DNA from: an uncultured Spirochaetota bacterium
GTDB taxonomy: Bacteria; Spirochaetota; Spirochaetia; SZUA-6; CAVTHK01
Direction of reading: 5' to 3'
Length of the DNA stretch: 64,000 bases
Assembly: GCA_963734495.1 (NCBI GenBank)
Contig: CAVTHK010000001.1
Location: 544,001-608,000, forward strand
In this document: positions 1 through 64,000 of the stretch, piece by piece
Position numbering within the stretch: position 1 is the first letter of the stretch
How the letters are laid out: every line of letters starts with the position of its first letter
Notes under the pieces: model-generated
The model's database searches: none
What the model was told of the DNA's origin: nothing
The model's input: the letters and a program-made list of their open reading frames with translations, nothing else
Made by a program: the position numbers and the translations under genes

Positions 1-1077
1 GCGGAGCCGCTGTTCCGGTTCATCGGCCACGAGCCCGCGGTGCGCGAAGGCGAGATCGTGTTCTTCAGGATTCTCTGCTACGGCTCGTTCTTCCCGATCG
101 CCGCGGGCGCGCTCTCGGCGTTCTTCTCGGGCCGGGGCCGGAACTGGCCGATCGCGTGGGTCAACGCGCTTGCGACCGCGGTCAACAGCGTCCTCAACTG
201 GCTGCTGGTCTTCGGCAACTGGGGCTTCCCCGAAATGGGCATCCGCGGGTCGGCGATCGCGACGGTGGCCTCGGGGTTCGTGACCTTTGTCGCGTACGCC
301 GTGCTGGCGTTCCGGGCGGCCGACGACGAGCGCTACCGCACGCTGCGCGGATGGCGCCTGGAACCGCGGCTGTTCGCGCGCCTGGTGCGGTACGGGCTTC
401 CGAGCGGGGTGCAGTTCTTTCTCGATGTGGCGGGCTTTACCGCCTTCCTGCTGATGCTCGGCAGGCTCGGCACCGCGGAGCTTGCTGCCAGCAACATCGC
501 CTTCAATATCAACACCCTCGCGTTCATGCCCATGATCGGGTGCGGGATCGCGGTCAGCGTCCTGGTCGGCCAGTACCTCGGCGAGGACCGCCCCGACCTG
601 GCCGAACGCAGCGCCTACTCGGGCTTCCACGTGGCCATGCTGTACATGAGCTCGATCGCCGCGGCGTACGTGCTGGTCCCCGGCGCGTTCATCGCCCCGT
701 TCACCGCGCGCGCCGACGCCCGTTCGTTCGCCGCGATCGCCGAGACGGTGCGGATCCTGCTGCGCTTCGTCGCGCTCTACTCGATCTTCGACACCATGAC
801 GATCATCTTTTCCTCCGCCGTCAAAGGCGCGGGCGACACGCGTTTCGTGATGGTGGCGATCGGCGCGCTCTCCGTCTGCGGCCTTGTCGCGCCCAGCTAC
901 GTGGCGCTGGTCGCGCTCGGCGCGGATCTCACCGTGGGCTGGATCATCGTGACCGCCTACATCAGCCTGCTGGGGCTCGCTTTCTTCCTGCGCTTCGCGA
1001 CGGGCAAGTGGCGCTCGATGCGCGTGATCGAGCCGCAGGTCGTTCCGCCGGCCGATTCCGAGACCAGCGAGCCCTGA
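1..1077 (+). CDS. MATE family efflux transporter (5'-truncated by window edge)
   Basis: Frame open from base 1; multi-TM protein with MATE motifs (FGNWGFPEMGIRGSAIAT, LVGQYLG, KGAGDTRF). Confidence 0.9.
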   Translation, partial: AEPLFRFIGHEPAVREGEIVFFRILCYGSFFPIAAGALSAFFSGRGRNWPIAWVNALATAVNSVLNWLLVFGNWGFPEMGIRGSAIATVASGFVTFVAYAVLAFRAADDERYRTLRGWRLEPRLFARLVRYGLPSGVQFFLDVAGFTAFLLMLGRLGTAELAASNIAFNINTLAFMPMIGCGIAVSVLVGQYLGEDRPDLAERSAYSGFHVAMLYMSSIAAAYVLVPGAFIAPFTARADARSFAAIAETVRILLRFVALYSIFDTMTIIFSSAVKGAGDTRFVMVAIGALSVCGLVAPSYVALVALGADLTVGWIIVTAYISLLGLAFFLRFATGKWRSMRVIEPQVVPPADSETSEP

Positions 1078-1155
1078 GCCCGGGACTACCCGGGGGCGCA
1101 TCGGAGTGGCGGCCGCCGCGTGTCCATGGTACGATGGGGAGGCGGGCGAGGGATC

Positions 1156-1614
1156 ATGCCGTTCAGCGCTTCGCTGATATCTGCCGTCGTGGTGCAGCTC
1201 CTGTGCCAGATCTTCAAGGCGGCGTACTACTCCGTCAGGGAACGAAAGCTCCGGCTCGGCTACCTGTCCGCCGCGGGCGGCATGCCCAGCGGGCACGCCG
1301 CCTTCGTGACCGCCCTCACCGTCTCCATCGGGCTGAGCAGCGGCCTCCGGTCGGATGCCTTCACCGTGGCCTTCGTCTTCTCCGTGATCATCATCTACGA
1401 CATCCTGAGGGTCCGCTCGGTCGTGCAGAGGCATTCGGAGGTCCTGGACGAGCTGGCCGGCGAGCGCGCCGCGGGCGGGCGCGATGCGGCGCGTCCGCCG
1501 CGGTCGCTCTTCGCGATCCCGCGGAACATCGGCCACACCCCGGCGGAGGTGGCGGTCGGCGTCGCGGTCGGCGCGGCGTTCAGCGTCGCGGTCCGCGCGC
1601 TCGCGGCGGGATAG
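1156..1614 (+). CDS. Divergent PAP2 / DUF212 family membrane protein
   Basis: GGMPSGHAA motif, IIIYD..VR and GHTPAEV.VG; ATG at 1156 with upstream purine-rich SD-like sequence. Confidence 0.85.
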   Translation: MPFSASLISAVVVQLLCQIFKAAYYSVRERKLRLGYLSAAGGMPSGHAAFVTALTVSIGLSSGLRSDAFTVAFVFSVIIIYDILRVRSVVQRHSEVLDELAGERAAGGRDAARPPRSLFAIPRNIGHTPAEVAVGVAVGAAFSVAVRALAAG

Positions 1615-1626
1615 ACGCGCGGCGGC

Positions 1627-3306
1627 TCAAAGCCGCCCCGAGCGCAGCGTGCCGATGAAGAACCACAGGCCGAGGATGCCGGCCACGGCAAAGCCCAGCA
1701 GCCCGAGGACCGGCAGCCCGAGGTAGGTGGGACCCAGCCCGGTGCGGATGACGAGCGACGAGCCGACCAGAAGCCCGGCGATCACCACGGAGAAGGCAAG
1801 CCGGTTGATCGAGCGATCGATCTCCTGCACGCGCCTGTCGAGGCCCTCGAAGTCCATCTTGATCCGCAGCCGGCCGGTGCGCGCCTTTTCCAGCAGCTCG
1901 TTGGCCTGCCAGGGCAGCGCGCGCACGAAACGCCCTGTGTCCTCTGCGAGGTCGTAGATCTCCTCCCTGCCCAGCCACTCCCGCAGCCGGCTCGTCCGCA
2001 CCCGGGCGACAAAGGGACGGGCGACTTCGAGCACATCGAAGCCGGGGTCGAGCCGCTTGCCGAGGCTCTCGAGCGTCACGATGACCTTGAGCGTGAGGGC
2101 GAGGTCCGCGGGCAGGTTGATGCGATGCCTGCGGACGACCGCGCTCAGGTCCTGCAGCATGCGGCTGACCGGCAGCTGGGCCAGCGGCATCCTGTAGTAG
2201 TCGATCAGCCGCCCGAGGTCCTCGCGCAGCGCGTCCCGGTCGGCCGAGTCCTCGATCAACCCGAGGCCCGCGAACAGGCGCACGAGCCGGGCGGGGTCCT
2301 TGTTGATAAAGCAGAGCAGCAGCGTCACGAGCGCGTGCCTCAGCTCCTGGCTGAGGCTGCTCACCATTCCGAAGTCGACGGGCGCCAGGATCCCGTCGGG
2401 CCGCACGATGAAGTTCGCGGGGTGAGGGTCCGCGTTGTAGACGCCATGGCGAAAGACCTGCGCCAGCACGTAGCTCGCCCCGACGCGCGCGATCCGCTTC
2501 GTGTCCACATGCGTCTCGGCGAACCGCTCGGGGTCGGAGAGGCGCACGCCCTCGATGTACTCCATGGCGAGGAGGCGCTGCGTGGAGAGGTCCCAGCGGA
2601 CGGTCGGGATGTGGATCGTCGCGTCGCCCCGGAAGTTCTCCCGGAACAGGTCCATGGTCCGGCCTTCGTACAGGAAGTCGAGCTCCAGGGTGATGACCTT
2701 GGCAAAGTGGTCGGTCAGCCGCGAAGGATGATAGACCCTGACCCGGGGAAGGTAGCGCTCCAGAACCGCGGCGAGGTCCACCAGGATCGCCATGTCCGCC
2801 TGGATCGTGTCGGCGATGCCGGGCCGCTGGATCTTGAGCGCGAGCTGCTCCCCGTCCAGGGCCACGGCGCGGTGGACCTGCGCGATCGATGCGCTCGCGA
2901 TGGGCTGCGGGTCGACGCTCCTGAAGAGCCCGCGCCATGAATCCCCGAGCTCCTGCCGCAGCACGGGCTCGAGCTGCGAGAACGGCAGCGGCGCCGCGCC
3001 GTACTGCAGTTTCTCCAGCGCCGAGGTGACATCCTCGGGGAGCAGGTCCGAGCGCAGGCTCATGAGCTGGCCGAGCTTGATGAAGGTGGGGCCCAGGCCC
3101 TCGAACAGAAGCCGCAGGCGCGTCCCGAAGGTCATGGCGCGCAGCCGCCTGGACCCGCCGCGCTCGTCGGCGGGATGCCGTCTCCACCACCGGCGCAGCC
3201 CCAGCGCCTCAGCGGACTCGATGAAGCCGTAGAAGGCGAGGCGCGAGAGGATCTGCCTGTAGCGCTTGAGCTTCCGGAGGCGCTGGCGGATTCCGGCGAA
3301 GGGCAT
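1627..3306 (-). CDS. ABC1/UbiB (AarF) family atypical kinase
   Basis: LGPTFIKLGQ, PIASASIAQVH, ALKIQRP, ADPHPAN, DFGM motifs; C-terminal TM helices; start uncertain (3306 or 3354). Confidence 0.9.
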   Translation of the reverse strand: MPFAGIRQRLRKLKRYRQILSRLAFYGFIESAEALGLRRWWRRHPADERGGSRRLRAMTFGTRLRLLFEGLGPTFIKLGQLMSLRSDLLPEDVTSALEKLQYGAAPLPFSQLEPVLRQELGDSWRGLFRSVDPQPIASASIAQVHRAVALDGEQLALKIQRPGIADTIQADMAILVDLAAVLERYLPRVRVYHPSRLTDHFAKVITLELDFLYEGRTMDLFRENFRGDATIHIPTVRWDLSTQRLLAMEYIEGVRLSDPERFAETHVDTKRIARVGASYVLAQVFRHGVYNADPHPANFIVRPDGILAPVDFGMVSSLSQELRHALVTLLLCFINKDPARLVRLFAGLGLIEDSADRDALREDLGRLIDYYRMPLAQLPVSRMLQDLSAVVRRHRINLPADLALTLKVIVTLESLGKRLDPGFDVLEVARPFVARVRTSRLREWLGREEIYDLAEDTGRFVRALPWQANELLEKARTGRLRIKMDFEGLDRRVQEIDRSINRLAFSVVIAGLLVGSSLVIRTGLGPTYLGLPVLGLLGFAVAGILGLWFFIGTLRSGRL

Positions 3307-3323
3307 CAGCGCGGGGAGGCCCC

Positions 3324-3611
3324 TCAGCTCACCTTTTCGACGCTCAGCGTGCACTCGGTCATGACGGCGGACAGCGCGGCGAGCGCCACGAGGGCGGGCG
3401 CGAGGAGGGTGCCGACCACGCCCGCCGACAGGGGAAAGCTCGCGATGACTTTGCCTTCCTTGTCTTTGACCGTGATGCGGCGCACGTTGCCTTCTTTTAC
3501 GAGGTCCTTGACCGTCCTGAGCAGGTCCTCGGCCATGACCTTCACGTCCTTCACGACGACCTTGGCATCGTCCGCGAAGTGGGCAGCGCCCTTCTTGACG
3601 GAGTCACTCAT
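3324..3611 (-). CDS. DUF4342 domain protein
   Basis: VKDLVKEGNVRRITVK...AGVVGTLLAPAL...CTLSVE pattern; GGAGG-like SD before ATG 3611. Confidence 0.8.
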   Translation of the reverse strand: MSDSVKKGAAHFADDAKVVVKDVKVMAEDLLRTVKDLVKEGNVRRITVKDKEGKVIASFPLSAGVVGTLLAPALVALAALSAVMTECTLSVEKVS

Positions 3612-3734
3612 CGGTTCCTCCCCTGACCTGGCGTCTGCCGCCAGGTCCCCAGGCCCGCCGTACACGGCGGGCTCCCTCGTACCTATACTGTAGCCTCGAG
3701 CGCATCCCGCGTCCACCGACCCGACGACGGCGTG

Positions 3735-4094
3735 CTACCGCGCCGGCCGGCTCTCCAGGTACTCCTTGAGCGCCTGCGCGCAGGAACGCTCCGGGGGCCT
3801 CGACGCGAACACGAGCGTCACCGGGCCCTTGCGCGCGGCGTCGCGCAGGGGAGCGACCGCCTCAGGGTGCCGGTCCAGCTCGCCGAAGTAGCGGCGCCGA
3901 AAGGCGTCCCAGTTCTCGGGTTCGTGGTCGTACCACTTGCGGAGCTCCGCGCTCGGTGCCGCGTCCTTGAGCCAGGCCGCGAGGCGCGCCCTGTCCTTGC
4001 TGATGCCACGCGGCCAGAGCCTCTCCACCAGGAAGCGCTGCCCGTCCCCGTCGTCCGCGGGCTCGTAGATGCGCTTGAGGTTCACGCGCGCCAT
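3735..4094 (-). CDS. DUF488 / YeaO family protein
   Basis: LKRIYEP...DGQRFLVERLWPRGISK...APSAELRKWY. Confidence 0.9.
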   Translation of the reverse strand: MARVNLKRIYEPADDGDGQRFLVERLWPRGISKDRARLAAWLKDAAPSAELRKWYDHEPENWDAFRRRYFGELDRHPEAVAPLRDAARKGPVTLVFASRPPERSCAQALKEYLESRPAR

Positions 4095-4152
4095 GATAGA
4101 AGAATACTGAGGCGGGGCGCCGTCGGCGCGCCCCGCGCCCCCCGGAGGACGC

Positions 4153-5178
4153 CTACTTGCGGCCGAGGCGCTCGAGGATGTGCTCGGCCTCGATGACGGC
4201 CTCGTCGATGAGGCTCTCGATCACCCTGGGAACGGGCATGATCTCCCTGACCAGGCCGACGCTCTGGCCGGCCATCATCGAGCCCCGCTTGACGTCGCCG
4301 TCGATCACCGCCTTGCGCAAGCCGCCGATCCAGAACTCCTCGAGGCGCTGCTGCGCCTCCTTGGGGCTGATCTGCCCGCGCTCGAGCTGCGCGATCAGTC
4401 CCAGCTGAAGCGTGTTGAAGTCGACCGTGCCTTCGTTGACGAGGGCGCGCACGGGAATGACCGGGATCCGCGGGTCGAAGGCGGAGGTCGGCAGCGCGTC
4501 CTTGGCCCGCGCGCGGATCATGGCCTGCTTGAAGTTGGGGTGCGCGATCGACTCCTCCGCGACCGCGAACTTGGTCCCGATCTGCACGCCCGCCGCCCCC
4601 ATCAGCAGGTAGTGCACCATCATGACGCCGCTCCCGATCCCGCCGGCCACGAACACGGGCACCCTGTGGGTGTGGGGCAGGATCTCTTCGGCGAGGACGG
4701 CGGTCGAGACCGGGCCGATGTGGCCTCCCGCCTCGCTGCCTTCGATGATGAGGGCGTCGACGCCCTCTTTGATGAGCCTGTGGGCGATGCCGACGGTCGG
4801 CGCGAAGCAGAAGACCTTGATCCCCTCGGCCTTCGCGTCGCGGATGGCCTCGCGGGGCGGCAGGCCGCCGGCGAAGATCACGACGGGGAACTTGATGCTC
4901 ATCACGTGGTCGAGGTGGCGGCGGAAGTTGGGAGCGATGGCGATGAGGTTGACTCCGAAGGGCTTGTCTGTCTTTTCGCGCGTCTTCTCGATCTCCTCCT
5001 TGAGGAGCTGCGGCGGCATGTTTCCGCCCGCGAGCACGCCGAAGCCGCCCGCGTTCGAGATCGCGGACACGAGGCGGTGTTCCGAGATCCAGGACATGGC
5101 GCCGCCCAGGATGGGGTACTGGGTCCCCAGGAACTGGCGCCCGCGCTGCCACAGCTTTTCGAGCATCTCTCTAGGCAC
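4153..5178 (-). CDS. FabK-like enoyl-ACP reductase / nitronate monooxygenase family flavoprotein
   Basis: YPILGGAM, SNAGGFG, EGSEAGGHIG, AGGI, GVQIGTKF, GSMMAGQSVGL; strong SD GGAGG. Confidence 0.85.
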   Translation of the reverse strand: MPREMLEKLWQRGRQFLGTQYPILGGAMSWISEHRLVSAISNAGGFGVLAGGNMPPQLLKEEIEKTREKTDKPFGVNLIAIAPNFRRHLDHVMSIKFPVVIFAGGLPPREAIRDAKAEGIKVFCFAPTVGIAHRLIKEGVDALIIEGSEAGGHIGPVSTAVLAEEILPHTHRVPVFVAGGIGSGVMMVHYLLMGAAGVQIGTKFAVAEESIAHPNFKQAMIRARAKDALPTSAFDPRIPVIPVRALVNEGTVDFNTLQLGLIAQLERGQISPKEAQQRLEEFWIGGLRKAVIDGDVKRGSMMAGQSVGLVREIMPVPRVIESLIDEAVIEAEHILERLGRK

Positions 5179-5376
5179 GATCTTCCTCCAGACACAAAGA
5201 GCCGCTGGGCGCCCTTTGTCGGAAGCGCGATAGCGGCCCTCGAGCGGAAATCGTAGCGAGTATACCAGAAGGTGCGCCGCGTGTAAGCCCGGTGCGGGCC
5301 CGGTGCAGGCGCCACCTGGCCCGGCGTAGGCCCGGTGCTGCGCCGCTGCGCAAGCCCCGCGCCCACGGAGCCGGTG

Positions 5377-5985
5377 TCAGCGCGGAAGCCGGCGCTTCGT
5401 TTCGCGGCCACCCGGCAGGCGGCGCGGCCGCGTCCTGACCTCCACGCCGCCCAGGAGCGCAAACCCCCGGATCACGAGGCGCGGTGTATTGCCAGGATCG
5501 CTGCGGCTGCTGTCGTCGAACCCTCCGAGGATCCCCGTGCCTTCGACCTGCACCGTGACGTCCGGCGGAACCGTGACCTCCACGCCGCCCAGCACGCAGG
5601 CCACGTTGACGATCGTCCCGCCTTCGGGGAAGACAGCGTCGCGGAAATCGAGCTCGATTCCTCCGAGGACGGTCAGGGCGCGCAGATTGCACGGAGGGTA
5701 CCAGCGGCCCGATCGGGAGGAGCCTCCGAGGAGGGCCGCGATCGTCCCCCGCTGGCTGGGCCGCGGGTTCGTTGCGGCCGCGGCCGCCGCTGCACCAGGC
5801 GCCGCGGGAAGATCCTCGACGAGGCTCGCGAGCTCCCGGTGCGAGCCGGCATCATGGGCGGCGGCCAACCTCTTCTCGTATTCCTCGAGGTCGAGGTGAC
5901 CGACAGCGAAGTGGATCTTGAGCGCCTCGACCACCCGCTCCCTGGCCTCCGGCAGGCCCGGCTCAAGCAGATCACGCGACGCCAT
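5377..5985 (-). CDS. DUF1707 (SHOCT-like) + LiaF/DUF2154-like domain protein
   Basis: RERVVEAL...GHLDLEEYEKRL...ELASLVEDLP N-domain; GGIELDFRDA, LGGVEVTVP, LLGGVEV C-domain. Confidence 0.8.
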   Translation of the reverse strand: MASRDLLEPGLPEARERVVEALKIHFAVGHLDLEEYEKRLAAAHDAGSHRELASLVEDLPAAPGAAAAAAATNPRPSQRGTIAALLGGSSRSGRWYPPCNLRALTVLGGIELDFRDAVFPEGGTIVNVACVLGGVEVTVPPDVTVQVEGTGILGGFDDSSRSDPGNTPRLVIRGFALLGGVEVRTRPRRLPGGRETKRRLPR

Positions 5986-5991
5986 GACGCG

Positions 5992-6020
5992 AGCCTATCA
6001 CCACGCCCCTGGGCGCGCAA
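5992..6020 (-). promoter_or_regulatory. Putative sigma70 promoter (TTGCGC-17-TAGGCT, extended TG) of the DUF1707 gene; likely leaderless
   Basis: -10 at 5992-5997, -35 at 6015-6020, ATG 6 nt downstream of the -10. Confidence 0.5.
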
Positions 6021-6101
6021 ACCGCAAGCCAGCGCAAACCACCCCAAACCGTCGCAAACCCGGACAAGACAGCGCCAGGGGTCTCGCGAGGGCGCGCCCT
6101 C

Positions 6102-7128
6102 TCACGCGTTCTTGTTCACGACTCCGCGGATCACGCCGGACACCAGGAGCTGGAACGGGTGGTAGAAGAGCAGCGGCAGCACGGCCATGCCGAGCAGCTC
6201 CGGGTTGTGCGCGAAGTAGATGCCGAGCAGCGGCACGCCCATCACCAGCGTGCGCTGAGGCGCGACGAACAGGAGCGCAATCAGGTCCTCGCGGCCGAAG
6301 CCCTGCACGCGCGCCGCGGCCCACGCCAGCCCCACGAAGGCGAGGTGGGCGGTCGCGAGGTACACGATGGGCGCCACAAGCCCCGCGAGCCCGGAGGCAA
6401 ACGCGGGATGCCCCGCGGACTTGGAGACGGCGAAGAAGACGGTCGCCAGGATCAGCAGGTTCGCGGCGACGCCGAAGCGGCCGCGGTTGGCGGTCGGCGA
6501 CCCGCGCAAAGGCGAGCCGCAGGAGCTGGCCGGCCAGCGCGGGAACGAGCATCTTGCCGCCCAGGTCCGTGAACACGGCCAGCGCCTGGTCAGGCGGGAG
6601 GGCCTGGCCCGAGCCCCTGAGCAGGACCGAGAGGAGCAGCGGAGCCAGGATGATCCCCGCCGCGTTGGACAGCGCGGAGTTGAACATCGCGCCGGACACG
6701 TTCCCGCCGGAGAGCTGCGTGAAGACGACGCAGCTTGCCACCGTCGTGGGCAGCGCGCCCAGGGCGACGATCCCGACCATCAGGCCGGGGTCGACGAACC
6801 CGCGCAGCGGCATCGAGGTCAGCGCGAAGAACACGGGGCTCACGACCCAGATCAGGATCTGGGCGGTCAGGTGCAGGCGCCAGCCGGAGAGGCCGCGCAG
6901 CAGGCTCTCCGTCGGGACGGTGAACCCGAGGATGAGGAACTGCACCACGACGATCGTGTTGGTCGTCGCCGAGCCCGGGTTGAGGCTGCGGCCGGCGCGC
7001 GGCGCGAGAAAGCCCAGCGCGACCACCGCGACGATCCCGAGGAGGAACCAGTTGCGCTTCAGGGAGTCCACGAACGAGCGCGGCCGGCGCGTGACCGCGG
7101 CCGCGGCCCGCGTTGCTTTCTGCTGCAT
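6102..7128 (-). CDS. Bile acid:sodium symporter (SLC10A7-like) family transporter, one frameshift near 6493
   Basis: LPTTVASCVVFTQLSGGN motif in ORF 5998-7128; C-terminal TM part (APQRTLVMGVP, PLLFYHPFQL) in ORF 6102-6509; removing one base rejoins them. Confidence 0.8.
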
Positions 7129-7218
7129 CGCGCGTGAGTGTGCCGGATTTTCACGCGTCGCTTCAAGGCCCCGCTGCTCGGGTCACCGGCGCCTGCTGTT
7201 CGGGGCTGTTCGGGGGCC

Positions 7219-7247
7219 TTGACCAAGGCGCGCCGCCGCCGTAGTCT
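7219..7247 (+). promoter_or_regulatory. Putative sigma70 promoter of the thi operon
   Basis: TTGACC (7219-7224), 17 bp, TAGTCT (7242-7247), directly before the riboswitch. Confidence 0.6.
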
Positions 7248-7254
7248 CCGTAAT

Positions 7255-7338
<84 letters not shown>

Positions 7339-7409
7339 AAGAACCCTCCCCACTATCACCAACGAGCAGCGCGCAGGCATCGTCGCGCGCACGCTGCGGG
7401 AGGCTTGCC

Positions 7410-8436
7410 GTGAGCTGGCGAACACCGCTCCTCGTTGCCGCGTTTGCGGCCGTGGCGGGAAATCTATCCGCTTCGCCGAACCCCGAACGCGTCAAGGAAA
7501 CGGATCTCGTGATCTACACCTATGACTCCTTCGTGGCCGAGTGGGGGCCCGCGCCCAGGGTCATCCCGCAGTTCGAGGCGAAATACGGAGTCAAGGTGCA
7601 GGCGGTCTCGGCGGGCGATGCCGGGCAGGTCCTGAGCCGGCTGATCCTGGAGAAGGACTCCCCGAGAGCCGACGTGGTCGTCGGCCTGGACAACAACCTG
7701 CTCGCCCGCGCCGTGGAGGCGGGCGTGCTGCAGCCCTACAAGCCGGCCGGGGCCGACAAGCTCCCGCCCGAGGTCGCCTTCGACCCCGGCTTCCGCCTGA
7801 CGCCGTTCGACTACGGGTACTTCGCCTTCGTCGTCGACACGCAGAAGCTCTCGAGCCCGCCGAAGTCGCTCGAAGACCTCACGGACCCGCGCTTCCGCAG
7901 GAAGATCATCCTGGAGGATCCGCGCACTTCCAGCCCCGGGCTCGGCTTTCTTCTCTGGACGGTCGCGGCCTACGGCGACCGCTGGCTCGACTACTGGCAG
8001 CGGCTCTCGCCTAACATCCTCACGATCGCCGAGGGCTGGGACGCCGCCTACGGGATGTTCACGTCGGGCGAGGCGCCCCTCGTGCTGAGCTACACGACGA
8101 GCCCGGCTTATCACGTCGAGAACGAAAAGACCACCCGCTACCAGGCCGCGATGTTCCCCGAGGGCCACTACGCGCAGATCGAAGGCCTGGGGGTCGTCAC
8201 GGGCGCGAAGCACGCCGACCTCGCGCGCAAGTTCGTCGACTTCGCGCTGAGCGAGGGCTTCCAGAAGGAGATCCCTCTCACCAACTGGATGTACCCGGTG
8301 ATGCCCGCGACCGCGCTTCCCGACTCCTACCGGTACGCGCCGAAGCCCGAGCGGACGCTCTCCCTCGACGCGAAGACCGTCGCGGCGAACGCAGCGGCGC
8401 TGGCTCGCCGCGTGGGCGAGGCAGATGGGAAAGTAG
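7410..8436 (+). CDS. thiB: Thiamine ABC transporter substrate-binding protein (extra base near 8403 shifts the last codons)
   Basis: YTYDSF..WGP, PRADVVVGLDN, FDYGY, DPRTSSPG, VLSYTTSPAYH, NWMYP; deleting one G gives ...AWARQMGK* ending at 8436, abutting the thiP GTG. Confidence 0.9.
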
Positions 8437-10092
8437 GTGAAGAAGGCCGCCGCCGCGCGCGCAGCGACGGCCGCGCTCCTGGTCGCGGCCCTGGTGCCGC
8501 TCTTCTACTACCCCGTCGGCTCGGTGCTCGCCGGCGCGGCGACCGACTCCGCCGGCAGGCCGAGCCTCGCGCGCCTGGCGGCCCTGGCCCGTGACCCCTA
8601 CGTGCTGCGGGTGGTCGGCTTCACCTTTGCCCAGGCCGCGCTGAGCACTCTGCTCGCGGTCGCGCTCGGCCTGCCGGGAGCGTGGCTCCTCGCGCGCTTC
8701 CGCTTCCCCGGCCGCGCCCTCGTGCGGTCGCTCACGACGATCCCCTTCGTGCTCCCTTCGATCCTGGTCGTGCTCGGCTTCGTGCTCTTCTTCGGCAACA
8801 ACGGCGCGGCCAACCGCTTTCTGCAGGCGCTCCTCGGGACGCGGGAGCCGCCTCTGCGGATCCTCTACTCGTTCCCCGCGATCCTGCTCGCTCACGCGTT
8901 CTACAACTTCCCCGTGTGCGTCCGCGTGGTCGGAAGCCTCTGGGAGCGCGTGAGCCCCCACCCGGCCGAGGCCGCGCGCAGCCTCGGCGCCCGCGGCCCG
9001 CGCCTCTTCTTCGCCGTGACCCTGCCGCAGATCCTCCCCGCGATCCTCTCGAGCGCCGCGATGATCTTCCTCTTCTGCTTCCTCTCCTTCGCGGTCATCC
9101 TCGTGCTGGGCGGCGGCCCGCGCTACACGACGATCGAGGTCGAGATCTACCGCCTGGCCCGCGTCGACGTTGACCTCTCCGGCGCGAGCGCCCTCGCCTT
9201 CGTCGGCACCATGCTCTCCGTCCTCCTGCTGGCGGTCCAGATACGCCTGGAGCGCCGCAGCGCCTTCGCCGAGCGCCTGTCGTCGTGGAGCGAGCCGGCG
9301 CGCCTGCGCTCACCGGCGGCGCGGATCGCCGCGGGCCTGTACCTGGCGGCGGTCGCGGTCATCGTGCTGGGGCCGATGCTTTCGGTGGTCGGGCAGTCGC
9401 TGCGGCAGCGCTCCGGCTGGGCCGGCGGCACGAGCTTGACGCTCCGCTGGTACGCGCAGCTCGCGGCCGGGGCCTCCAGCCGATTCGGCGGCTCCTACCG
9501 GGAGGCGGTGGTCACCAGCGTGGCGCTCGGCCTCGGCACGGCCGCGGTGTCCCTCCCGATGGGCGTCGCCGTGGCGCGCCTCCTGCAGCGCAGAGCGTCC
9601 GCCGCGTCCGGCCTCCTCGAGGCCGCGCTCATGGCGCCGATGGGCGTCTCGGGCGTCGTGCTCGGCCTCGCCTACGTCAAGGCGTGGGGCGGCGGCGCCG
9701 GCACCCTCGCCGTGGTCATGGCCCACGCGGTCGTGGCCTACCCGTTCGTGGCGCGCACGGTCGCGAGCACCCTCGCGAAGATCCGGCCCTCGCTCCTCGA
9801 CGCCTCGCGCTCGCTCGGCGCGGGGCCCCTCGCGACGCTGCTGCACATCGAGCTGCCCCTGGCGCGCTCGGGGCTGGTTACGGGGGCGGCCTTCGCCTTT
9901 GCGATCTCCATGGGCGAGATCAACGCGACGCTGCTGCTCGCGCCGCCCGGGATGGTCACCATCCCCATCGCGATCTACCGCATGATCGGCGCCTACAACT
10001 TTTTCGCCGCCTGCGCGATGGGCACCGTGCTGATGGCCGTGTCGCTCGCGGCCTTCTGGCTGATCGAGCGCGCGGCGCCGGAGGCCTTCTGA
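8437..10092 (+). CDS. thiP: Thiamine ABC transporter permease (two ABC-TM repeats)
   Basis: Two EAA-like loops (EAARSLGA, DASRSLGA), LAHAFYNFP, LGGGPRYTTIEVEIY. Confidence 0.9.
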   Translation: MKKAAAARAATAALLVAALVPLFYYPVGSVLAGAATDSAGRPSLARLAALARDPYVLRVVGFTFAQAALSTLLAVALGLPGAWLLARFRFPGRALVRSLTTIPFVLPSILVVLGFVLFFGNNGAANRFLQALLGTREPPLRILYSFPAILLAHAFYNFPVCVRVVGSLWERVSPHPAEAARSLGARGPRLFFAVTLPQILPAILSSAAMIFLFCFLSFAVILVLGGGPRYTTIEVEIYRLARVDVDLSGASALAFVGTMLSVLLLAVQIRLERRSAFAERLSSWSEPARLRSPAARIAAGLYLAAVAVIVLGPMLSVVGQSLRQRSGWAGGTSLTLRWYAQLAAGASSRFGGSYREAVVTSVALGLGTAAVSLPMGVAVARLLQRRASAASGLLEAALMAPMGVSGVVLGLAYVKAWGGGAGTLAVVMAHAVVAYPFVARTVASTLAKIRPSLLDASRSLGAGPLATLLHIELPLARSGLVTGAAFAFAISMGEINATLLLAPPGMVTIPIAIYRMIGAYNFFAACAMGTVLMAVSLAAFWLIERAAPEAF

Positions 10093-11159
10093 TGCCGCTC
10101 GTCCTGCGCGGCCTCGCCAAGCGCTACCCGCAGCTCGACCTCGAGCTGTCGCTGGAGATCGCGACGGGCGAGCTCGCGACGCTGCTCGGCCCGAGCGGCT
10201 GCGGAAAGACCACCGCGCTGCGGCTGATCGCCGGCTTCCTCGCTCCCGACCGCGGGGAGGTCGTGCTGGACGGCCGCGACGTGACGCGCCTGGCGCCCGA
10301 GGACCGCGGCGTCGGGATCGTCTTCCAGGACTACGCGCTGTTCCCGCACATGAACGTCGCGCAGAACGTGGCCTTCGGGCCGCGCATGCGCGGGTGGCCG
10401 CGGGCGGGAACGGAGGCACGGGTCGAGGAGCTGCTCGCGCTGGTCGGGCTCGCCGGCTTCGAGGAGCGGCGGGTCGAGGAGCTTTCGGGGGGCGAGCAGC
10501 AGCGGGTCGCCCTCGCGCGCGCCCTCGCCCCGCGGCCCCGCCTGCTCCTGCTCGACGAGCCGCTCTCCGCCCTCGACCGAGGCCTGCGCGAAGGGCTGCG
10601 CCGCGAGATCCGCCGCGTGCAGCGCGGGCTCGGCATCACGACCGTCTACGTGACCCACGACCAGGAGGAAGCGCTCGCGCTCTCCGACCGCGTCGTGGTG
10701 CTCAACGGCGGCCGCGTCGCCCAGGCCGGGCCGCCCCGCGAGATCTACCACAGGCCGCGGACCCTGTTCGTGGCGGACTTCGTCGGCAAGTCCAACCAGG
10801 TGCCGGGGCGCGTCGTGCGGCGCGACGAGGGCGGGCTCGAGGTCGAGACGCCGTCGGGCGTGTGGCGGTGCCTGGGCCCCGACGGCGTCGCGCCCGGCGA
10901 CGCGGTGCGCGTGCTCTTCAGGCCCGAGAGCTGCCGGCTCGACGCGGCGGGCGGGGCCGCCGGCAACCGCGTCGTCGCCGCGGTCGACAGCGTCGAGTAC
11001 CTCGGTGAGGGGTCCGTGATCCGGGCGCGCGCCGGCGCGAGCGAGCTGGTCATCAGGGCCGGCGACGACGCGGCCCCCGCCCCGGGCGCCAGCGTCTCGT
11101 TCACCGTCGCCCCCTCCGCCTGCTGGGCGCTGCCGCAGCAGCCGCCGCGCGGCGCTTGA
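10092..11159 (+). CDS. thiQ: ABC transporter ATP-binding subunit (ThiQ/PotA-like, C-terminal TOBE)
   Basis: GPSGCGKT, LSGGEQQRVALAR, LLLDEP, VTHDQEEA; TGATG overlap with thiP. Confidence 0.85.
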   Translation: MPLVLRGLAKRYPQLDLELSLEIATGELATLLGPSGCGKTTALRLIAGFLAPDRGEVVLDGRDVTRLAPEDRGVGIVFQDYALFPHMNVAQNVAFGPRMRGWPRAGTEARVEELLALVGLAGFEERRVEELSGGEQQRVALARALAPRPRLLLLDEPLSALDRGLREGLRREIRRVQRGLGITTVYVTHDQEEALALSDRVVVLNGGRVAQAGPPREIYHRPRTLFVADFVGKSNQVPGRVVRRDEGGLEVETPSGVWRCLGPDGVAPGDAVRVLFRPESCRLDAAGGAAGNRVVAAVDSVEYLGEGSVIRARAGASELVIRAGDDAAPAPGASVSFTVAPSACWALPQQPPRGA

Positions 11160-11191
11160 CCTTGGGAAGCGCCGGGGACGAACATCACCGC

Positions 11192-12208
11192 GTGATCGAT
11201 CGCGCGAGCCCGGTTCCGCTGCACTACCAGCTCTATCTCGAGCTCAAGGAGTGGTTCGTGCGGGAGTTCTCGCCGCGCGAGGTCCTGCCGACCGAGCTCG
11301 CGATCGCCGAGCGCTTCGGCATCGGGCGCGGCACCGTGCGGATCGCGCTGGACAACCTGGTGCGCGAAGGCCTGATCGTGCGCACCTCGGGCCGTGGGAC
11401 TTTCCTCAGCGAAGACTACCAGGTGCGGCTGCGCCAGGTGCGGGTGGGGATCATCCTCTCGGAGGCCGAGTTCGCGAACCGCGACGTCTGGGAGTACACG
11501 TGGGTGCACCACCTCCAGATGATCAACGGGATCATGGAAGCCAGCCCCCGCTACAACGTGGCCACCGAGCTCATCTCGGAGGAGATCTTTACCGAGCGCT
11601 ACAACGACCTCTGCGAAGGCTTCGTGCTGTGCCGGTACCTCAGGCCCGACGTCCTGGCCCGCATCCGCAGGCCGGTCGCGAGCCTGAACTACCTGATGGA
11701 CTTCCTGGACGGCTTCCGGCAGGTCGCGCGGCACGTGGCAGACACCGGCTACCGCCGGGTCGGCTACATCGGCTGGCCGACGGGCGGCAGGCTCGACACC
11801 GTGAACCGGGTGCTCGCGGAGAGCGGCAGGGCGCCGATCGCAGCCGAGGACGTCGTGGTCTGCGACGGCGCGCCCGAAGACGGCTACGGCGCCTGCAGGC
11901 AGCTGCTGCGTGACGGGCGTCCGATCGACGGCATCATCTGCTCCACCGATCTGCGCGCCATCGGCGTGCTCGACTACCTCCACGAATCCGGGCGGGCGGT
12001 CCCGGAGGCGGTCTCGATCTACGGCTTCGACGGCATCCTCAAGAGCGAGCTTACCACGCCCCCGTTGACGACCTGCGGATACGACTGGAAGTACCCGGGG
12101 CACTTCTCGATCCGGGAGATCCGGGCGCTGCTGGACGGCAGCGAGGCACCCGTCTACGTGCCGCCTCGGGGCGAGCTCATCGTCCGCAAGAGCACGCGCC
12201 GCGCCTGA
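11192..12208 (+). CDS. GntR-family HTH fused to LacI-type sugar-binding domain (AraR-like regulator)
   Basis: PLHYQL...LPTELAIAERFGIGRGTVR...GRGTF; C-terminal DLRAIG, VPEAVSIYGFDG, PPLTT, LIVRKST; start 11192 (GTG) or 11156. Confidence 0.85.
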   Translation: MIDRASPVPLHYQLYLELKEWFVREFSPREVLPTELAIAERFGIGRGTVRIALDNLVREGLIVRTSGRGTFLSEDYQVRLRQVRVGIILSEAEFANRDVWEYTWVHHLQMINGIMEASPRYNVATELISEEIFTERYNDLCEGFVLCRYLRPDVLARIRRPVASLNYLMDFLDGFRQVARHVADTGYRRVGYIGWPTGGRLDTVNRVLAESGRAPIAAEDVVVCDGAPEDGYGACRQLLRDGRPIDGIICSTDLRAIGVLDYLHESGRAVPEAVSIYGFDGILKSELTTPPLTTCGYDWKYPGHFSIREIRALLDGSEAPVYVPPRGELIVRKSTRRA

Positions 12209-12240
12209 AACGTGCGTCCTCCGTCACTGGGAGCGCGCGA

Positions 12241-12293
12241 GCAAATGTTCGAACGTTTGCATCTTGACAGGCCCAAGGCTGAATGCGTAAGGT
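12241..12293 (+). promoter_or_regulatory. Palindromic operator plus sigma70 promoter upstream of the nagB-like gene
   Basis: GCAAATGTTCGAACGTTTGC near-perfect palindrome (12241-12260), TTGACA at 12264-12269, TAAGGT at 12288-12293. Confidence 0.6.
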
Positions 12294-12339
12294 TTTTCAG
12301 AGAGAGGCGGAGAGCAATGTCGCGCGCGATGAAGGCGCC

Positions 12340-14688
12340 ATGAGCGAAAACGGCCGAATCTCCTCGCGGGTCGAGCGGCACTTCCTCGAGCGGTCGGGGA
12401 TGGCGCCGATGTACGAGCCCGATGAGCGGATCCCGGTGATCGTCGTCTCCAATTTCCCGGAGCTGGGCCGGCTCGCCGCCCTCCGCTTCCTCGAATGGGT
12501 GCAGGACCACCCCGAAGGAGCGGTCTCGCTTCCCACGGGCAAGACCCCCGAGCACTTCATCCGCGAGGTTCCCCGGATACTCAGGAGCTGGGACGAGCCC
12601 GACACGCGGAGGCTGCTCGAAGAGGTGGGCTTGGACCCGGGCCGAAGGCCGCGGCTGGACGGCCTTCATTTTGTCCAGATCGACGAGTTCTACCCGATCA
12701 ACCCCCTGCACCACAACAGCTTCGCCTTCTACGTCCGCCGCTTCTACCTCGAGGGCCTGGGGCTCGACCCCGAGCGGGCGCTGCTGATCGAGTGCGACCG
12801 CATCGGGCTCCCCGAAGGGACCGCCCTCGAGGAGGTCTGGAGCGAAGACGAGGTCGACCTGAGCCTCCGCCGGCGCAGGCCGCTGGACGCGCGCGAGCGG
12901 CTGCAGAGGGACGTGCTCCACAGGATCGACCAATGGTGCGACGAGTACGAGGAGAAGATCCGCGCCCTCGGGGGGCTCGGCTTCTTCCTCGGAGGCATCG
13001 GCCCGGACGGGCACATCGCCTTCAACATCCGCGGCTCGAGCCTCTACTCGACGACGCGCCTGGCGGCCACCAACTACGAGACGCAGGCCGCCGCGGCCCT
13101 GGACCTCGGCGGCATCGAGGTCGCGCGCAGGCGCTGCGTCATCACGATCGGTCTCGGGACGATCACACGCAACCCGGACTGCGTCGCGATCATCCTCGCG
13201 GCGGGCGAGGCCAAGAAGACGATCGTGGCCGGCTCGGTCACGAGCCCGGTCGACGTCCGCTACCCCGCCTCGGTCCTGCAGAGGCTGCCCGAGGCGCGCT
13301 TCTACCTCACGCGGGGCGCCGCGCTGGATCTCGCGGCGCGCCGCTCGGCCGAGCTGGAAAAGCTTCCGCAGATCCCCACCCAGGAGAGCGACCGCATCCT
13401 GGTCGACCTCGCGCTCGCGTCGGGCAAGACGCTCGCGGAGCTGACCGACGACGACCTCGCCGGCTCCGGTTTCGGCCGGCTGCTCGCCTCGCGCGGGCTT
13501 TCGGCTTCCGCCGGGGCCGCGGCCGCGACCCGCATCCGGGAAAAGCTCGAGGCGGGGATGCACACCCTCGGAGGCAAGACCTTCCTCCACACCGAGCCGC
13601 ACCACGACGACATCCTCCTCGGCTACCTGCCCCACGTCGTGCGCCACATCCGCGACTGGAGCACCACGCACCACTTCGCGACGCTCACCAGCGGCTTCAA
13701 CGCGGTCACCAACGGCTTCATGCTCGAGCTGGTCCGCGGCCTCGAGAGCTTCCTTGCGGGCCCCGTCTTCGCGGGGCTGCTCGCCTCCGGTTCCTTCGAC
13801 CGCGGGAACAACGCCGCCCGCGACCAGGACGTGTGGCACTACCTCGACGGCATCGCCGAGCAGTCGACGGACCGGGCGCGCGAGGGCGAGATGCGGCGCC
13901 TCGCGCGGAACCTCATCGATCTGTATGACGAGAGGGACCCGCGGGCGCTGGTCGACCGCGTGCACGAGCTGGCGAACTACTTCCAGACCCAGTACCCGGG
14001 GCGCAAGGACCTGCCGCACATCCAGCGCCTGAAAGGCATGTGCCGGGAATGGGAATCGGACTGCCTGTGGGGCTACTTCGGCTGGAACGGCGAGTTCGTC
14101 CATCACCTGCGTCTCGGGTTCTACCAGGGCGAGGTCTTCACCGAGGAACCGACGATGGACCGCGACGTCAAGCCGATCATCGAGCTCCTCGCCGGCGTCA
14201 ACCCCGACGTCGTGACGGTCGCCTTCGACCCCGAGGCAAGCGGCCCCGACACCCACTACAAGTGCATGCAGGCGCTGGCCGAGGCGCTGCGAGCCCACGA
14301 GCGCTCGAGCGGCCGCAGCGACATCCGGGTGCTCGCCTACCGCAACGTGTGGTACCGGTTCCACCCCTGCGAGGCCAACGTGTACGTCCCGGTGTCGCTC
14401 AACATGTTCACCCTGCAGCACAGCGCCTTCATGAGCGCGTACCTCTCGCAGAGCAACGCCTCCTTCCCGAGCTACGATCACGAGGGGCCGTTCCCGGAGC
14501 TCGCGCAGCGCATCCAGGTCGAGCAGTACGGGACGCTCAAGGGCTGCCTCGGCGAGCGCTGGTTCAGCGAGCACCCGAGCGCGCTCATCCGGGCCACGCG
14601 CGGAATGGTCTTCCTGCGCATGATGAGCCTGGAGGAGTTCTACGGCGCCTGCCGCGCCCTGCGCGCGACGATGGAAGATAAAGGTTGA
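12340..14688 (+). CDS. nagB: Glucosamine-6-phosphate deaminase (NagB) fused to a PIG-L/LmbE-type deacetylase domain
   Basis: SLPTGKTP, QIDEFY, GGIGPDGHIAFN, ITIGLGTI; C-terminal EPHHDDI and GPDTHYK. Confidence 0.8.
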   Translation: MSENGRISSRVERHFLERSGMAPMYEPDERIPVIVVSNFPELGRLAALRFLEWVQDHPEGAVSLPTGKTPEHFIREVPRILRSWDEPDTRRLLEEVGLDPGRRPRLDGLHFVQIDEFYPINPLHHNSFAFYVRRFYLEGLGLDPERALLIECDRIGLPEGTALEEVWSEDEVDLSLRRRRPLDARERLQRDVLHRIDQWCDEYEEKIRALGGLGFFLGGIGPDGHIAFNIRGSSLYSTTRLAATNYETQAAAALDLGGIEVARRRCVITIGLGTITRNPDCVAIILAAGEAKKTIVAGSVTSPVDVRYPASVLQRLPEARFYLTRGAALDLAARRSAELEKLPQIPTQESDRILVDLALASGKTLAELTDDDLAGSGFGRLLASRGLSASAGAAAATRIREKLEAGMHTLGGKTFLHTEPHHDDILLGYLPHVVRHIRDWSTTHHFATLTSGFNAVTNGFMLELVRGLESFLAGPVFAGLLASGSFDRGNNAARDQDVWHYLDGIAEQSTDRAREGEMRRLARNLIDLYDERDPRALVDRVHELANYFQTQYPGRKDLPHIQRLKGMCREWESDCLWGYFGWNGEFVHHLRLGFYQGEVFTEEPTMDRDVKPIIELLAGVNPDVVTVAFDPEASGPDTHYKCMQALAEALRAHERSSGRSDIRVLAYRNVWYRFHPCEANVYVPVSLNMFTLQHSAFMSAYLSQSNASFPSYDHEGPFPELAQRIQVEQYGTLKGCLGERWFSEHPSALIRATRGMVFLRMMSLEEFYGACRALRATMEDKG

Positions 14689-14765
14689 AGCAAGGCGCCG
14701 GCCGACCCGCTCGAGCCGCTCTCGCGCCTTGACCCCTCGCGGCGGGGCTGCGTATCCTTTCGGCG

Positions 14766-15560
14766 TTGAAGCAATATCAGGACCTGCTGAGATTGATCCT
14801 CGAGCGCGGCACCCGCCGCGGCGACCGCACGGGCACCGGAACGCTCTCCTGGTTCGGCCACCAGATGCGCTTCGATCTCGCGGCAGGCTTCCCGTGCCTG
14901 ACGACCAAGCGACTGCGGCTGCGCTCGATCATCCACGAGCTGCTGTGGTTCCTGCGCGGCGAGACCAACGTCCGCTCGCTGAACGAGAACGACGTGCACA
15001 TCTGGGATCCGTGGGCGGACTCCAGCGGCGACCTCGGCCCGATCTACGGCGCGCAGTGGCGCTCCTGGCCCGCGGCCGACGGCCGCGCCATCGACCAGAT
15101 GGCCCGCGTCGTGGACCAGATCCGCTCGCACCCGGAATCGCGCCGGCTCGTGGTCAGCGCGTGGAACGTGGGCGAGCTGGACAGGATGGCGCTGCCCCCG
15201 TGCCACCTGCTGTTCCAGTTCTACGTGGCGGAGGGACGGCTCTCCTGCCAGCTCTACCAGCGCAGCGCCGACGTCTTCCTCGGCCTTCCCTTCAACATTG
15301 CCTCGTATGCGCTGCTGACCCTCATGGTCGCGCAGGTCACGGGGCTCGGTCCGGGCCACCTCGTGCACACCCTCGGTGATGCCCACCTGTACCTGAACCA
15401 CCTCGAGCAGGCGAAGCTCGTTCTCGAACGCGAGCCTCGCCCGCTTCCCACGCTGCGCCTGAACCCGGCGGTCACGTCCCTGTCAGGCTTCCGCTACGAC
15501 GACATCAGTCTCGAGAACTACGACCCCCATCCCGCCATCAAGGCACCGATCGCCGTATGA
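14766..15560 (+). CDS. thyA: Thymidylate synthase
   Basis: [57 protein letters not shown] start. Confidence 0.97.
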
Positions 15561-16663
15561 GCGGCGACGATTCACCGCGCGCGGCCGCGCAACGGATGCT
15601 CGTCTCCGTCATCGCCGCGGTGGCGGAAAACGGGGTCATCGGGCGCGCGGGTGACCTCGCGCTTCGGATCCCCGCCGACCTCGCGCGGCTGAAACGGCTC
15701 ACCATGGGCCACCACCTTGTCATGGGTCGGCGCACCTGGGAGTCGATCGGCAAGCCGCTTCCGGGCCGCACGACCATTGTGCTGTCGCGTGACTCCGGCT
15801 ACCGCGCTCCCGGCTGCCTGACGGCCGTCTCGCTCGCCGAGGCGCTGGAGACGGCGAGGCGCGCCGGCGAAACGGAGGCCTTCATCATGGGGGGCGGCGA
15901 GGTCTACAAGCAGGCCGTGCCGGCGGCCGACCGCCTCTACCTCACCCGCATCCATGCCTCGCCTGCGGGCGACACGACATTCCCGCCGGTCGGGCCGGAG
16001 TGGCGCGAGACCGCGCGCGAAGACCATCCCGAGGGCTCGCCCGCGCCCTTCACCTTTGTCGACCTGGAGCGGGCAGGGCGCGATCCTCTGGAGGAGACGG
16101 TGCTCTCCCGTAGAGAGCTCTTCCGCGGCGGCTATCTCCGGCTGGAGGAGCTCGCGATCCGCCTCCCTGACGGCCGCCAGGGCCGCCGCGAAGTGGTCAG
16201 CGTCCGCGACGCCGTGGCCGTGCTTCCCGTCGACGCCGCGGGCCGGGTGCACCTCGTCCGCCAGCACCGGGCCGCGATCGGCCGCACGATCCTCGAGGCG
16301 CCGGCCGGCGTCATCGAGCGGGACGAGGACCCTGAAGCCGCGGCCCGAAGGGAGTGCGAGGAGGAGATCGGCCTGCGGCCGAAGCGGCTGCTTCGCCTCA
16401 TCAGCTACGCGCACGCCGAAGGCTATTCGACGGGCTTCATCACGCTGTACGTCGGCCTCGACCTCGAGCGCGTGGAGAGCCCCGGCCTCGACGCGAGCGA
16501 ATTCCTCGAGCACGTCGTGCTGCCGTTCGCGGAGCTTCGCGAACAGGTCGGTCGCAACGAGATCGTGGACTCCAAGACCATCCTGACTACGCTGTACTGG
16601 GAGAGGATCAGGGAGACTCTGCCGCCTTCGGGCGCTCCGGCCGAAGCGTCCGCGCGCCCGTGA
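15557..16663 (+). CDS. folA: Dihydrofolate reductase fused to a NUDIX hydrolase (ADP-ribose pyrophosphatase-like)
   Basis: [41 protein letters not shown]; then NUDIX box [22 protein letters not shown] and DSKT. Confidence 0.85.
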
Positions 16664-17490
16664 ACGCCCGCGGGTGCCGCGCGCCGGCGCTGCTTGCGGC
16701 GTCGCTGCTGCTGTTCGCCGGCTGCGGCGGCGGAGCGCGCAGGGAACGCGCCATCGGACCGGATTTCCGCATCGGGGCCCGCGATCTCGCGCAGACGACG
16801 GCCGGCCTGCGTTCCGACACCAGGGCGAGGATCGAGGCGGACCCGGCGGGGTTCCTGCGCCTGATGACGCAGATCATGTCCGCGCCGCAGCCGCTGCTCA
16901 CCCTCGTCGACAAACAGCATGGGCTTTCTCCTGACGAGGTCCCCCGGGACCTCGTGCCGCTCGAACGCACCCGCCTTCGCGCGGCGAGGAAGGGCCTCTC
17001 GCTCAGGGCGATCGTCGTCCCGGACATGGAGGCGATGGCCGAAGCTGCCGAGCGGTCCGGCGCCGGCCTTCTTGTTTCATCTGCCTATCGTTCCTACGAG
17101 TATCAGCAGGGGCTGTTCGAGCGGAGCGTGCGGGCGGAAGGCCGCGAGCAGACCGAGAGGGAGCTCGCTCTCCCCGGTCACTCCGAGCATCAGCTCGGCA
17201 CGGCGGTCGATTTCGGATCGGTCGACGCCTCCTTCGCGGACACCGCGGCCGGGAGATGGCTCGCATCGGAGGCGTGGAAGTACGGCTTCGTGCTCTCCTA
17301 TCCCCGCAACGGAGAGGGGGAGACGGGCTACATCTACGAGCCCTGGCATTTCCGCTACGTCGGCAGGCCCGCGGCCGCGATGGCGCACGCGTTCTTCGGC
17401 GACGACAGGCAGGAGCTCCTCACGTTCTACCGGGAAAAGGAGCCGTACTTCCGCGACCGCGCGCGGACGAGCGGCCGCACTTCCCCATAG
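16660..17490 (+). CDS. M15B (VanY-like) D-Ala-D-Ala carboxypeptidase lipoprotein
   Basis: Lipobox LLLFAGC, SAYRSY, PGHSEHQLGTAVD, YEPWHFRYVG. Confidence 0.9.
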   Translation: MNARGCRAPALLAASLLLFAGCGGGARRERAIGPDFRIGARDLAQTTAGLRSDTRARIEADPAGFLRLMTQIMSAPQPLLTLVDKQHGLSPDEVPRDLVPLERTRLRAARKGLSLRAIVVPDMEAMAEAAERSGAGLLVSSAYRSYEYQQGLFERSVRAEGREQTERELALPGHSEHQLGTAVDFGSVDASFADTAAGRWLASEAWKYGFVLSYPRNGEGETGYIYEPWHFRYVGRPAAAMAHAFFGDDRQELLTFYREKEPYFRDRARTSGRTSP

Positions 17491-17657
17491 CGGCGGGGGC
17501 CCTGCTGTCCGGTCGCAGAAATCGGAGATCTGCGGAAAACGTTGTGTGGCATTTTCACCCAATTTGCCGATAATAGGGGAGAACTCCCGACTCAATGCCT
17601 GACAGGCGCCCGCGGGGCGGCATTGCGCCCCGTTGAAATGGGTGTGGAGCACGAGCG

Positions 17658-19802
17658 ATGATGCTTGCGTTGAAAGAGCTCAAGGAGATCGTCACCGAGC
17701 TGCCCCGGGGAGGCTACCTGGTGCAGACCTCGGCCGGCTATATCCAGCTCGGAGCGCCTCCGGAAACCATCAAGGACACCATGCTGCTGCCCAACTCGGT
17801 GCCGCAGCTCTTTGTCCTGCCGCGGCGTCTGTTCAACGCAGAGAAGGGCATCAGCCTGGCCGAGCTCGAGTTCCCGATCTACTTCAACTTCTTCATCCTC
17901 AAGCGCAAGACGACGATCATCTGCACTCGTCAGCAGGCCGTGCGGCTGCTCCGGGTGCTGAGGGAGCCGATCTTCGGCCCCGAGGTGGTCGACACGCGGC
18001 AGGACGTCAATCCGGCCAGCACGGGAGTCATCGCCCCCGACCTCAAGTCCGAGATGGACTACTACAAGAACTTCGGGCTCGAGAACCTGCTCTCCTTCCA
18101 CTTCTTCCGCGACGGCCGCTGCAGCTTCGGCAAGGTGTCCGTGTTCTCGCTGCCTTCGGGCTTCACCATCTCCGACGGCGGAACCATCGTCGCGCAGCTT
18201 CCGGCCACGATCGAGTACAAGGGGCGCTTCGAAGTCGGGCAGAGGCTGGCGGAGCCGTACAGGCCGCCGCTGTTCGGGGTCACCTGCCTCGGACCGAGCC
18301 ACGGCTTCGATCCCACCGAGAACACGTCGGGATATATCGTCTGGCTCAACCACCGCGGGATCATGGTCGACCCGCCGGTCAACTCGACGGAGTGGCTCGA
18401 AGAGTCCAACGTCAACCCCAAGCTCATCGACGCCATCATCGTCACGCACTGCCACGCCGACCACGACGCCGGAACCTTCCAGAAGATCATGGAAGAAGGC
18501 AGGATCACCGTCTACACGACGCGCACCGTGATGGACAGCTTTCTCCGCAAGTACTCGGCACTCTCGGAGGAGTCGATCGAGTACCTGCTGCAGCTCTTCC
18601 ACTTCGAGCCGGTTCACCTGGAGCGGCCCTACTACATCCACGGGGGCGAGTTCCGCTTCGTGTACAGGCTGCACTCGATCCCGACGATCGGCTTCACCCT
18701 GAAGTTCCAGGGGCAGACGTTCGTGTACTCCTCGGACCACCAGGGCGAGCCGCGGGTCCACAAGCAGCTCCTGGAGGAGAAGCGGATCAGCCCCGAGCGC
18801 TTCAAGCAGCTCTCCCACTTCCCGTGGGACGCGGACGTGATCTACCACGAGTCGGGCATCCCGCCCCTGCACACGGCGATCAAGTGGCTCGATTCGCTGC
18901 CCGAGGAGTACAAGCGCAAGACCAACGTCTACCACATCGCGAAGAAGGACTTCCCCGAGAAGACCTCGCTCACGCTCGCGACGTTCGGCATCGAGAACAC
19001 CCTCTACTTCAAGACGACCCCGCCGAGGTTCGAAAAGACCTACGAGGTGCTCGGCATCCTGAAGCACCTGGACTTCTTCCAGGATTTCCCGCTCGAGAAG
19101 GTGCAGCAGTTCGTCATCTCCGTGGAGGAGGAGGAGTTCCGCAAGGGGCAGACCATCATCCGCAGGGGCGAGCGGGGCCGCAAGTTCTACATCATCTATT
19201 CGGGAAACGTGGCCATCAACTTCGAGGGCCTCGAGAAGAAGAAGATCTACAGCAACTACGAGTACTTCGGCGAGCTCAGCCTGCTCACCGACCAGCCGGT
19301 GTCCGCCGACGTGGTCGCGGAGACCGACGTCATTGCCTACTCGATGGAGCGCGACAAGTTCCTCGCCTTCGTGGCGGGCACCGATTTCGAGAAGACTCTG
19401 AAGAAGCTCATCCAGGCGCGCGACGAGGAGACCTGGAACGTGCTGTCGACGAGCAGCTTCTTCCAGCGGCTGACCTCGTACCAGAAGACCTGGCTCGAGA
19501 GCTACCTCACGCGCGAGCCCGACGGCGAGTCGCGCGTGCTCGCGCGGGAGGGCGAGCCCTTCGACCGCATGTACATCATCCGCGAGGGGATCGTGGACGT
19601 GACGCGGGCGCGCCGCAAGATCGCGGAGCTGAAGCGCGGGGATTTCGTCGGGGACCTGCACGGGATCGCGAGCAACAGCCCGTCGGACTTCACGTTCACG
19701 GCGCGCTCGGGCGTCCGCCTGTTCTCGATCGACAGCGCGGACATGCGGCTGTTTGCCAAGCAGAACCCGGGGCTCATTCTCAAGCTGGCGTACGAGTTCT
19801 AG
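17658..19802 (+). CDS. Metallo-beta-lactamase-fold cyclic-nucleotide phosphodiesterase with two cNMP-binding domains
   Basis: LGPSHGFDP, THCHADHDAG (HxHxDH), HSIPT, YSSDH, IYHESG; cNMP domains IIRRGERGRKFYII...YFGELSL and REGEPFDRMYII...FVGD. Confidence 0.8.
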   Translation: MMLALKELKEIVTELPRGGYLVQTSAGYIQLGAPPETIKDTMLLPNSVPQLFVLPRRLFNAEKGISLAELEFPIYFNFFILKRKTTIICTRQQAVRLLRVLREPIFGPEVVDTRQDVNPASTGVIAPDLKSEMDYYKNFGLENLLSFHFFRDGRCSFGKVSVFSLPSGFTISDGGTIVAQLPATIEYKGRFEVGQRLAEPYRPPLFGVTCLGPSHGFDPTENTSGYIVWLNHRGIMVDPPVNSTEWLEESNVNPKLIDAIIVTHCHADHDAGTFQKIMEEGRITVYTTRTVMDSFLRKYSALSEESIEYLLQLFHFEPVHLERPYYIHGGEFRFVYRLHSIPTIGFTLKFQGQTFVYSSDHQGEPRVHKQLLEEKRISPERFKQLSHFPWDADVIYHESGIPPLHTAIKWLDSLPEEYKRKTNVYHIAKKDFPEKTSLTLATFGIENTLYFKTTPPRFEKTYEVLGILKHLDFFQDFPLEKVQQFVISVEEEEFRKGQTIIRRGERGRKFYIIYSGNVAINFEGLEKKKIYSNYEYFGELSLLTDQPVSADVVAETDVIAYSMERDKFLAFVAGTDFEKTLKKLIQARDEETWNVLSTSSFFQRLTSYQKTWLESYLTREPDGESRVLAREGEPFDRMYIIREGIVDVTRARRKIAELKRGDFVGDLHGIASNSPSDFTFTARSGVRLFSIDSADMRLFAKQNPGLILKLAYEF

Positions 19803-19873
19803 GGATCGGAGCCCCCGGGTCCGGGGGGCATGCACCGTGCGGTGAGGAGACGCTGCGATGAACCAGGCGAAAA

Positions 19874-19902
19874 TTGACCGCACCCCCCCTTTGTGCTACC
19901 CT
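19874..19902 (+). promoter_or_regulatory. Putative extended -10 sigma70 promoter (TTGACC-17-TGcTACCCT)
   Basis: -35 at 19874-19879, -10 at 19897-19902, ATG 8 nt downstream with no SD. Confidence 0.5.
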
Positions 19903-19910
19903 GACCTCTG

Positions 19911-21080
19911 ATGAAGGACCACGGCGGCAGACTCCTCGTCTCCCGCAAGACCTATCCCGCGAACACGGTCCTTTGCCACGAAGGTGAGATCTGCGACCGG
20001 ATCTACCTCCTGCTGCGCGGATCCATGCAGCTCGTCGCACAGGACAAGGTCATCCGCACCATCGAGGAGCCCGGCAGCTTCGTAGGCGAGCTTACGCCCC
20101 TCTTCAACCAGCCTCGGGCCACGACTCTCGTGACGCGCGAGGAATGCGAGTGCATCGAAATCCCCGCCTCGTACCTCGAGGACCTGCTCGCGCAGAGCCC
20201 TGAGGAGGGCGCCAACCTCCTCGGGATCCTGGCCGAACGGCTGCTGCGCAAGTCGGACGCGTTCCACAGGCTCGAAAAGGAGCTCGTCGGCGTCCGCCGG
20301 CCCGAAGAAGAGCCCCTCGCGGCGGCCCGCACGGCCGAGCTGCGGCGCGTGATCCTCGTCGCGGCCGAGCCGAACCTGCTCGAGCCGCTGAACTACCATC
20401 TCGTCCCGGTCGGGTATCACGTGGAGCACATGAGCGACCCGGTCGCCGTGATGCGCGACCTCGAGGAGCTCGACCCGGACATGATCATCTTCGACGGGGC
20501 AGACTACCCGCGCCAGTGGAAGCCGCTGCTGAAGCTCCTGCGGGGGCAGTGGGACCCCGAGGAGAGCGTCTTTATCCTCATCACGCCCGACGATTTCCCG
20601 TTCGAAGAGGCCGCCAAGGCGGCCTACCTGGGCGTGAACGCCCTGATGCCGGCCCAGGTCCTGTCGGAGCATGTCGTCTACAGGCTCGAAGAGCTGCTCA
20701 AGCGGTACAAGAGCATCGTGGACAAGCGCAAGTCGCCCCGCATCTCGCCCAACGAAACGGAGAGGTTCGAGCTGCTGTTCACCCACCCGGACAGGCTCGA
20801 GCTCATCGGCGGGGTTATCGGGGACGTCTCTCTCGACGGGACCCGCTTCTTTCCCTGGGACGCCGCGCTGACGCGCGACCTGAGGGTCGACCAGAGGATC
20901 CGGGGATGCTCGCTGCGGATCGGCTCGGAGATCGTCACCGTCAACTGCCGCGTGGTCCGCAACGGCCACGACCTTGGGCTGGAGTTCGAGTCGTTCGAAG
21001 CGAACGGGGACCAGACCCTCTTCCAGTATCTCGTCGAGCGGCCTGACAGGGAGCTGCGCCTCGTCACCGGCCGGACGTAG
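19911..21080 (+). CDS. cNMP-binding + receiver-like + PilZ domain protein
   Basis: FVGELTPLFNQPRATT (cNMP); PDMIIFD (REC-like); KRKSPR (RxxxR) and DVSLDG (DxSxxG) PilZ motifs. Confidence 0.8.
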   Translation: MKDHGGRLLVSRKTYPANTVLCHEGEICDRIYLLLRGSMQLVAQDKVIRTIEEPGSFVGELTPLFNQPRATTLVTREECECIEIPASYLEDLLAQSPEEGANLLGILAERLLRKSDAFHRLEKELVGVRRPEEEPLAAARTAELRRVILVAAEPNLLEPLNYHLVPVGYHVEHMSDPVAVMRDLEELDPDMIIFDGADYPRQWKPLLKLLRGQWDPEESVFILITPDDFPFEEAAKAAYLGVNALMPAQVLSEHVVYRLEELLKRYKSIVDKRKSPRISPNETERFELLFTHPDRLELIGGVIGDVSLDGTRFFPWDAALTRDLRVDQRIRGCSLRIGSEIVTVNCRVVRNGHDLGLEFESFEANGDQTLFQYLVERPDRELRLVTGRT

Positions 21081-21097
21081 GGCCGCGGCCCGGGCAA

Positions 21098-22336
21098 TCA
21101 ATTCTCCGCGTCGGGATACTTCTCGTAGATCTGCTTGATGTGGCCGTAGGCCTCGAAGAAGATTTCGACGAGTGAAGGATCGAGCTTCTTGCCCGACATC
21201 ATCCTCATCTCCTGCAGGACCTTCTCTTCGGGCCAGGCCTCCTTGTAGACCCGCCGGCAGCTGAGGGCGTCGAAGACGTCGGCGACCGCCACGACCCGGC
21301 CGAAGATGGGGATCTCCTCGCCCCGGGGCCTGGCGAGCTCGCCGTTCCCGCCTTTCGCGCGCGGCTGGCCGGTCTCCACGTCCACGAGGCCCGGGTAGCC
21401 GGTGCCGTCCCAGTTCTCGTGATGCGTCATCGCCACCTGCAGCGCCACCTCGTCGAGCTCGGACTGCTTGGGCAGGAACAGCCGCGCGCCGCAGTAGGTA
21501 TGGGTCTTCATGATCTCGTACTCTTTGTCGTCGAAGCGGCCGGGCTTCTTCAGGATGAGGTCCGAGATCGCGACCTTGCCCACGTCGTGCAGCATCGCCG
21601 CCATGCGGAGCAGGTCCCTGTCGCGGTCGATCTGCCTTCGCTCCATGCCCTGCTTCATCGCCCAGCGCTCGTAGATCTCGACCGCGATGGCGGCCACGCG
21701 GTTGACGTGCGGGCCCGTCTCCTTGGGGTCCCGCAGCTCGGCCATGCTGATCATGCGCAGCAGGAGCTGGCGCATGAGCTGGGCCCGCTGCAGGGCCTGG
21801 CTCGCCACGTTGGCGAAATGCCCCACCAGGAGCTCGTCGTTCTTGTTGAAGGCGACTACCCGGCCGCCGGCGTCCATGGCGTTGATGACCTGGATGACGC
21901 CGACGACCTCCTCGACGTCGGTCATCAGCACCAGCGGGATGGTCAGCATGGACGTCGTCTTGTAGTTGGCCTTGTGATCGAACTCAGCGTTGAAGTGATA
22001 GGGGGCGTCCGACGGGATTTCGTAGACGTCCGGGATGTTCAGGATCTTCTTCGTGGTCGCGACGTACCCGCTGATCGAGTTCCTGTCGATGGTCATCTTG
22101 AAGAAGGAGTACGGCAGCTTCTCGCCGGGCGGCAGCTCCTTCTCCTTGGTGTCGTTCTGCGCGTAGGCAAAGAGCAGCTCGTCGCCGCGTTTCAGATAGA
22201 TGGTCCCGCTGTCGGCGAGGGTGAACTGGCGCGCCTCGAACAGGATCCTCTCGAGCAGCAGGTCGAGGTCCTGGATGCTCTGCAGGCTCGTCCCGAGCCC
22301 AATGATCTTCCTGAGCTTGTCGACTTCCCTGGCCAT
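21098..22336 (-). CDS. GAF + HD-GYP c-di-GMP phosphodiesterase
   Basis: GAF (SISGYVA...NIPDVY...YKTTSMLTIP...QVIN); RDPKETGPHVNRVA, HDVGK, HHENWDGTGYP, VADVFDAL. Confidence 0.9.
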   Translation of the reverse strand: MAREVDKLRKIIGLGTSLQSIQDLDLLLERILFEARQFTLADSGTIYLKRGDELLFAYAQNDTKEKELPPGEKLPYSFFKMTIDRNSISGYVATTKKILNIPDVYEIPSDAPYHFNAEFDHKANYKTTSMLTIPLVLMTDVEEVVGVIQVINAMDAGGRVVAFNKNDELLVGHFANVASQALQRAQLMRQLLLRMISMAELRDPKETGPHVNRVAAIAVEIYERWAMKQGMERRQIDRDRDLLRMAAMLHDVGKVAISDLILKKPGRFDDKEYEIMKTHTYCGARLFLPKQSELDEVALQVAMTHHENWDGTGYPGLVDVETGQPRAKGGNGELARPRGEEIPIFGRVVAVADVFDALSCRRVYKEAWPEEKVLQEMRMMSGKKLDPSLVEIFFEAYGHIKQIYEKYPDAEN

Positions 22337-22500
22337 GAAACCGGCTTGAACCGCCCCCGCCCGTAACTGTCTCTCACAGTATCGGCGGCCCTGTGCTTTC
22401 GTTTCAGTCAGAATACGGCTTTTCGGCAGGGAAGCCAAGGGTCAGGGAGGACCCCCGAAGGCTCCGAGCGTCAGCGAGGAGGTGGCCCGGCGCAGCCAGG

Positions 22501-23466
22501 CTACCAGCGGATCAGGTTCGCGCCCCAGGTCAGCCCGCCACCGAAGCCGATGGTCAGGATCAGGTCGCCCTGCCGCAGGAGCCCGGAGGCTGACATCTCG
22601 TCGAGGGCGATGGGGATCGACGCTGCCGAAGTGTTCGCCACTCGGTCCATGTTGATGTAGAAGAGCCCTTCGGGGGCGCCGAGCCTCTTGGCCGCGGCCT
22701 TGATGATGCGGACGTTGGCCTGGTGAGGCACGATCGCCTTGAAATCGGAGAGCGAGACCCCGTACGTCCCGGAGATCTCGTCGATCAGCTCCGTCATCAC
22801 GCGCAAGGCGAAATTGTAGACGATCCGTCCGTCCATCCGGAGGCAGGCCCGGCCCTCCCCCTCGACCGTTTCGATCTTGAGCGCGTCCACCCCGGCCCCG
22901 TCGCTGCGGATGATCGAGCCGATGACCCCTCGCTCGGCCGCGCCCTCCCCGTAAGCGCCCGCCGAAAGCAGGGTCGCGCCGGCGCCGTCCCCGAACAGGA
23001 CGCAGGTGGCGCGGTCGCTCCAGTCGAGCACGCGGCTCATGACTTCGGTGCCGACCACCAGAACGTGACGGGCCATCCCCGACTCGACGAACGCGGATGC
23101 AGTGGCCAGGGCGTACACGTACCCGGTGCACGCAGCCGTCATGTCGAAGGCCGCCGCCCTCTTCGCACCGAGGCGGTCCTGTATCAGGCAGGCGGTCGAG
23201 GGGAAGCCCTGGAAATCGCCCGTGGAAGTCGCTACGAGGACCAGGTCGAGGTCTGCCGGGTCCAGATTGCCCTTGGCGAGCGCCGCCTGGGCGGCCTGGA
23301 GGCCGATGTCCGACGCCTTCTCTCCGTCTGCGGCGATGTGCCTGAACTTGATGCCGGTGTGGGAAACGATCCACTCGTCGGTCGTGTCGAGGGAACGGGA
23401 GAACTCGTCGTTTGCCATGCGACGGGCCGGCAGATACGAGCCTGAGCCCGAGATTACCGCCCGCAC
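22501..23466 (-). CDS. fabH: 3-oxoacyl-ACP synthase III
   Basis: DTTDEWI, AACTG, VLFGDGAGA, PHQAN, NTSAAS, GFGGGLTW. Confidence 0.95.
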   Translation of the reverse strand: MRAVISGSGSYLPARRMANDEFSRSLDTTDEWIVSHTGIKFRHIAADGEKASDIGLQAAQAALAKGNLDPADLDLVLVATSTGDFQGFPSTACLIQDRLGAKRAAAFDMTAACTGYVYALATASAFVESGMARHVLVVGTEVMSRVLDWSDRATCVLFGDGAGATLLSAGAYGEGAAERGVIGSIIRSDGAGVDALKIETVEGEGRACLRMDGRIVYNFALRVMTELIDEISGTYGVSLSDFKAIVPHQANVRIIKAAAKRLGAPEGLFYINMDRVANTSAASIPIALDEMSASGLLRQGDLILTIGFGGGLTWGANLIRW

Positions 23467-23490
23467 AGCGTGCTCTTCATAAAGCGACCC

Positions 23491-23642
23491 ACTGTAGCGA
23501 CTGGAAACGAGCATGGTCAAGCGAGCGCGGGCCCCACGGGGGCGCGAGAGGGCCCTGCCCGAGCGGCGAGTCCCATACGCCGGGGTATGTCAAGCCGATT
23601 TGGGGGGCGCGATTGACCTTTTTCGAGCCCTCGTGCTACTCT
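23491..23642. promoter_or_regulatory. Divergent fabH / fabD promoter region
   Basis: Minus strand TTGACC (23515-23520), 18 bp, TACAGT (23491-23496); plus strand TTGACC (23613-23618), 18 bp, TACTCT (23637-23642) with extended TG. Confidence 0.5.
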
Positions 23643-23673
23643 CCGGAGCCATATCCGGAAAAAAGAGGCCGCC

Positions 23674-24603
23674 GTGAAGACAGCTTTCCTGTTCCCAGGC
23701 CAGGGAGCTCAATATCCCGGCATGGGCAAGGATCTTTGGGAGACCAGTGCTTCGGTCAAGGAGCTGTTCCAGCTCGCTTCCGATACCACCGGTCTCGACC
23801 TGGCCAGGCTCATCTTCGAGGGAACCGAAGAGGAGCTCAAGGCCACGGACAAGCAGCAGGTGGCGATCACCGTGGTCAACCTCGCGGCCGCGGCGATCCT
23901 CAGAGAGCACGCCATCCGGCCGGACGCGGTCGCCGGGTTCAGCCTCGGCGAGTTCTCTGCGCTATGCGAAGCCGGAGTCGTCTCGCTCAAGGACGCGATC
24001 CGAATCGTGCGTGCCAGGGGCGAGATCTTTGAGCGCGTGAGCCGAAGCCTCGACTCGCCTTCGGGCAGCCCCGGCATGGCCGCGGTAGTGGGCCTGGAGT
24101 TCGACAAGCTGACCGGGGTCCTCAAGGGAATCGAAGGCGTCTATCCCGCCAACTACAACGGCCCGACCCAGATCGCGATCTCGGGCACGGCGAAGGGCCT
24201 GGACGCGGCCGAGGCGGCACTCAAGGCGGCAGGCGCCCGGCGTTTCATCAGGCTCAAGGTCTCAGGCCCGTTCCACTCGCCGCTGCTCGCGGAGGCGCGG
24301 ACCGCCTTCGGGGCCTTCCTGGAGACGATCTCCTTTGCCGACCCGAAGATCCCTCTGTATCAGAACGTGACGGGAAAGCGGACCGTCTCGGCGGTCGAGG
24401 CGAAGAAGCTCAGCGTCGAGCAGGTCGTGTCGACCGTGCGGTGGGTCGACCTGGAGCGCAGCTTGATCGCCGAAGGTATCGAGCGCTTCATCGAAGTCGG
24501 CCCCGGCACGGTGCTGGCGGGCCTCCTCAAGGGAGTGGCGGACAACCGGCCCTGCCTCGCGGCAGGCAAGATAGAGCAGATCAACGCGATCATAGGGGGA
24601 TGA
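23674..24603 (+). CDS. fabD: Malonyl-CoA:ACP transacylase
   Basis: FPGQGAQ, GFSLGE, VSGPFHS, VRW, EVGPG. Confidence 0.95.
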   Translation: MKTAFLFPGQGAQYPGMGKDLWETSASVKELFQLASDTTGLDLARLIFEGTEEELKATDKQQVAITVVNLAAAAILREHAIRPDAVAGFSLGEFSALCEAGVVSLKDAIRIVRARGEIFERVSRSLDSPSGSPGMAAVVGLEFDKLTGVLKGIEGVYPANYNGPTQIAISGTAKGLDAAEAALKAAGARRFIRLKVSGPFHSPLLAEARTAFGAFLETISFADPKIPLYQNVTGKRTVSAVEAKKLSVEQVVSTVRWVDLERSLIAEGIERFIEVGPGTVLAGLLKGVADNRPCLAAGKIEQINAIIGG

Positions 24604-25352
24604 GCTCAAGCATGTTGCTTTCAGGCAAGAGAGCGGTAGTCACGGGCGGGGCGCGTGGCATCGGCCGGTGCATCACCGAGGCCTTCCTGCGCGAGGGCGC
24701 GTCGGTCGTCTTCTTCGACATAGCGCCGAGCGACGCCATGGCCGAGATGGAGAGCCTGGCCAAGGCCAACGGCGTGAGCGTCGCCTACAAGAAGTGCGAC
24801 GTCTCCAGCGAGGAAGACGTCAACCGGGTCGTCAAGGAGACGCTCGAAGAGGGCAACGTCGACATCCTGGTCAACAACGCGGGCATCACGCGCGACGGCC
24901 TGATCTTCCGCATGAAGGCGGAGGACTGGAAAAAGGTCATCGACATCAACCTCACCAGCGCGTTTCTCGTCTCCAAGCATATCTCGATGGCCATGATGAA
25001 GCAGCGCTCGGGCTCCATCATCAACATCGCTTCCGTGGTCGGCATCGGCGGGAACGCGGGCCAGACCAACTACTCGGCCTCCAAGGCGGGCCTGATCGGC
25101 TTTACCAAGAGCCTCGCCAAGGAGGTCGGGGCACGTGGAGTGCGGGTCAACGCGGTCGCGCCCGGCTACATAATCACCGACATGACGGCGAAGCTCCCCG
25201 AAGAGGCACGCAACGCCTTTCTCACCGTGATCCCCATGGGCCGCGGCGGCACGCCCGAAGAGGTGGCCAAAGTGGTCCTGTTCCTCGCCTCGGACCTGGC
25301 CTCGTACGTGACCGCAAGGGTCGTCCAGGTCGACGGCGGCATGAGCATCTGA
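24600..25352 (+). CDS. fabG: 3-oxoacyl-ACP reductase
   Basis: TGGARGIG, NNAGITRD, GNAGQTNYSASKAG, VDGGM; ATGA overlap with fabD. Confidence 0.95.
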   Translation: MSSSMLLSGKRAVVTGGARGIGRCITEAFLREGASVVFFDIAPSDAMAEMESLAKANGVSVAYKKCDVSSEEDVNRVVKETLEEGNVDILVNNAGITRDGLIFRMKAEDWKKVIDINLTSAFLVSKHISMAMMKQRSGSIINIASVVGIGGNAGQTNYSASKAGLIGFTKSLAKEVGARGVRVNAVAPGYIITDMTAKLPEEARNAFLTVIPMGRGGTPEEVAKVVLFLASDLASYVTARVVQVDGGMSI

Positions 25353-25395
25353 ATCAGCCCCCCGGGTACGTGGGGCCTCAAGAGAGGGAGGCAGA

Positions 25396-26649
25396 ATGTC
25401 GCGCAAGATAGTCATCACGGGAATCGGCACGGTCAACCCGCTGGGCAACGACGTTGCTACGACCTGGGCAAAGGTCAAGAACGGTGAAAACGGCATCGGC
25501 CCGATCACGAAGTTCGACATGACCAGCTTGTTTTCCGGCTTCTCGACCAAGATCGCCGGCGAAGTGCGCGGCCTCGACATGTCGAAGTACGCCGAGAAGA
25601 AGGAAGTCCGCCGCATGGACGCCTTTATCCAGTTCGCCATGGCTGCGTCGGTGCAGGCCATGGAGGACGCCGGCCTCAAGGACGGCGGCTACGACCCCGA
25701 ACGCACCAGCGTGATCTTCGGCAACGGCATCGGCGGCATCGAGACCCTCGAGAACAACATCGTCGGCCTGCACAACAAGGGCATCAACGCGGTCCACCCG
25801 CTGCTGGTGCCCAAGATGATCATCAACGAAGCCCCGGGCATGGTCGCGATCCGCTTCAACGCCCAGGGCCCGAGCTACGGCGTCGTGACCGCCTGCTCGT
25901 CGGCCACCGATGCGATCGGCATATGCATGAACCTGATCCAGAAGGGCTGGATCGACGTGGCGATCACCGGCGGCACGGAGGCGCCGATCACGCCGCTGGG
26001 CGTCGGAGGCTTCTGCGTGCTGCAGGCGGTGAGCGGGCGCAACGACGACCCCGAGCACGCCAGCCGGCCCTTCGACAAGGACCGCGACGGTTTCGTCATC
26101 TCCGAAGGCTCCGGCGTGATCGTGATCGAGGCCGAGGAGCACGCGAAGAAGCGCGGGGCGAAGATCTACTGCGAGATGGCCGGCTACGGCTCCACCTGCG
26201 ACGCCCACCACATCACGGCGCCCCACCCCGACGGCATCGGCGCCGTCAGGGCCATGAAGCTCGCGGTGCAGGAGGCCGGACTGAAGCTCGAGGACATCGA
26301 CTACATCAACGCCCACGGCACCTCGACCCCGATCAACGACCCGATCGAGACCAAGGCGGTCAAGACGCTCTTTGGCGAGCACGCGTACAAGCTCAAGATG
26401 TCGTCGACCAAAAGCATGCACGGCCACCTCCTCGGCGCCGCGGGGGGCATCGAGGCGGTGCTCTGCGCCCTTGCGATCAAGGAGCAGGTCTTCCCGCCGA
26501 CGCGCAACCTCGTGGAAAAGGACCCCGAGTGCGACCTGGACTACGTGCCCGGCAAGGCCGTGCCCGGCAGGATCCGCGCCGCGCTCTCGAACTCCCTCGG
26601 TTTCGGCGGCCACAACGGAGTGCTCTGCTTCAAGGAGTACAAGGCATAG
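25396..26649 (+). CDS. fabF: 3-oxoacyl-ACP synthase II
   Basis: TACSS, ASRPFDKDRDGF, NAHGTST, GHLLGAAG, SNSLGFGGHN. Confidence 0.95.
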   Translation: MSRKIVITGIGTVNPLGNDVATTWAKVKNGENGIGPITKFDMTSLFSGFSTKIAGEVRGLDMSKYAEKKEVRRMDAFIQFAMAASVQAMEDAGLKDGGYDPERTSVIFGNGIGGIETLENNIVGLHNKGINAVHPLLVPKMIINEAPGMVAIRFNAQGPSYGVVTACSSATDAIGICMNLIQKGWIDVAITGGTEAPITPLGVGGFCVLQAVSGRNDDPEHASRPFDKDRDGFVISEGSGVIVIEAEEHAKKRGAKIYCEMAGYGSTCDAHHITAPHPDGIGAVRAMKLAVQEAGLKLEDIDYINAHGTSTPINDPIETKAVKTLFGEHAYKLKMSSTKSMHGHLLGAAGGIEAVLCALAIKEQVFPPTRNLVEKDPECDLDYVPGKAVPGRIRAALSNSLGFGGHNGVLCFKEYKA

Positions 26650-26668
26650 GCCGCGCGCGCGACTCGCG

Positions 26669-26695
26669 AGCCCTCCCCCGCGGGAGGGCTTTTTT
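26669..26695 (+). terminator. Rho-independent terminator after fabF
   Basis: AGCCCTCCC-ccgc-GGGAGGGCT stem-loop followed by a T tract. Confidence 0.85.
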
Positions 26696-26735
26696 GTCGG
26701 CCGCGCGAGACGGCACCTCTCGAAAGGGCCCGGCG

Positions 26736-27977
26736 ATGAGCAGGTACTGGATAGGCACACAGATATTCCTCGGACAGGCGGAACGCGCGGAGCTCACGAA
26801 GACCTCGGTTCGCGACGCGGTGCGCAGGGCCAGGGAGCTCGCGGGGCTGGACGGGCTCATCATCGCGGCGGGGTCCCACCCGGCGCAGACGGCGGACATC
26901 GCCGCAGAGGCGCGCGCCTGCGGGGTGGAGAGCTATCTCTGGTTCCCGGTCCTCGCCGATGTGCCGGGCGTTCCGGCCCGCGCGGAGGACCTGGTGGTCT
27001 GCGCGGACGGCGCCCGCGGCAACGGGCGAAGCGGGGCGTGGGAAGGGCTCGCGGGAGGAGACGAGGAGTTCGCATTCTCCTGCCCGAACAACGCCGCGTC
27101 CGTGGACCGCGCCTTCGAGGCATACACCCGGCTCATCGATCGGACCGGCGTCACTGGAGTGATGCTGGACCGCATCCGCTTCCCGTCGCCGGCCAACGGT
27201 TTCGAGGCCCTCTTTACGTGCTTCTGCGGCTTCTGCGCTGCCCGGTATCAAGCGGAGACCGGGCGCCCGCTGGGGCGGGAACGCGAGCGCGCCACGGGCT
27301 TTCTGTCGCGCCTCGCGACGCTCACGGCGTCGAGCCTCGGCGCGGAGTGGAGCGAGATCGACGACCTCTGGACAGCGGCCGGCCTGACCGACCTCGCCCG
27401 CTTCCGCCGGCGGTCCGTGGTGGATGCCGTCCGCCGGTTTGCGCAAGCCGCGCGCTCACGCGGCCTCAAAGTCGGGCTCGACCTCTTCTCGCCTTCCATG
27501 GCGGGACTCGTGAGCCAGGACTACCGCGCGCTCGCGGGCCTCGCGGACTGGATCAAGCCGATGATCTACCGGCTTGCCGCGGGTCCGGCCGGCCTTCCCC
27601 TCGAGCTTGCCAGCCTGACGCGGGCGCTGTCGGCCCTCTGCCTGGGGCTGGGGGATGCCGGGGCGTGCAGGCTGGTCGGCGCTGCCACGGGCTGGGACAT
27701 CCCCGAAAGCTCCGCCGAGCTCCTCGCACACGGCCTGCCCGAGAGCGTCATCGCCTCCGAGCTGGGCCGCATCCGCTCGCTGGGCCTTTCCGGAACAGCC
27801 GTGTACGCGGGGATAGAGGCCGTGAGCATTCCCGCTTTCCACATCGACGTCACGCGAGAGGTGCTCGAGCGGTCGCTCTCCTGCCTGGGCGAGCCCGCCA
27901 CCGGGCTCATCGCGTCGTGGAACCTCCTGCGCATCCCGGAGGAAAACCTGCGCCTGATCGGCGCGCTCAACGCCTGA
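26736..27977 (+). CDS. Hypothetical protein, possibly a glycoside-hydrolase-like TIM barrel
   Basis: FSCPNN, GVMLDRIRF, CFCGFC and DWIKPMIY resemble GH-like TIM-barrel proteins; GC3-rich frame. Confidence 0.55.
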   Translation: MSRYWIGTQIFLGQAERAELTKTSVRDAVRRARELAGLDGLIIAAGSHPAQTADIAAEARACGVESYLWFPVLADVPGVPARAEDLVVCADGARGNGRSGAWEGLAGGDEEFAFSCPNNAASVDRAFEAYTRLIDRTGVTGVMLDRIRFPSPANGFEALFTCFCGFCAARYQAETGRPLGRERERATGFLSRLATLTASSLGAEWSEIDDLWTAAGLTDLARFRRRSVVDAVRRFAQAARSRGLKVGLDLFSPSMAGLVSQDYRALAGLADWIKPMIYRLAAGPAGLPLELASLTRALSALCLGLGDAGACRLVGAATGWDIPESSAELLAHGLPESVIASELGRIRSLGLSGTAVYAGIEAVSIPAFHIDVTREVLERSLSCLGEPATGLIASWNLLRIPEENLRLIGALNA

Positions 27978-27999
27978 CGCCTTCGCCGCGCGCAGCCGG

Positions 28000-30978
<2,979 letters not shown>

Positions 30979-31010
30979 AGAGCGGGCCGCTCCGGGTCGA
31001 CGGCAGGGAG

Positions 31011-31094
31011 TGCCGACGAAGGGACTCGAACCCTTACGGCCTTGCGGCCGCCAGATTTTGAGTCTGACACGTCTACCAGTTTCGTCACGTCGGC
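31011..31094 (-). tRNA. tRNA-Leu (CAA), CCA not encoded
   Basis: Reverse complement GCCGACG...TGGTAGAC...CT-CAA-AA...long variable arm GGCCGCAAGGCC...GGTTCGAGTCC...CGTCGGC-A; TTGACA box at 31128-31133. Confidence 0.95.
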
Positions 31095-31234
31095 GTGATT
31101 CTCACGGTAGCGGGAGTCCCCTGCCGCTGTCAACGCGCGCGGTCAGTGCGGTCAATGCGCGGGCTCTCCGCTGGGGCTGCGCCGCTCCGCGGGAACCGCT
31201 CGGCCGGGCGGGGCGGCGCAGACACCGCCCCGTC

Positions 31235-31924
31235 TCACGCGGGCCCGATCACCGTCCCGACGAACGGCTCGCTGCGCAGAATCTTCGCGAAGTTGGGGAG
31301 GTCGGCGCCCGAAGCGAAGACGACCCGGATGCGCGCCGCTGCGGCGCGGCGGGCGGCGACGGGGTCGAAGGGGCTGTTCTTGCCGGGCGTCCACTCGTCG
31401 CCGACGATCGCCCGGAAGGCGGTCCACGACACCCGCTCGAGCGGCCGCGCCGAGGGGTCGATCTTGGGATCCGCGGTGTACACTTGGGCGATGTTCGAGA
31501 GGTTGATGAGGTCGGCTGCCGCGAACCTCTCGGCGAGGATGACGGCGTCGTTGTCGGTGGAGAAGCCGGGCTTCCATCCGGCGCCCACGAGCACGCGGCC
31601 GCGGAACGAATCGACCGCGCTCGGGTCGGTGACGACGGCGTCCTCGCACCAGCGGGCGAGGAGCTGCCGCACCAGCTCGGCGTTGACGCGGGTGGCGGCC
31701 ACGCCGATCCAGTCCTGCGCGTCCACCGAAGGGGAAGGGGCGATGTCGCGGTAGGCCTTCTGGTACGACCGCGCGAGCATCCCGCCGCCGCAGACGACCA
31801 CGGCGCGGTTCGACGCGTCGCGGCCGACGTAGTCATCCACGACCCGCACGAACCCGCGGACGAATGCCGTGTCCACCCCGTCCGGGGCGATCAGCGAGCC
31901 GCCCACCGAGATGACTGTGGTCAC
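31235..31924 (-). CDS. pyrH: UMP kinase (archaeal/spirochaetal type)
   Basis: ISVGGSL, VCGGG..AR.YQ, DWIGVAATRVNA, PGFSTD, YTADPK, PFDPVA, GTVI. Confidence 0.9.
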   Translation of the reverse strand: MTTVISVGGSLIAPDGVDTAFVRGFVRVVDDYVGRDASNRAVVVCGGGMLARSYQKAYRDIAPSPSVDAQDWIGVAATRVNAELVRQLLARWCEDAVVTDPSAVDSFRGRVLVGAGWKPGFSTDNDAVILAERFAAADLINLSNIAQVYTADPKIDPSARPLERVSWTAFRAIVGDEWTPGKNSPFDPVAARRAAAARIRVVFASGADLPNFAKILRSEPFVGTVIGPA

Positions 31925-32082
31925 GGCGAGATGATAGCCGAACGCCGGCGCGAGGCACAAGGAGGGCGCGGCAGCGGGCGGAATGATCCGCGCGCGCCAC
32001 GGCCCGGACGCGACCGGCGCCTCCTTTCCTTGGACCGCGGGCGAGCGCTATACTTTCGCTCATCGACAAGGAAGAGCACGCT

Positions 32083-32853
32083 GTGAGCAGCGACATAACG
32101 CGCATCCTCAAGGACTGGGACTACGAGTCGGGCAACCTGATCCGAATCATCAAGGCCGACGACGGCCGTGATGTCCTGCAGGTCCGCCAGCCGCTCGGCA
32201 TCGAACAGTACGAGCTGCAGGGGCGGCCCGACGGCCTGGCGCCCGAAGGCAAGGAGTGCTACGTCGAGCTGTACTCCGAGAGGCTGCGCGAGCACGTCGC
32301 GGCGCACGGCTCCGAAGAGGGGTTCACGCTCTCGCACGACGACCTCGCGCGGCTGCAGAACGAAGGCGTTCTCTACTACTACCGCTACCTCGTGCTGTTC
32401 CAGATCGGCGACTTCGAGAGGACGGCCTCGGACACCGACCACAACCTCGCGCTGTGCGACCTCGTGGAAAAGTTCGCCGACAAGGAGTCCGACAAGAAGG
32501 AAGTCCTCCAGTACCGGCCCTACATCCTGCGGATCAACGCGATCTCCAAGGCGATGATCTCGCTCAACCACCAGCTCAAGGCCGCGGCCATGGAGATCAT
32601 CGAGAGCGCCATCGACGTCATCAAGAAGATGCCGAACATAGACACGCCGGCCTTCCAGTTCGAGAAGATCCGCTCGATCAACAGCCTGAGGGCCACGCTC
32701 AAGCAGATCCAGGAGCAGAAAGTATCGCCCCTCGACAAGCTCAAGGCGGATCTCGACCGCGCGGTCGAGGAAGAGGACTACGAGACCGCCGCGCAGATCC
32801 GCGACCGGATCAGAGAGCTGGAGGGCCCGGGTGAACAGCAGGACGACGCCTGA
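32083..32853 (+). CDS. Conserved protein with a C-terminal UvrB/UvrC motif
   Basis: GRPDG, YYYRY, DTDHNL; C-terminal LDRAVEEEDYETAAQIRDRI. Confidence 0.8.
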   Translation: MSSDITRILKDWDYESGNLIRIIKADDGRDVLQVRQPLGIEQYELQGRPDGLAPEGKECYVELYSERLREHVAAHGSEEGFTLSHDDLARLQNEGVLYYYRYLVLFQIGDFERTASDTDHNLALCDLVEKFADKESDKKEVLQYRPYILRINAISKAMISLNHQLKAAAMEIIESAIDVIKKMPNIDTPAFQFEKIRSINSLRATLKQIQEQKVSPLDKLKADLDRAVEEEDYETAAQIRDRIRELEGPGEQQDDA

Positions 32854-33067
32854 CCGAGGCTGTCGCGTCTGTCGCCAGCCCTCGCATGAGCGCGCTTCGA
32901 GCGGCCTTGCCGCTCTCGACAGCCGGGGATAGACCGGCCGCGGTCTGCCGCGGCCAGACAACCGGCAGGGGCGTGGGTGACGGCCTGCCGGAAGCCCGAC
33001 AGGCTCCTGGGCGGCGCGGATTGCGCGGCGCTCCCCGCAGTCGAGGGGGTCCCGCGAGGTGGTGTCC

Positions 33068-34351
33068 ATGACGGCAGGTCCCTGGCAGCCACTGATCCTG
33101 CTCGTCGTCGAGGCAGCCGGCATCGCGGCGCTCCTGCTGGCGCTCTTCAGCCTCCGCTCGGAGCTCGGGCTCGTTCCGCTCAGCGTCACCATCGGCGTTC
33201 TGCAGCTCTTTCAGAACCTGCTCGCCGCCACCGTCTACATCCGCATCGCCCCGGGGGTCCTCGTCGGGCCGGGGTCCGTCATCGTCTTCACGGCCAACCT
33301 ATCGACCATCCTGCTCGTCTATATCCGCGAGGACGCCCTGGAGGCGCGCAAGCTCGCGTACGGAATCATCGGCGCCAACGTGCTCGCCGGCCTCCTGATG
33401 TATCTCACCGGTGTCAGCCTCGACCACCCGTGGGTGGTGAACCTCGCGGGCGTCCCTGCGGCGCTGTTCAGGCAGAACCTGCGCGTGTCGATCGCGAGCA
33501 CCGTGGCGCTGGCCGTGGACGTGATCGCCGTCATCCTGCTCTACGAGGCGGTCAGCCGCCGCGTCCGCCACAGCTTCTTCGCCCGCATCTGGATCACCAT
33601 GACGGCGATCCTCGCGGGCGACACTGTCCTGTTCAACACCCTGGCTTTCCTGGGGGAGCCAACCTACGGCGCTCTGCTGCTGTGGAACCTGGTCGGCAAG
33701 TCGATCTGCGCTCTGTTCTTCTCCACGGTGCTGCGCGTGTACCTGCACTACACGGGCCGGGGCGAATTCCACGGCCCGCGCGGCGCCGTACGCGACATCT
33801 TCCACCTCCTGACCTTCAGGCAGAAGTACGAAGCCGTGACGGAGCTCGTCTACAGGGACGCGCTCACGGGGGTCTACAGCCGCAGATTCTTCGACGAGAT
33901 CCTGCCGAGGGAGCTCAGCCTGGCGCGGCGGTCCGAGCGGCCGCTCGCGCTCATCATGATCGACCTCGACCGCTTCAAAAGCGTCAACGACACCCACGGC
34001 CACCAGACGGGGGATGCGGCGCTGCGGGCTTTGACGCAGTTCGTGGTGCGCGGCGTCCGGTCCACGGACATCGTCTGCCGTTTCGGCGGCGAGGAGTTCG
34101 TCGTCGTGCTCAGCGACACGACCGCTGCCGGCGCGGTGGCGCTCGCGGAGAAGCTCTCGGCCCAGCTCAAGGAGGCCCAGATCCGCGGCGGCGAGGAGTG
34201 GGCGCTGCCGGTGCGGTTCACGATTACGGCCGGAGTCGCCGGCTTCCCCGACGACGGCGTCGACGCGGACGCCCTGATCCGCGCGGCCGACACGCGCCTC
34301 TACACGGGCAAGGACGAAGGCCGCGACCGGGTCGTCGGCCCCCCGGACTGA
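33068..34351 (+). CDS. Membrane diguanylate cyclase with a Vut_1/YhhQ-like N-terminal domain
   Basis: About 7 TM segments; DALTG, DLDRFKSVNDTHGHQTGD, I-site RSTD, RFGGEEF. Confidence 0.85.
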   Translation: MTAGPWQPLILLVVEAAGIAALLLALFSLRSELGLVPLSVTIGVLQLFQNLLAATVYIRIAPGVLVGPGSVIVFTANLSTILLVYIREDALEARKLAYGIIGANVLAGLLMYLTGVSLDHPWVVNLAGVPAALFRQNLRVSIASTVALAVDVIAVILLYEAVSRRVRHSFFARIWITMTAILAGDTVLFNTLAFLGEPTYGALLLWNLVGKSICALFFSTVLRVYLHYTGRGEFHGPRGAVRDIFHLLTFRQKYEAVTELVYRDALTGVYSRRFFDEILPRELSLARRSERPLALIMIDLDRFKSVNDTHGHQTGDAALRALTQFVVRGVRSTDIVCRFGGEEFVVVLSDTTAAGAVALAEKLSAQLKEAQIRGGEEWALPVRFTITAGVAGFPDDGVDADALIRAADTRLYTGKDEGRDRVVGPPD

Positions 34352-34422
34352 AAGCCCGCACTCCGCCTGTCCGCGTGCTCGCGAGATTGTCAGCTCGTGG
34401 TCCCCGGTGTATCCTGAACGGC

Positions 34423-34875
34423 ATGAGGAAGCTGCTGCTGGCCCTGGTGTGCCTCGCGCTCGCCGCCTGCGCAACCTTATCGCCGCGGCGCGCCGAGCGC
34501 GCAGCCGGCGAGATCGTCGGCCTCGTGAACTCGGGCCGGGCGGCCGAGCTCGCGCGGATGAGCCGCGCGCCGTTCCTGCTGGACGGCGAGCTGCTGCTGC
34601 TGGCGAGCGACGTGGCCGCCTTCTGGGACGGGGTCTCGAAGGCGGGGCTCAGAATCGACCCGGCGGCCGCGGTCAAGGCCGTGCCCGTCGACGCGCAGAC
34701 CTACGCCCGCTTCGCGTCGACGATGGAGGTCAAGACCTTCTTCGAGAGCTATGTTTCGAAGAAGGGCTCCCTCGTGGTGCTCGAGGCCGGACGCGCGCGC
34801 ATCCTGCTGCTGCTCGAGCGCGGCAAAGGGGGCCGGACGTTGATCGTGGGATTCAAGGGGCCCGACGCGATATGA
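34423..34875 (+). CDS. Hypothetical lipoprotein
   Basis: MRKLLLALVCLALAAC lipobox; promoter TTGTCA-17-TATCCT immediately upstream. Confidence 0.7.
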   Translation: MRKLLLALVCLALAACATLSPRRAERAAGEIVGLVNSGRAAELARMSRAPFLLDGELLLLASDVAAFWDGVSKAGLRIDPAAAVKAVPVDAQTYARFASTMEVKTFFESYVSKKGSLVVLEAGRARILLLLERGKGGRTLIVGFKGPDAI

Positions 34876-35893
34876 AAACGAAGCTCATTCTCGCCGCGGC
34901 GGCGCTCCTCGCCGCCGCCGCTCAAGGGGCGCTCGCCCTCGACAAGCACGAGGTCGTGTTCACCGAGGGCGCGCCGATCCTGCGCGACAACGGCGTCGAG
35001 CAGGAGATCGTGGTCGGCGACACGGTCCAGCCGGGGCAGACGATCGTGACCGGCGCCGGTGACCGCGTCGATCTCGAGTCGGGCAGCTACCGGGTGAGGA
35101 TCGCCGAGAGCTCGGTCTTCACGCTCCTGGAGACCGACGAACAGGGCGCGAGCCAGCCGGTGCTCAAGGCGGCCCTCGGCAGGCTGAGCTTCGTGCGGCA
35201 GAAGCTCGGCGGCTCGGAGCCGCGCCTGGCCGGAAGCGCCGCCATCTGCGGCGTGCGCGGCACGGACGTGACGCTGGTCTCGGGCGCGGACGGCACGACG
35301 CTCATCGTCGTGGACGAAGGGGCGGTCGACGTGTCCGCGGCGGGGGCAACCGTGCAGCTCGCCAAGGGCGAGGCGGTCGAGGTGCCCACCGGTGCCGCGC
35401 CCGGCCAGAAGTACCAGGCTCTGAGCCGCGAGATCGACTTCAGCAAGTGGAACGGCGACCGGCTCGCCGCGATGCTCAAAGACCCGGTGACGGCAGCCGC
35501 GAGGGTCGAGAAGCAGCTCGACTCCTACATCGAGCAGATGAAGATCCTCAGGCCGCTGTACGACCAGCGGTACGCGGAGCTGCAGGCGCGAGGGCCCGGG
35601 AGGCGGACATCAGGAACGACGGATCAGCAGGCAGCGACGGACTTCCACGACAAGTCGGTGGTTGCCGGCGCAGCGTCGAGGCACACACGGTCTTCGTGAA
35701 CCTCCGCTTCTACGCCCTGTCCGCGCTTTCACTGCGGAGGTTCGTCGAAGGCAGGCTCTACGCCTTCACCAAGGCGCAGTACATCGCCACTCCCGCGAGC
35801 GCCGCGTACCAGGAGTTCCTCAAGGAGCACGCGAGGCTGCTCTCGAAGTTCGAGACCGCGGTCGTGCCCGAGCTCGTCGCCGCGGACATATGA
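34872..35893 (+). CDS. Secreted FecR-domain protein with helical C-terminus (frameshifted near 35590-35690)
   Basis: Signal peptide, IVTGAGDRV, ICGVRGTD, VDEGAVDV; C-terminus continues in ORF 35447-35893 (NLRFYALSALSLRRF). Confidence 0.7.
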
Positions 35894-35906
35894 GAAGGAG
35901 GCAATC

Positions 35907-36305
35907 ATGATCGCGCGTCTGACGCGGATAGCTTTGCTCGCGACGGCGGTCGTCTGCTCTGACGCTGGGCGGGATGCGCCGTGGACAAGACGTCGATCGA
36001 GGACCGGATCTCGGATGTTCATCGACGGATGTCAACGCCGGCAACTACGGCAGCCTCTACAAGCACCTGCACACGGATTGCGCCGAGCGGAACGCGGCCA
36101 AAGTCGGCGAGCTTTCTGGACCTCCACCGTCTGGATCCTCCCATACCCGCCGTTCAGCCTGTCCGGCATGTCGTACGGCACGACCTCTACGGGCAACCTG
36201 GTCTCTGCGACGTCTGGTAGCGGCAGTGCGATCACTTTCGTCATGAAGGAAGAGGATACCGGACGACTGGTTCATTCTGAGCATCTCGGTGCCGGCGTAG
36301 GGTGA
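35907..36305 (+). CDS. Small hypothetical (lipo)protein, reading frame disrupted by several indels
   Basis: Strong SD (AAGGAGG) and signal-like start; protein-like segments switch between frames. Confidence 0.4.
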   Translation: MIARLTRIALLATAVVCSDAGRDAPWTRRRSRTGSRMFIDGCQRRQLRQPLQAPAHGLRRAERGQSRRAFWTSTVWILPYPPFSLSGMSYGTTSTGNLVSATSGSGSAITFVMKEEDTGRLVHSEHLGAGVG

Positions 36306-36327
36306 ACTGACGGCTGCAAGCGCGGAC

Positions 36328-36645
36328 TCAGGCGCGCAGCTTCGCGAGGCGCGCCATCAGCCTCGGCGGTCGCGCCCCGGGGGCGTGCTTCTGCCTGCTG
36401 AACCGCTCGAGGATGCGGATCTCGTCGCCCCTGCGGCCGAGCTTGCGGTACGCGACCGCGAGCTGCCAGTAGTACCACGGCGCGACGCCCTCGCCTGAGG
36501 CCCTCGCGTCCGCCTCCGTGGCTGCGACCAGCCGCAACAGCAGCGCGATCGCCTGGTTTTCCCTGTGCAGGCGACGCAGGCCCTTCACCCGGTCGACGTA
36601 CTCCGAGAAGTGCCTGCCCTGGACGCAGCCCGGCTGCTCCGCCAT
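36328..36645 (-). CDS. Small hypothetical helical (TPR-like) protein
   Basis: VAPWYYWQLAVAYRKLG...EIRILERF; GAGG-like SD upstream. Confidence 0.6.
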   Translation of the reverse strand: MAEQPGCVQGRHFSEYVDRVKGLRRLHRENQAIALLLRLVAATEADARASGEGVAPWYYWQLAVAYRKLGRRGDEIRILERFSRQKHAPGARPPRLMARLAKLRA

Positions 36646-36730
36646 CGCCTCGCCTGCTCCCGCGCAATAGTCTACGCGAGCCCCGCCGGCCGTTCCAGCC
36701 GGCGCGCGGGCGCGGCGGCCTGGTGAGGGG

Positions 36731-37471
36731 CTACGACACGGCCAGGTCCACTCCTATCTGCAGGAGTCCCAGCCTTGCCGCCAGCCCGACGGACGCGATG
36801 TTGTCCCAGGAGGTGCTGTAGAGCGGGTTCATGGCCTGCTGACGCACGAGGGCGGCCCAGGCAGCCACGACCTCGGCTCCGTACCCGCGGCGGCGCAGGC
36901 GCGGAAGCGTCTCCACTCCGGCCTCCACATCGTGAGAGGATCGGCGAACGACCTGGCAGACCGAGACGGCGCGGCCGCCTTCGAGCCTGGCCACGCACGG
37001 CTGAACCAGGTCGAGCCGCTCGACGAGGTCGTCGAACCCATCGCGCAGAACGTGGGCTTTGCCGCGGTCCACGACCGTGACGCGCGGCGCGGCGGGCAAC
37101 TCCGTGGGAAACCTGTAGACGGGGCCGTGATGGACGATCTGCGTCTGCGAGGACGACGCCCCCAGCGCATCGCACAGGATGGCGCCCAGCTGCGCCTCCG
37201 CCCCGAACGGGAGGCTGCCCAGGGCGGCGCTCACGCGGCGTGCGGCCTCGTCCGAAACGTCATGGCGGACGGCGAACACCAGGACCCCCTGCCCGTGGCA
37301 GAGGTACGCCCGAGGGGCGGGACGCGTCGCGCCCCAGGGCTCGTTGATGGAAAGCAGCCGGCCCGCGCGATCACAGACGTACAGGAGCCGCGGGCGTCGC
37401 CGGATCACGTCGGCGTCGTCGAAGCTCGCGGCGGCATCCCTGGTTCCCACAGCTGCTCCGCGACCTCGCAC
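36731..37471 (-). CDS. GNAT family N-acetyltransferase
   Basis: EAGVETLPRLRRRGYG (AcCoA loop), YSTSWDNIASVGLAARLG; start uncertain. Confidence 0.8.
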   Translation of the reverse strand: MRGRGAAVGTRDAAASFDDADVIRRRPRLLYVCDRAGRLLSINEPWGATRPAPRAYLCHGQGVLVFAVRHDVSDEAARRVSAALGSLPFGAEAQLGAILCDALGASSSQTQIVHHGPVYRFPTELPAAPRVTVVDRGKAHVLRDGFDDLVERLDLVQPCVARLEGGRAVSVCQVVRRSSHDVEAGVETLPRLRRRGYGAEVVAAWAALVRQQAMNPLYSTSWDNIASVGLAARLGLLQIGVDLAVS

Positions 37472-37543
37472 TTCAGTCTATTCCAGGATCGCCGGATAGC
37501 GCGAGCCGGTGCGAGCCGGGCGGCGCCCGGCTGAGCCCGGCAC

Positions 37544-38455
37544 TCAGCCGTTCGCTCTGTGATCGGCGAGGACCTGGTCGATCGTGCGGCGAGAGATGCC
37601 GGCAAGCGTCGGGTTGGTGCTCTTGTAGTACGGGAGCGCGATCAACCCGGTGGACAACGCCCAGCCGCTGCCCCGCGCCCAGCTCGCGTCATCGGCGGCG
37701 AGCGACGCGCGGAACACGACCCTGGTTTCGGCGGAGAGTAAGTTCCAGGCCACCATCAGGTCGCACGCGGGGTCGCCCACGCCCAGGCAGCCGAAGTCGA
37801 TGACGGCGCTGAGCCGACCCTGCTGCTCCAGAAGGTTCCCCGGCCTCAGGTCGCCGTGGATCCAAACCGGCGGGCCGCTCCACTCCGGGGCCCCGAGGGC
37901 CGCTTCCCACGCCCGCGCCGCGGCTTCCGTGTCGAGCGTGCCGCGCAGAGCCGCAAGCGCGGCGCGGACGCGCTCGTCCCGCGTCGCGAGCGGGACGCCG
38001 CGGCCCGAGTTGTGCTCGCCGGGCGCAGGCCCGCCGGAGGCGTCGACACGTCGCAGGGCGGCCACGAACCGGGCGAGCTGCCGCGCAGCCTCGCCCGGAT
38101 CAGCGAGACCTTCGAGGGTCGCCTCCTCGCCGTCGAGCCACCGGTAGATGGACCAGCGCCACGGGTAGCTCTCCGCGGGCTCGCCCATGGCGAGCGGGAC
38201 GGGGATGGCCAGCGGCAGGTGGGGGGCGAGCTTCGGAAGCCACTCCTGCTCCTTGTCCACCTGCCCGACCGCCCAATGGATGCGGGGCATCCGCACGACC
38301 ATGTCCTCGCCGAGCCGATAGAGCGCGTTGTCCGTCCCGGCGGTGGCAACCGCCTCGATGCGGAGGCCGGCCCACCGCGGAAACTGAGCGGCAAGCAGCC
38401 TTCGCACGAGGGATGCGTCGGTGTCCACCTCGTCGGCGTGCATTCTGCGGGTCAT
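37544..38455 (-). CDS. Aminoglycoside phosphotransferase (APH/ChoK) family protein
   Basis: GTDNALYRLG, KEQEWLP, WIHGDLRPGN, IDFG...GDPACDL. Confidence 0.9.
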   Translation of the reverse strand: MTRRMHADEVDTDASLVRRLLAAQFPRWAGLRIEAVATAGTDNALYRLGEDMVVRMPRIHWAVGQVDKEQEWLPKLAPHLPLAIPVPLAMGEPAESYPWRWSIYRWLDGEEATLEGLADPGEAARQLARFVAALRRVDASGGPAPGEHNSGRGVPLATRDERVRAALAALRGTLDTEAAARAWEAALGAPEWSGPPVWIHGDLRPGNLLEQQGRLSAVIDFGCLGVGDPACDLMVAWNLLSAETRVVFRASLAADDASWARGSGWALSTGLIALPYYKSTNPTLAGISRRTIDQVLADHRANG

Positions 38456-38468
38456 GAGCGCCTCGCGC

Positions 38469-39528
38469 CTACGGCGCGGCCGCCCGCAGGAGGCGGGTCA
38501 CTTGGGCAGCGGAGGCCTCGAGCGGGATCACCCGCGAGCAGCGCCTGCCGCGCGCGAGCTCGGCCGGCGGCAGCGAGGCCTCGAGCGCGTCGACGGGCAG
38601 CAGGTGCGGGTGAGCCGCCACCCACGCCTCCGCCCGCTGCAGGTCGGCGGCGGCGACCGCCAGGTGCACCATCGTGACCGCGGGCTCGGCCTCGAGCCGG
38701 TCGAGCATCCGCGCGAGCGCGTCCTCGTCGAGCTCGCGGCCGTCGAGGAGGACCTCGATGGCGGCGGACTTCTTCAACTTACCTCTCTTCCTGGCGATGC
38801 GGTCAGCCTCGCGGTAGGAGGCCGGGTCGCCCACGTCCAGGCAGTCGCCGTCGATCAGCCACCCGTAGAACGGCGCGCGCGGGACCAGCCACTCCATCAT
38901 GGTACCGGGCGCGTCGGGGCGGCCGGTCGACGCGGGCGTACTCGCGGATGAGCGGCAACGCGTCGCGCGGGAACGTGTAGAACGCGATGCTCTCGATCGA
39001 GGTCGGGGGCCGCGCGGGCTTTTCCAGGAACTCCGTGATGCGGCCGTCGGGGGCGAGCACGGCGCAGCCGCGGCGGCCAGCGAGCTTCGCGGGGTCGCCC
39101 ACGTCCTCGCAGGTGTTGGCGCCGCCCCCCTTTTCGCGGGCGAAGGCGAGGAAAGCGGGGATGGAGAAGCTGAAGAGCTTGTCGGAGCACACCACGAGGA
39201 GGTCCTCGTCGAGGCCGAGGCGGTCCATGGCGAAGAGGAGGTCGCCGACGCTGCCGCGCCGCGTTTCGTTCGTCGTCGTCCCGTCGTCGAGCACCGTGAC
39301 CGGGCGCAGGCCCGCAGCCTTTGAGCGCCGCTGCCACAGGTCGAAGAAGGCGGCGTAGCGGCTGTTCGTGACCAGGGTCAGGTCTTCGATGCCGGGGGCC
39401 GCTGCCAGCGCCTCGACGGTCCCGTCGAGGAGGGGGCGGCCGCCAACGCGCAGGAGCGTCTTGGGGTAGAGGCGCGTGTAGGGGTGCAGACGCGTGGCGT
39501 AGCCCGCGGCCAGGATGACGGCCCTCAC
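38469..39528 (-). CDS. Sugar-1-phosphate nucleotidyltransferase with C-terminal extension (frameshift near 38916-38925)
   Basis: ILAAGYATRL, PKTLL, DDGTTTNETRRGSVGD, FLEKP; a one-base correction gives DAPGTMMEWL...LDVG. Confidence 0.85.
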
Positions 39529-39564
39529 GCGAGCCCCTGCATGGGTCGGCGCTTCACGCCGCGC

Positions 39565-40599
39565 TCACGACCGGCCCGCCGGGTCCGCGGCGATACGGAT
39601 CCTGAGGGTCCGGTAACCTTCGCGCGCGTACGCCTCGTCCAGCTCGGCGTAGTGCTTGTCGCCGCTGCAGACGCCCACCGCCGCGCCGCCCGATCCCGAG
39701 AAGTTGGCGTGCGACCCGTGCTCGCGCGCGATCTCGATCATGCGCACGTTCTGCGGCGCCAGCGAGTAGACGCTGCGCCGCAGGTCGAAGTCGCGGCTCA
39801 TGAGGGCCCCGATGTCGCCCCCGCGGCCCGCCTCGAGGCAGGCGACCGCCTCGTCGGCGAGCGCCGCCTTGGCGGCCATCGCCTCGAGGACCCGGGCGTC
39901 GTGCTCCACCGAGACGCGGTAGCGCATGATGTTGTGGACCTCGCCCGAGGATTTCGACAGCTCGTCCTTGTAGGCGATGTAGAGCGGCGGCAGCAGGCGG
40001 GGATCGAGGTTGCGGTAGCCGCCGTGCCTGCCTTCGTTGGCAGCCCACGCCTCGCGGGTGAAGTCCATGTACACGAGGCCCCCGTAGACCGCGACCACGC
40101 GGTCCTGCGGCCCGGCGCTGATGCCGAGCTCCGCGGTCTCCGCCTCGAGGATGATGTTGGGCTGCACGGCCTTGGGGATGTCGCGAACGCTGAGCTCGTA
40201 GAAGCGCATGAGCGCCGCGAACACGGCCTTGATGATCGTGCTCGAGCCGCCGAGCCCGAGGCCGAAGGGCACGTCCGAGTCGTACTCTATGGTGAAGTTC
40301 CGCCGCGGAAGCTCGATCCCGTGCAGGTCGCAGTACTGCTTGAAGCGGACGAGGATCGCCTCGATGATCCGGATCCCGCCGTAGTAGCCGTAGGTTCTGC
40401 GGTAGCGCACGAGGTCGTCGAGGCTCTCGAAGCGCGTGAGGTCGCGGGCCGTCGGCACGATGTGCAGCTCGGGCGTCTCGTAGAGGACGACCTGCGCCTT
40501 GAAGGCATCGAACAGGAAGGAGATCACCTTCCCGTTGAAGATGTCCGAAGGGTTCCCGATGAGGCCCGAGCGGGCGTAACAGCTTTCTCTGATGATCAC
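39565..40599 (-). CDS. GHMP kinase of the glucuronokinase type
   Basis: YARSGLIGNPSD, GYYGGIR, PFGLGLGGSS, ELGISAGPQDRV..VYGGLVYMDF, SGEVH, FDLRR, FSGSGGA. Confidence 0.85.
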   Translation of the reverse strand: MIIRESCYARSGLIGNPSDIFNGKVISFLFDAFKAQVVLYETPELHIVPTARDLTRFESLDDLVRYRRTYGYYGGIRIIEAILVRFKQYCDLHGIELPRRNFTIEYDSDVPFGLGLGGSSTIIKAVFAALMRFYELSVRDIPKAVQPNIILEAETAELGISAGPQDRVVAVYGGLVYMDFTREAWAANEGRHGGYRNLDPRLLPPLYIAYKDELSKSSGEVHNIMRYRVSVEHDARVLEAMAAKAALADEAVACLEAGRGGDIGALMSRDFDLRRSVYSLAPQNVRMIEIAREHGSHANFSGSGGAAVGVCSGDKHYAELDEAYAREGYRTLRIRIAADPAGRS

Positions 40600-40704
40600 T
40601 TGAAATGCGCTCCTGGGGTCCGGTCTTGCCGCTGCGCGACCGTGGACGCGGAAGCCGCCCGGTCGCGCAAGGGAGGCCGCCCGGCAGCGCGGCCGCGCCG
40701 GGCC

Positions 40705-41439
40705 TCAGAACCAGAGCTTATCACCGTTGGCACGGAGCCACCTCGAGCGGGCGCGCCAGTCCGGCAGCACGCGCTCCACGTCGCGCCAGAACGCCGGCGT
40801 GTGCCCTCGCTCGCGGAGGTGGGCCAGCTCGTGCACGCACACGTACTCGCGCACCGCGGCCGGCGCGAGCAGCAGGCGCGTGGACAGGTTGATGGCCCCG
40901 CGGCGCGAGCAGCTGCCCCAGCTCGCCCGCAGGTACTTGAGGCGAACGAGCGGCGCGCGGCCGCCGAAGGCGCGCGACGCGACACGTTCGACCGTGTCGC
41001 GCATCCGCGGCAGCCACGCGCGCGCCAGGCAGCGGCTGGCGAGCAGCGTCACCTGCCTGCCCTTCTCCAGCGGGTCGAGGCCCAGCGGGACGACGACGCG
41101 GAGCTCGCCGCCCTCGAGGCGCGCCGTCCCCGTGCGCCGTTCGCGCTCCTCCAGCCGGAGCGTGTACTCCGCTCCATCCACGGAAAAACGCTCGCCGTCG
41201 GCAAAGGCGCGCCACGCGGGTCTCGGCGCGAGGCGTCGCTTGTCCACCGTGCGCCGGGCCCACGCGAGCATCCGGGCAACGGCGTCGTCGCGCTCGGCAG
41301 GGCTGAAGCTCCAGGGCACGCGGATGTGGACCGCGCGCTTGCCGATCGACGCCCTCACGTTGGCCCGGACCTCGAAGGTGATGCGCACCGGGTAGCCCGC
41401 GCCGCCCGCGCGGCCGGCGGGAACAAGTCGCTGGTTCAT
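40705..41439 (-). CDS. YgjP/DUF45 (M48/SprT-like) zinc metalloprotein
   Basis: SWGSCS, YVCVHELAHL...HTPAFW. Confidence 0.85.
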   Translation of the reverse strand: MNQRLVPAGRAGGAGYPVRITFEVRANVRASIGKRAVHIRVPWSFSPAERDDAVARMLAWARRTVDKRRLAPRPAWRAFADGERFSVDGAEYTLRLEERERRTGTARLEGGELRVVVPLGLDPLEKGRQVTLLASRCLARAWLPRMRDTVERVASRAFGGRAPLVRLKYLRASWGSCSRRGAINLSTRLLLAPAAVREYVCVHELAHLRERGHTPAFWRDVERVLPDWRARSRWLRANGDKLWF

Positions 41440-41450
41440 GCGCTCGGCGC

Positions 41451-41873
41451 TCAAGGCTTGACGATCTCGCCCTTCCACCTGCCGATCGGTCCGAAGTCCA
41501 CCACGTTCGTGTACCCGGCCCCGGTGAGCGCCCGGTACGCCGCGGCCGAACGGGACCCGCTGCGGCAGTAGACGATGATGAGGGCGGCCTTGTCGCGCGT
41601 CGGAGGCTTTGCCAGGATCGTGTCGTTTGGGATGTTGACGGCCGTGGGGATGTGTCCGGAAGCGAACTCCTCCGGCGTCCTCACGTCGACCAGGATGTAG
41701 GGGACGCCTTTGCCGGCCGCCTTGTCCGCGATCAGCTTCTGGAGCCCGTCCGGCGTCCCGTAGTCGGCCGACTTGTTGCCCTGCGCCTTGTCGTCCTGCG
41801 CCCCGCCCTGCGCCGCGGCCGTGAGGGCCGCCGCGAGGCCGAACACCAGCGCCGCCAGTCCTGCCCTGCGCAT
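41451..41873 (-). CDS. Exported rhodanese-like domain protein
   Basis: Signal peptide, DVRTPEEFASGHIP, YCRSGSRS; SD AGGAGG. Confidence 0.9.
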   Translation of the reverse strand: MRRAGLAALVFGLAAALTAAAQGGAQDDKAQGNKSADYGTPDGLQKLIADKAAGKGVPYILVDVRTPEEFASGHIPTAVNIPNDTILAKPPTRDKAALIIVYCRSGSRSAAAYRALTGAGYTNVVDFGPIGRWKGEIVKP

Positions 41874-42021
41874 GGAAAGGTCCTCCTGCCTGCCTGCCGT
41901 AGACTGTACCGGAGGGGCCGACTGCGGCGCAAGCCCGCTCAAGCCCGCGAAGCCCGCGGCAAACCCTCCCCCGTTGCAGCGCCAGTCCCGCCCGGACTAC
42001 ACTCCCTGCGCGAGGCCCTCC

Positions 42022-43188
42022 ATGCAGAACGTCATCGTCGTGAGCAACGTCGCTGACAACCCCTTTGCCGAGGACATTGCCCACGCCATGAACCAGGACG
42101 AGGACTACTCGGACCTGATCTCCCTCAAGGACTTCCTGAACACGGAGTTCTGTCCCCGGTTCATCGTGGACGAGGAAGACCGGGAGCGGACCGGCAGGAA
42201 GCTCGAAAACCGCACGATCCTGATCGTGTCGACTTCGATGGGGCTGTACACGCGGCAGGACCTGGCGATGCGCAACTGCCTCATCGCGCGCGCGGCCAAG
42301 GACAACGGGGCCGGCAGGGTCATCCTGCTCGAGCCCGACCTTTACTACAGCGCCCAGGACCGGGGGCCGCGGCCCGAGCACGGGCTCACCGCCTTTCCGC
42401 GCGACCCGGACGATTTCCGCAAGTTCGACGGGCAGCCGTTCACGGCCCGGCTGTACGCCGACCTCCTCAGGCAATCGGGCGTCGACGAGGTCGTGACCGT
42501 CCACAACCACTCCGCGTCGGTGCGGGCCATCTTCATGGACCGCTTCTCGGGGCGCTTCCACAACCTCCTGCCGGCCGACCTGTACGCGAGCTACCTGCGC
42601 GACTCAGACATCGTCGACCGCGAGCGCCTCGCGCTCAGCGCGCCCGACAAGGGAGCGCTCACGTTCTGCGAGTACGTGCAGAAGGAGCTCGGGGAGCCGC
42701 GGGTTCCGCTTGTTGTTTTGTGCAAGGAGAGGCGGGGCGAGCGCGAGGTCAAGGTGGAGGTCTCGGAGAGCTCCGAGGTGAGGAGGGAGGCGGTCGCGGG
42801 CCGTCACGTGGCGCTGATCGACGACATGACGCGCACGGGAGTGACGGCTGCCGAGTGCTGCCGGCTGCTCACGCGCCTCGGCGCGGAGCGGGTCGTGGTG
42901 TTCGTGACCCACTTCCACTCGAGCCGCGAGATCCGGGGGAACCTGAGCGACCCTGCCGTGACCGAGATCGTCACCACGAACACCATCCCGCAGATCCTCA
43001 ACAGGGACATGCAGGGACGGCTGCGCAAGCAGATCGTGGTGCTCAAGGTCGAGCGCTGGGTCGCGAGCTTCATGAGGCAGCTCCTCGGCGAGCCGGAGCC
43101 TCTTTCGGGGCCGCTGTACGCCGAGGACATGTCGAGCAAGAACCCCCGCTGGCGCGGGACGATGGGGCCGCTGTTCTCTTCGCGATAG
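42022..43188 (+). CDS. Divergent ribose-phosphate pyrophosphokinase (PRPP synthetase)-like protein
   Basis: AAKDNGA, YSAQDR, SAPDKGA, KER, IDDMTRTGVT, VTH, TTNTIP. Confidence 0.75.
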   Translation: MQNVIVVSNVADNPFAEDIAHAMNQDEDYSDLISLKDFLNTEFCPRFIVDEEDRERTGRKLENRTILIVSTSMGLYTRQDLAMRNCLIARAAKDNGAGRVILLEPDLYYSAQDRGPRPEHGLTAFPRDPDDFRKFDGQPFTARLYADLLRQSGVDEVVTVHNHSASVRAIFMDRFSGRFHNLLPADLYASYLRDSDIVDRERLALSAPDKGALTFCEYVQKELGEPRVPLVVLCKERRGEREVKVEVSESSEVRREAVAGRHVALIDDMTRTGVTAAECCRLLTRLGAERVVVFVTHFHSSREIRGNLSDPAVTEIVTTNTIPQILNRDMQGRLRKQIVVLKVERWVASFMRQLLGEPEPLSGPLYAEDMSSKNPRWRGTMGPLFSSR

Positions 43189-43279
43189 ACGCACACGCCG
43201 CGGCCGCGCCGCGCCGGGGGCCGGCCGGCACGCCGCGACGGCGCCTCCCGCGGCGCCGCCCCGTCTGCCGCGCGCGCGA

Positions 43280-45004
43280 TCAGCGCATCACGACGTTCGG
43301 CAGCATCTGGGCGCCCTTGAACTCCAGGTAGCGGAACGGGTGGATGTCCAGCGGGTTGGGGAACCAGCCGTCGATCTTGTCGAGGTCGATGAGGTTCAGC
43401 GACGGCTGGTGGCTGACCGGCATGATGACGCCCGTCGTGAGGAGCATGCTCTCGGCTTCGCCGAACTTCTTGTAGCGCTCCTGCCCGGTCAGCGCGCTGC
43501 CGTCGGAGACCAGCTTGTCATAGTCCGCGTTGCGGTAGTGGGCGTCGTTGAGGTTGCTGTCGCCCGTCCACATCTGGAGGAAGGTGAGGGGATCGAGAAA
43601 GTCGCCGATCCACGTCATCTGGCCGATGGTGTACCCTTCGCCCTTGATGCTCGCGAAGTACCGGTCGTAGTCCACGGTCGAAACCTCGACGTCGAGGCCG
43701 ATCGCATCCTTCCAGGCGTCGCCGATGAGCTTTGCGACCCGCTCCGAATCCCCGCCGGCCCCCACGCGGAAGACGAGCTTCGGCAGGCCCTTGCCCCCGG
43801 GAAAGCCCGCCTCGGCGAGCAGCTTGAGGGCCTCTTCCTTGTCGGGCTTTTCGATGGCCTGCACGTCGGGGTAGCCGGGGATCTGGTAGACGAGCTTGGC
43901 GGTCGGAAAGAACACCTGGTCGGTGCGCACCTGGTCCCAGGGGACGAGCAGGGCGAGCGCGCGCCTGACCTTGGGGTTGTTCCACGGCTCGCTATCGCTG
44001 CGGAAGAAGTAGAAGCTCGTGGCGAACAGCGGGTTGAAGACGACGTTGCTCGTGTCCTTCAGGACCGAGCTGTCCCAGCTCGTCGCCCACTGGATCAGGC
44101 CCTGGTTGAAGCCCTCGGACGCCGCCCCCGGGGTGCTCAGGAAGCGCATCACGATGCGATCGAGCTTGACTTCGCTGCGGCCCCAGTAGAGGTTGTTGCG
44201 GGCGAACACGATCTCGTTGTCGTTCTTCTCGAGGACGAAGAAGGGACCGTTGCCCACGATCGAGGAGCGCTTCTGCCAGCCGTCGTCGTGCATGTAGAAG
44301 GGGTGGATCGGAACGAACGCCATGTGGCAGAGCACCTTGAGAAAGTGAGGCGCGGGCTTTTCGAGCTCCACTTCGAGGGTGTAGTCGTTCACCACGCGGA
44401 TGCCCACTTCGTCCTGGTCCGTCGTCTGCCCGGTTCGATAGGCGCGGGCTCCCTTGATCACGTCGAAGAACGTCGAGTACTCGGCGCCCGACTTGGGGTC
44501 GAGCACGCGGAACCAGGAGTCGCGAAAGACCTTGGCCGTCACCGGGTCTCCGTTGCTGAAGCGGCCTTCCTCGCGCAGGTAGAAGCGGTAGACCAGGCCG
44601 TTGTCAGAGATGTCCCAGCGCCGTGCCGCGCCGGGCATCGGCTCGAGCGTCATCGGGTTGTAGATGACCAGCCCCTCGTAGATCGCCGTGTACACCTGGG
44701 CTTCCAGCGAGGTGTAGGCGCGCACCGGGTCGAAGCTGATCGAGCCCGCGAGCGTGGCAAAGACGAACTCCTGCGGCTTCTCCTGCTGTTTTTCCGGAGG
44801 CGTGGGTTGCGCCGGCGCGGCTTCGGCCGGCTTCGGCGCAGGCCCGACCTGGGGGGCGGGCGCCGCCGGGCCCGCGGCCTGCCGCGGGGCCGCCGCGGCG
44901 CTCAGGCCCGCGCAGCCCGCCAGGGCCGCGGCGACAAAGAGCACCCCGAGCGCCGCCAACGAGGCGCGCACCGCGAGGCGACGAGAGCCGGTCTGTCTGT
45001 TCAT
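43280..45004 (-). CDS. oppA: Oligopeptide ABC transporter substrate-binding lipoprotein
   Basis: Lipobox ALAGC, IYEGLV, FSNGDPVTA, GNGPF, WIGDFLDPLTFL. Confidence 0.85.
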   Translation of the reverse strand: MNRQTGSRRLAVRASLAALGVLFVAAALAGCAGLSAAAAPRQAAGPAAPAPQVGPAPKPAEAAPAQPTPPEKQQEKPQEFVFATLAGSISFDPVRAYTSLEAQVYTAIYEGLVIYNPMTLEPMPGAARRWDISDNGLVYRFYLREEGRFSNGDPVTAKVFRDSWFRVLDPKSGAEYSTFFDVIKGARAYRTGQTTDQDEVGIRVVNDYTLEVELEKPAPHFLKVLCHMAFVPIHPFYMHDDGWQKRSSIVGNGPFFVLEKNDNEIVFARNNLYWGRSEVKLDRIVMRFLSTPGAASEGFNQGLIQWATSWDSSVLKDTSNVVFNPLFATSFYFFRSDSEPWNNPKVRRALALLVPWDQVRTDQVFFPTAKLVYQIPGYPDVQAIEKPDKEEALKLLAEAGFPGGKGLPKLVFRVGAGGDSERVAKLIGDAWKDAIGLDVEVSTVDYDRYFASIKGEGYTIGQMTWIGDFLDPLTFLQMWTGDSNLNDAHYRNADYDKLVSDGSALTGQERYKKFGEAESMLLTTGVIMPVSHQPSLNLIDLDKIDGWFPNPLDIHPFRYLEFKGAQMLPNVVMR

Positions 45005-45129
45005 GCAAAGTCTCTCCAGGAATATACCGACGCGCCGAAAGGCGGGTCAAAGAGCGCCGGCGGCGTCTGGCGGCGCCTGGCAGCGTCCGGGCGGCGTCTG
45101 TTTCCAGGCGCGTCGACCCGCGGCGTCGC

Positions 45130-46251
45130 TCATCCGGCGGGCGGGACCGCCGCGTCGACCGCCTCGAAGTAGCGGCGGATCACGATCGCCTCGTCGAACT
45201 GCTCCTGCACCTTGAGCCTGCTCGCTCGCCCCATGCGGTCGCGCTCGGCCGGGGAAAGCGCGAGCAGCCGGAGCATGGCCCGCGCCAGGTCGCCCGCGTC
45301 GCGGGGCCGGCAGAGGTAGCCGTTGGCTCCGTCGTCCACCGCTTCGCGGCAGCCGACGCTGTCGGTCGTGATCAGCGGCTTCCCCATGCTCGCGGCTTCC
45401 AGCAGCGTGCGCGGCACCCCTTCGCGGTAGTAGGAAGGCAGCACGACGCAGTCCGCCTTGCGGATCTGCTCGCGGATGTCGCTCGAGAACCCGAGGTAGC
45501 TCACCACGCCCTCGGCCTCCCAGGCCGCGATGGTCTCGGCCGCGATCGCCGACGGGTTGGCCACCCCGATCTCGCCCGCCATCAGGAAGCGCGCCTCCGG
45601 CCGCTCGCGCCGGACGATGCGCGCGGCCTCGACGTACTCCGCGATCCCCTTTTCACGGATCATCCTCGCGATGAGAAGAAAGACGGGCGGGGCTCCCGGC
45701 TCGCGCGGCGGTGCCGGCGCGAAGCGCTCGGTATCGACTCCTGACCCCGGGAGCAGCCGCGCCTTTTCCTCCCGAACCAGGCGCCCCGCGAGGAACAGCG
45801 CCCGGTCGTCCGGGTTCTGGAAGAAGACCGCGGCCGCCCGCGCGAACGCGACGCGATAGAGACCGCGCGCGACCAGCAGGGCGGCGGACGGCGACTGGAA
45901 CAGCGTGCCGAGACCCGAGACGTTGGCGATCGCGGGGATCCCGAGCCGCCTCGCGGCCAGGCCGCCGTAGATGTTGGGCTTGATGGTAAAGTGAAGGACG
46001 ACGTCGGGCGAGATCTCGCGGTACAGGCGGACCAGGCGCCCGAGCAGGGCGAGATCGTGCGCGGGGCTGGTCGACGAGGCGCGCATGGCGAGCGGGTGGA
46101 ACCGGATGCCGTCGGCGGCGATGGCCGCCGCGCTGTCGTCGGGGGGCGCGGCGGCCGCGACCTCGTCGCCGCGGCCGCGAAAGGCGCGCACGAGGCCCCA
46201 GCGGAAGTTGCGGATGTTCCAGGCCGTGTTGGCCACGAAGAGGAGCTTCAC
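45130..46251 (-). CDS. GT4 glycosyltransferase (CapM-like)
   Basis: NFR, HFTIKPNIYG, SGLG, FQNPDD, PGSGVD, LPSYYREGVPRTLLEA. Confidence 0.9.
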   Translation of the reverse strand: MKLLFVANTAWNIRNFRWGLVRAFRGRGDEVAAAAPPDDSAAAIAADGIRFHPLAMRASSTSPAHDLALLGRLVRLYREISPDVVLHFTIKPNIYGGLAARRLGIPAIANVSGLGTLFQSPSAALLVARGLYRVAFARAAAVFFQNPDDRALFLAGRLVREEKARLLPGSGVDTERFAPAPPREPGAPPVFLLIARMIREKGIAEYVEAARIVRRERPEARFLMAGEIGVANPSAIAAETIAAWEAEGVVSYLGFSSDIREQIRKADCVVLPSYYREGVPRTLLEAASMGKPLITTDSVGCREAVDDGANGYLCRPRDAGDLARAMLRLLALSPAERDRMGRASRLKVQEQFDEAIVIRRYFEAVDAAVPPAG

Positions 46252-47303
46252 CGCACGACCTCCACGGCGAGCCCGTCGCCGCCGCGCATCAGCCGCAGCC
46301 AGCCGATGTCGTTGCCCACGAACCGTATGGTCCCCCGCGGCGCGCCTCCCGCGGGCGTCACCCAGACCTGGATCCGGTTGCGCCGCAGCACGCTCGCCTC
46401 GACGGTGATCGAGACCGGGGCGCTCCCGCCGTCGAAGTTCCGCAGGTACACCTCGATGCCCGCCCCGGAATTGCGCTCGATGCGGCAGCGTCGCACGACG
46501 CAGTCCTCGAGGCTCTCGTTGGCCCGATTCGGCTCGAAGTCGATCCCGGCCTGGGGCGCGGTGCCCCGGGTGCGCTCGATCACGCAGTCCTCGATCAGCA
46601 GGCCGCGCGCGGACACCACGCTGATGCCCTGGCGGTAGTTGTCCGTGAGCCGCACCCCGCGGATCGTCACGTTCGCGCAGTACGGGTCGATCCCGCCCCT
46701 GCGGCTGTCGCCCACGTAGATGCCGTCGCCCCCGCTCGACTCGATCGCGAGCCCTTCGACGAGGACGTTGCGGCAGCTCTGCAGAGAGAGCGCATGGCGC
46801 CACTCGGCCTGCTCATAGGGCGGCGCCATGTAGTCCGACTTTCTCATCCGCAGCGTCGCGCCCCAGCCCCGAAGCGTCAGGTTGGTGACGGCGTCGGCGG
46901 AAAAGAGAGCGTCGCCGCCGCCGAGGAACAGCCCGGGCTTCGCCTCGATCACCACGCCCTGCTCGAAGAGGATCTCCTGGCTGCCGGCGAGGCGGATCGG
47001 ACCGAGGAGCCACGGAGACCCCATGTTCGGGACTTCCACCACCGCCGCACCCGAATCGATGGCCGCCTGCAGGGCATGCGTGGAGTCGGCGGGGTCGAAG
47101 CCCCACCACGCCGCGCTCACGACGCCCTGGCGGCCCCCGACCGCCGACGCGGCAGCCGCCGCGTCGCGGCGGGCGGCGCCCTCGAAGCGCACCGGCCGCC
47201 CGCCCGGCAGGGGCGCGACCAGGCCGCGCGACTGGGCGCAGCCGGTGGCCAGGAGGCAGGCCGCGGCCGCTGCATTGAAGAATCGCCGCCCGCGGGCTAA
47301 CAT
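46248..47303 (-). CDS. Right-handed beta-helix (pectate lyase-like) lipoprotein
   Basis: Lipobox LATGC, DSTHALQAAID, GGDGIY, NYRQGIS, PQAGIDFEPN. Confidence 0.75.
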   Translation of the reverse strand: MLARGRRFFNAAAAACLLATGCAQSRGLVAPLPGGRPVRFEGAARRDAAAAASAVGGRQGVVSAAWWGFDPADSTHALQAAIDSGAAVVEVPNMGSPWLLGPIRLAGSQEILFEQGVVIEAKPGLFLGGGDALFSADAVTNLTLRGWGATLRMRKSDYMAPPYEQAEWRHALSLQSCRNVLVEGLAIESSGGDGIYVGDSRRGGIDPYCANVTIRGVRLTDNYRQGISVVSARGLLIEDCVIERTRGTAPQAGIDFEPNRANESLEDCVVRRCRIERNSGAGIEVYLRNFDGGSAPVSITVEASVLRRNRIQVWVTPAGGAPRGTIRFVGNDIGWLRLMRGGDGLAVEVVR

Positions 47304-47312
47304 GGCCCGCCC

Positions 47313-48375
47313 ATGAGAATCACCGTGCTTGCCCTGTTCGACCGCATCTCGTTGTTCCACACGCTCAAGCCCGTCTTTCTCTGCGCCGGCGAGCATCGCT
47401 TCACGATCACGGACTCCTCGGAGTGGTGCCTCAGCCGCGACTCGAACCGCGTCCTGATCATGGAGCGCTGCTTCCTCAAGCCCGACGTCGTCGACTACAC
47501 CCTGCTGCGGCCGCCTGCGCGACAAGTACGAGCGCATCGCGTTCTTCAACGGCAACGCGGGCGGCGGAATCCACCGCCCCGGCGTCCTCGCCTTTGTCGA
47601 CCTCTTCTACAACAAGGCGCTGTTCCGGAACCGCCTGGTGTACCGCAGGCGCCTGTACGCCAACGAGCTCTTCGCAGACTACTACCACACCCGCTACGGA
47701 GTCACGGACACCCCCGACAAGACCGTCGAGCCCGTCGGCGACGATGCGGAGCTGGCCAAGCTGCGCCTCTCGTGGAACGTCGGCATCGGGGATTTCCCGC
47801 GCCGGAACCTGCGCCAGCGCGCCGGAGTGGCGCTGGCGCGCATGCTCGGCGGCCGCTGGGCGCGGCCGTTCTTCGCGCGCGGCCCCTGGCGGTCGCCGGC
47901 AAACAGCGGCGCCATTGCCGTCCACGCCCGATTCGGCTATCCCGCCCAGGCCTCCATCGCCTCCCACAGGCGGGTGCTCGCCGACCGGATCAAGGGGCAT
48001 CCCGCTTTCGTCACGGGCCAGGTGGGCCAGAGACGCTTCAACTGGGAAGTCCGAAACTCCCGCATCGTGCTGAGCCCCTTCGGCTGGGGCGAGCTCGCGT
48101 TCCGCGACTACGAGGCGGTGCGCAGCGGGGCCCTGCTGGTCAAGCCCGACATGAGCCACCTCGAGACCTGGCCGGATGTCTTCGTGGCGGGGGAGACTTA
48201 CGTGCCCATCGCCTGGGACGGAAGCGACGTCATCGAGAAGTGCGAGCACTACCTCGCGCACGACGCGGAGCGCCGCCGGATCGTGGCCAACGCCACCGAA
48301 GCCTACGCCGGGCAGGCGCGCCGCCTCTGCGAGCGGTTCGAATCCGCGGTCGCGGAAATCGCCGGGGCGCGATAG
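47313..48375 (+). CDS. Glycosyltransferase-like protein (GT-B/CgeB-like C-terminus), frameshift near 47511
   Basis: One-base correction joins MRITVL... to RLRDKYER...; C-terminal LSPFGWGELAFRDYEA..SGALLVKP. Confidence 0.7.
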
Positions 48376-48442
48376 CCGGCGCGGCCCGGTGGGGCCCGGC
48401 CCGCCCGCCCGGGGCGAGCCTCGCGTCAGGCGCAGCGCGCGA

Positions 48443-48889
48443 TCACGGGGCGGTCCCCCGGGGCCCGGAGTCGCCGCTCCCGCCCGGCGCCGGTCCGTGC
48501 CTGCGGAACACGAGAAGCTTCTGCGCCGCGAACGAGAGACTCACGACGATCGCGAGGGCAGCGATCTGGCCGGCGTAGCGGCCCAGGCCGGCCCGCTCGA
48601 CGAACAGCACGAGCAGCGCCATGTTCAGCGCGAGCATGGCGGCGTATGAGCCCGCCATCCCCGCAACCATCCGCGGGGTGACCGGCTCGCGGTTGCCGAA
48701 TGTGAACCCCTTGTTCGCGAAAAAGCTGAAGGTAGCTCCCACGCAGTACTCGGCCGCAAGCGCCGCGCGGTAGTCCAGGCCGAGGGCGACGAGGCCCGAG
48801 TAGATGAGGAACGTGACCGCGGTGTTTACGACCCCTACGAGGTTGAACCTGGCGATTTCGCCGAGTAGACCTTTTTTTTCACCACCCAC
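48443..48889 (-). CDS. GtrA family flippase-like membrane protein
   Basis: RFNLVGVVNT, SFFANKGFTF, SFAAQKLLVF; four TM segments; own start codon uncertain. Confidence 0.8.
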   Translation of the reverse strand: MGGEKKGLLGEIARFNLVGVVNTAVTFLIYSGLVALGLDYRAALAAEYCVGATFSFFANKGFTFGNREPVTPRMVAGMAGSYAAMLALNMALLVLFVERAGLGRYAGQIAALAIVVSLSFAAQKLLVFRRHGPAPGGSGDSGPRGTAP

Positions 48890-49773
48890 TGCGGAGTCCC
48901 GTTGACGTCGAGATAGAGCTTTCCGAGGTATTCGCCGACCAGGCCGAGGAACACCATCTGCACGCCGCCGATAAAGAGGACCGACACGATGGTCGACGCC
49001 CAGCCGAGCGGCTCGCCGGGGGTCACCAGCTTCTGCACGAGGAACACGACTGCCAGAACGACGCACGCGGTCGACAGGAGCATTCCGGCGAACGTGACCA
49101 GGCGGAGAGGCTTGATCGAGAAGTTCACGAACATGTTGAGCCACAGCCCGACGAGCCTGCCGAGGGTGTAATTGGACCGGCCGACCTTGCGTGGATTGTG
49201 CTCGACGTACGCGCTTCCGATACTGTTCGTCACCCGGAGGATCAGGCCGTCGACGTACGGGTACGGGCCCTTGTACTTGACGATCTCGTCGATGACGTCG
49301 CGCTTGATGAGCTTGAAGCTGCTGAGGTAGAGGTCGCGGGGCTTGCCGAGGAGCCACGTCGCGACTCTGTCGTTGAAGCGGCTGCCGAGGTTGCGAAAGA
49401 GGTTGTGCTTCTTCTTGCGGTACTTCGAGTACACCACGTCCCAGCCGTTCGTCGCCTCCGCGAGCAGCTTGGGGATCTCCGACGGCGGGTTCTGGAAGTC
49501 GTCGTCGATGATGGCGGCGTAGTCGCCGCTGCAGTGGTTGAGGGCGCACATGACGGCATTGTGCTCGCTGAAGTTCCGTCTCAGGGAGATGAACTTGAGC
49601 CCGTCGAGCTCGCGCGCGAGACGCGAGCACACCTCTTCGCTCCTGTCCCTGCTCCCGTCGTTGACAAGGACGATCTCGAGCTCGATCCCCGCGAGGTCGC
49701 GGCGCACGGCGCGAACGAGCTCCTCGATCGTGGCCTCGGCGTTGTAGACCGGTACGCAGACACTGAGCAGCAT
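48835..49773 (-). CDS. GT2 polyprenyl-phosphate glycosyltransferase (ArnC/GtrB-like)
   Basis: VPVYN, VNDGSRD, RNFSEHNA, DDDFQNPP, SNYT, two C-terminal TMs, GEYLGKLY. Confidence 0.9.
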   Translation of the reverse strand: MLLSVCVPVYNAEATIEELVRAVRRDLAGIELEIVLVNDGSRDRSEEVCSRLARELDGLKFISLRRNFSEHNAVMCALNHCSGDYAAIIDDDFQNPPSEIPKLLAEATNGWDVVYSKYRKKKHNLFRNLGSRFNDRVATWLLGKPRDLYLSSFKLIKRDVIDEIVKYKGPYPYVDGLILRVTNSIGSAYVEHNPRKVGRSNYTLGRLVGLWLNMFVNFSIKPLRLVTFAGMLLSTACVVLAVVFLVQKLVTPGEPLGWASTIVSVLFIGGVQMVFLGLVGEYLGKLYLDVNGTPQWVVKKKVYSAKSPGSTS

Positions 49774-49787
49774 GCGTCCACTCCCGC

Positions 49788-50871
49788 CTAGAATCGGTTG
49801 ATGACTTCGACGACGCCGCGGATCTGCTCCTCGGTGTGGCAGTAGGAGATCGGCAGGCTCACCGTCGTGTTGTGGATCTCGTCGGCGATGGGGAACTCGT
49901 ACTCGTCCAGGAGCCCCTCGAGGGCCTTCTGCCTGCTCGGCGCCAGCGGGTAGTGCACGTCGGTCTTGATTCCGGCTTTGAGCAGGTGCTCACGCAGGGC
50001 GTCCCTCTTCGGGTGGCGCACGTTGAAGATGTGGTAGATGTCGTAGAAGCCGTCCTCGACGACGGGCTTTACAAAGTCGTCCTTGAGGTTCTCCAGGTAG
50101 ATGCGGGCGAGCCTGCGCTTGTGCTCGTTGATCTCGTCCAGGTGGCGGAGCTTTACCGAGAGGAAGCCGGCCTGCACCTCGTCGAGGCGCGAGTTGTAGC
50201 CCACGACTTCGTTGTAGTACTTCTTGATCGAGCCGTAGTTGCGGTACATGCGCAGCTTCTGCGCGATCGCGGCGTCGTCGGTGACGACCGCGCCGGCGTC
50301 CCCGAGGGCTCCCAGGTTCTTGGTCGGATAGAAGCTGAAGGCGCCCAGCCCGAAGGTGCCGACCCGCCGGCCCTTGTAGCGCGCCCCGTGGGCCTGCGCG
50401 GCAATCCTCGATGAGGGCCAGGTTCCTCCGGCGGCAGATCTCGAGAATCGGGTCCATGTCGCACGACTTGCCGTAGAGATGGACGGGCATCACGGCCCGC
50501 GTCCTGGGGCCGACCTTGGCCTCGATGAGCGCGGGATCGAGATTGTACGTGCGCAGGTCCGGCTCGACCAGCACGGGCCTGTGCCCGCACTGGAGGATCG
50601 CGAGGATCGTCGCGATGTAGGTGTTCGAGGGAACGATCACCTCGGAGCCGGCGGGCAGGTCGAGGACGCGCAGCGACAGGATCAGGGCGTCCAGCCCCGA
50701 GGCGACCCCGACGCAGTGCGCGGCACCGCAGTACCGGGCGAACTCCTGCTCGAACGCGGTGACCTTGCCGCCGAGGATGAACCAGCCGCCGTCGAGCGTC
50801 TCGGCAAGCGAGCGCTTGTACTCTTCGAAGAACGGCTCGTTCGCTTTGCGCAGGTTCTCGTAGTCGATCAT
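49788..50871 (-). CDS. DegT/DnrJ/EryC1/StrS aminotransferase (FdtB-like), frameshift near 50400
   Basis: [20 protein letters not shown]; corrected [32 protein letters not shown]. Confidence 0.85.
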
Positions 50872-50888
50872 CGTGCTTCCTCCGGCGC

Positions 50889-51872
50889 TCAAGCGAGCCA
50901 CCAGCGGTTCTCGCGGGCCCACTCGATCGTGCGCTGCAGGCCCGCGGCCAGGGGTACTTTCGCCTTCCAGCCGAGGGTCTCCGCTGCCTTGCGGACGTCG
51001 GGCACGCGCCTGGGGATGTCCTCGTAGACCGCCCCGTATTCCCTGGTCGTGTCAAAGGGCACCATCTTCACGGCGGCTCCGGACACCTTGATCACCGTCT
51101 CGATCGCCTCGCGGACGCTCGTCTCCGTCGGGTTCCCGAGGTTGAATGCCTCGCCGACGGCGGCGGGGTTTCCGGAGGCTTCGAGGATGCCGTCCACGAT
51201 GTCGGCCACGTAGGTAAAGCAGCGGGTCTGGGTGCCGTCGTCATAGCACAGGGGCGGCTCGCCCCGCAGCACCTTGTAGACGCTCTGCGAGATGACGAAG
51301 TAGGGGTTCTGCCGCGGCCCGTAGACATTGAAGAAGCGCACGATCGAGAACGGCAGCCCGCTCTGGCGATGGATGCCGTAGATCATGTGCTCGCACACAG
51401 CCTTGCTCGAGCTGTAGCTCCAGCGGTCCACATACGTGGGACCGAGCACCCTGTCGCCGTCCTCGCGCCAGGGCGTTGCGGGGTTCTTCCCGTAGACCTC
51501 GCTCGTGCTGGTAAAGATGAACTTCGTGCCGTGCCGGCTCGCGAGCTCCAGGAGCGTCCGCGTGCCCCCGACCACGATGTCGATCAGCTTGAGCGGGTCC
51601 GCGAGGTAGTGCTTGATCCCCACGACCGAGGCCAGGTGATACAGGACCGCGGCCTCGGGGCGATAGAAGCGCTCGACCGCGGCCCTGTCCCTGAGATCGC
51701 CGACAAAGTACTTCAGGTTGGGATGGCTGCGGACCGCGGCCAGGTTGCGGGACTCCTCGAGGGGAGCGATGTCAAAGACGTGGACCTCGTCCCCGCGGTC
51801 GAGCAGCGCTTCGACAATGTGGCTGCCGACGAACCCGGAGCCTCCCGTGACCATGACAACGTTGCCGCTCAC
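50889..51872 (-). CDS. NAD-dependent nucleotide-sugar epimerase/dehydratase (UDP-GlcA decarboxylase-like)
   Basis: TGGSGFVG, TSTSEVYGK, RWSYSSSK, RFFNVYGPR, QTRCF, YEDIPRRVP. Confidence 0.8.
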   Translation of the reverse strand: MSGNVVMVTGGSGFVGSHIVEALLDRGDEVHVFDIAPLEESRNLAAVRSHPNLKYFVGDLRDRAAVERFYRPEAAVLYHLASVVGIKHYLADPLKLIDIVVGGTRTLLELASRHGTKFIFTSTSEVYGKNPATPWREDGDRVLGPTYVDRWSYSSSKAVCEHMIYGIHRQSGLPFSIVRFFNVYGPRQNPYFVISQSVYKVLRGEPPLCYDDGTQTRCFTYVADIVDGILEASGNPAAVGEAFNLGNPTETSVREAIETVIKVSGAAVKMVPFDTTREYGAVYEDIPRRVPDVRKAAETLGWKAKVPLAAGLQRTIEWARENRWWLA

Positions 51873-53175
51873 CTTCCCACCCCTTTGTAGCGCAGTCCAG
51901 CGCATCTCATCCGCTCGAGCTTGTCTCTGCAGATCATCCGGCCGTCAAAGATCAGCGCGCGGGGCCCGGCGAGGCGCGCGAGCTCCTCGATCGGAATCTC
52001 GGGGAACTCGCTGGGCCCGTAGTGGAACATGGAGACGAAGTGGGCACGCCGGAGGGTGTACGCCCTCCGAGGTCGCGCGAAAGGCGCGGCCCGCCACGGC
52101 GTAGGCGACTTCGTCGCTGACCCCGGGTCGTAGCATGCGGAGCGTCTCCGCGGAGCGCAGCGCGTCGATGACGCCCTTGGTGGGCGTGTAGCGGCAGTCG
52201 CCGGTGTTGTTGAACGCGATCCCGAGCACGGCCACGACGCGCGGCCGGGAACGCCGTCGTGGATGAGGCCGTCGATCAGGCCCGCCGAGTAGCCGGGCAT
52301 GCTGTCGTTGACGTTGCGCGAGGTCGCCGGGGTCTTCAACTCGATGCCGAGCTGGGCGCCCATGCCGTGCACGAACCAGGGGTCTTTGGTCAGGCAGTAG
52401 CCGCCGACGCCGACCGAAGGCGTGAGGATGTTGACGTGGTGGCGGCCCTTGGGAAGCGTGTTGGCGGCGTCGATCATCTCCAGGACGTCGATGTCGAGCC
52501 GGTCGCTGAGCTTGGCCAGCTCGTTGGCGAGGGCGATGTTCAGGTCGATCCAGAGGTTGTCCGCGAGCTTGACCATCTCGGCCGTCCTCGCGTCGGCCAC
52601 GCGGATCACCGGGACGCCGAGGCTTCGCTCCCAGAATTCGGCCGCCGCCCGCGTGCTCTCCGCATCGACGCCGCCGACCACGACCGGGATGTTGCGGAAC
52701 TCCTGGATCGCGCGGCCCTCGGCCAGCCGCTCCGGGCAGAAAGCCAGCCTGACCCGCGCACGCGCCTCGAGGATGGGGCGCACGACGTCGGCCGTGGTCC
52801 CGGGGGTACGGTGCTCTTGAGCATGACGAGGCGGCCGTCGCGCAGGTGCGGCGCCAGCTGCCGCGAGGCTTCCGTGATCTGGCTCAGGTCCGCGGCCCCG
52901 TGCTCGCCGAGCGGCGTGCCCACGGTGATGAGGACCACCTCGGCATCGGCCGCGGCCGACGCCGAATCCGTCACGCTGAGCCTGCCCGCGCGCACGGTCT
53001 CCGCGATCAGCGCATCCAGCCCCGGCTCGTTGAAGGGGCTGCGGCCCGCCGCGACCGCCTCGCGGATGGCCCCGGCGCGCTCCACGCCCGTGACGGAGTA
53101 GCCCCGCTCGGCAAGGACCGCGCCGATGACGGCGCCGATATAGCCGAACCCTATGACACAGACTCTCTCTTTCAT
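51869..53175 (-). CDS. UDP-sugar (GlcNAc/ManNAc/Glc-type) 6-dehydrogenase, several indels
   Basis: GFGYIG, VGTP, KSTVPP, CPERLAEG, EMVKL, GVGGYCLTKDP, IFDGR, YKGVGR spread over three frames. Confidence 0.75.
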
Positions 53176-53576
53176 GCGAGCGCCGCCCTCTTGAACTCCT
53201 GGTAGTCGCGAATGTACTCCCCGGCGTCGTAGAGGCTGTCGCTCAGCACCAGAAGGACGCAGTCGGGCGAGAAGTCGTACATCTCTTTCCATGTCATGCG
53301 GTCGGCGAACAGCGCCTGAGAGGGCTCGGTCAGCTCGTACTCCGCAACGTGCCGGCCGTCGTCGACCCTGATGCGGCACCTGCCCGCCACGGCTACGAAC
53401 ACCATCTTCGAGACCCTGTTGGCGTGCTGGCCCCGCACCGAGCCCGACCCCATGCCGTACATGTAGAACACCCGCCTGATCTCGAAGGGGATGTCCTTGG
53501 ACCCCTCGGCAACGACCAGGGACCCGCGCGCGTCCGGCGTGCAGCGCAGGCGGATGAGATGCGAATTCGTGTCCAC
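53172..53576 (-). CDS. FdtA/QdtA family cupin (dTDP-4-keto-6-deoxyglucose 3,4-ketoisomerase)
   Basis: DARGSL, IPFEIRRVFY, RGQHAN, WKEMYDFSPDCVLLVL, EYIRDY. Confidence 0.85.
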   Translation of the reverse strand: MDTNSHLIRLRCTPDARGSLVVAEGSKDIPFEIRRVFYMYGMGSGSVRGQHANRVSKMVFVAVAGRCRIRVDDGRHVAEYELTEPSQALFADRMTWKEMYDFSPDCVLLVLSDSLYDAGEYIRDYQEFKRAALA

Positions 53577-53586
53577 GCGAAGCCTC

Positions 53587-55317
53587 CTACCCGGACGGGA
53601 CCCTGCGCGACGGCTCGAGTATCTGGAACATGGCATTCTCCCAGACGACCCGGTAGCCGAACTGGTCGAGAAACCGCCGCATGCGCTCCCGGTTGAGGAC
53701 GGAGACGTCCCCGCGGTTGAGCGAGGTGTTCCTAGGCCAGGATCGATTGCGGGTGTCCGTCCTGGCAGCGACGACGACGGGAAGGTCCGGGCGCGCCTTG
53801 AGCGCCCATTTCAGGCTCTGTTCCAGCTCGTTGCCGACGTACAGGTTCGGCCACGAGTTGCCCAGGTAAGGGCGCGTCCTGGTCGCGAAGTTGATCATCG
53901 GCGTGGACTCCAGGGCGAGAAGGACGTCGCCCGGGCGGACGCGCCTGGACAGCTCGTCGAGCACATCGCCCACGACCTGCGCGCGCTCGGGCGTCGTGTA
54001 GACGCCGTGCAGCATGGGGTCCCGGACCGTGGCGGTCATCGCGAGCCGGTCAGCGCTGTCGCGGTAGGTGTAGTGCAGCCAGAGGTAGGCCGAGCCGAGC
54101 GCCGTGAACGCGACGAAGAACGCGAGGCCAAAGGAAGCCACGCGCGGAAGCGCGAGCATCCGGGGAGCAGCAGGCGGGTCGGCCTGCACCGCGATGCCGA
54201 CGGCCAGCACGAGCGGGAACGCGAGGGCGTAGCCGAAGAGGCTCACCAGCGCGCCGGTGTCCGAACCGACCGAGAGGGCGGCCAGCACGATGATGGCGGC
54301 GAAACACGCGACCTTCAAGTCCCGGTGGGCTTCGCCGCGGACCAGGAGGGCCAGGGCAAGCGGCATGTAGGCGAACCCCAGGGCTGCCCGCATCACCGTG
54401 CGGTCGCCGTCGAGCCGGGTGACGAGCAGAAAAGCGAAAGCGGCGATGGCCGCGAACAGGATGAGGCCGAGCCGCCGCGCGCGCTCCGGCAAGAGACCGC
54501 CCGCGGCCAGCAACACCCCGGAGGCCAGGCCGTAGACCGCGGCCTCGCCGTTCTGGCGCACGAAGCGGCGGACGATCGTCTTGAGGTCGTAGCCCGAGAG
54601 CTGGTTCCCGGTGCTCTGGAAAAGCCCCGCGACCGAATCCGCGTACAGGGACAGATGGCCGACGGCCGCCATGGCGAGGAGCACGACCGCGAGGCCGAGA
54701 GCATACCCGCCTGCGAACCAGAGCAGGCGGGCGGGCAGGCCGGGCCGCCGGTCGACAAAGGCGTGATAACCGATGACCAGGGCCAGCGCGATGCCCGCGG
54801 CATTGGGCAGCCGCACGAAGACATTGGCGGCTTCGATCGCGCCCGCGACTGCCAGAAGCCACGGCCTGTCGCGCCGCAGCCCTTCGAGGAGGCACAACAC
54901 CGCGGCGAAATGGAACAGGGCGGTCAGGTTGTTGTAGTGAACCACCGGCACCCGCGGGAACTGGAAGCCGTAGGCCAGGATCAGCCCCACGAGCACCAGC
55001 CGGACGGGGACTACGGGTTTGAGAGCCCGCCACACGAGAAGGCAGGAAGCCCAGAAGACGACGGCTGCCGCCAGCTTGAGGCCGAGAAGACCCAGAAAGG
55101 GGACCGCGCGGTAGACGAGGCCGCCGATCACGTTCGACAGCCACATGTGGAACCAGTACCGGATGCTCCCGGGGTCGACAAAGATGAGCTGGTAGCTGTT
55201 GGCGACCCAGCCGGTGTCCGTGAAGTCGAGCCCCTGAAAGGCGGACAGGAACGGAATCGCAAAGAGAAGGGCGAGCAGGCCGGCGTCGGCCCACCGTCGC
55301 GGCGCCGTCGCGTTCAC
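53587..55317 (-). CDS. Multi-TM membrane protein, probable GT-C glycosyltransferase
   Basis: First loop QGLDFTDTG (acidic GT-C-like), more than 10 TMs, soluble C-terminal domain, glycosylation-cluster context. Confidence 0.6.
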   Translation of the reverse strand: MNATAPRRWADAGLLALLFAIPFLSAFQGLDFTDTGWVANSYQLIFVDPGSIRYWFHMWLSNVIGGLVYRAVPFLGLLGLKLAAAVVFWASCLLVWRALKPVVPVRLVLVGLILAYGFQFPRVPVVHYNNLTALFHFAAVLCLLEGLRRDRPWLLAVAGAIEAANVFVRLPNAAGIALALVIGYHAFVDRRPGLPARLLWFAGGYALGLAVVLLAMAAVGHLSLYADSVAGLFQSTGNQLSGYDLKTIVRRFVRQNGEAAVYGLASGVLLAAGGLLPERARRLGLILFAAIAAFAFLLVTRLDGDRTVMRAALGFAYMPLALALLVRGEAHRDLKVACFAAIIVLAALSVGSDTGALVSLFGYALAFPLVLAVGIAVQADPPAAPRMLALPRVASFGLAFFVAFTALGSAYLWLHYTYRDSADRLAMTATVRDPMLHGVYTTPERAQVVGDVLDELSRRVRPGDVLLALESTPMINFATRTRPYLGNSWPNLYVGNELEQSLKWALKARPDLPVVVAARTDTRNRSWPRNTSLNRGDVSVLNRERMRRFLDQFGYRVVWENAMFQILEPSRRVPSG

Positions 55318-56186
55318 TGCCGCGTCTCCGGCACGAACGAGAGGTAGCTCCTGTAGTCGTTGGCGGGCATCGCCGCGATCAGCTTTCGGAAGCCCGCTTC
55401 GTCGATGTAGCCCATGTGGAGCGCGACTTCCTCCACGCACCCGATCTTGAGCCCCTGCCGCTTCTCGATGGTCTGCACGAAGCTCGAGGCTTCGACCAGC
55501 GCATCGTGCGTGCCCGTGTCGAGCCAGGCGGTCCCGCGGCCGAGGTTTTCGACCTTGAGCTCTCCGAGGGCGAGGTAGTGGCGGAGCACGTCGATGATCT
55601 CGTACTCGCCGCGGGCCGACGGCGTGAGGCTCCTGGCCACCTGCGCGACGGTGCCGTCGCAGAAGTAGAGCCCGGGGACCGCGTAGTGCGAGCGGGGCCG
55701 CGCCGGCTTTTCCTCGAGGGAAAGGACCTGTCCGCCGCCGCCGAACTCCACCACCCCGTAGCGCTGCGGATCGGCCACCCAGTAGCCGTAGACCAGGGCC
55801 CCTCGCTCCAGGCGCGCCCCCGCCTGCAGGATCTCCGAAAAGCTGTAGCCGAAGAAGATGTTGTCGCCGAGAACGAGACAGACCGGGTCGCCGTCGATAA
55901 AGTCCTCGCCGACGACGAACGCCTCAGGCAGACCGCGGGGCTCCGCCTGCACGCGATAGCTCAGCCCTATCCCGAGGTCCTCGCCCGTGCCGAGGAGAGC
56001 CTCGATCCGCGGGAGGTTGACGGGGTCGGAGATCACCAGGATCTCCCGGATGCCGGCGAGCATGAGCGTGGACAGCGGGTAGTAGATCATGGGCTTGTCG
56101 TACACCGGGAGAAGCTGCTTGGAGACGGCCCTGGTGCTGGGGAACAGCCTCGTTCCGCGGCCTCCGGCAAGGAGAATGCCCCTCAT
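55314..56186 (-). CDS. rfbA: Glucose-1-phosphate thymidylyltransferase
   Basis: GILLAGGRGTRL, SKQLLPVYDKPMIYYPL, LGDNIF, YGVVEF, SARGE, AWLDTGT. Confidence 0.95.
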   Translation of the reverse strand: MRGILLAGGRGTRLFPSTRAVSKQLLPVYDKPMIYYPLSTLMLAGIREILVISDPVNLPRIEALLGTGEDLGIGLSYRVQAEPRGLPEAFVVGEDFIDGDPVCLVLGDNIFFGYSFSEILQAGARLERGALVYGYWVADPQRYGVVEFGGGGQVLSLEEKPARPRSHYAVPGLYFCDGTVAQVARSLTPSARGEYEIIDVLRHYLALGELKVENLGRGTAWLDTGTHDALVEASSFVQTIEKRQGLKIGCVEEVALHMGYIDEAGFRKLIAAMPANDYRSYLSFVPETRQ

Positions 56187-56285
56187 TTCACGGTCCTCGG
56201 GCACCTTATAGCACGTCTGGGGCGGGGTCGGGAACCGGACCCGCGCGACTCCGATGCAGCGGCCGCGCCGGCTCGACGCCCGTCG

Positions 56286-57239
56286 TCAGCGCGGTCTCTC
56301 GCGCCCGGCGGCTTCCTGCCGCTGCCGGTACTGGACCTCCTCGAGAAGCATCCGGTTGACGGCGAGCAGGTCCGAAAGGAATGCGACGAGGATCGTCTGG
56401 AAGCCCATGCCCAGCAGGATCGCCGAGAGGATCAGCGACTGGACGTGGCCCGTCCCCTGTCCGCCGATCAGGTAGAGCAGGAAGCGCGCGCCCAGGGCGA
56501 AACCCAGCAGGAACAGCACGGTCCCGATCGAAGCGAAGAAGGCGAAGGGCCGGTAGACGACGAAGATCCGGACCATCGTCATGATCGAGCGCTTGATGTA
56601 GGCGGGGATGCTCTTTACCAGGCGCGACGGCCTCAGGTCCTCGTTGACCCTCACGGGCACCGACGTGATGGCCATGCCCTTGCGCCCCGCCTGGATGATG
56701 GTCTCGAGGGTGTATGTGTAGTCGTTGTACACGTTGAGCCGCAGCGCGGCGTCCCGGCTCAAGGCGCGGAAGCCGCTGGGCGCGTCCGGAATTTCCGTCT
56801 TGCTCAACGCCCTCACGACGCGGCTGCCGAGGCGCTGCAGAGCCTTCTTGACGGGCGAGAAATGCGGTATGCCCTCGATCGGGCGCGCGCCCACCACGAT
56901 CTCCGCCCGGCCGGCGAGGATCGGCTCGACCAGCCTGGGAATGTCGCGGGCATCGTACTGGTTGTCGGCGTCGGTGTTCACGATCACGTCCGCCCCCAGG
57001 CGCACCGCGGCATCCAGACCCGCCATGAACACCCGGGCCAGGCCGCGATTGCGGGGGAACCTCACGAAGTGGTCGACCCCGTGCTTGCGCGCGACTTCGA
57101 CGGTCGAGTCCGTGCTCCCGTCGTCGATGACGAGCCATTCGACCGAGTCAAAGCCCGCGACGGTGCGCGGGAGAGCCGCAAGGGTCACGGGCAGAGTGGC
57201 GGCCTCGTTGAAGCACGGAATCTGGATAATGAGCTTCAC
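56286..57239 (-). CDS. GT2 polyprenol-phosphate glycosyltransferase (DPM synthase-like)
   Basis: IPCFNE, DDGSTD, NTDADNQY, DAPSGFRA, two C-terminal TMs. Confidence 0.9.
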   Translation of the reverse strand: MKLIIQIPCFNEAATLPVTLAALPRTVAGFDSVEWLVIDDGSTDSTVEVARKHGVDHFVRFPRNRGLARVFMAGLDAAVRLGADVIVNTDADNQYDARDIPRLVEPILAGRAEIVVGARPIEGIPHFSPVKKALQRLGSRVVRALSKTEIPDAPSGFRALSRDAALRLNVYNDYTYTLETIIQAGRKGMAITSVPVRVNEDLRPSRLVKSIPAYIKRSIMTMVRIFVVYRPFAFFASIGTVLFLLGFALGARFLLYLIGGQGTGHVQSLILSAILLGMGFQTILVAFLSDLLAVNRMLLEEVQYRQRQEAAGRERPR

Positions 57240-57243
57240 CGCG

Positions 57244-58806
57244 TCAGTCCTCCTGCGACCGCGAGTCTTCGCGAATCAGGGGCGGGGCAGCCGCAACGAC
57301 GGTAAGAGCCGCCCGGAGCGGGTTGCGACGAACAGCCACGACCGGCGAGCCCGGGTCGCGCAGATAGGCCGCGGAAACGGGAGCGCGGGCGAGCGCCACG
57401 ACGGGCCGCCCGGCCAGGCTGGCCTCGACCAGGCGCGGGAGGCCGGAGGCCTCGAGCACCGAATCGCTCACGAAGAACTGCGCGCACGTCTCGAGCGGGT
57501 TGCGGCCGGACAGGTCGTCGGTTGCGACCACCGGCACGCCCCGGTCGAATGCGTCGGACACCGTGCGCCGGTAGTCTTCCACCAGGGCGAGAGGGTGCTC
57601 GGAGGGACGCAGCGGGTTGTTGGCGTAGATCCTCACGCTTCGGGGGAGCCCCGGAATCGAAAAGGCACCGGCGGCAGCCAGGAGCACCGCCGCCATGAGG
57701 GATGCGCAGGATCGCGCGCGCAGCGGTCCCGCTGCAGGACGGACGCGCCGCCATACGTCGACGAGGAGCGGGGCATCCAGGAGCAGGACCGGCCCCAGCA
57801 TTCCCAGGAGGTATCTGTGGATGAAGGGCTCCACCGGGATGACGGGGTGGATGCTCTTGACGACGAAGGTCTCACCGAGAAGGAAGCTCGCGGCGAGGGC
57901 GAGCAGCGCGGCGGTGGCGGCGTCAGGCTTGCGGCGCACGGCGTAGCGCACGGCCGCGGCGGCCGCGAGAAGAAGGACCGCCATCCAGTACCAGGGCAGC
58001 TTCCCGGGGCTGAAGCGCCCGAACAGGCCCCAGAAGTCCATCGGCGCGATGTAGTCGCCGGTGAAATGATTGTGGATGATGATGCCGATCTGGCCGAGCG
58101 GGTCGCCGGAGAGCCGGTACAGCAGCGCGTGCTCCACGGCATAGAGGACGAGAAGCGGCGCGCAGAACAGGAGGGCGTCGCGGCGCCCGCGGCCGCGGCC
58201 GCGGCGGAACGCCAGGATCGCCAGCAGGAAGCCCGGCGCGAAATAGATGTTCGTGATCTTGGCCTGGTAGGCGACGAACAGAAAGACGGACGAGACGAGA
58301 AGGTTGCGGGTGCGGTCCCGTTCGCCGTCGAGGTACGCGAGGAAGAAAGAGAAGCTCGCGAGCACGTACGTCAGCGAGAAGGAGTCCGGCCGCACCTGGC
58401 TCCCGCCCCGGATCATGTAGGGGAAGGTCACGAGCATGAGGGCCGCGACGAAGCCGGCGGCACGGCCGTGGAGGCGCAGGCCGACGCGGTAGATGAGGGC
58501 GACCTGGACCAGCGAAAGGACGAGCGGCACGACGTAGTAGACATCGGGGTGCGTCCCGAAGAGCGCCTGCGCCGCGAGCACCGGCAGGATCACGGCAAAG
58601 CGGATCGTGCGGTGCTGGATGTTGTCATAGGGGAGGCCCAGGAGCAACCGCCTCGCCGAGAACCAGTAGTCGCGCTCGTCGATGCCGGTGGCGATCATCA
58701 TGAGCGTGAGGAGTCGGAACGCCAGCGTGAAGAGCACGAGGCCGGCAACGATGCGCCGATCCTCGTCGCGCAGCAGCTCCGACGCCCTCTTCAGCAGGCT
58801 GCTCAC
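57244..58806 (-). CDS. GT-C (ArnT/PMT-like) membrane glycosyltransferase
   Basis: First loop GIDERDYW, RPDS after the mid TM, AYQAK, about 11 TMs. Confidence 0.65.
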   Translation of the reverse strand: MSSLLKRASELLRDEDRRIVAGLVLFTLAFRLLTLMMIATGIDERDYWFSARRLLLGLPYDNIQHRTIRFAVILPVLAAQALFGTHPDVYYVVPLVLSLVQVALIYRVGLRLHGRAAGFVAALMLVTFPYMIRGGSQVRPDSFSLTYVLASFSFFLAYLDGERDRTRNLLVSSVFLFVAYQAKITNIYFAPGFLLAILAFRRGRGRGRRDALLFCAPLLVLYAVEHALLYRLSGDPLGQIGIIIHNHFTGDYIAPMDFWGLFGRFSPGKLPWYWMAVLLLAAAAAVRYAVRRKPDAATAALLALAASFLLGETFVVKSIHPVIPVEPFIHRYLLGMLGPVLLLDAPLLVDVWRRVRPAAGPLRARSCASLMAAVLLAAAGAFSIPGLPRSVRIYANNPLRPSEHPLALVEDYRRTVSDAFDRGVPVVATDDLSGRNPLETCAQFFVSDSVLEASGLPRLVEASLAGRPVVALARAPVSAAYLRDPGSPVVAVRRNPLRAALTVVAAAPPLIREDSRSQED

Positions 58807-59855
58807 AGGCGTCGGTACTCCTTGTACCAGGCCACGAAGCGCCGGACTCCCTCGCGGATGTCGATCGAGGGCCGGTAGCCGGTGTCCCGCTCGAGGTCGC
58901 TCGTGTCGGCCCAGGTGGTCGTCACTTCGCCCGGCTGCATGGGCATCAGGCTCTTCGTCGCCTTTCTGCCCAGGTTCTCCTCCAGGATCCCGATGAAATC
59001 GAGCATCAGGACCGGGCTCCCGCGCCCGATGTTGTACACCCGGTAGGGGGACGGGGAACAGGAAGGGTCGGGATGCGCGCCGGACCAGCTCGGCTCCGGC
59101 CTCGCGGGACGGTCGATGACGCGAACGACGCCCTCGACGATGTCGTCGATGTAGGTGAAGTCGCGTCGCATCTCGCCGTTGTTGAACACCTTGATGGGCT
59201 TCCCCGACATGATGCCCTCGGCAAACAGGAAATAGGCCATGTCGGGCCGTCCCCACGGACCGTAGGCGGTGAAGAACCGCAGTCCCGTGGTCGGAAGCCC
59301 GAAGAGGTGGCTGTAGCTGTGCGCCATGAGCTCGTTGGCCTTCTTGGTCGCCGCGTACAGGCTGACGGGATGGTCCACGTTGTGCCGGACGGAAAACGGC
59401 ATCGACTCGTTCAGTCCGTAGACGCTGGAGCTGCTGGCGTAGGTCAGCCCCTTGACCTCCGTCCTGCGGCAGCCCTCGATCACGTTCCCGAAACCCACGA
59501 GGTTGGCGTCGACGTAGGCCGAAGGATTCTCCAGGCTGTGGCGGACCCCGGCCTGCGCCGCGAGGTGGCAGACCGCGTCAAAGCGCTCGGCGGCGAACAG
59601 CCGCGCCATCGCCTCGCGGTCGGCGACGTCCATGAGCAGGAACCGGTGGGCGGGGTAGCGGGAGCTCGCCGCGGCGCGGCCGCCCTGCAGGCCGGCCGCA
59701 TCGATGCCCGCCTCCGCGAGGCGGCCGTGCTTGAGCCGGACGTCGTAGTAGTCGTTGAGGTTGTCGAGCCCGACCACTTCGTCGCCCCGCTCCAGCAGGC
59801 GGCGGGTCACGAACGAGCCGATAAAGCCCGCCGCGCCCGTCACGAGAACCTTCAT
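58803..59855 (-). CDS. UDP-glucuronate 4-epimerase (Uge/CapI family)
   Basis: TGAAGFIG, DNLNDYYDV.LK, HLAAQAGVR, ASSSSVYG, SLYAATKK, YGPWGRPDMA, RDFTYIDD. Confidence 0.9.
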   Translation of the reverse strand: MKVLVTGAAGFIGSFVTRRLLERGDEVVGLDNLNDYYDVRLKHGRLAEAGIDAAGLQGGRAAASSRYPAHRFLLMDVADREAMARLFAAERFDAVCHLAAQAGVRHSLENPSAYVDANLVGFGNVIEGCRRTEVKGLTYASSSSVYGLNESMPFSVRHNVDHPVSLYAATKKANELMAHSYSHLFGLPTTGLRFFTAYGPWGRPDMAYFLFAEGIMSGKPIKVFNNGEMRRDFTYIDDIVEGVVRVIDRPARPEPSWSGAHPDPSCSPSPYRVYNIGRGSPVLMLDFIGILEENLGRKATKSLMPMQPGEVTTTWADTSDLERDTGYRPSIDIREGVRRFVAWYKEYRRL

Positions 59856-59983
59856 CTGAACAGTCCTTTCCGTGCGCCGCTCGACACCGCAAAAACGAGG
59901 TTTGCCGCGGCGCCGCTTTATGATACTGTGAAGCGATTCATGCAGATCGCGTCCGCAAAACCCAGTCCCGGCAGGTCCCCATC

Positions 59984-61688
59984 ATGAAACGGATCATCAC
60001 GTTCGCAGTTCTGGCGCTTGCGTTCGCCGCAGTCAGCGGCGCTCTCGACTGGAGCGATCCCAGGGACGGGATCTACGCCCAGCTCGACCTGTGGGCCGAG
60101 CGCGGGTACGTGAGACGGCTCCCGCTGCTGCGCCCTTACCCGCAGCAGCTCGTGGTCTCGCTGCTGCGCGAGGTCGCCCGCAACGCCGACCCCGCAAGCG
60201 CCCGCGAGGCCGAGGCCCTGCTCGCCACGGTGGACGTGAACGCGAGGATCGGCGCCGAGGCCTTCAGCGACACGACCGCCACGCAGGACGTGTTCTACAG
60301 CGTCAACGGCGCCTACCTGGAGACCGCGGGCAGGCTCACCGACCTGATCACGCTCGCGGGCAAGGCCGGCGGGTTCGTCGTCGTGAACCCGGGGGACGAC
60401 CCCTTTATCCCGGGACAGCGGTTCCCCGTCGACTACGTCGTGGACTATGCCGCGGTCTCCGTGCGCGGCGTGACGCTGCTGCCGACCGGAAGCGCCAGCG
60501 GGACCGCCGCGTTCGGGACGGACAGCTGGTGGTTCCAGATCGGGCTCAACCGCCACAGCTTCGGGCCCTTCGACGAGGGGCCGGTCCTGAGCCCCCAGGC
60601 CGCGGAGGCGGGACACCTCTCGTTCACGTGGCGCGGCGGGCCTCTCACCTACACGGAGTTCCTGCTGCTGCTCGACGCGACCAGCGACCGCGGCGACGCC
60701 CTCGGCGAAGACGGCAAGATCACCGTCTACCCCAGGAAGTACCTCACCGGGCAGTCTTTCCAGTTCTCGCCCGTGGACTGGCTGGACCTCGGCCTCTTCG
60801 AGACCGTGGTCTACGGGGAGCGCTTCGAGCCGCTCTATCTCGTGCCCATCGTGCCGAGGACCTATCTGAGCGCCTACATGGGCTCGGTCGACAACCTGAT
60901 GCTGGGCCTTTCCGCGTCGGCGCGGCTGCCCGCGGACCTGGGCGTCGACTTCATGTTCTACGCCGACGACCTGCAGTTCCTCGACATGCTCAAGCTGGAC
61001 TTCAACACGAAGTACAAGGTCAGCGGCCAGGCGGGGGTCTCGTGGACGCCCCTGCAGGCGCTGCTCAAGCGCGTGTCACTCGACTACGCGCTCGTGACGC
61101 CCTACACCTACACGCACCGCCGCGTGAGCGTCGAGGGGCTCGAAGATACGGCCGGCCCCCGAGCCGCTGTACGCGAACGGGATCAACTACTACAACTACT
61201 CCCACATGGGAAGGTCGCTCGTGGCCCTCGACCCCAACTCCGACCGCCTGCGCCTGCGGGCGATGCTGACACCGATGGACCGCCTCGGTGTTACACTATC
61301 GGCCGTCTACCAGAGGCACGCCAACGCCACCGACGTCGCGGTCGCCGACAACTGGTGGGTCGGCACCACGGACGGCGGGATCAACGACAACGGGTACGAC
61401 AAGGTGAACGGGCACCGCTTCGACAAGGTCAGCTTTCTCTCGCAGGACGTCATCGAGCAGATCCTGCTGCTCGGCTTCGATGCTTCCTGGAGGATGCCGC
61501 TCGGCCGCGCTACGCTCTACGTCGAAGGGGGCTACACTCTGGAGGTGGCCAAGAACAAGGCGGACACAGATCCCGTGGCACAGGCGAGCGTCTTTACGGA
61601 CAGCCCCGTCATCAACGGCGCGGTCCCCATCGAGGGCAACGACGTCGTGCTCCACCACCTGAGCCTCGGGCTGCGGTATGCCTATTAG
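59984..61688 (+). CDS. Outer-membrane beta-barrel-like protein (Wzi-like), frameshift near 61155
   Basis: Signal peptide, LRPY, FETVVYG..FEPLY, DNLMLG, ADD, PYTYTH; one-base correction continues to NYSHMGRSL..DPNSD and terminal LRYAY. Confidence 0.6.
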
Positions 61689-62304
61689 CAGACGGGCCGC
61701 TGCCGTGCTCGCCGCGGCGGCCCTCGCCGCGCTCGCGGCGGCGGCCGACCCGGCTTCGCTCGGCGACCTCCTGGACGCGGCTCCCCCCGGCAGCGTGAGG
61801 CAGATGGACCGCGAGGAGCTCGACCGCCTGCTCGCCTACGGCGAGTCCAGCGGGCTCACCATCTTCGAGGTCTTCAACGAGGCGATCGTGGCCCTCGCGG
61901 CCGGCGGTCAGAAGGTCACCGTCAGCGGGGACCTGCTGCGGGACGCGACGCAGCGCTTCGACCTGGGCGGCGACCGGGTGGCTTCGCTCCTGCCGGTGGC
62001 CAAGGTCGCGCAGGTGTCCCTCGGCTCGAGCGGCACCGGCGCGCCGGGCGAGCTCGAGGTGCTCCTGCGGGAGGAGCACGCGCAGTACCTGGAGCTCGGC
62101 GACATCAGGCTTTCGACCCGCTACGGGTTCCGGGATGTCCGCCCGGGGCTCTTTGCCGACGGCTTCGGGGCGAGCGTCCGGCGCTTCGTGTTCTCCTTCA
62201 ACCTGGAAAGCATGGAGCTCTACGACCGCAACAAAGTCGCCATCCACGTCCGGAGCCTGGCCCAGCCCAAGCGCTGGCGGATCCCCCGGATCACGTCGAA
62301 GTAG
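61678..62304 (+). CDS. Hypothetical exported protein
   Basis: Signal-like N-terminus, GC3-rich frame, overlaps the upstream stop. Confidence 0.6.
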   Translation: MPISRRAAAVLAAAALAALAAAADPASLGDLLDAAPPGSVRQMDREELDRLLAYGESSGLTIFEVFNEAIVALAAGGQKVTVSGDLLRDATQRFDLGGDRVASLLPVAKVAQVSLGSSGTGAPGELEVLLREEHAQYLELGDIRLSTRYGFRDVRPGLFADGFGASVRRFVFSFNLESMELYDRNKVAIHVRSLAQPKRWRIPRITSK

Positions 62305-62324
62305 ATAAAAAGAGGTCCAGCAAA

Positions 62325-63821
62325 GTGAAAACCGTGTGGCGTTGTCTCCTCGCGGCCGCGTTTGCCGTGGCAGCCTTGCCCCGGGGCCTGGCCCAGGACG
62401 CGGCCGCCTTCGAGATCACCGGGATTCGCTACCACATCGAGGGCCACACCCGGGAGTGGGTCCTCGCGAAGTTCCTCAGGGACAACGACCTGTACGTCGG
62501 CCGCACGTTCGCCTCGCGCGACGAGCTCGACTCCGTCGTCGCCAACCGCACGCAGCTCCTCGTGAACCAGCGCATGCTCGCATCCGCGCGCATCGAGACG
62601 GCGGTGGAGCCGCGCCCCGGCCAGGCAGCCGCCGTGACCCTGGACGTGCACACGAAGGACAGCTGGAACCTGATCGGACTTCCCTACTTCAAGTACGACT
62701 CCAACTCGGGCCTGCTGCTCGCCCTCCGCGGAAGGGACTACAACTTCTTCGGCACCATGCAGACGCTGACGCTGAACCTCGACTACACCTACACCGAGGA
62801 CCAGACCAACGAGTGGGGGGCCAAGTCCTCGTTCACCCTCCCGTTCGAGATGCTCGGGCACGACTGGAGCTGGGACTTCTCGGGCGGCTTCACCTACGAC
62901 ATCGGGACCGATCCCATCGACTTCAGCCAGACGGTGAACTTCGGCCTGGACCTCGAGACGACCCTGGGGATCGAGATCCCCCTCTGGCCGGACAAGTGGA
63001 CGCTCGCCTACACGCAGGGCTATCACGTCATCCGCGAGGACCAAGAGCTCGTCTACGTAAACCCCGACGGCACCACGACTGTCGCCGACGACGAGTACTA
63101 CCACGAGAGCAAAGTGTCGTTCGGCTCGACCATCCGCACGGGCTGGTACCTGCCGGCCCTGGAGGAGGTCAAGTACGTGCCCTCGGTCTTCGTCGACGTC
63201 AAGTACAAGGCCCAGGGCGAGCTCTCGCCGAACTACCGCGGATTCCAGCCGGGCTTCTCCCACGCCCTCGTGGCCGAGAGGGTCGACTGGATCGGCAACT
63301 TCCGCAACGGCGCCTCGGCCTCGATCGCCAACTCCTTCCCGTACAGCCTCTCCACCGATCGCTGGATCGCGAGCCTCACGGCCGATCTCTCCGGCTACAA
63401 GGCGGCGAGCCCCTGGGGCTTCTCCGCCCGGGTCTCGGGCTTCTACACCCCGGAAAGCGTCAACACCACGAACGCGGCGGCCCCCATCCGGGGCGTCCTG
63501 GACGGTCGCATGGAGGGCAACCTCGGGCTTTACTGGAACTCCGACATCGCGCTCAAGGTGTTCACGATACCCAGGTTCGCCGAGGCCCAGGGGGGCTTCT
63601 TCTTCGACGCCGCCATGGTGACGGACACAAACCTCTCCTTCGACACCGAGAGCGACATCAAGTACGCGGTCGGCGTCGAGGGAGTCGGCTTCCCGCTGTT
63701 CGCGCGCGCCTTCTACCTGAGGATCTCCTTCGGCTTCGACATCACCGACTTCATCAAGACGTTCAGCACCGCCGATCTGCACAAGCCCGAGATCTTCATC
63801 GGATTGGGGCACCATTACTGA
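62325..63821 (+). CDS. Outer-membrane protein with N-terminal POTRA-like domain and beta-barrel (Omp85-like)
   Basis: Signal peptide, GHTRE, KDSWN, RDYNFFGTM, aromatic alternating strands, C-terminal IFIGLGHHY. Confidence 0.6.
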   Translation: MKTVWRCLLAAAFAVAALPRGLAQDAAAFEITGIRYHIEGHTREWVLAKFLRDNDLYVGRTFASRDELDSVVANRTQLLVNQRMLASARIETAVEPRPGQAAAVTLDVHTKDSWNLIGLPYFKYDSNSGLLLALRGRDYNFFGTMQTLTLNLDYTYTEDQTNEWGAKSSFTLPFEMLGHDWSWDFSGGFTYDIGTDPIDFSQTVNFGLDLETTLGIEIPLWPDKWTLAYTQGYHVIREDQELVYVNPDGTTTVADDEYYHESKVSFGSTIRTGWYLPALEEVKYVPSVFVDVKYKAQGELSPNYRGFQPGFSHALVAERVDWIGNFRNGASASIANSFPYSLSTDRWIASLTADLSGYKAASPWGFSARVSGFYTPESVNTTNAAAPIRGVLDGRMEGNLGLYWNSDIALKVFTIPRFAEAQGGFFFDAAMVTDTNLSFDTESDIKYAVGVEGVGFPLFARAFYLRISFGFDITDFIKTFSTADLHKPEIFIGLGHHY

Positions 63822-63852
63822 TGCGGCCCCCCGCGGCCGCCAGGCCACAGGC

Positions 63853-64000
63853 ATGAGCATCGCGTCGTTCGCGCGCACGCTCTTCCGCGACAAGGCAAGC
63901 GGCTCTCTCGTCCAGGCGTTCCGTTACGGGATCACCTCGGCGATCTCCCTGGCCTGCGACTTCGGCGGCCTGTGGCTGCTCACCGAGAAGGCGGGCATCC
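63853..64000 (+). CDS. GtrA family protein (3'-truncated by window edge)
   Basis: MSIASF...VQAFRYGITSAISLACDFGGLWLLTEKAG. Confidence 0.7.
   Translation, partial: MSIASFARTLFRDKASGSLVQAFRYGITSAISLACDFGGLWLLTEKAGI

Follow-up and report, generated by a model that had tools for sequence, protein, structure and literature searches.

A glucuronokinase-family gene and its adjoining nucleotidyltransferase in an uncultured Spirochaetota bacterium: a candidate two-gene route from glucuronic acid to UDP-glucuronic acid

Many capsules, lipid A modifications, and glycosaminoglycan-like polymers are built with UDP-glucuronic acid (UDP-GlcA) as the donor, and in textbook accounts bacteria synthesize this nucleotide sugar solely via oxidation of UDP-glucose. 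The myo-inositol oxygenase route of plants pairs glucuronokinase (GlcAK) with a UDP-sugar pyrophosphorylase, and the same 2010 study, in its available text, noted bacterial homologues of GlcAK (PMC2823444). Zebrafish and Xenopus carry the kinase fused to a pyrophosphorylase (UP) domain, which showed no activity with eight nucleoside triphosphates and gave a trace of UDP-GlcA only after 70 h; the available portions of that 2014 study neither show the fused pyrophosphorylase half to be functional nor include a working homologue that could serve as positive control (PMC3938481). The plant and fish kinases are described as strictly GlcA specific in the accessible parts of both reports (PMC2823444, PMC3938481). 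A nearly inactive nucleotidyltransferase paralogue has also been described from Escherichia coli, where GalF, compared with GalU, has lost the Thr-Arg of the N-terminal motif to which activity is tied in the accessible text (PMC4643126).

The window analyzed here is a 64,000-nucleotide stretch of DNA from an uncultured Spirochaetota bacterium. It encodes a GHMP sugar kinase followed on the same strand by a sugar-1-phosphate nucleotidyltransferase (NT) whose reading frame is broken once (Table 1). The kinase matched GHMP_kinases_N (PF00288; E, 5.3e-10) and GHMP_kinases_C (PF08544; E, 9.1e-06), and its translation contains all of the GHMP kinase motifs that the sequence-only reading of this DNA had quoted (CYARSGLIGNPSD, YGYYGGIR, ELGISAGPQDRV, VYGGLVYMDF, SGEVH, and FDLRR). 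The 36-bp gap and shared orientation described in that reading were likewise confirmed. Of the flanking genes, the YgjP-like neighbor is conserved next to the pair only in the same-genus genome G001. The APH-family gene begins 13 bp past the NT stop, and none was found beside the pair in G001. A scan of positions 36000-42200 returned no promoter-like sites and one terminator-like site, located within the YgjP-like gene and not exceeding the number in shuffled sequences.

Table 1. Features of the kinase-NT locus and its immediate neighbors (positions in the window)
Feature	Position	Strand	Basis
APH-family phosphotransferase, downstream neighbor, context only	37544..38455	(-)	PF01636, E 5.6e-43
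NT C-terminal extension, ~110 aa, no known family	38469..38800	(-)	Comparison with other loci
NT catalytic domain, C-terminal part, second frame (RPDAPGTMMEWL ... CLDVGDPASY)	38801..38930	(-)	ORF 38469-38900 plus upstream extension
Zone with one extra base, shifts NT reading frame	38916..38931	(-)	DNA versus intact L002 orthologue REYARTTSRPDAPGTMMEWL
UP-type sugar-1-phosphate NT, N-terminal frame (VRAVILAAGYATRL ... REYAR), GTG start at 39528	38932..39528	(-)	PF00483
Spacer, kinase stop to NT start, 36 bp	39529..39564	(-)	Sequence
GlcAK-family GHMP sugar-1-kinase, 344 aa, GTG start, TGA stop	39565..40599	(-)	ORF, PF00288 and PF08544
YgjP-like metallopeptidase, upstream neighbor, outside module	40705..41400	(-)	PF01863, E 5.4e-40

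The kinase is 40 to 46% identical to plant and animal glucuronokinases over 94 to 97% of the length (E, 1e-63 to 1e-88). The eukaryotic relatives matched were sea-urchin, sponge, and annelid fusions and one plant glucuronokinase, an Ambrosia orthologue named by UniRef that stood in for the Arabidopsis protein. Relatives numbered 4,260 at an E value of ≤0.001 among 8,000 scored candidates, and the source name was "glucuronokinase" (JGI) throughout among the 120 matches listed. The best solved structure found in the PDB search was an HddA-like kinase (E, 1.6e-10), with no GlcAK structure among the kinase's PDB matches. A tree of 78 rows divides, with an SH-aLRT of 99, into 73 GlcAK-like rows on one side and, on the other, 5 HddA-like rows from the same order. 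The window kinase sits inside a bacterial clade of 45 rows (support, 100) that stands apart from the eukaryotic clade and is not nested within it. Of the 138 columns with conservation of 90% or more among 12 eukaryotic GlcAKs, the window kinase retains 93 (67%) and differs in 45, compared with an average retention of 27% in the HddA-like rows. Judged by these sequence relationships, the kinase is a member of the GlcAK family, with HddA-like kinases as a distant outgroup. The phylogeny thus bears out the earlier placement of the kinase with plant and animal glucuronokinases and away from HddA. The label "eukaryote-type" that came with that placement is misleading, as bacterial members of the family number in the thousands and bacterial homologues have been on record since 2010.

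The ORF of the NT starting VRAVILAAGYATRL matched NTP_transferase (PF00483) at profile positions 2 to 188 of 245 (E, 1.6e-21), and the second-frame part (DAPGTMMEWL...) aligns with the WLDTG region of RmlA and the YDIG region of GalU. The UP domain of a sea-urchin fusion matched all 28 rows of bacterial NTs linked to a kinase (the window and 27 loci) at E values of 6e-15 to 4e-32, with 2e-25 for the window NT; its matches to GalU-type NTs were 3e-05 or worse, and RmlA was not matched. In the NT tree, bacterial NTs and eukaryotic fused domains are joined in one UP-type clade of 36 rows (support, 99). By these comparisons, the window NT and the UP domain at the N terminus of the animal glucuronokinase/pyrophosphorylase fusions belong to one subfamily. 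Assignment to GalU was rejected (TIGR01099, 32.4 bits, from the N-terminal motif only, versus a cutoff of 326.8), and the intact G001 orthologue gave no GalU match at an E value of ≤1e-08. Assignment to RmlA was also rejected (TIGR01207, 25.2 bits versus a cutoff of 360.65); the true RmlA of the window lies at 55314-56204 (425.2 bits). The Thr-Arg of the GxxTR motif is kept in all 28 aligned bacterial UP-type NTs, and the PK, D, EKP, and YD(V/I)G residues are kept in all displayed bacterial UP-type NTs that span the site. The C-terminal extension, without a Pfam or NCBIfam match, is common to G001, G011 (L003), and the metagenome loci L021 and L022, and is absent from the NTs of 250 to 261 aa at other loci.

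A locus search with the single protein gave only two genome loci, and an alignment-based metagenome scan supplied further ones. Across other genomes and metagenomes, an NT lies directly downstream of the kinase on the same strand in 30 of 33 assessable loci, the exceptions being L007, L041, and L046; the matched kinase and NT segments are spaced by -9 to +141 bp at other loci. Ten of 41 related genomes have this kinase clade and nine of these ten have the NT, which was never found without the kinase among the 41. In the remaining genome (G020), the kinase is kept and a UP-type NT was not detected anywhere. As the same order recurs in 30 of 33 loci, the pairing is not due to chance. The proposal has thereby come through both computational checks that the sequence-only reading had named as able to refute it, the placement of the kinase and the conservation of the pairing. 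It is this pairing of a UP-type NT with a bacterial GlcAK that is new, the bacterial GlcAK homologues themselves being known already (PMC2823444). Kinases of a sister bacterial clade (clade B) adjoin GalU-equivalog uridylyltransferases (374.5 and 370.7 bits versus a cutoff of 326.8) and elsewhere are fused to GalU-like domains, which points to UDP as the nucleotide.

On this evidence from family membership and gene order, we propose, with a probability of roughly 0.55, that the kinase and NT form a two-gene salvage module for activated uronic acid. The GHMP kinase would use ATP to phosphorylate C1 of free D-glucuronic acid, and the NT would condense the resulting GlcA-1-phosphate with UTP, releasing pyrophosphate and yielding UDP-GlcA for glycan synthesis. 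Free-hexuronate metabolism is present in this genome, as judged from its two uxaC genes (707 and 630 bits). MIOX had no match in it, and the same search matched none of 14 control genomes either. The literature search found no published assay of enzymes from either bacterial GlcAK clade and no test of a salvage route from GlcA to UDP-GlcA in bacteria. The route itself had been suggested from the sequence; the family placement, the NT counterpart, and the conserved pairing now speak for it, while the barely active pyrophosphorylase half of zebrafish, as far as the available text of that report goes, speaks against it (PMC3938481). The accompanying description of the pair as a split form of the animal fusion stands insofar as the NT is the specific counterpart of the fused domain, but the gene order is reversed, and the trees give no direction of descent between the two. 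A suggested feed into SDR enzymes 10 to 20 kb away is not supported: the connection is only one of proximity, and that cluster has its own split nucleotide-sugar dehydrogenase (51869-53379), which the sequence-only reading left unmentioned.

The same logic, in which an NT acts after an anomeric sugar kinase, could serve another uronic acid such as galacturonic acid or a hexose that is neutral or N-acetylated, or could use another nucleotide in place of UTP, and we give this reading a minor but real chance of being correct. The clade of the window kinase does not include the plant and fish enzymes that have been assayed, and one-third of the eukaryote-conserved columns are changed, so the sugar could differ from GlcA. 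The JGI name of the NT family is "glucose-1-phosphate thymidylyltransferase," and the best NCBIfam and PDB neighbors of the NT, all far below cutoff, are enzymes for glucose-1-phosphate or mannose-1-phosphate with UTP, dTTP, or GTP. Furthermore, UP-type NTs carry a different sequence where RmlA and GalU have the base-recognition stretch Q-x-E-P-x-G-L, and the zebrafish UP domain yielded almost no UDP-GlcA. Against this, the set of active-site motifs is common to the window kinase and the eukaryotic GlcAKs, and plants and fish, both of the experimentally tested lineages, are GlcA specific in the text available from those studies. The GalU-type partners of the sister clade likewise favor UTP, and the true RmlA of this genome lies elsewhere in the window.

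Whether the two-gene route would operate in this organism depends on the frame break in the NT, which comparison with the intact orthologue of the same genus (L002 in G001) showed to be real in this assembly, as the sequence-only reading had implied. The orthologue in L002 encodes 334 aa, and either placement of the extra base accounts for a protein of that length. Both halves of the window NT show coding-type composition and 65 to 76% identity to G001 (~76% for the N-terminal part), and each of the nine closest relatives is one unbroken protein (327 to 371 aa). Splits of the same kind occur in at least three further genes of this genome: a DegT gene (49788-50922), the nucleotide-sugar dehydrogenase gene mentioned above, and a UDPGP-family gene on contig 16 that is a single gene in G001. 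The assembly (5.38 Mb in 18 contigs) is 83% complete, compared with 99% for the congener of similar size (5.3 Mb). As other genes are split in the same way and an intact orthologue exists within the genus, the frameshift probably arose in the assembly and is not biological, in which case the organism would probably possess a working pair. Over the 59.6 kb compared with G001, the two genomes are too rearranged, and the ORF filter applied was too strict, for frame breaks to be counted along the window.

A true frameshift would leave an NT pseudogene in this strain and the kinase as the sole survivor, with GlcA-1-phosphate uridylylated, as in plants, by a USP-like enzyme of the PF01704 UDPGP family. 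We regard this as improbable. The break is present in the assembly, G020 provides a precedent for the kinase without a detectable UP-type NT, and this genome and G001 each have a UDPGP-family gene, which could perform the second step instead, and no GalU equivalog. Of the 20 DNA runs found in the search for sequencing runs, none contained as much as half of the words sampled; no run was recorded as RNA. Among the contigs of four DNA runs, only one, of 260 nt from a related population, spans 38916-38928 without a gap, which would favor a pseudogene; as it covers only 38678-38928 and leaves nine letters unaligned at its end, it neither confirms nor removes the extra base. The coding-type composition of both halves, the unsplit close relatives, the other split genes, and the lower completeness of this assembly argue against a pseudogene.

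An HddA/HddC-type module for GDP-D-glycero-alpha-D-manno-heptose, serving an S-layer or capsule glycan, shares the layout of a GHMP kinase beside an NT, and HddA is the kinase's best NCBIfam and PDB neighbor by name, but the tree and the scores both contradict this assignment, which is very improbable: the HddA equivalog scored 44.5 bits against a cutoff of 600, HddA-like genes of the same order are a far outgroup that coexists with a GlcAK-like gene in G011 and G014, HddC is absent from the best 25 of 27 NCBIfam matches of the NT, and the window ORFs that were scanned yielded no SIS (GmhA) domain.

If the proposed GlcA-to-UDP-GlcA module is correct, bacteria feeding on uronic acid polymers could make envelope glycans straight from scavenged sugar. 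A robust bacterial pair of GlcA kinase and UDP-GlcA pyrophosphorylase would also serve one-pot synthesis of UDP-GlcA, which currently depends on the plant kinase. As they keep all aligned canonical catalytic residues and are small, the bacterial UP-type NTs are obvious candidates for the positive control missing from the 2014 zebrafish study.

The animal domains differ in these residues. The aspartate of YD(V/I)G is lost in all 10 eukaryotic fusions aligned first and in the named carp GKUP added later, and the arginine of GxGTR is lost in 6 of the 10 and in carp GKUP; these losses may explain the near inactivity of the zebrafish domain. It is conceivable, if on balance doubtful, that the bacterial NT is the catalytically intact form and the animal domain a GalF-like, nearly dead pseudoenzyme, so that the bacterial operon would hold the first active UDP-GlcA pyrophosphorylase of the family and the likely raw material of the eukaryotic fusion.

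Compared with the Arabidopsis GlcAK route (At3g01640; EC 2.7.1.43), the window kinase belongs to the same GHMP subfamily, with 40 to 45% identity to the plant member, and the proposed first step, GlcA to GlcA-1-phosphate, would be identical. The second enzyme of plants is a PF01704-type USP, whereas the window has an NT of the RmlA/GalU fold, and the bacterial kinases form a clade of their own. Both halves of the zebrafish and Xenopus protein DrGKUP have specific counterparts at the window (PMC3938481). The kinase half of the animal fusions is 41 to 46% identical to the window kinase. DrGKUP is one protein with the NT N-terminal; in the window there are two genes, with the kinase first. The GxxTR arginine and the YD(V/I)G aspartate are both present in the bacterial NTs, whereas carp GKUP, sea-urchin, and other animal proteins have lost one or both. 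Animal UP domains carry an insert of ~11 residues after the first motif that the bacterial NT lacks, and the sub-lineage of the window NT, unlike DrGKUP, has the C-terminal extension of ~110 aa.

Within bacteria, the clade B kinases with their GalU-type partners or fusions share the kinase family and the kinase-then-NT layout of the window, but their NT neighbors score 325 to 375 bits to GalU, compared with 32.4 for the window NT, which places the two in different NT subfamilies, and the kinases themselves form separate clades. HddA/HddC likewise has an NT after a GHMP kinase, and an HddA-like kinase is the nearest solved structure by sequence, yet it falls in the outgroup. Bacteroides fragilis FKP is a fused L-fucokinase/GDP-fucose pyrophosphorylase; it follows the same salvage logic of a GHMP sugar-1-kinase and an NT with another sugar, another nucleotide, and a fused architecture. 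GalF, finally, parallels the animal UP domains, while the window NT would represent the intact side of such a comparison, in a different subfamily.

By its sequence, the window kinase belongs to the glucuronokinase (GlcAK) family, and every kinase motif quoted in the sequence-only reading was present in its 344-aa open reading frame. In a word-indexed search, 4260 of 8000 scored candidates were relatives at E ≤ 0.001, and all source-given names among the 120 relatives listed were the JGI label "glucuronokinase". Longer proteins gave 24 matches, among them a plant glucuronokinase (Ambrosia; 40-45% identity to the window kinase in pairwise alignment) and nucleotidyltransferase (NT)-kinase fusions from sea urchins, a sponge, an annelid and crustaceans; where the match was full-length, identity was 37-46% across 90-97% of the window kinase. 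Of the best 150 of 379 cluster representatives found at E ≤ 1e-30 in a HMMER search of all versus the library, 39 were at least 560 aa long. The closest solved structure was an HddA-like (heptose-7-phosphate) kinase (E = 1.6e-10). Identity with HddA itself was rejected, given an equivalog score of 44.5 bits (cut-off, 600).

The kinase phylogeny (quick IQ-TREE, SH-aLRT support only) contained 78 rows. The window kinase was joined by sequences from 42 loci, 11 database proteins, 14 proteins of eukaryotes and 5 metagenomic fusions, and 5 HddA-like genes of same-order genomes were added; pieces with fewer than 280 aligned residues were excluded. The HddA-like rows were split from the 73 GlcAK-like rows with a support of 99, so the proposed placement of the kinase outside HddA held. 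The window fell inside a 45-row bacterial clade (support 100). A second clade of 9 rows (support 98) included kinases that adjoin or are fused with GalU-type enzymes, the eukaryotes formed a clade of 15 rows (support 90), and one 3-row group and one single row stood apart. No branching order among these GlcAK-like groups was supported. In 12 eukaryotic GlcAKs, 138 alignment columns show conservation of 90% or more. The window kinase kept 93 of them; the mean share kept was 67% in its clade, 70% in the GalU-linked clade and 27% in the HddA-like rows.

The NT gene follows the kinase gene on the same strand but is broken in the window. The NTP_transferase profile match of its first reading frame ends at position 188 of 245, and the domain continues in a different frame (RPDAPGTMMEWL ... 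CLDVGDPASY), which runs to a stop at 38469. The orthologue in the same-genus genome G001 is a single unbroken protein of 334 aa (REYARTTSRPDAPGTMMEWL), comparison with which placed one surplus base within 38916-38931 and bore out the frameshift implied by the sequence-only reading. The nine nearest relatives of the NT are also all single proteins. Three further genes of the window genome are split between frames which, together with the NT break, suggests that single-base indel errors run throughout this assembly; its completeness is 83% at 5.38 Mb versus 99% at 5.3 Mb for G001. The break in the NT is therefore probably an assembly error.

Features of the gene pair, its surroundings and homologous loci (L numbers; L002, G001; L003, related genome G011); positions are those of the window unless a locus or contig is named
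Feature	Position	Strand	Remarks
GHMP kinase, 344 aa	39565-40599	minus	both GHMP-kinase domains found
NT, first reading frame	GTG start at 39528	minus	36 bp after kinase; begins VRAVILAAGYATRL
NT C-terminal extension	38469-38800	minus	also L002 3249-3530; L021 4186-4605; L022 7825-8313; L003 344-727
APH-family phosphotransferase	within 36731-38455	minus	starts 13 bp past NT stop
Relative of kasugamycin acetyltransferase AAC(2')-IIb	within 36731-38455	minus	after APH gene; 145.6 bits, cut-off 390
Ribose-phosphate diphosphokinase-like protein	41773-43188	plus	also L002 2-418 (minus)
Arn-like envelope-glycan cluster	48835-59855		GT2, DegT aminotransferase, ArnA/UXS-like SDR, nucleotide-sugar dehydrogenase, RmlA, GT2, PMT_2, SDR
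DegT-type aminotransferase	49788-50922	minus	split between frames at about 50395-50400
Nucleotide-sugar dehydrogenase	51869-53379	minus	split between frames at about 52755-52765
True RmlA	55314-56204		Arn-like cluster
ArnT-like PMT_2 membrane protein	57244-59577		Arn-like cluster
Second SDR	58803-59855		Arn-like cluster
PF01704 UDPGP-family gene	contig 16: 58297-59206		split between frames; G001 orthologue whole, one match
GlcAK-like kinases with flagellar genes	L044 1316-6497; L045 5971-11289		third small kinase group
Inositol-monophosphatase-family gene	L014 7789-8859		just past pair, opposite strand

Of the phosphotransferase and acetyltransferase-like genes that follow the pair, neither adjoins it in G001. 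The diphosphokinase-like frame on its other side (TIGR01251 108.3 bits, just below the cut-off of 113) is listed with 471 aa and a TTG start, and only the part from about residue 130 is matched; it adjoins a rhodanese gene and a YgjP-like gene, an arrangement kept in the same-genus genome.

Sequence comparison likewise identifies the window NT as the bacterial counterpart of the N-terminal pyrophosphorylase-like (UP) domain of animal glucuronokinase/pyrophosphorylase (GKUP) fusions. The NT reached none of the NCBIfam cut-offs (AglF, 66 bits versus 400), and identities with GalU (32.4 versus 326.8 bits) and RmlA (25.2 versus 360.65 bits; the true RmlA of the window lies elsewhere) were rejected. 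The intact G001 protein was 29% identical to the N-terminal 240 residues of a sea-urchin fusion (E = 1e-22). With the sea-urchin UP domain as the query, 28 bacterial kinase-linked NTs (27 loci and the window) were matched at E values of 6e-15 to 4e-32; GalU-type NTs were matched no better than 3e-05, and RmlA went unmatched. In a 45-row tree, from which three near-duplicate or truncated rows were left out, one clade of 36 rows (support 99), set apart from GalU and RmlA, united the kinase-linked NTs of bacteria with the fused domains of eukaryotes. The latter made up a sub-clade of 11 rows (support 98) within a comb of bacterial sub-clades whose order was not supported. Among 8000 scored candidates, no fewer than 1320 belonged to this family at E ≤ 0.001; they are labeled "glucose-1-phosphate thymidylyltransferase" by JGI and "nucleotidyltransferase family protein" by NCBI, and neither label is consistent with the sub-cut-off NCBIfam scores. 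Most other members are 250-261 aa long and end before a C-terminal extension of 95-160 aa found in the window's sub-lineage, which has a common core (V.LV.L ... W...P.LLPV) and no match in Pfam or NCBIfam.

The kinase-NT pairing is conserved and co-inherited. Loci were drawn from 41 related genomes, two named metagenome-assembled genomes and 39 metagenome contigs, and 33 were assessable (kinase at least 50% identical with the 3' end present, followed by 250 bp or more of sequence). A UP-type NT lay immediately downstream on the same strand in 30 of these, as the proposed conservation of the neighborhood had predicted, and was missing in L007, L041 and L046. Near-duplicate loci (e.g., L005/L014, L026/L036 and L030/L031) make the independent cases fewer than this count, and 12 loci could not be assessed due to contig ends or a best kinase match without the 3' part. 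Among the 41 related genomes, a UP-type NT (E ≤ 1e-25) was detected in nine, all among the 10 with a full kinase of the window's clade, and in none of the 30 kinase-less genomes; G020 has a kinase without a UP-type NT, and G040 shows a fragment of 91 residues where a contig ends. The kinase is rare in the phylum: at E ≤ 1e-30, it was found in 4 of 301 genomes.

Four loci of the second kinase clade extend downstream of the kinase (L011, L015, L016 and L017), and in each the next gene encodes an NTP_transferase. Three of these neighbors were scanned and had GalU equivalog scores of 374.5, 325.5 and 370.7 bits (cut-off, 326.8), and the fused proteins P0136-P0139 have a GalU-like N terminus. Thus, NTs of two different lineages have come to lie beside one kinase family, which is the strongest argument for a pathway of kinase followed by uridylyltransferase. 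The kinase had no adjoining NT at four other loci (L041, L044, L045 and L047). Those of L044 and L045 are 44-46% identical; their neighbors are flaG, fliD, fliS and genes for flagellin, a hint that they may act in glycosylating flagellin.

Neighbors of the pair differ among other genomes, and glycan-synthesis genes are frequent: GT4 directly upstream (L021 and L022), GT2, Wzy and a flippase (L013) and SDR epimerases (L024, L025 and L039). In one complete relative genome, the neighbor at L014 raises a possible link to inositol metabolism. The window genome (18 contigs) carries two uxaC genes, and free hexuronates are therefore part of what the organism consumes; MIOX was not found in it by a search that also matched nothing in any control genome. 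No GalU equivalog was detected in the window genome (best, 39.8 bits) or, at E ≤ 1e-20, in G001, and both encode the eukaryote-type UDPGP-family enzyme. GalU-like genes (216-236 bits) occur in three other genomes of the order, of which G011 also has a UDPGP-family gene. The nucleotide-sugar dehydrogenase subfamily was matched three times: by an intact gene 8 kb outside the window, which appears closer to UDP-ManNAc or UDP-GlcNAc dehydrogenases, and by two pieces of the split gene in the Arn-like cluster. It is possible that the pair feeds the enzymes of this cluster, as was suggested from the sequence, the sole basis being a distance of 10-20 kb.

Pieslinger et al. noted GlcAK genes in "a few bacteria" and, in the section cited, placed three bacterial sequences in their tree (PMC2823444). 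Gangl et al. described the UP domain as similar to bacterial and archaeal NTs and stated, in the passage cited, that prokaryotic versions of these proteins "only encode a pyrophosphorylase" (PMC3938481). Among the papers listed by full-text literature searches, none showed an assay of a bacterial glucuronokinase or a description of the kinase-NT operon.

The bacterial NTs differ from the animal domains at catalytic positions. In an alignment that included the window's RmlA and GalU-type enzymes, the Thr-Arg of AAGY(A/G)TR was kept in 28 of 28 bacterial UP-type NTs, and the PK lysine, the (S/T)D aspartate, EKP and the YD(V/I)G aspartate were kept in all displayed bacterial NTs covering these sites. 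The YD(V/I)G aspartate, the second of the two, has a metal-binding role in RmlA. In contrast, animal GKUP proteins (P0122-P0134 and the carp protein P0277) lack it: Leu takes its place (FQLIG) in 10 of 10 eukaryotic fusions aligned, and the GxGTR arginine is lost in 6 of the 10. The carp protein P0277 (NCBI [quoted passage not shown]) reads GHGTIL and FQLIG. Some fused metagenomic forms (P0141 and P0316) retain both residues. In GalF, Met-His replaces Thr-Arg, and the Vmax is 0.015 U/mg versus 340 U/mg for GalU; the T20M/R21H exchange in GalU lowers activity by three orders of magnitude, and the homologous arginine is described there as important in other pyrophosphorylases (PMC4643126). For the zebrafish UP domain, the assay section cited states that standard assays with eight nucleoside triphosphates detected no activity and that UDP-GlcA appeared as just a small signal after 70 h; no activity is reported for the Xenopus domain (PMC3938481). 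Salvage modules of this kind were already known; the pair with a UP-type NT adds a specific, testable link to the animal GKUP enzyme.
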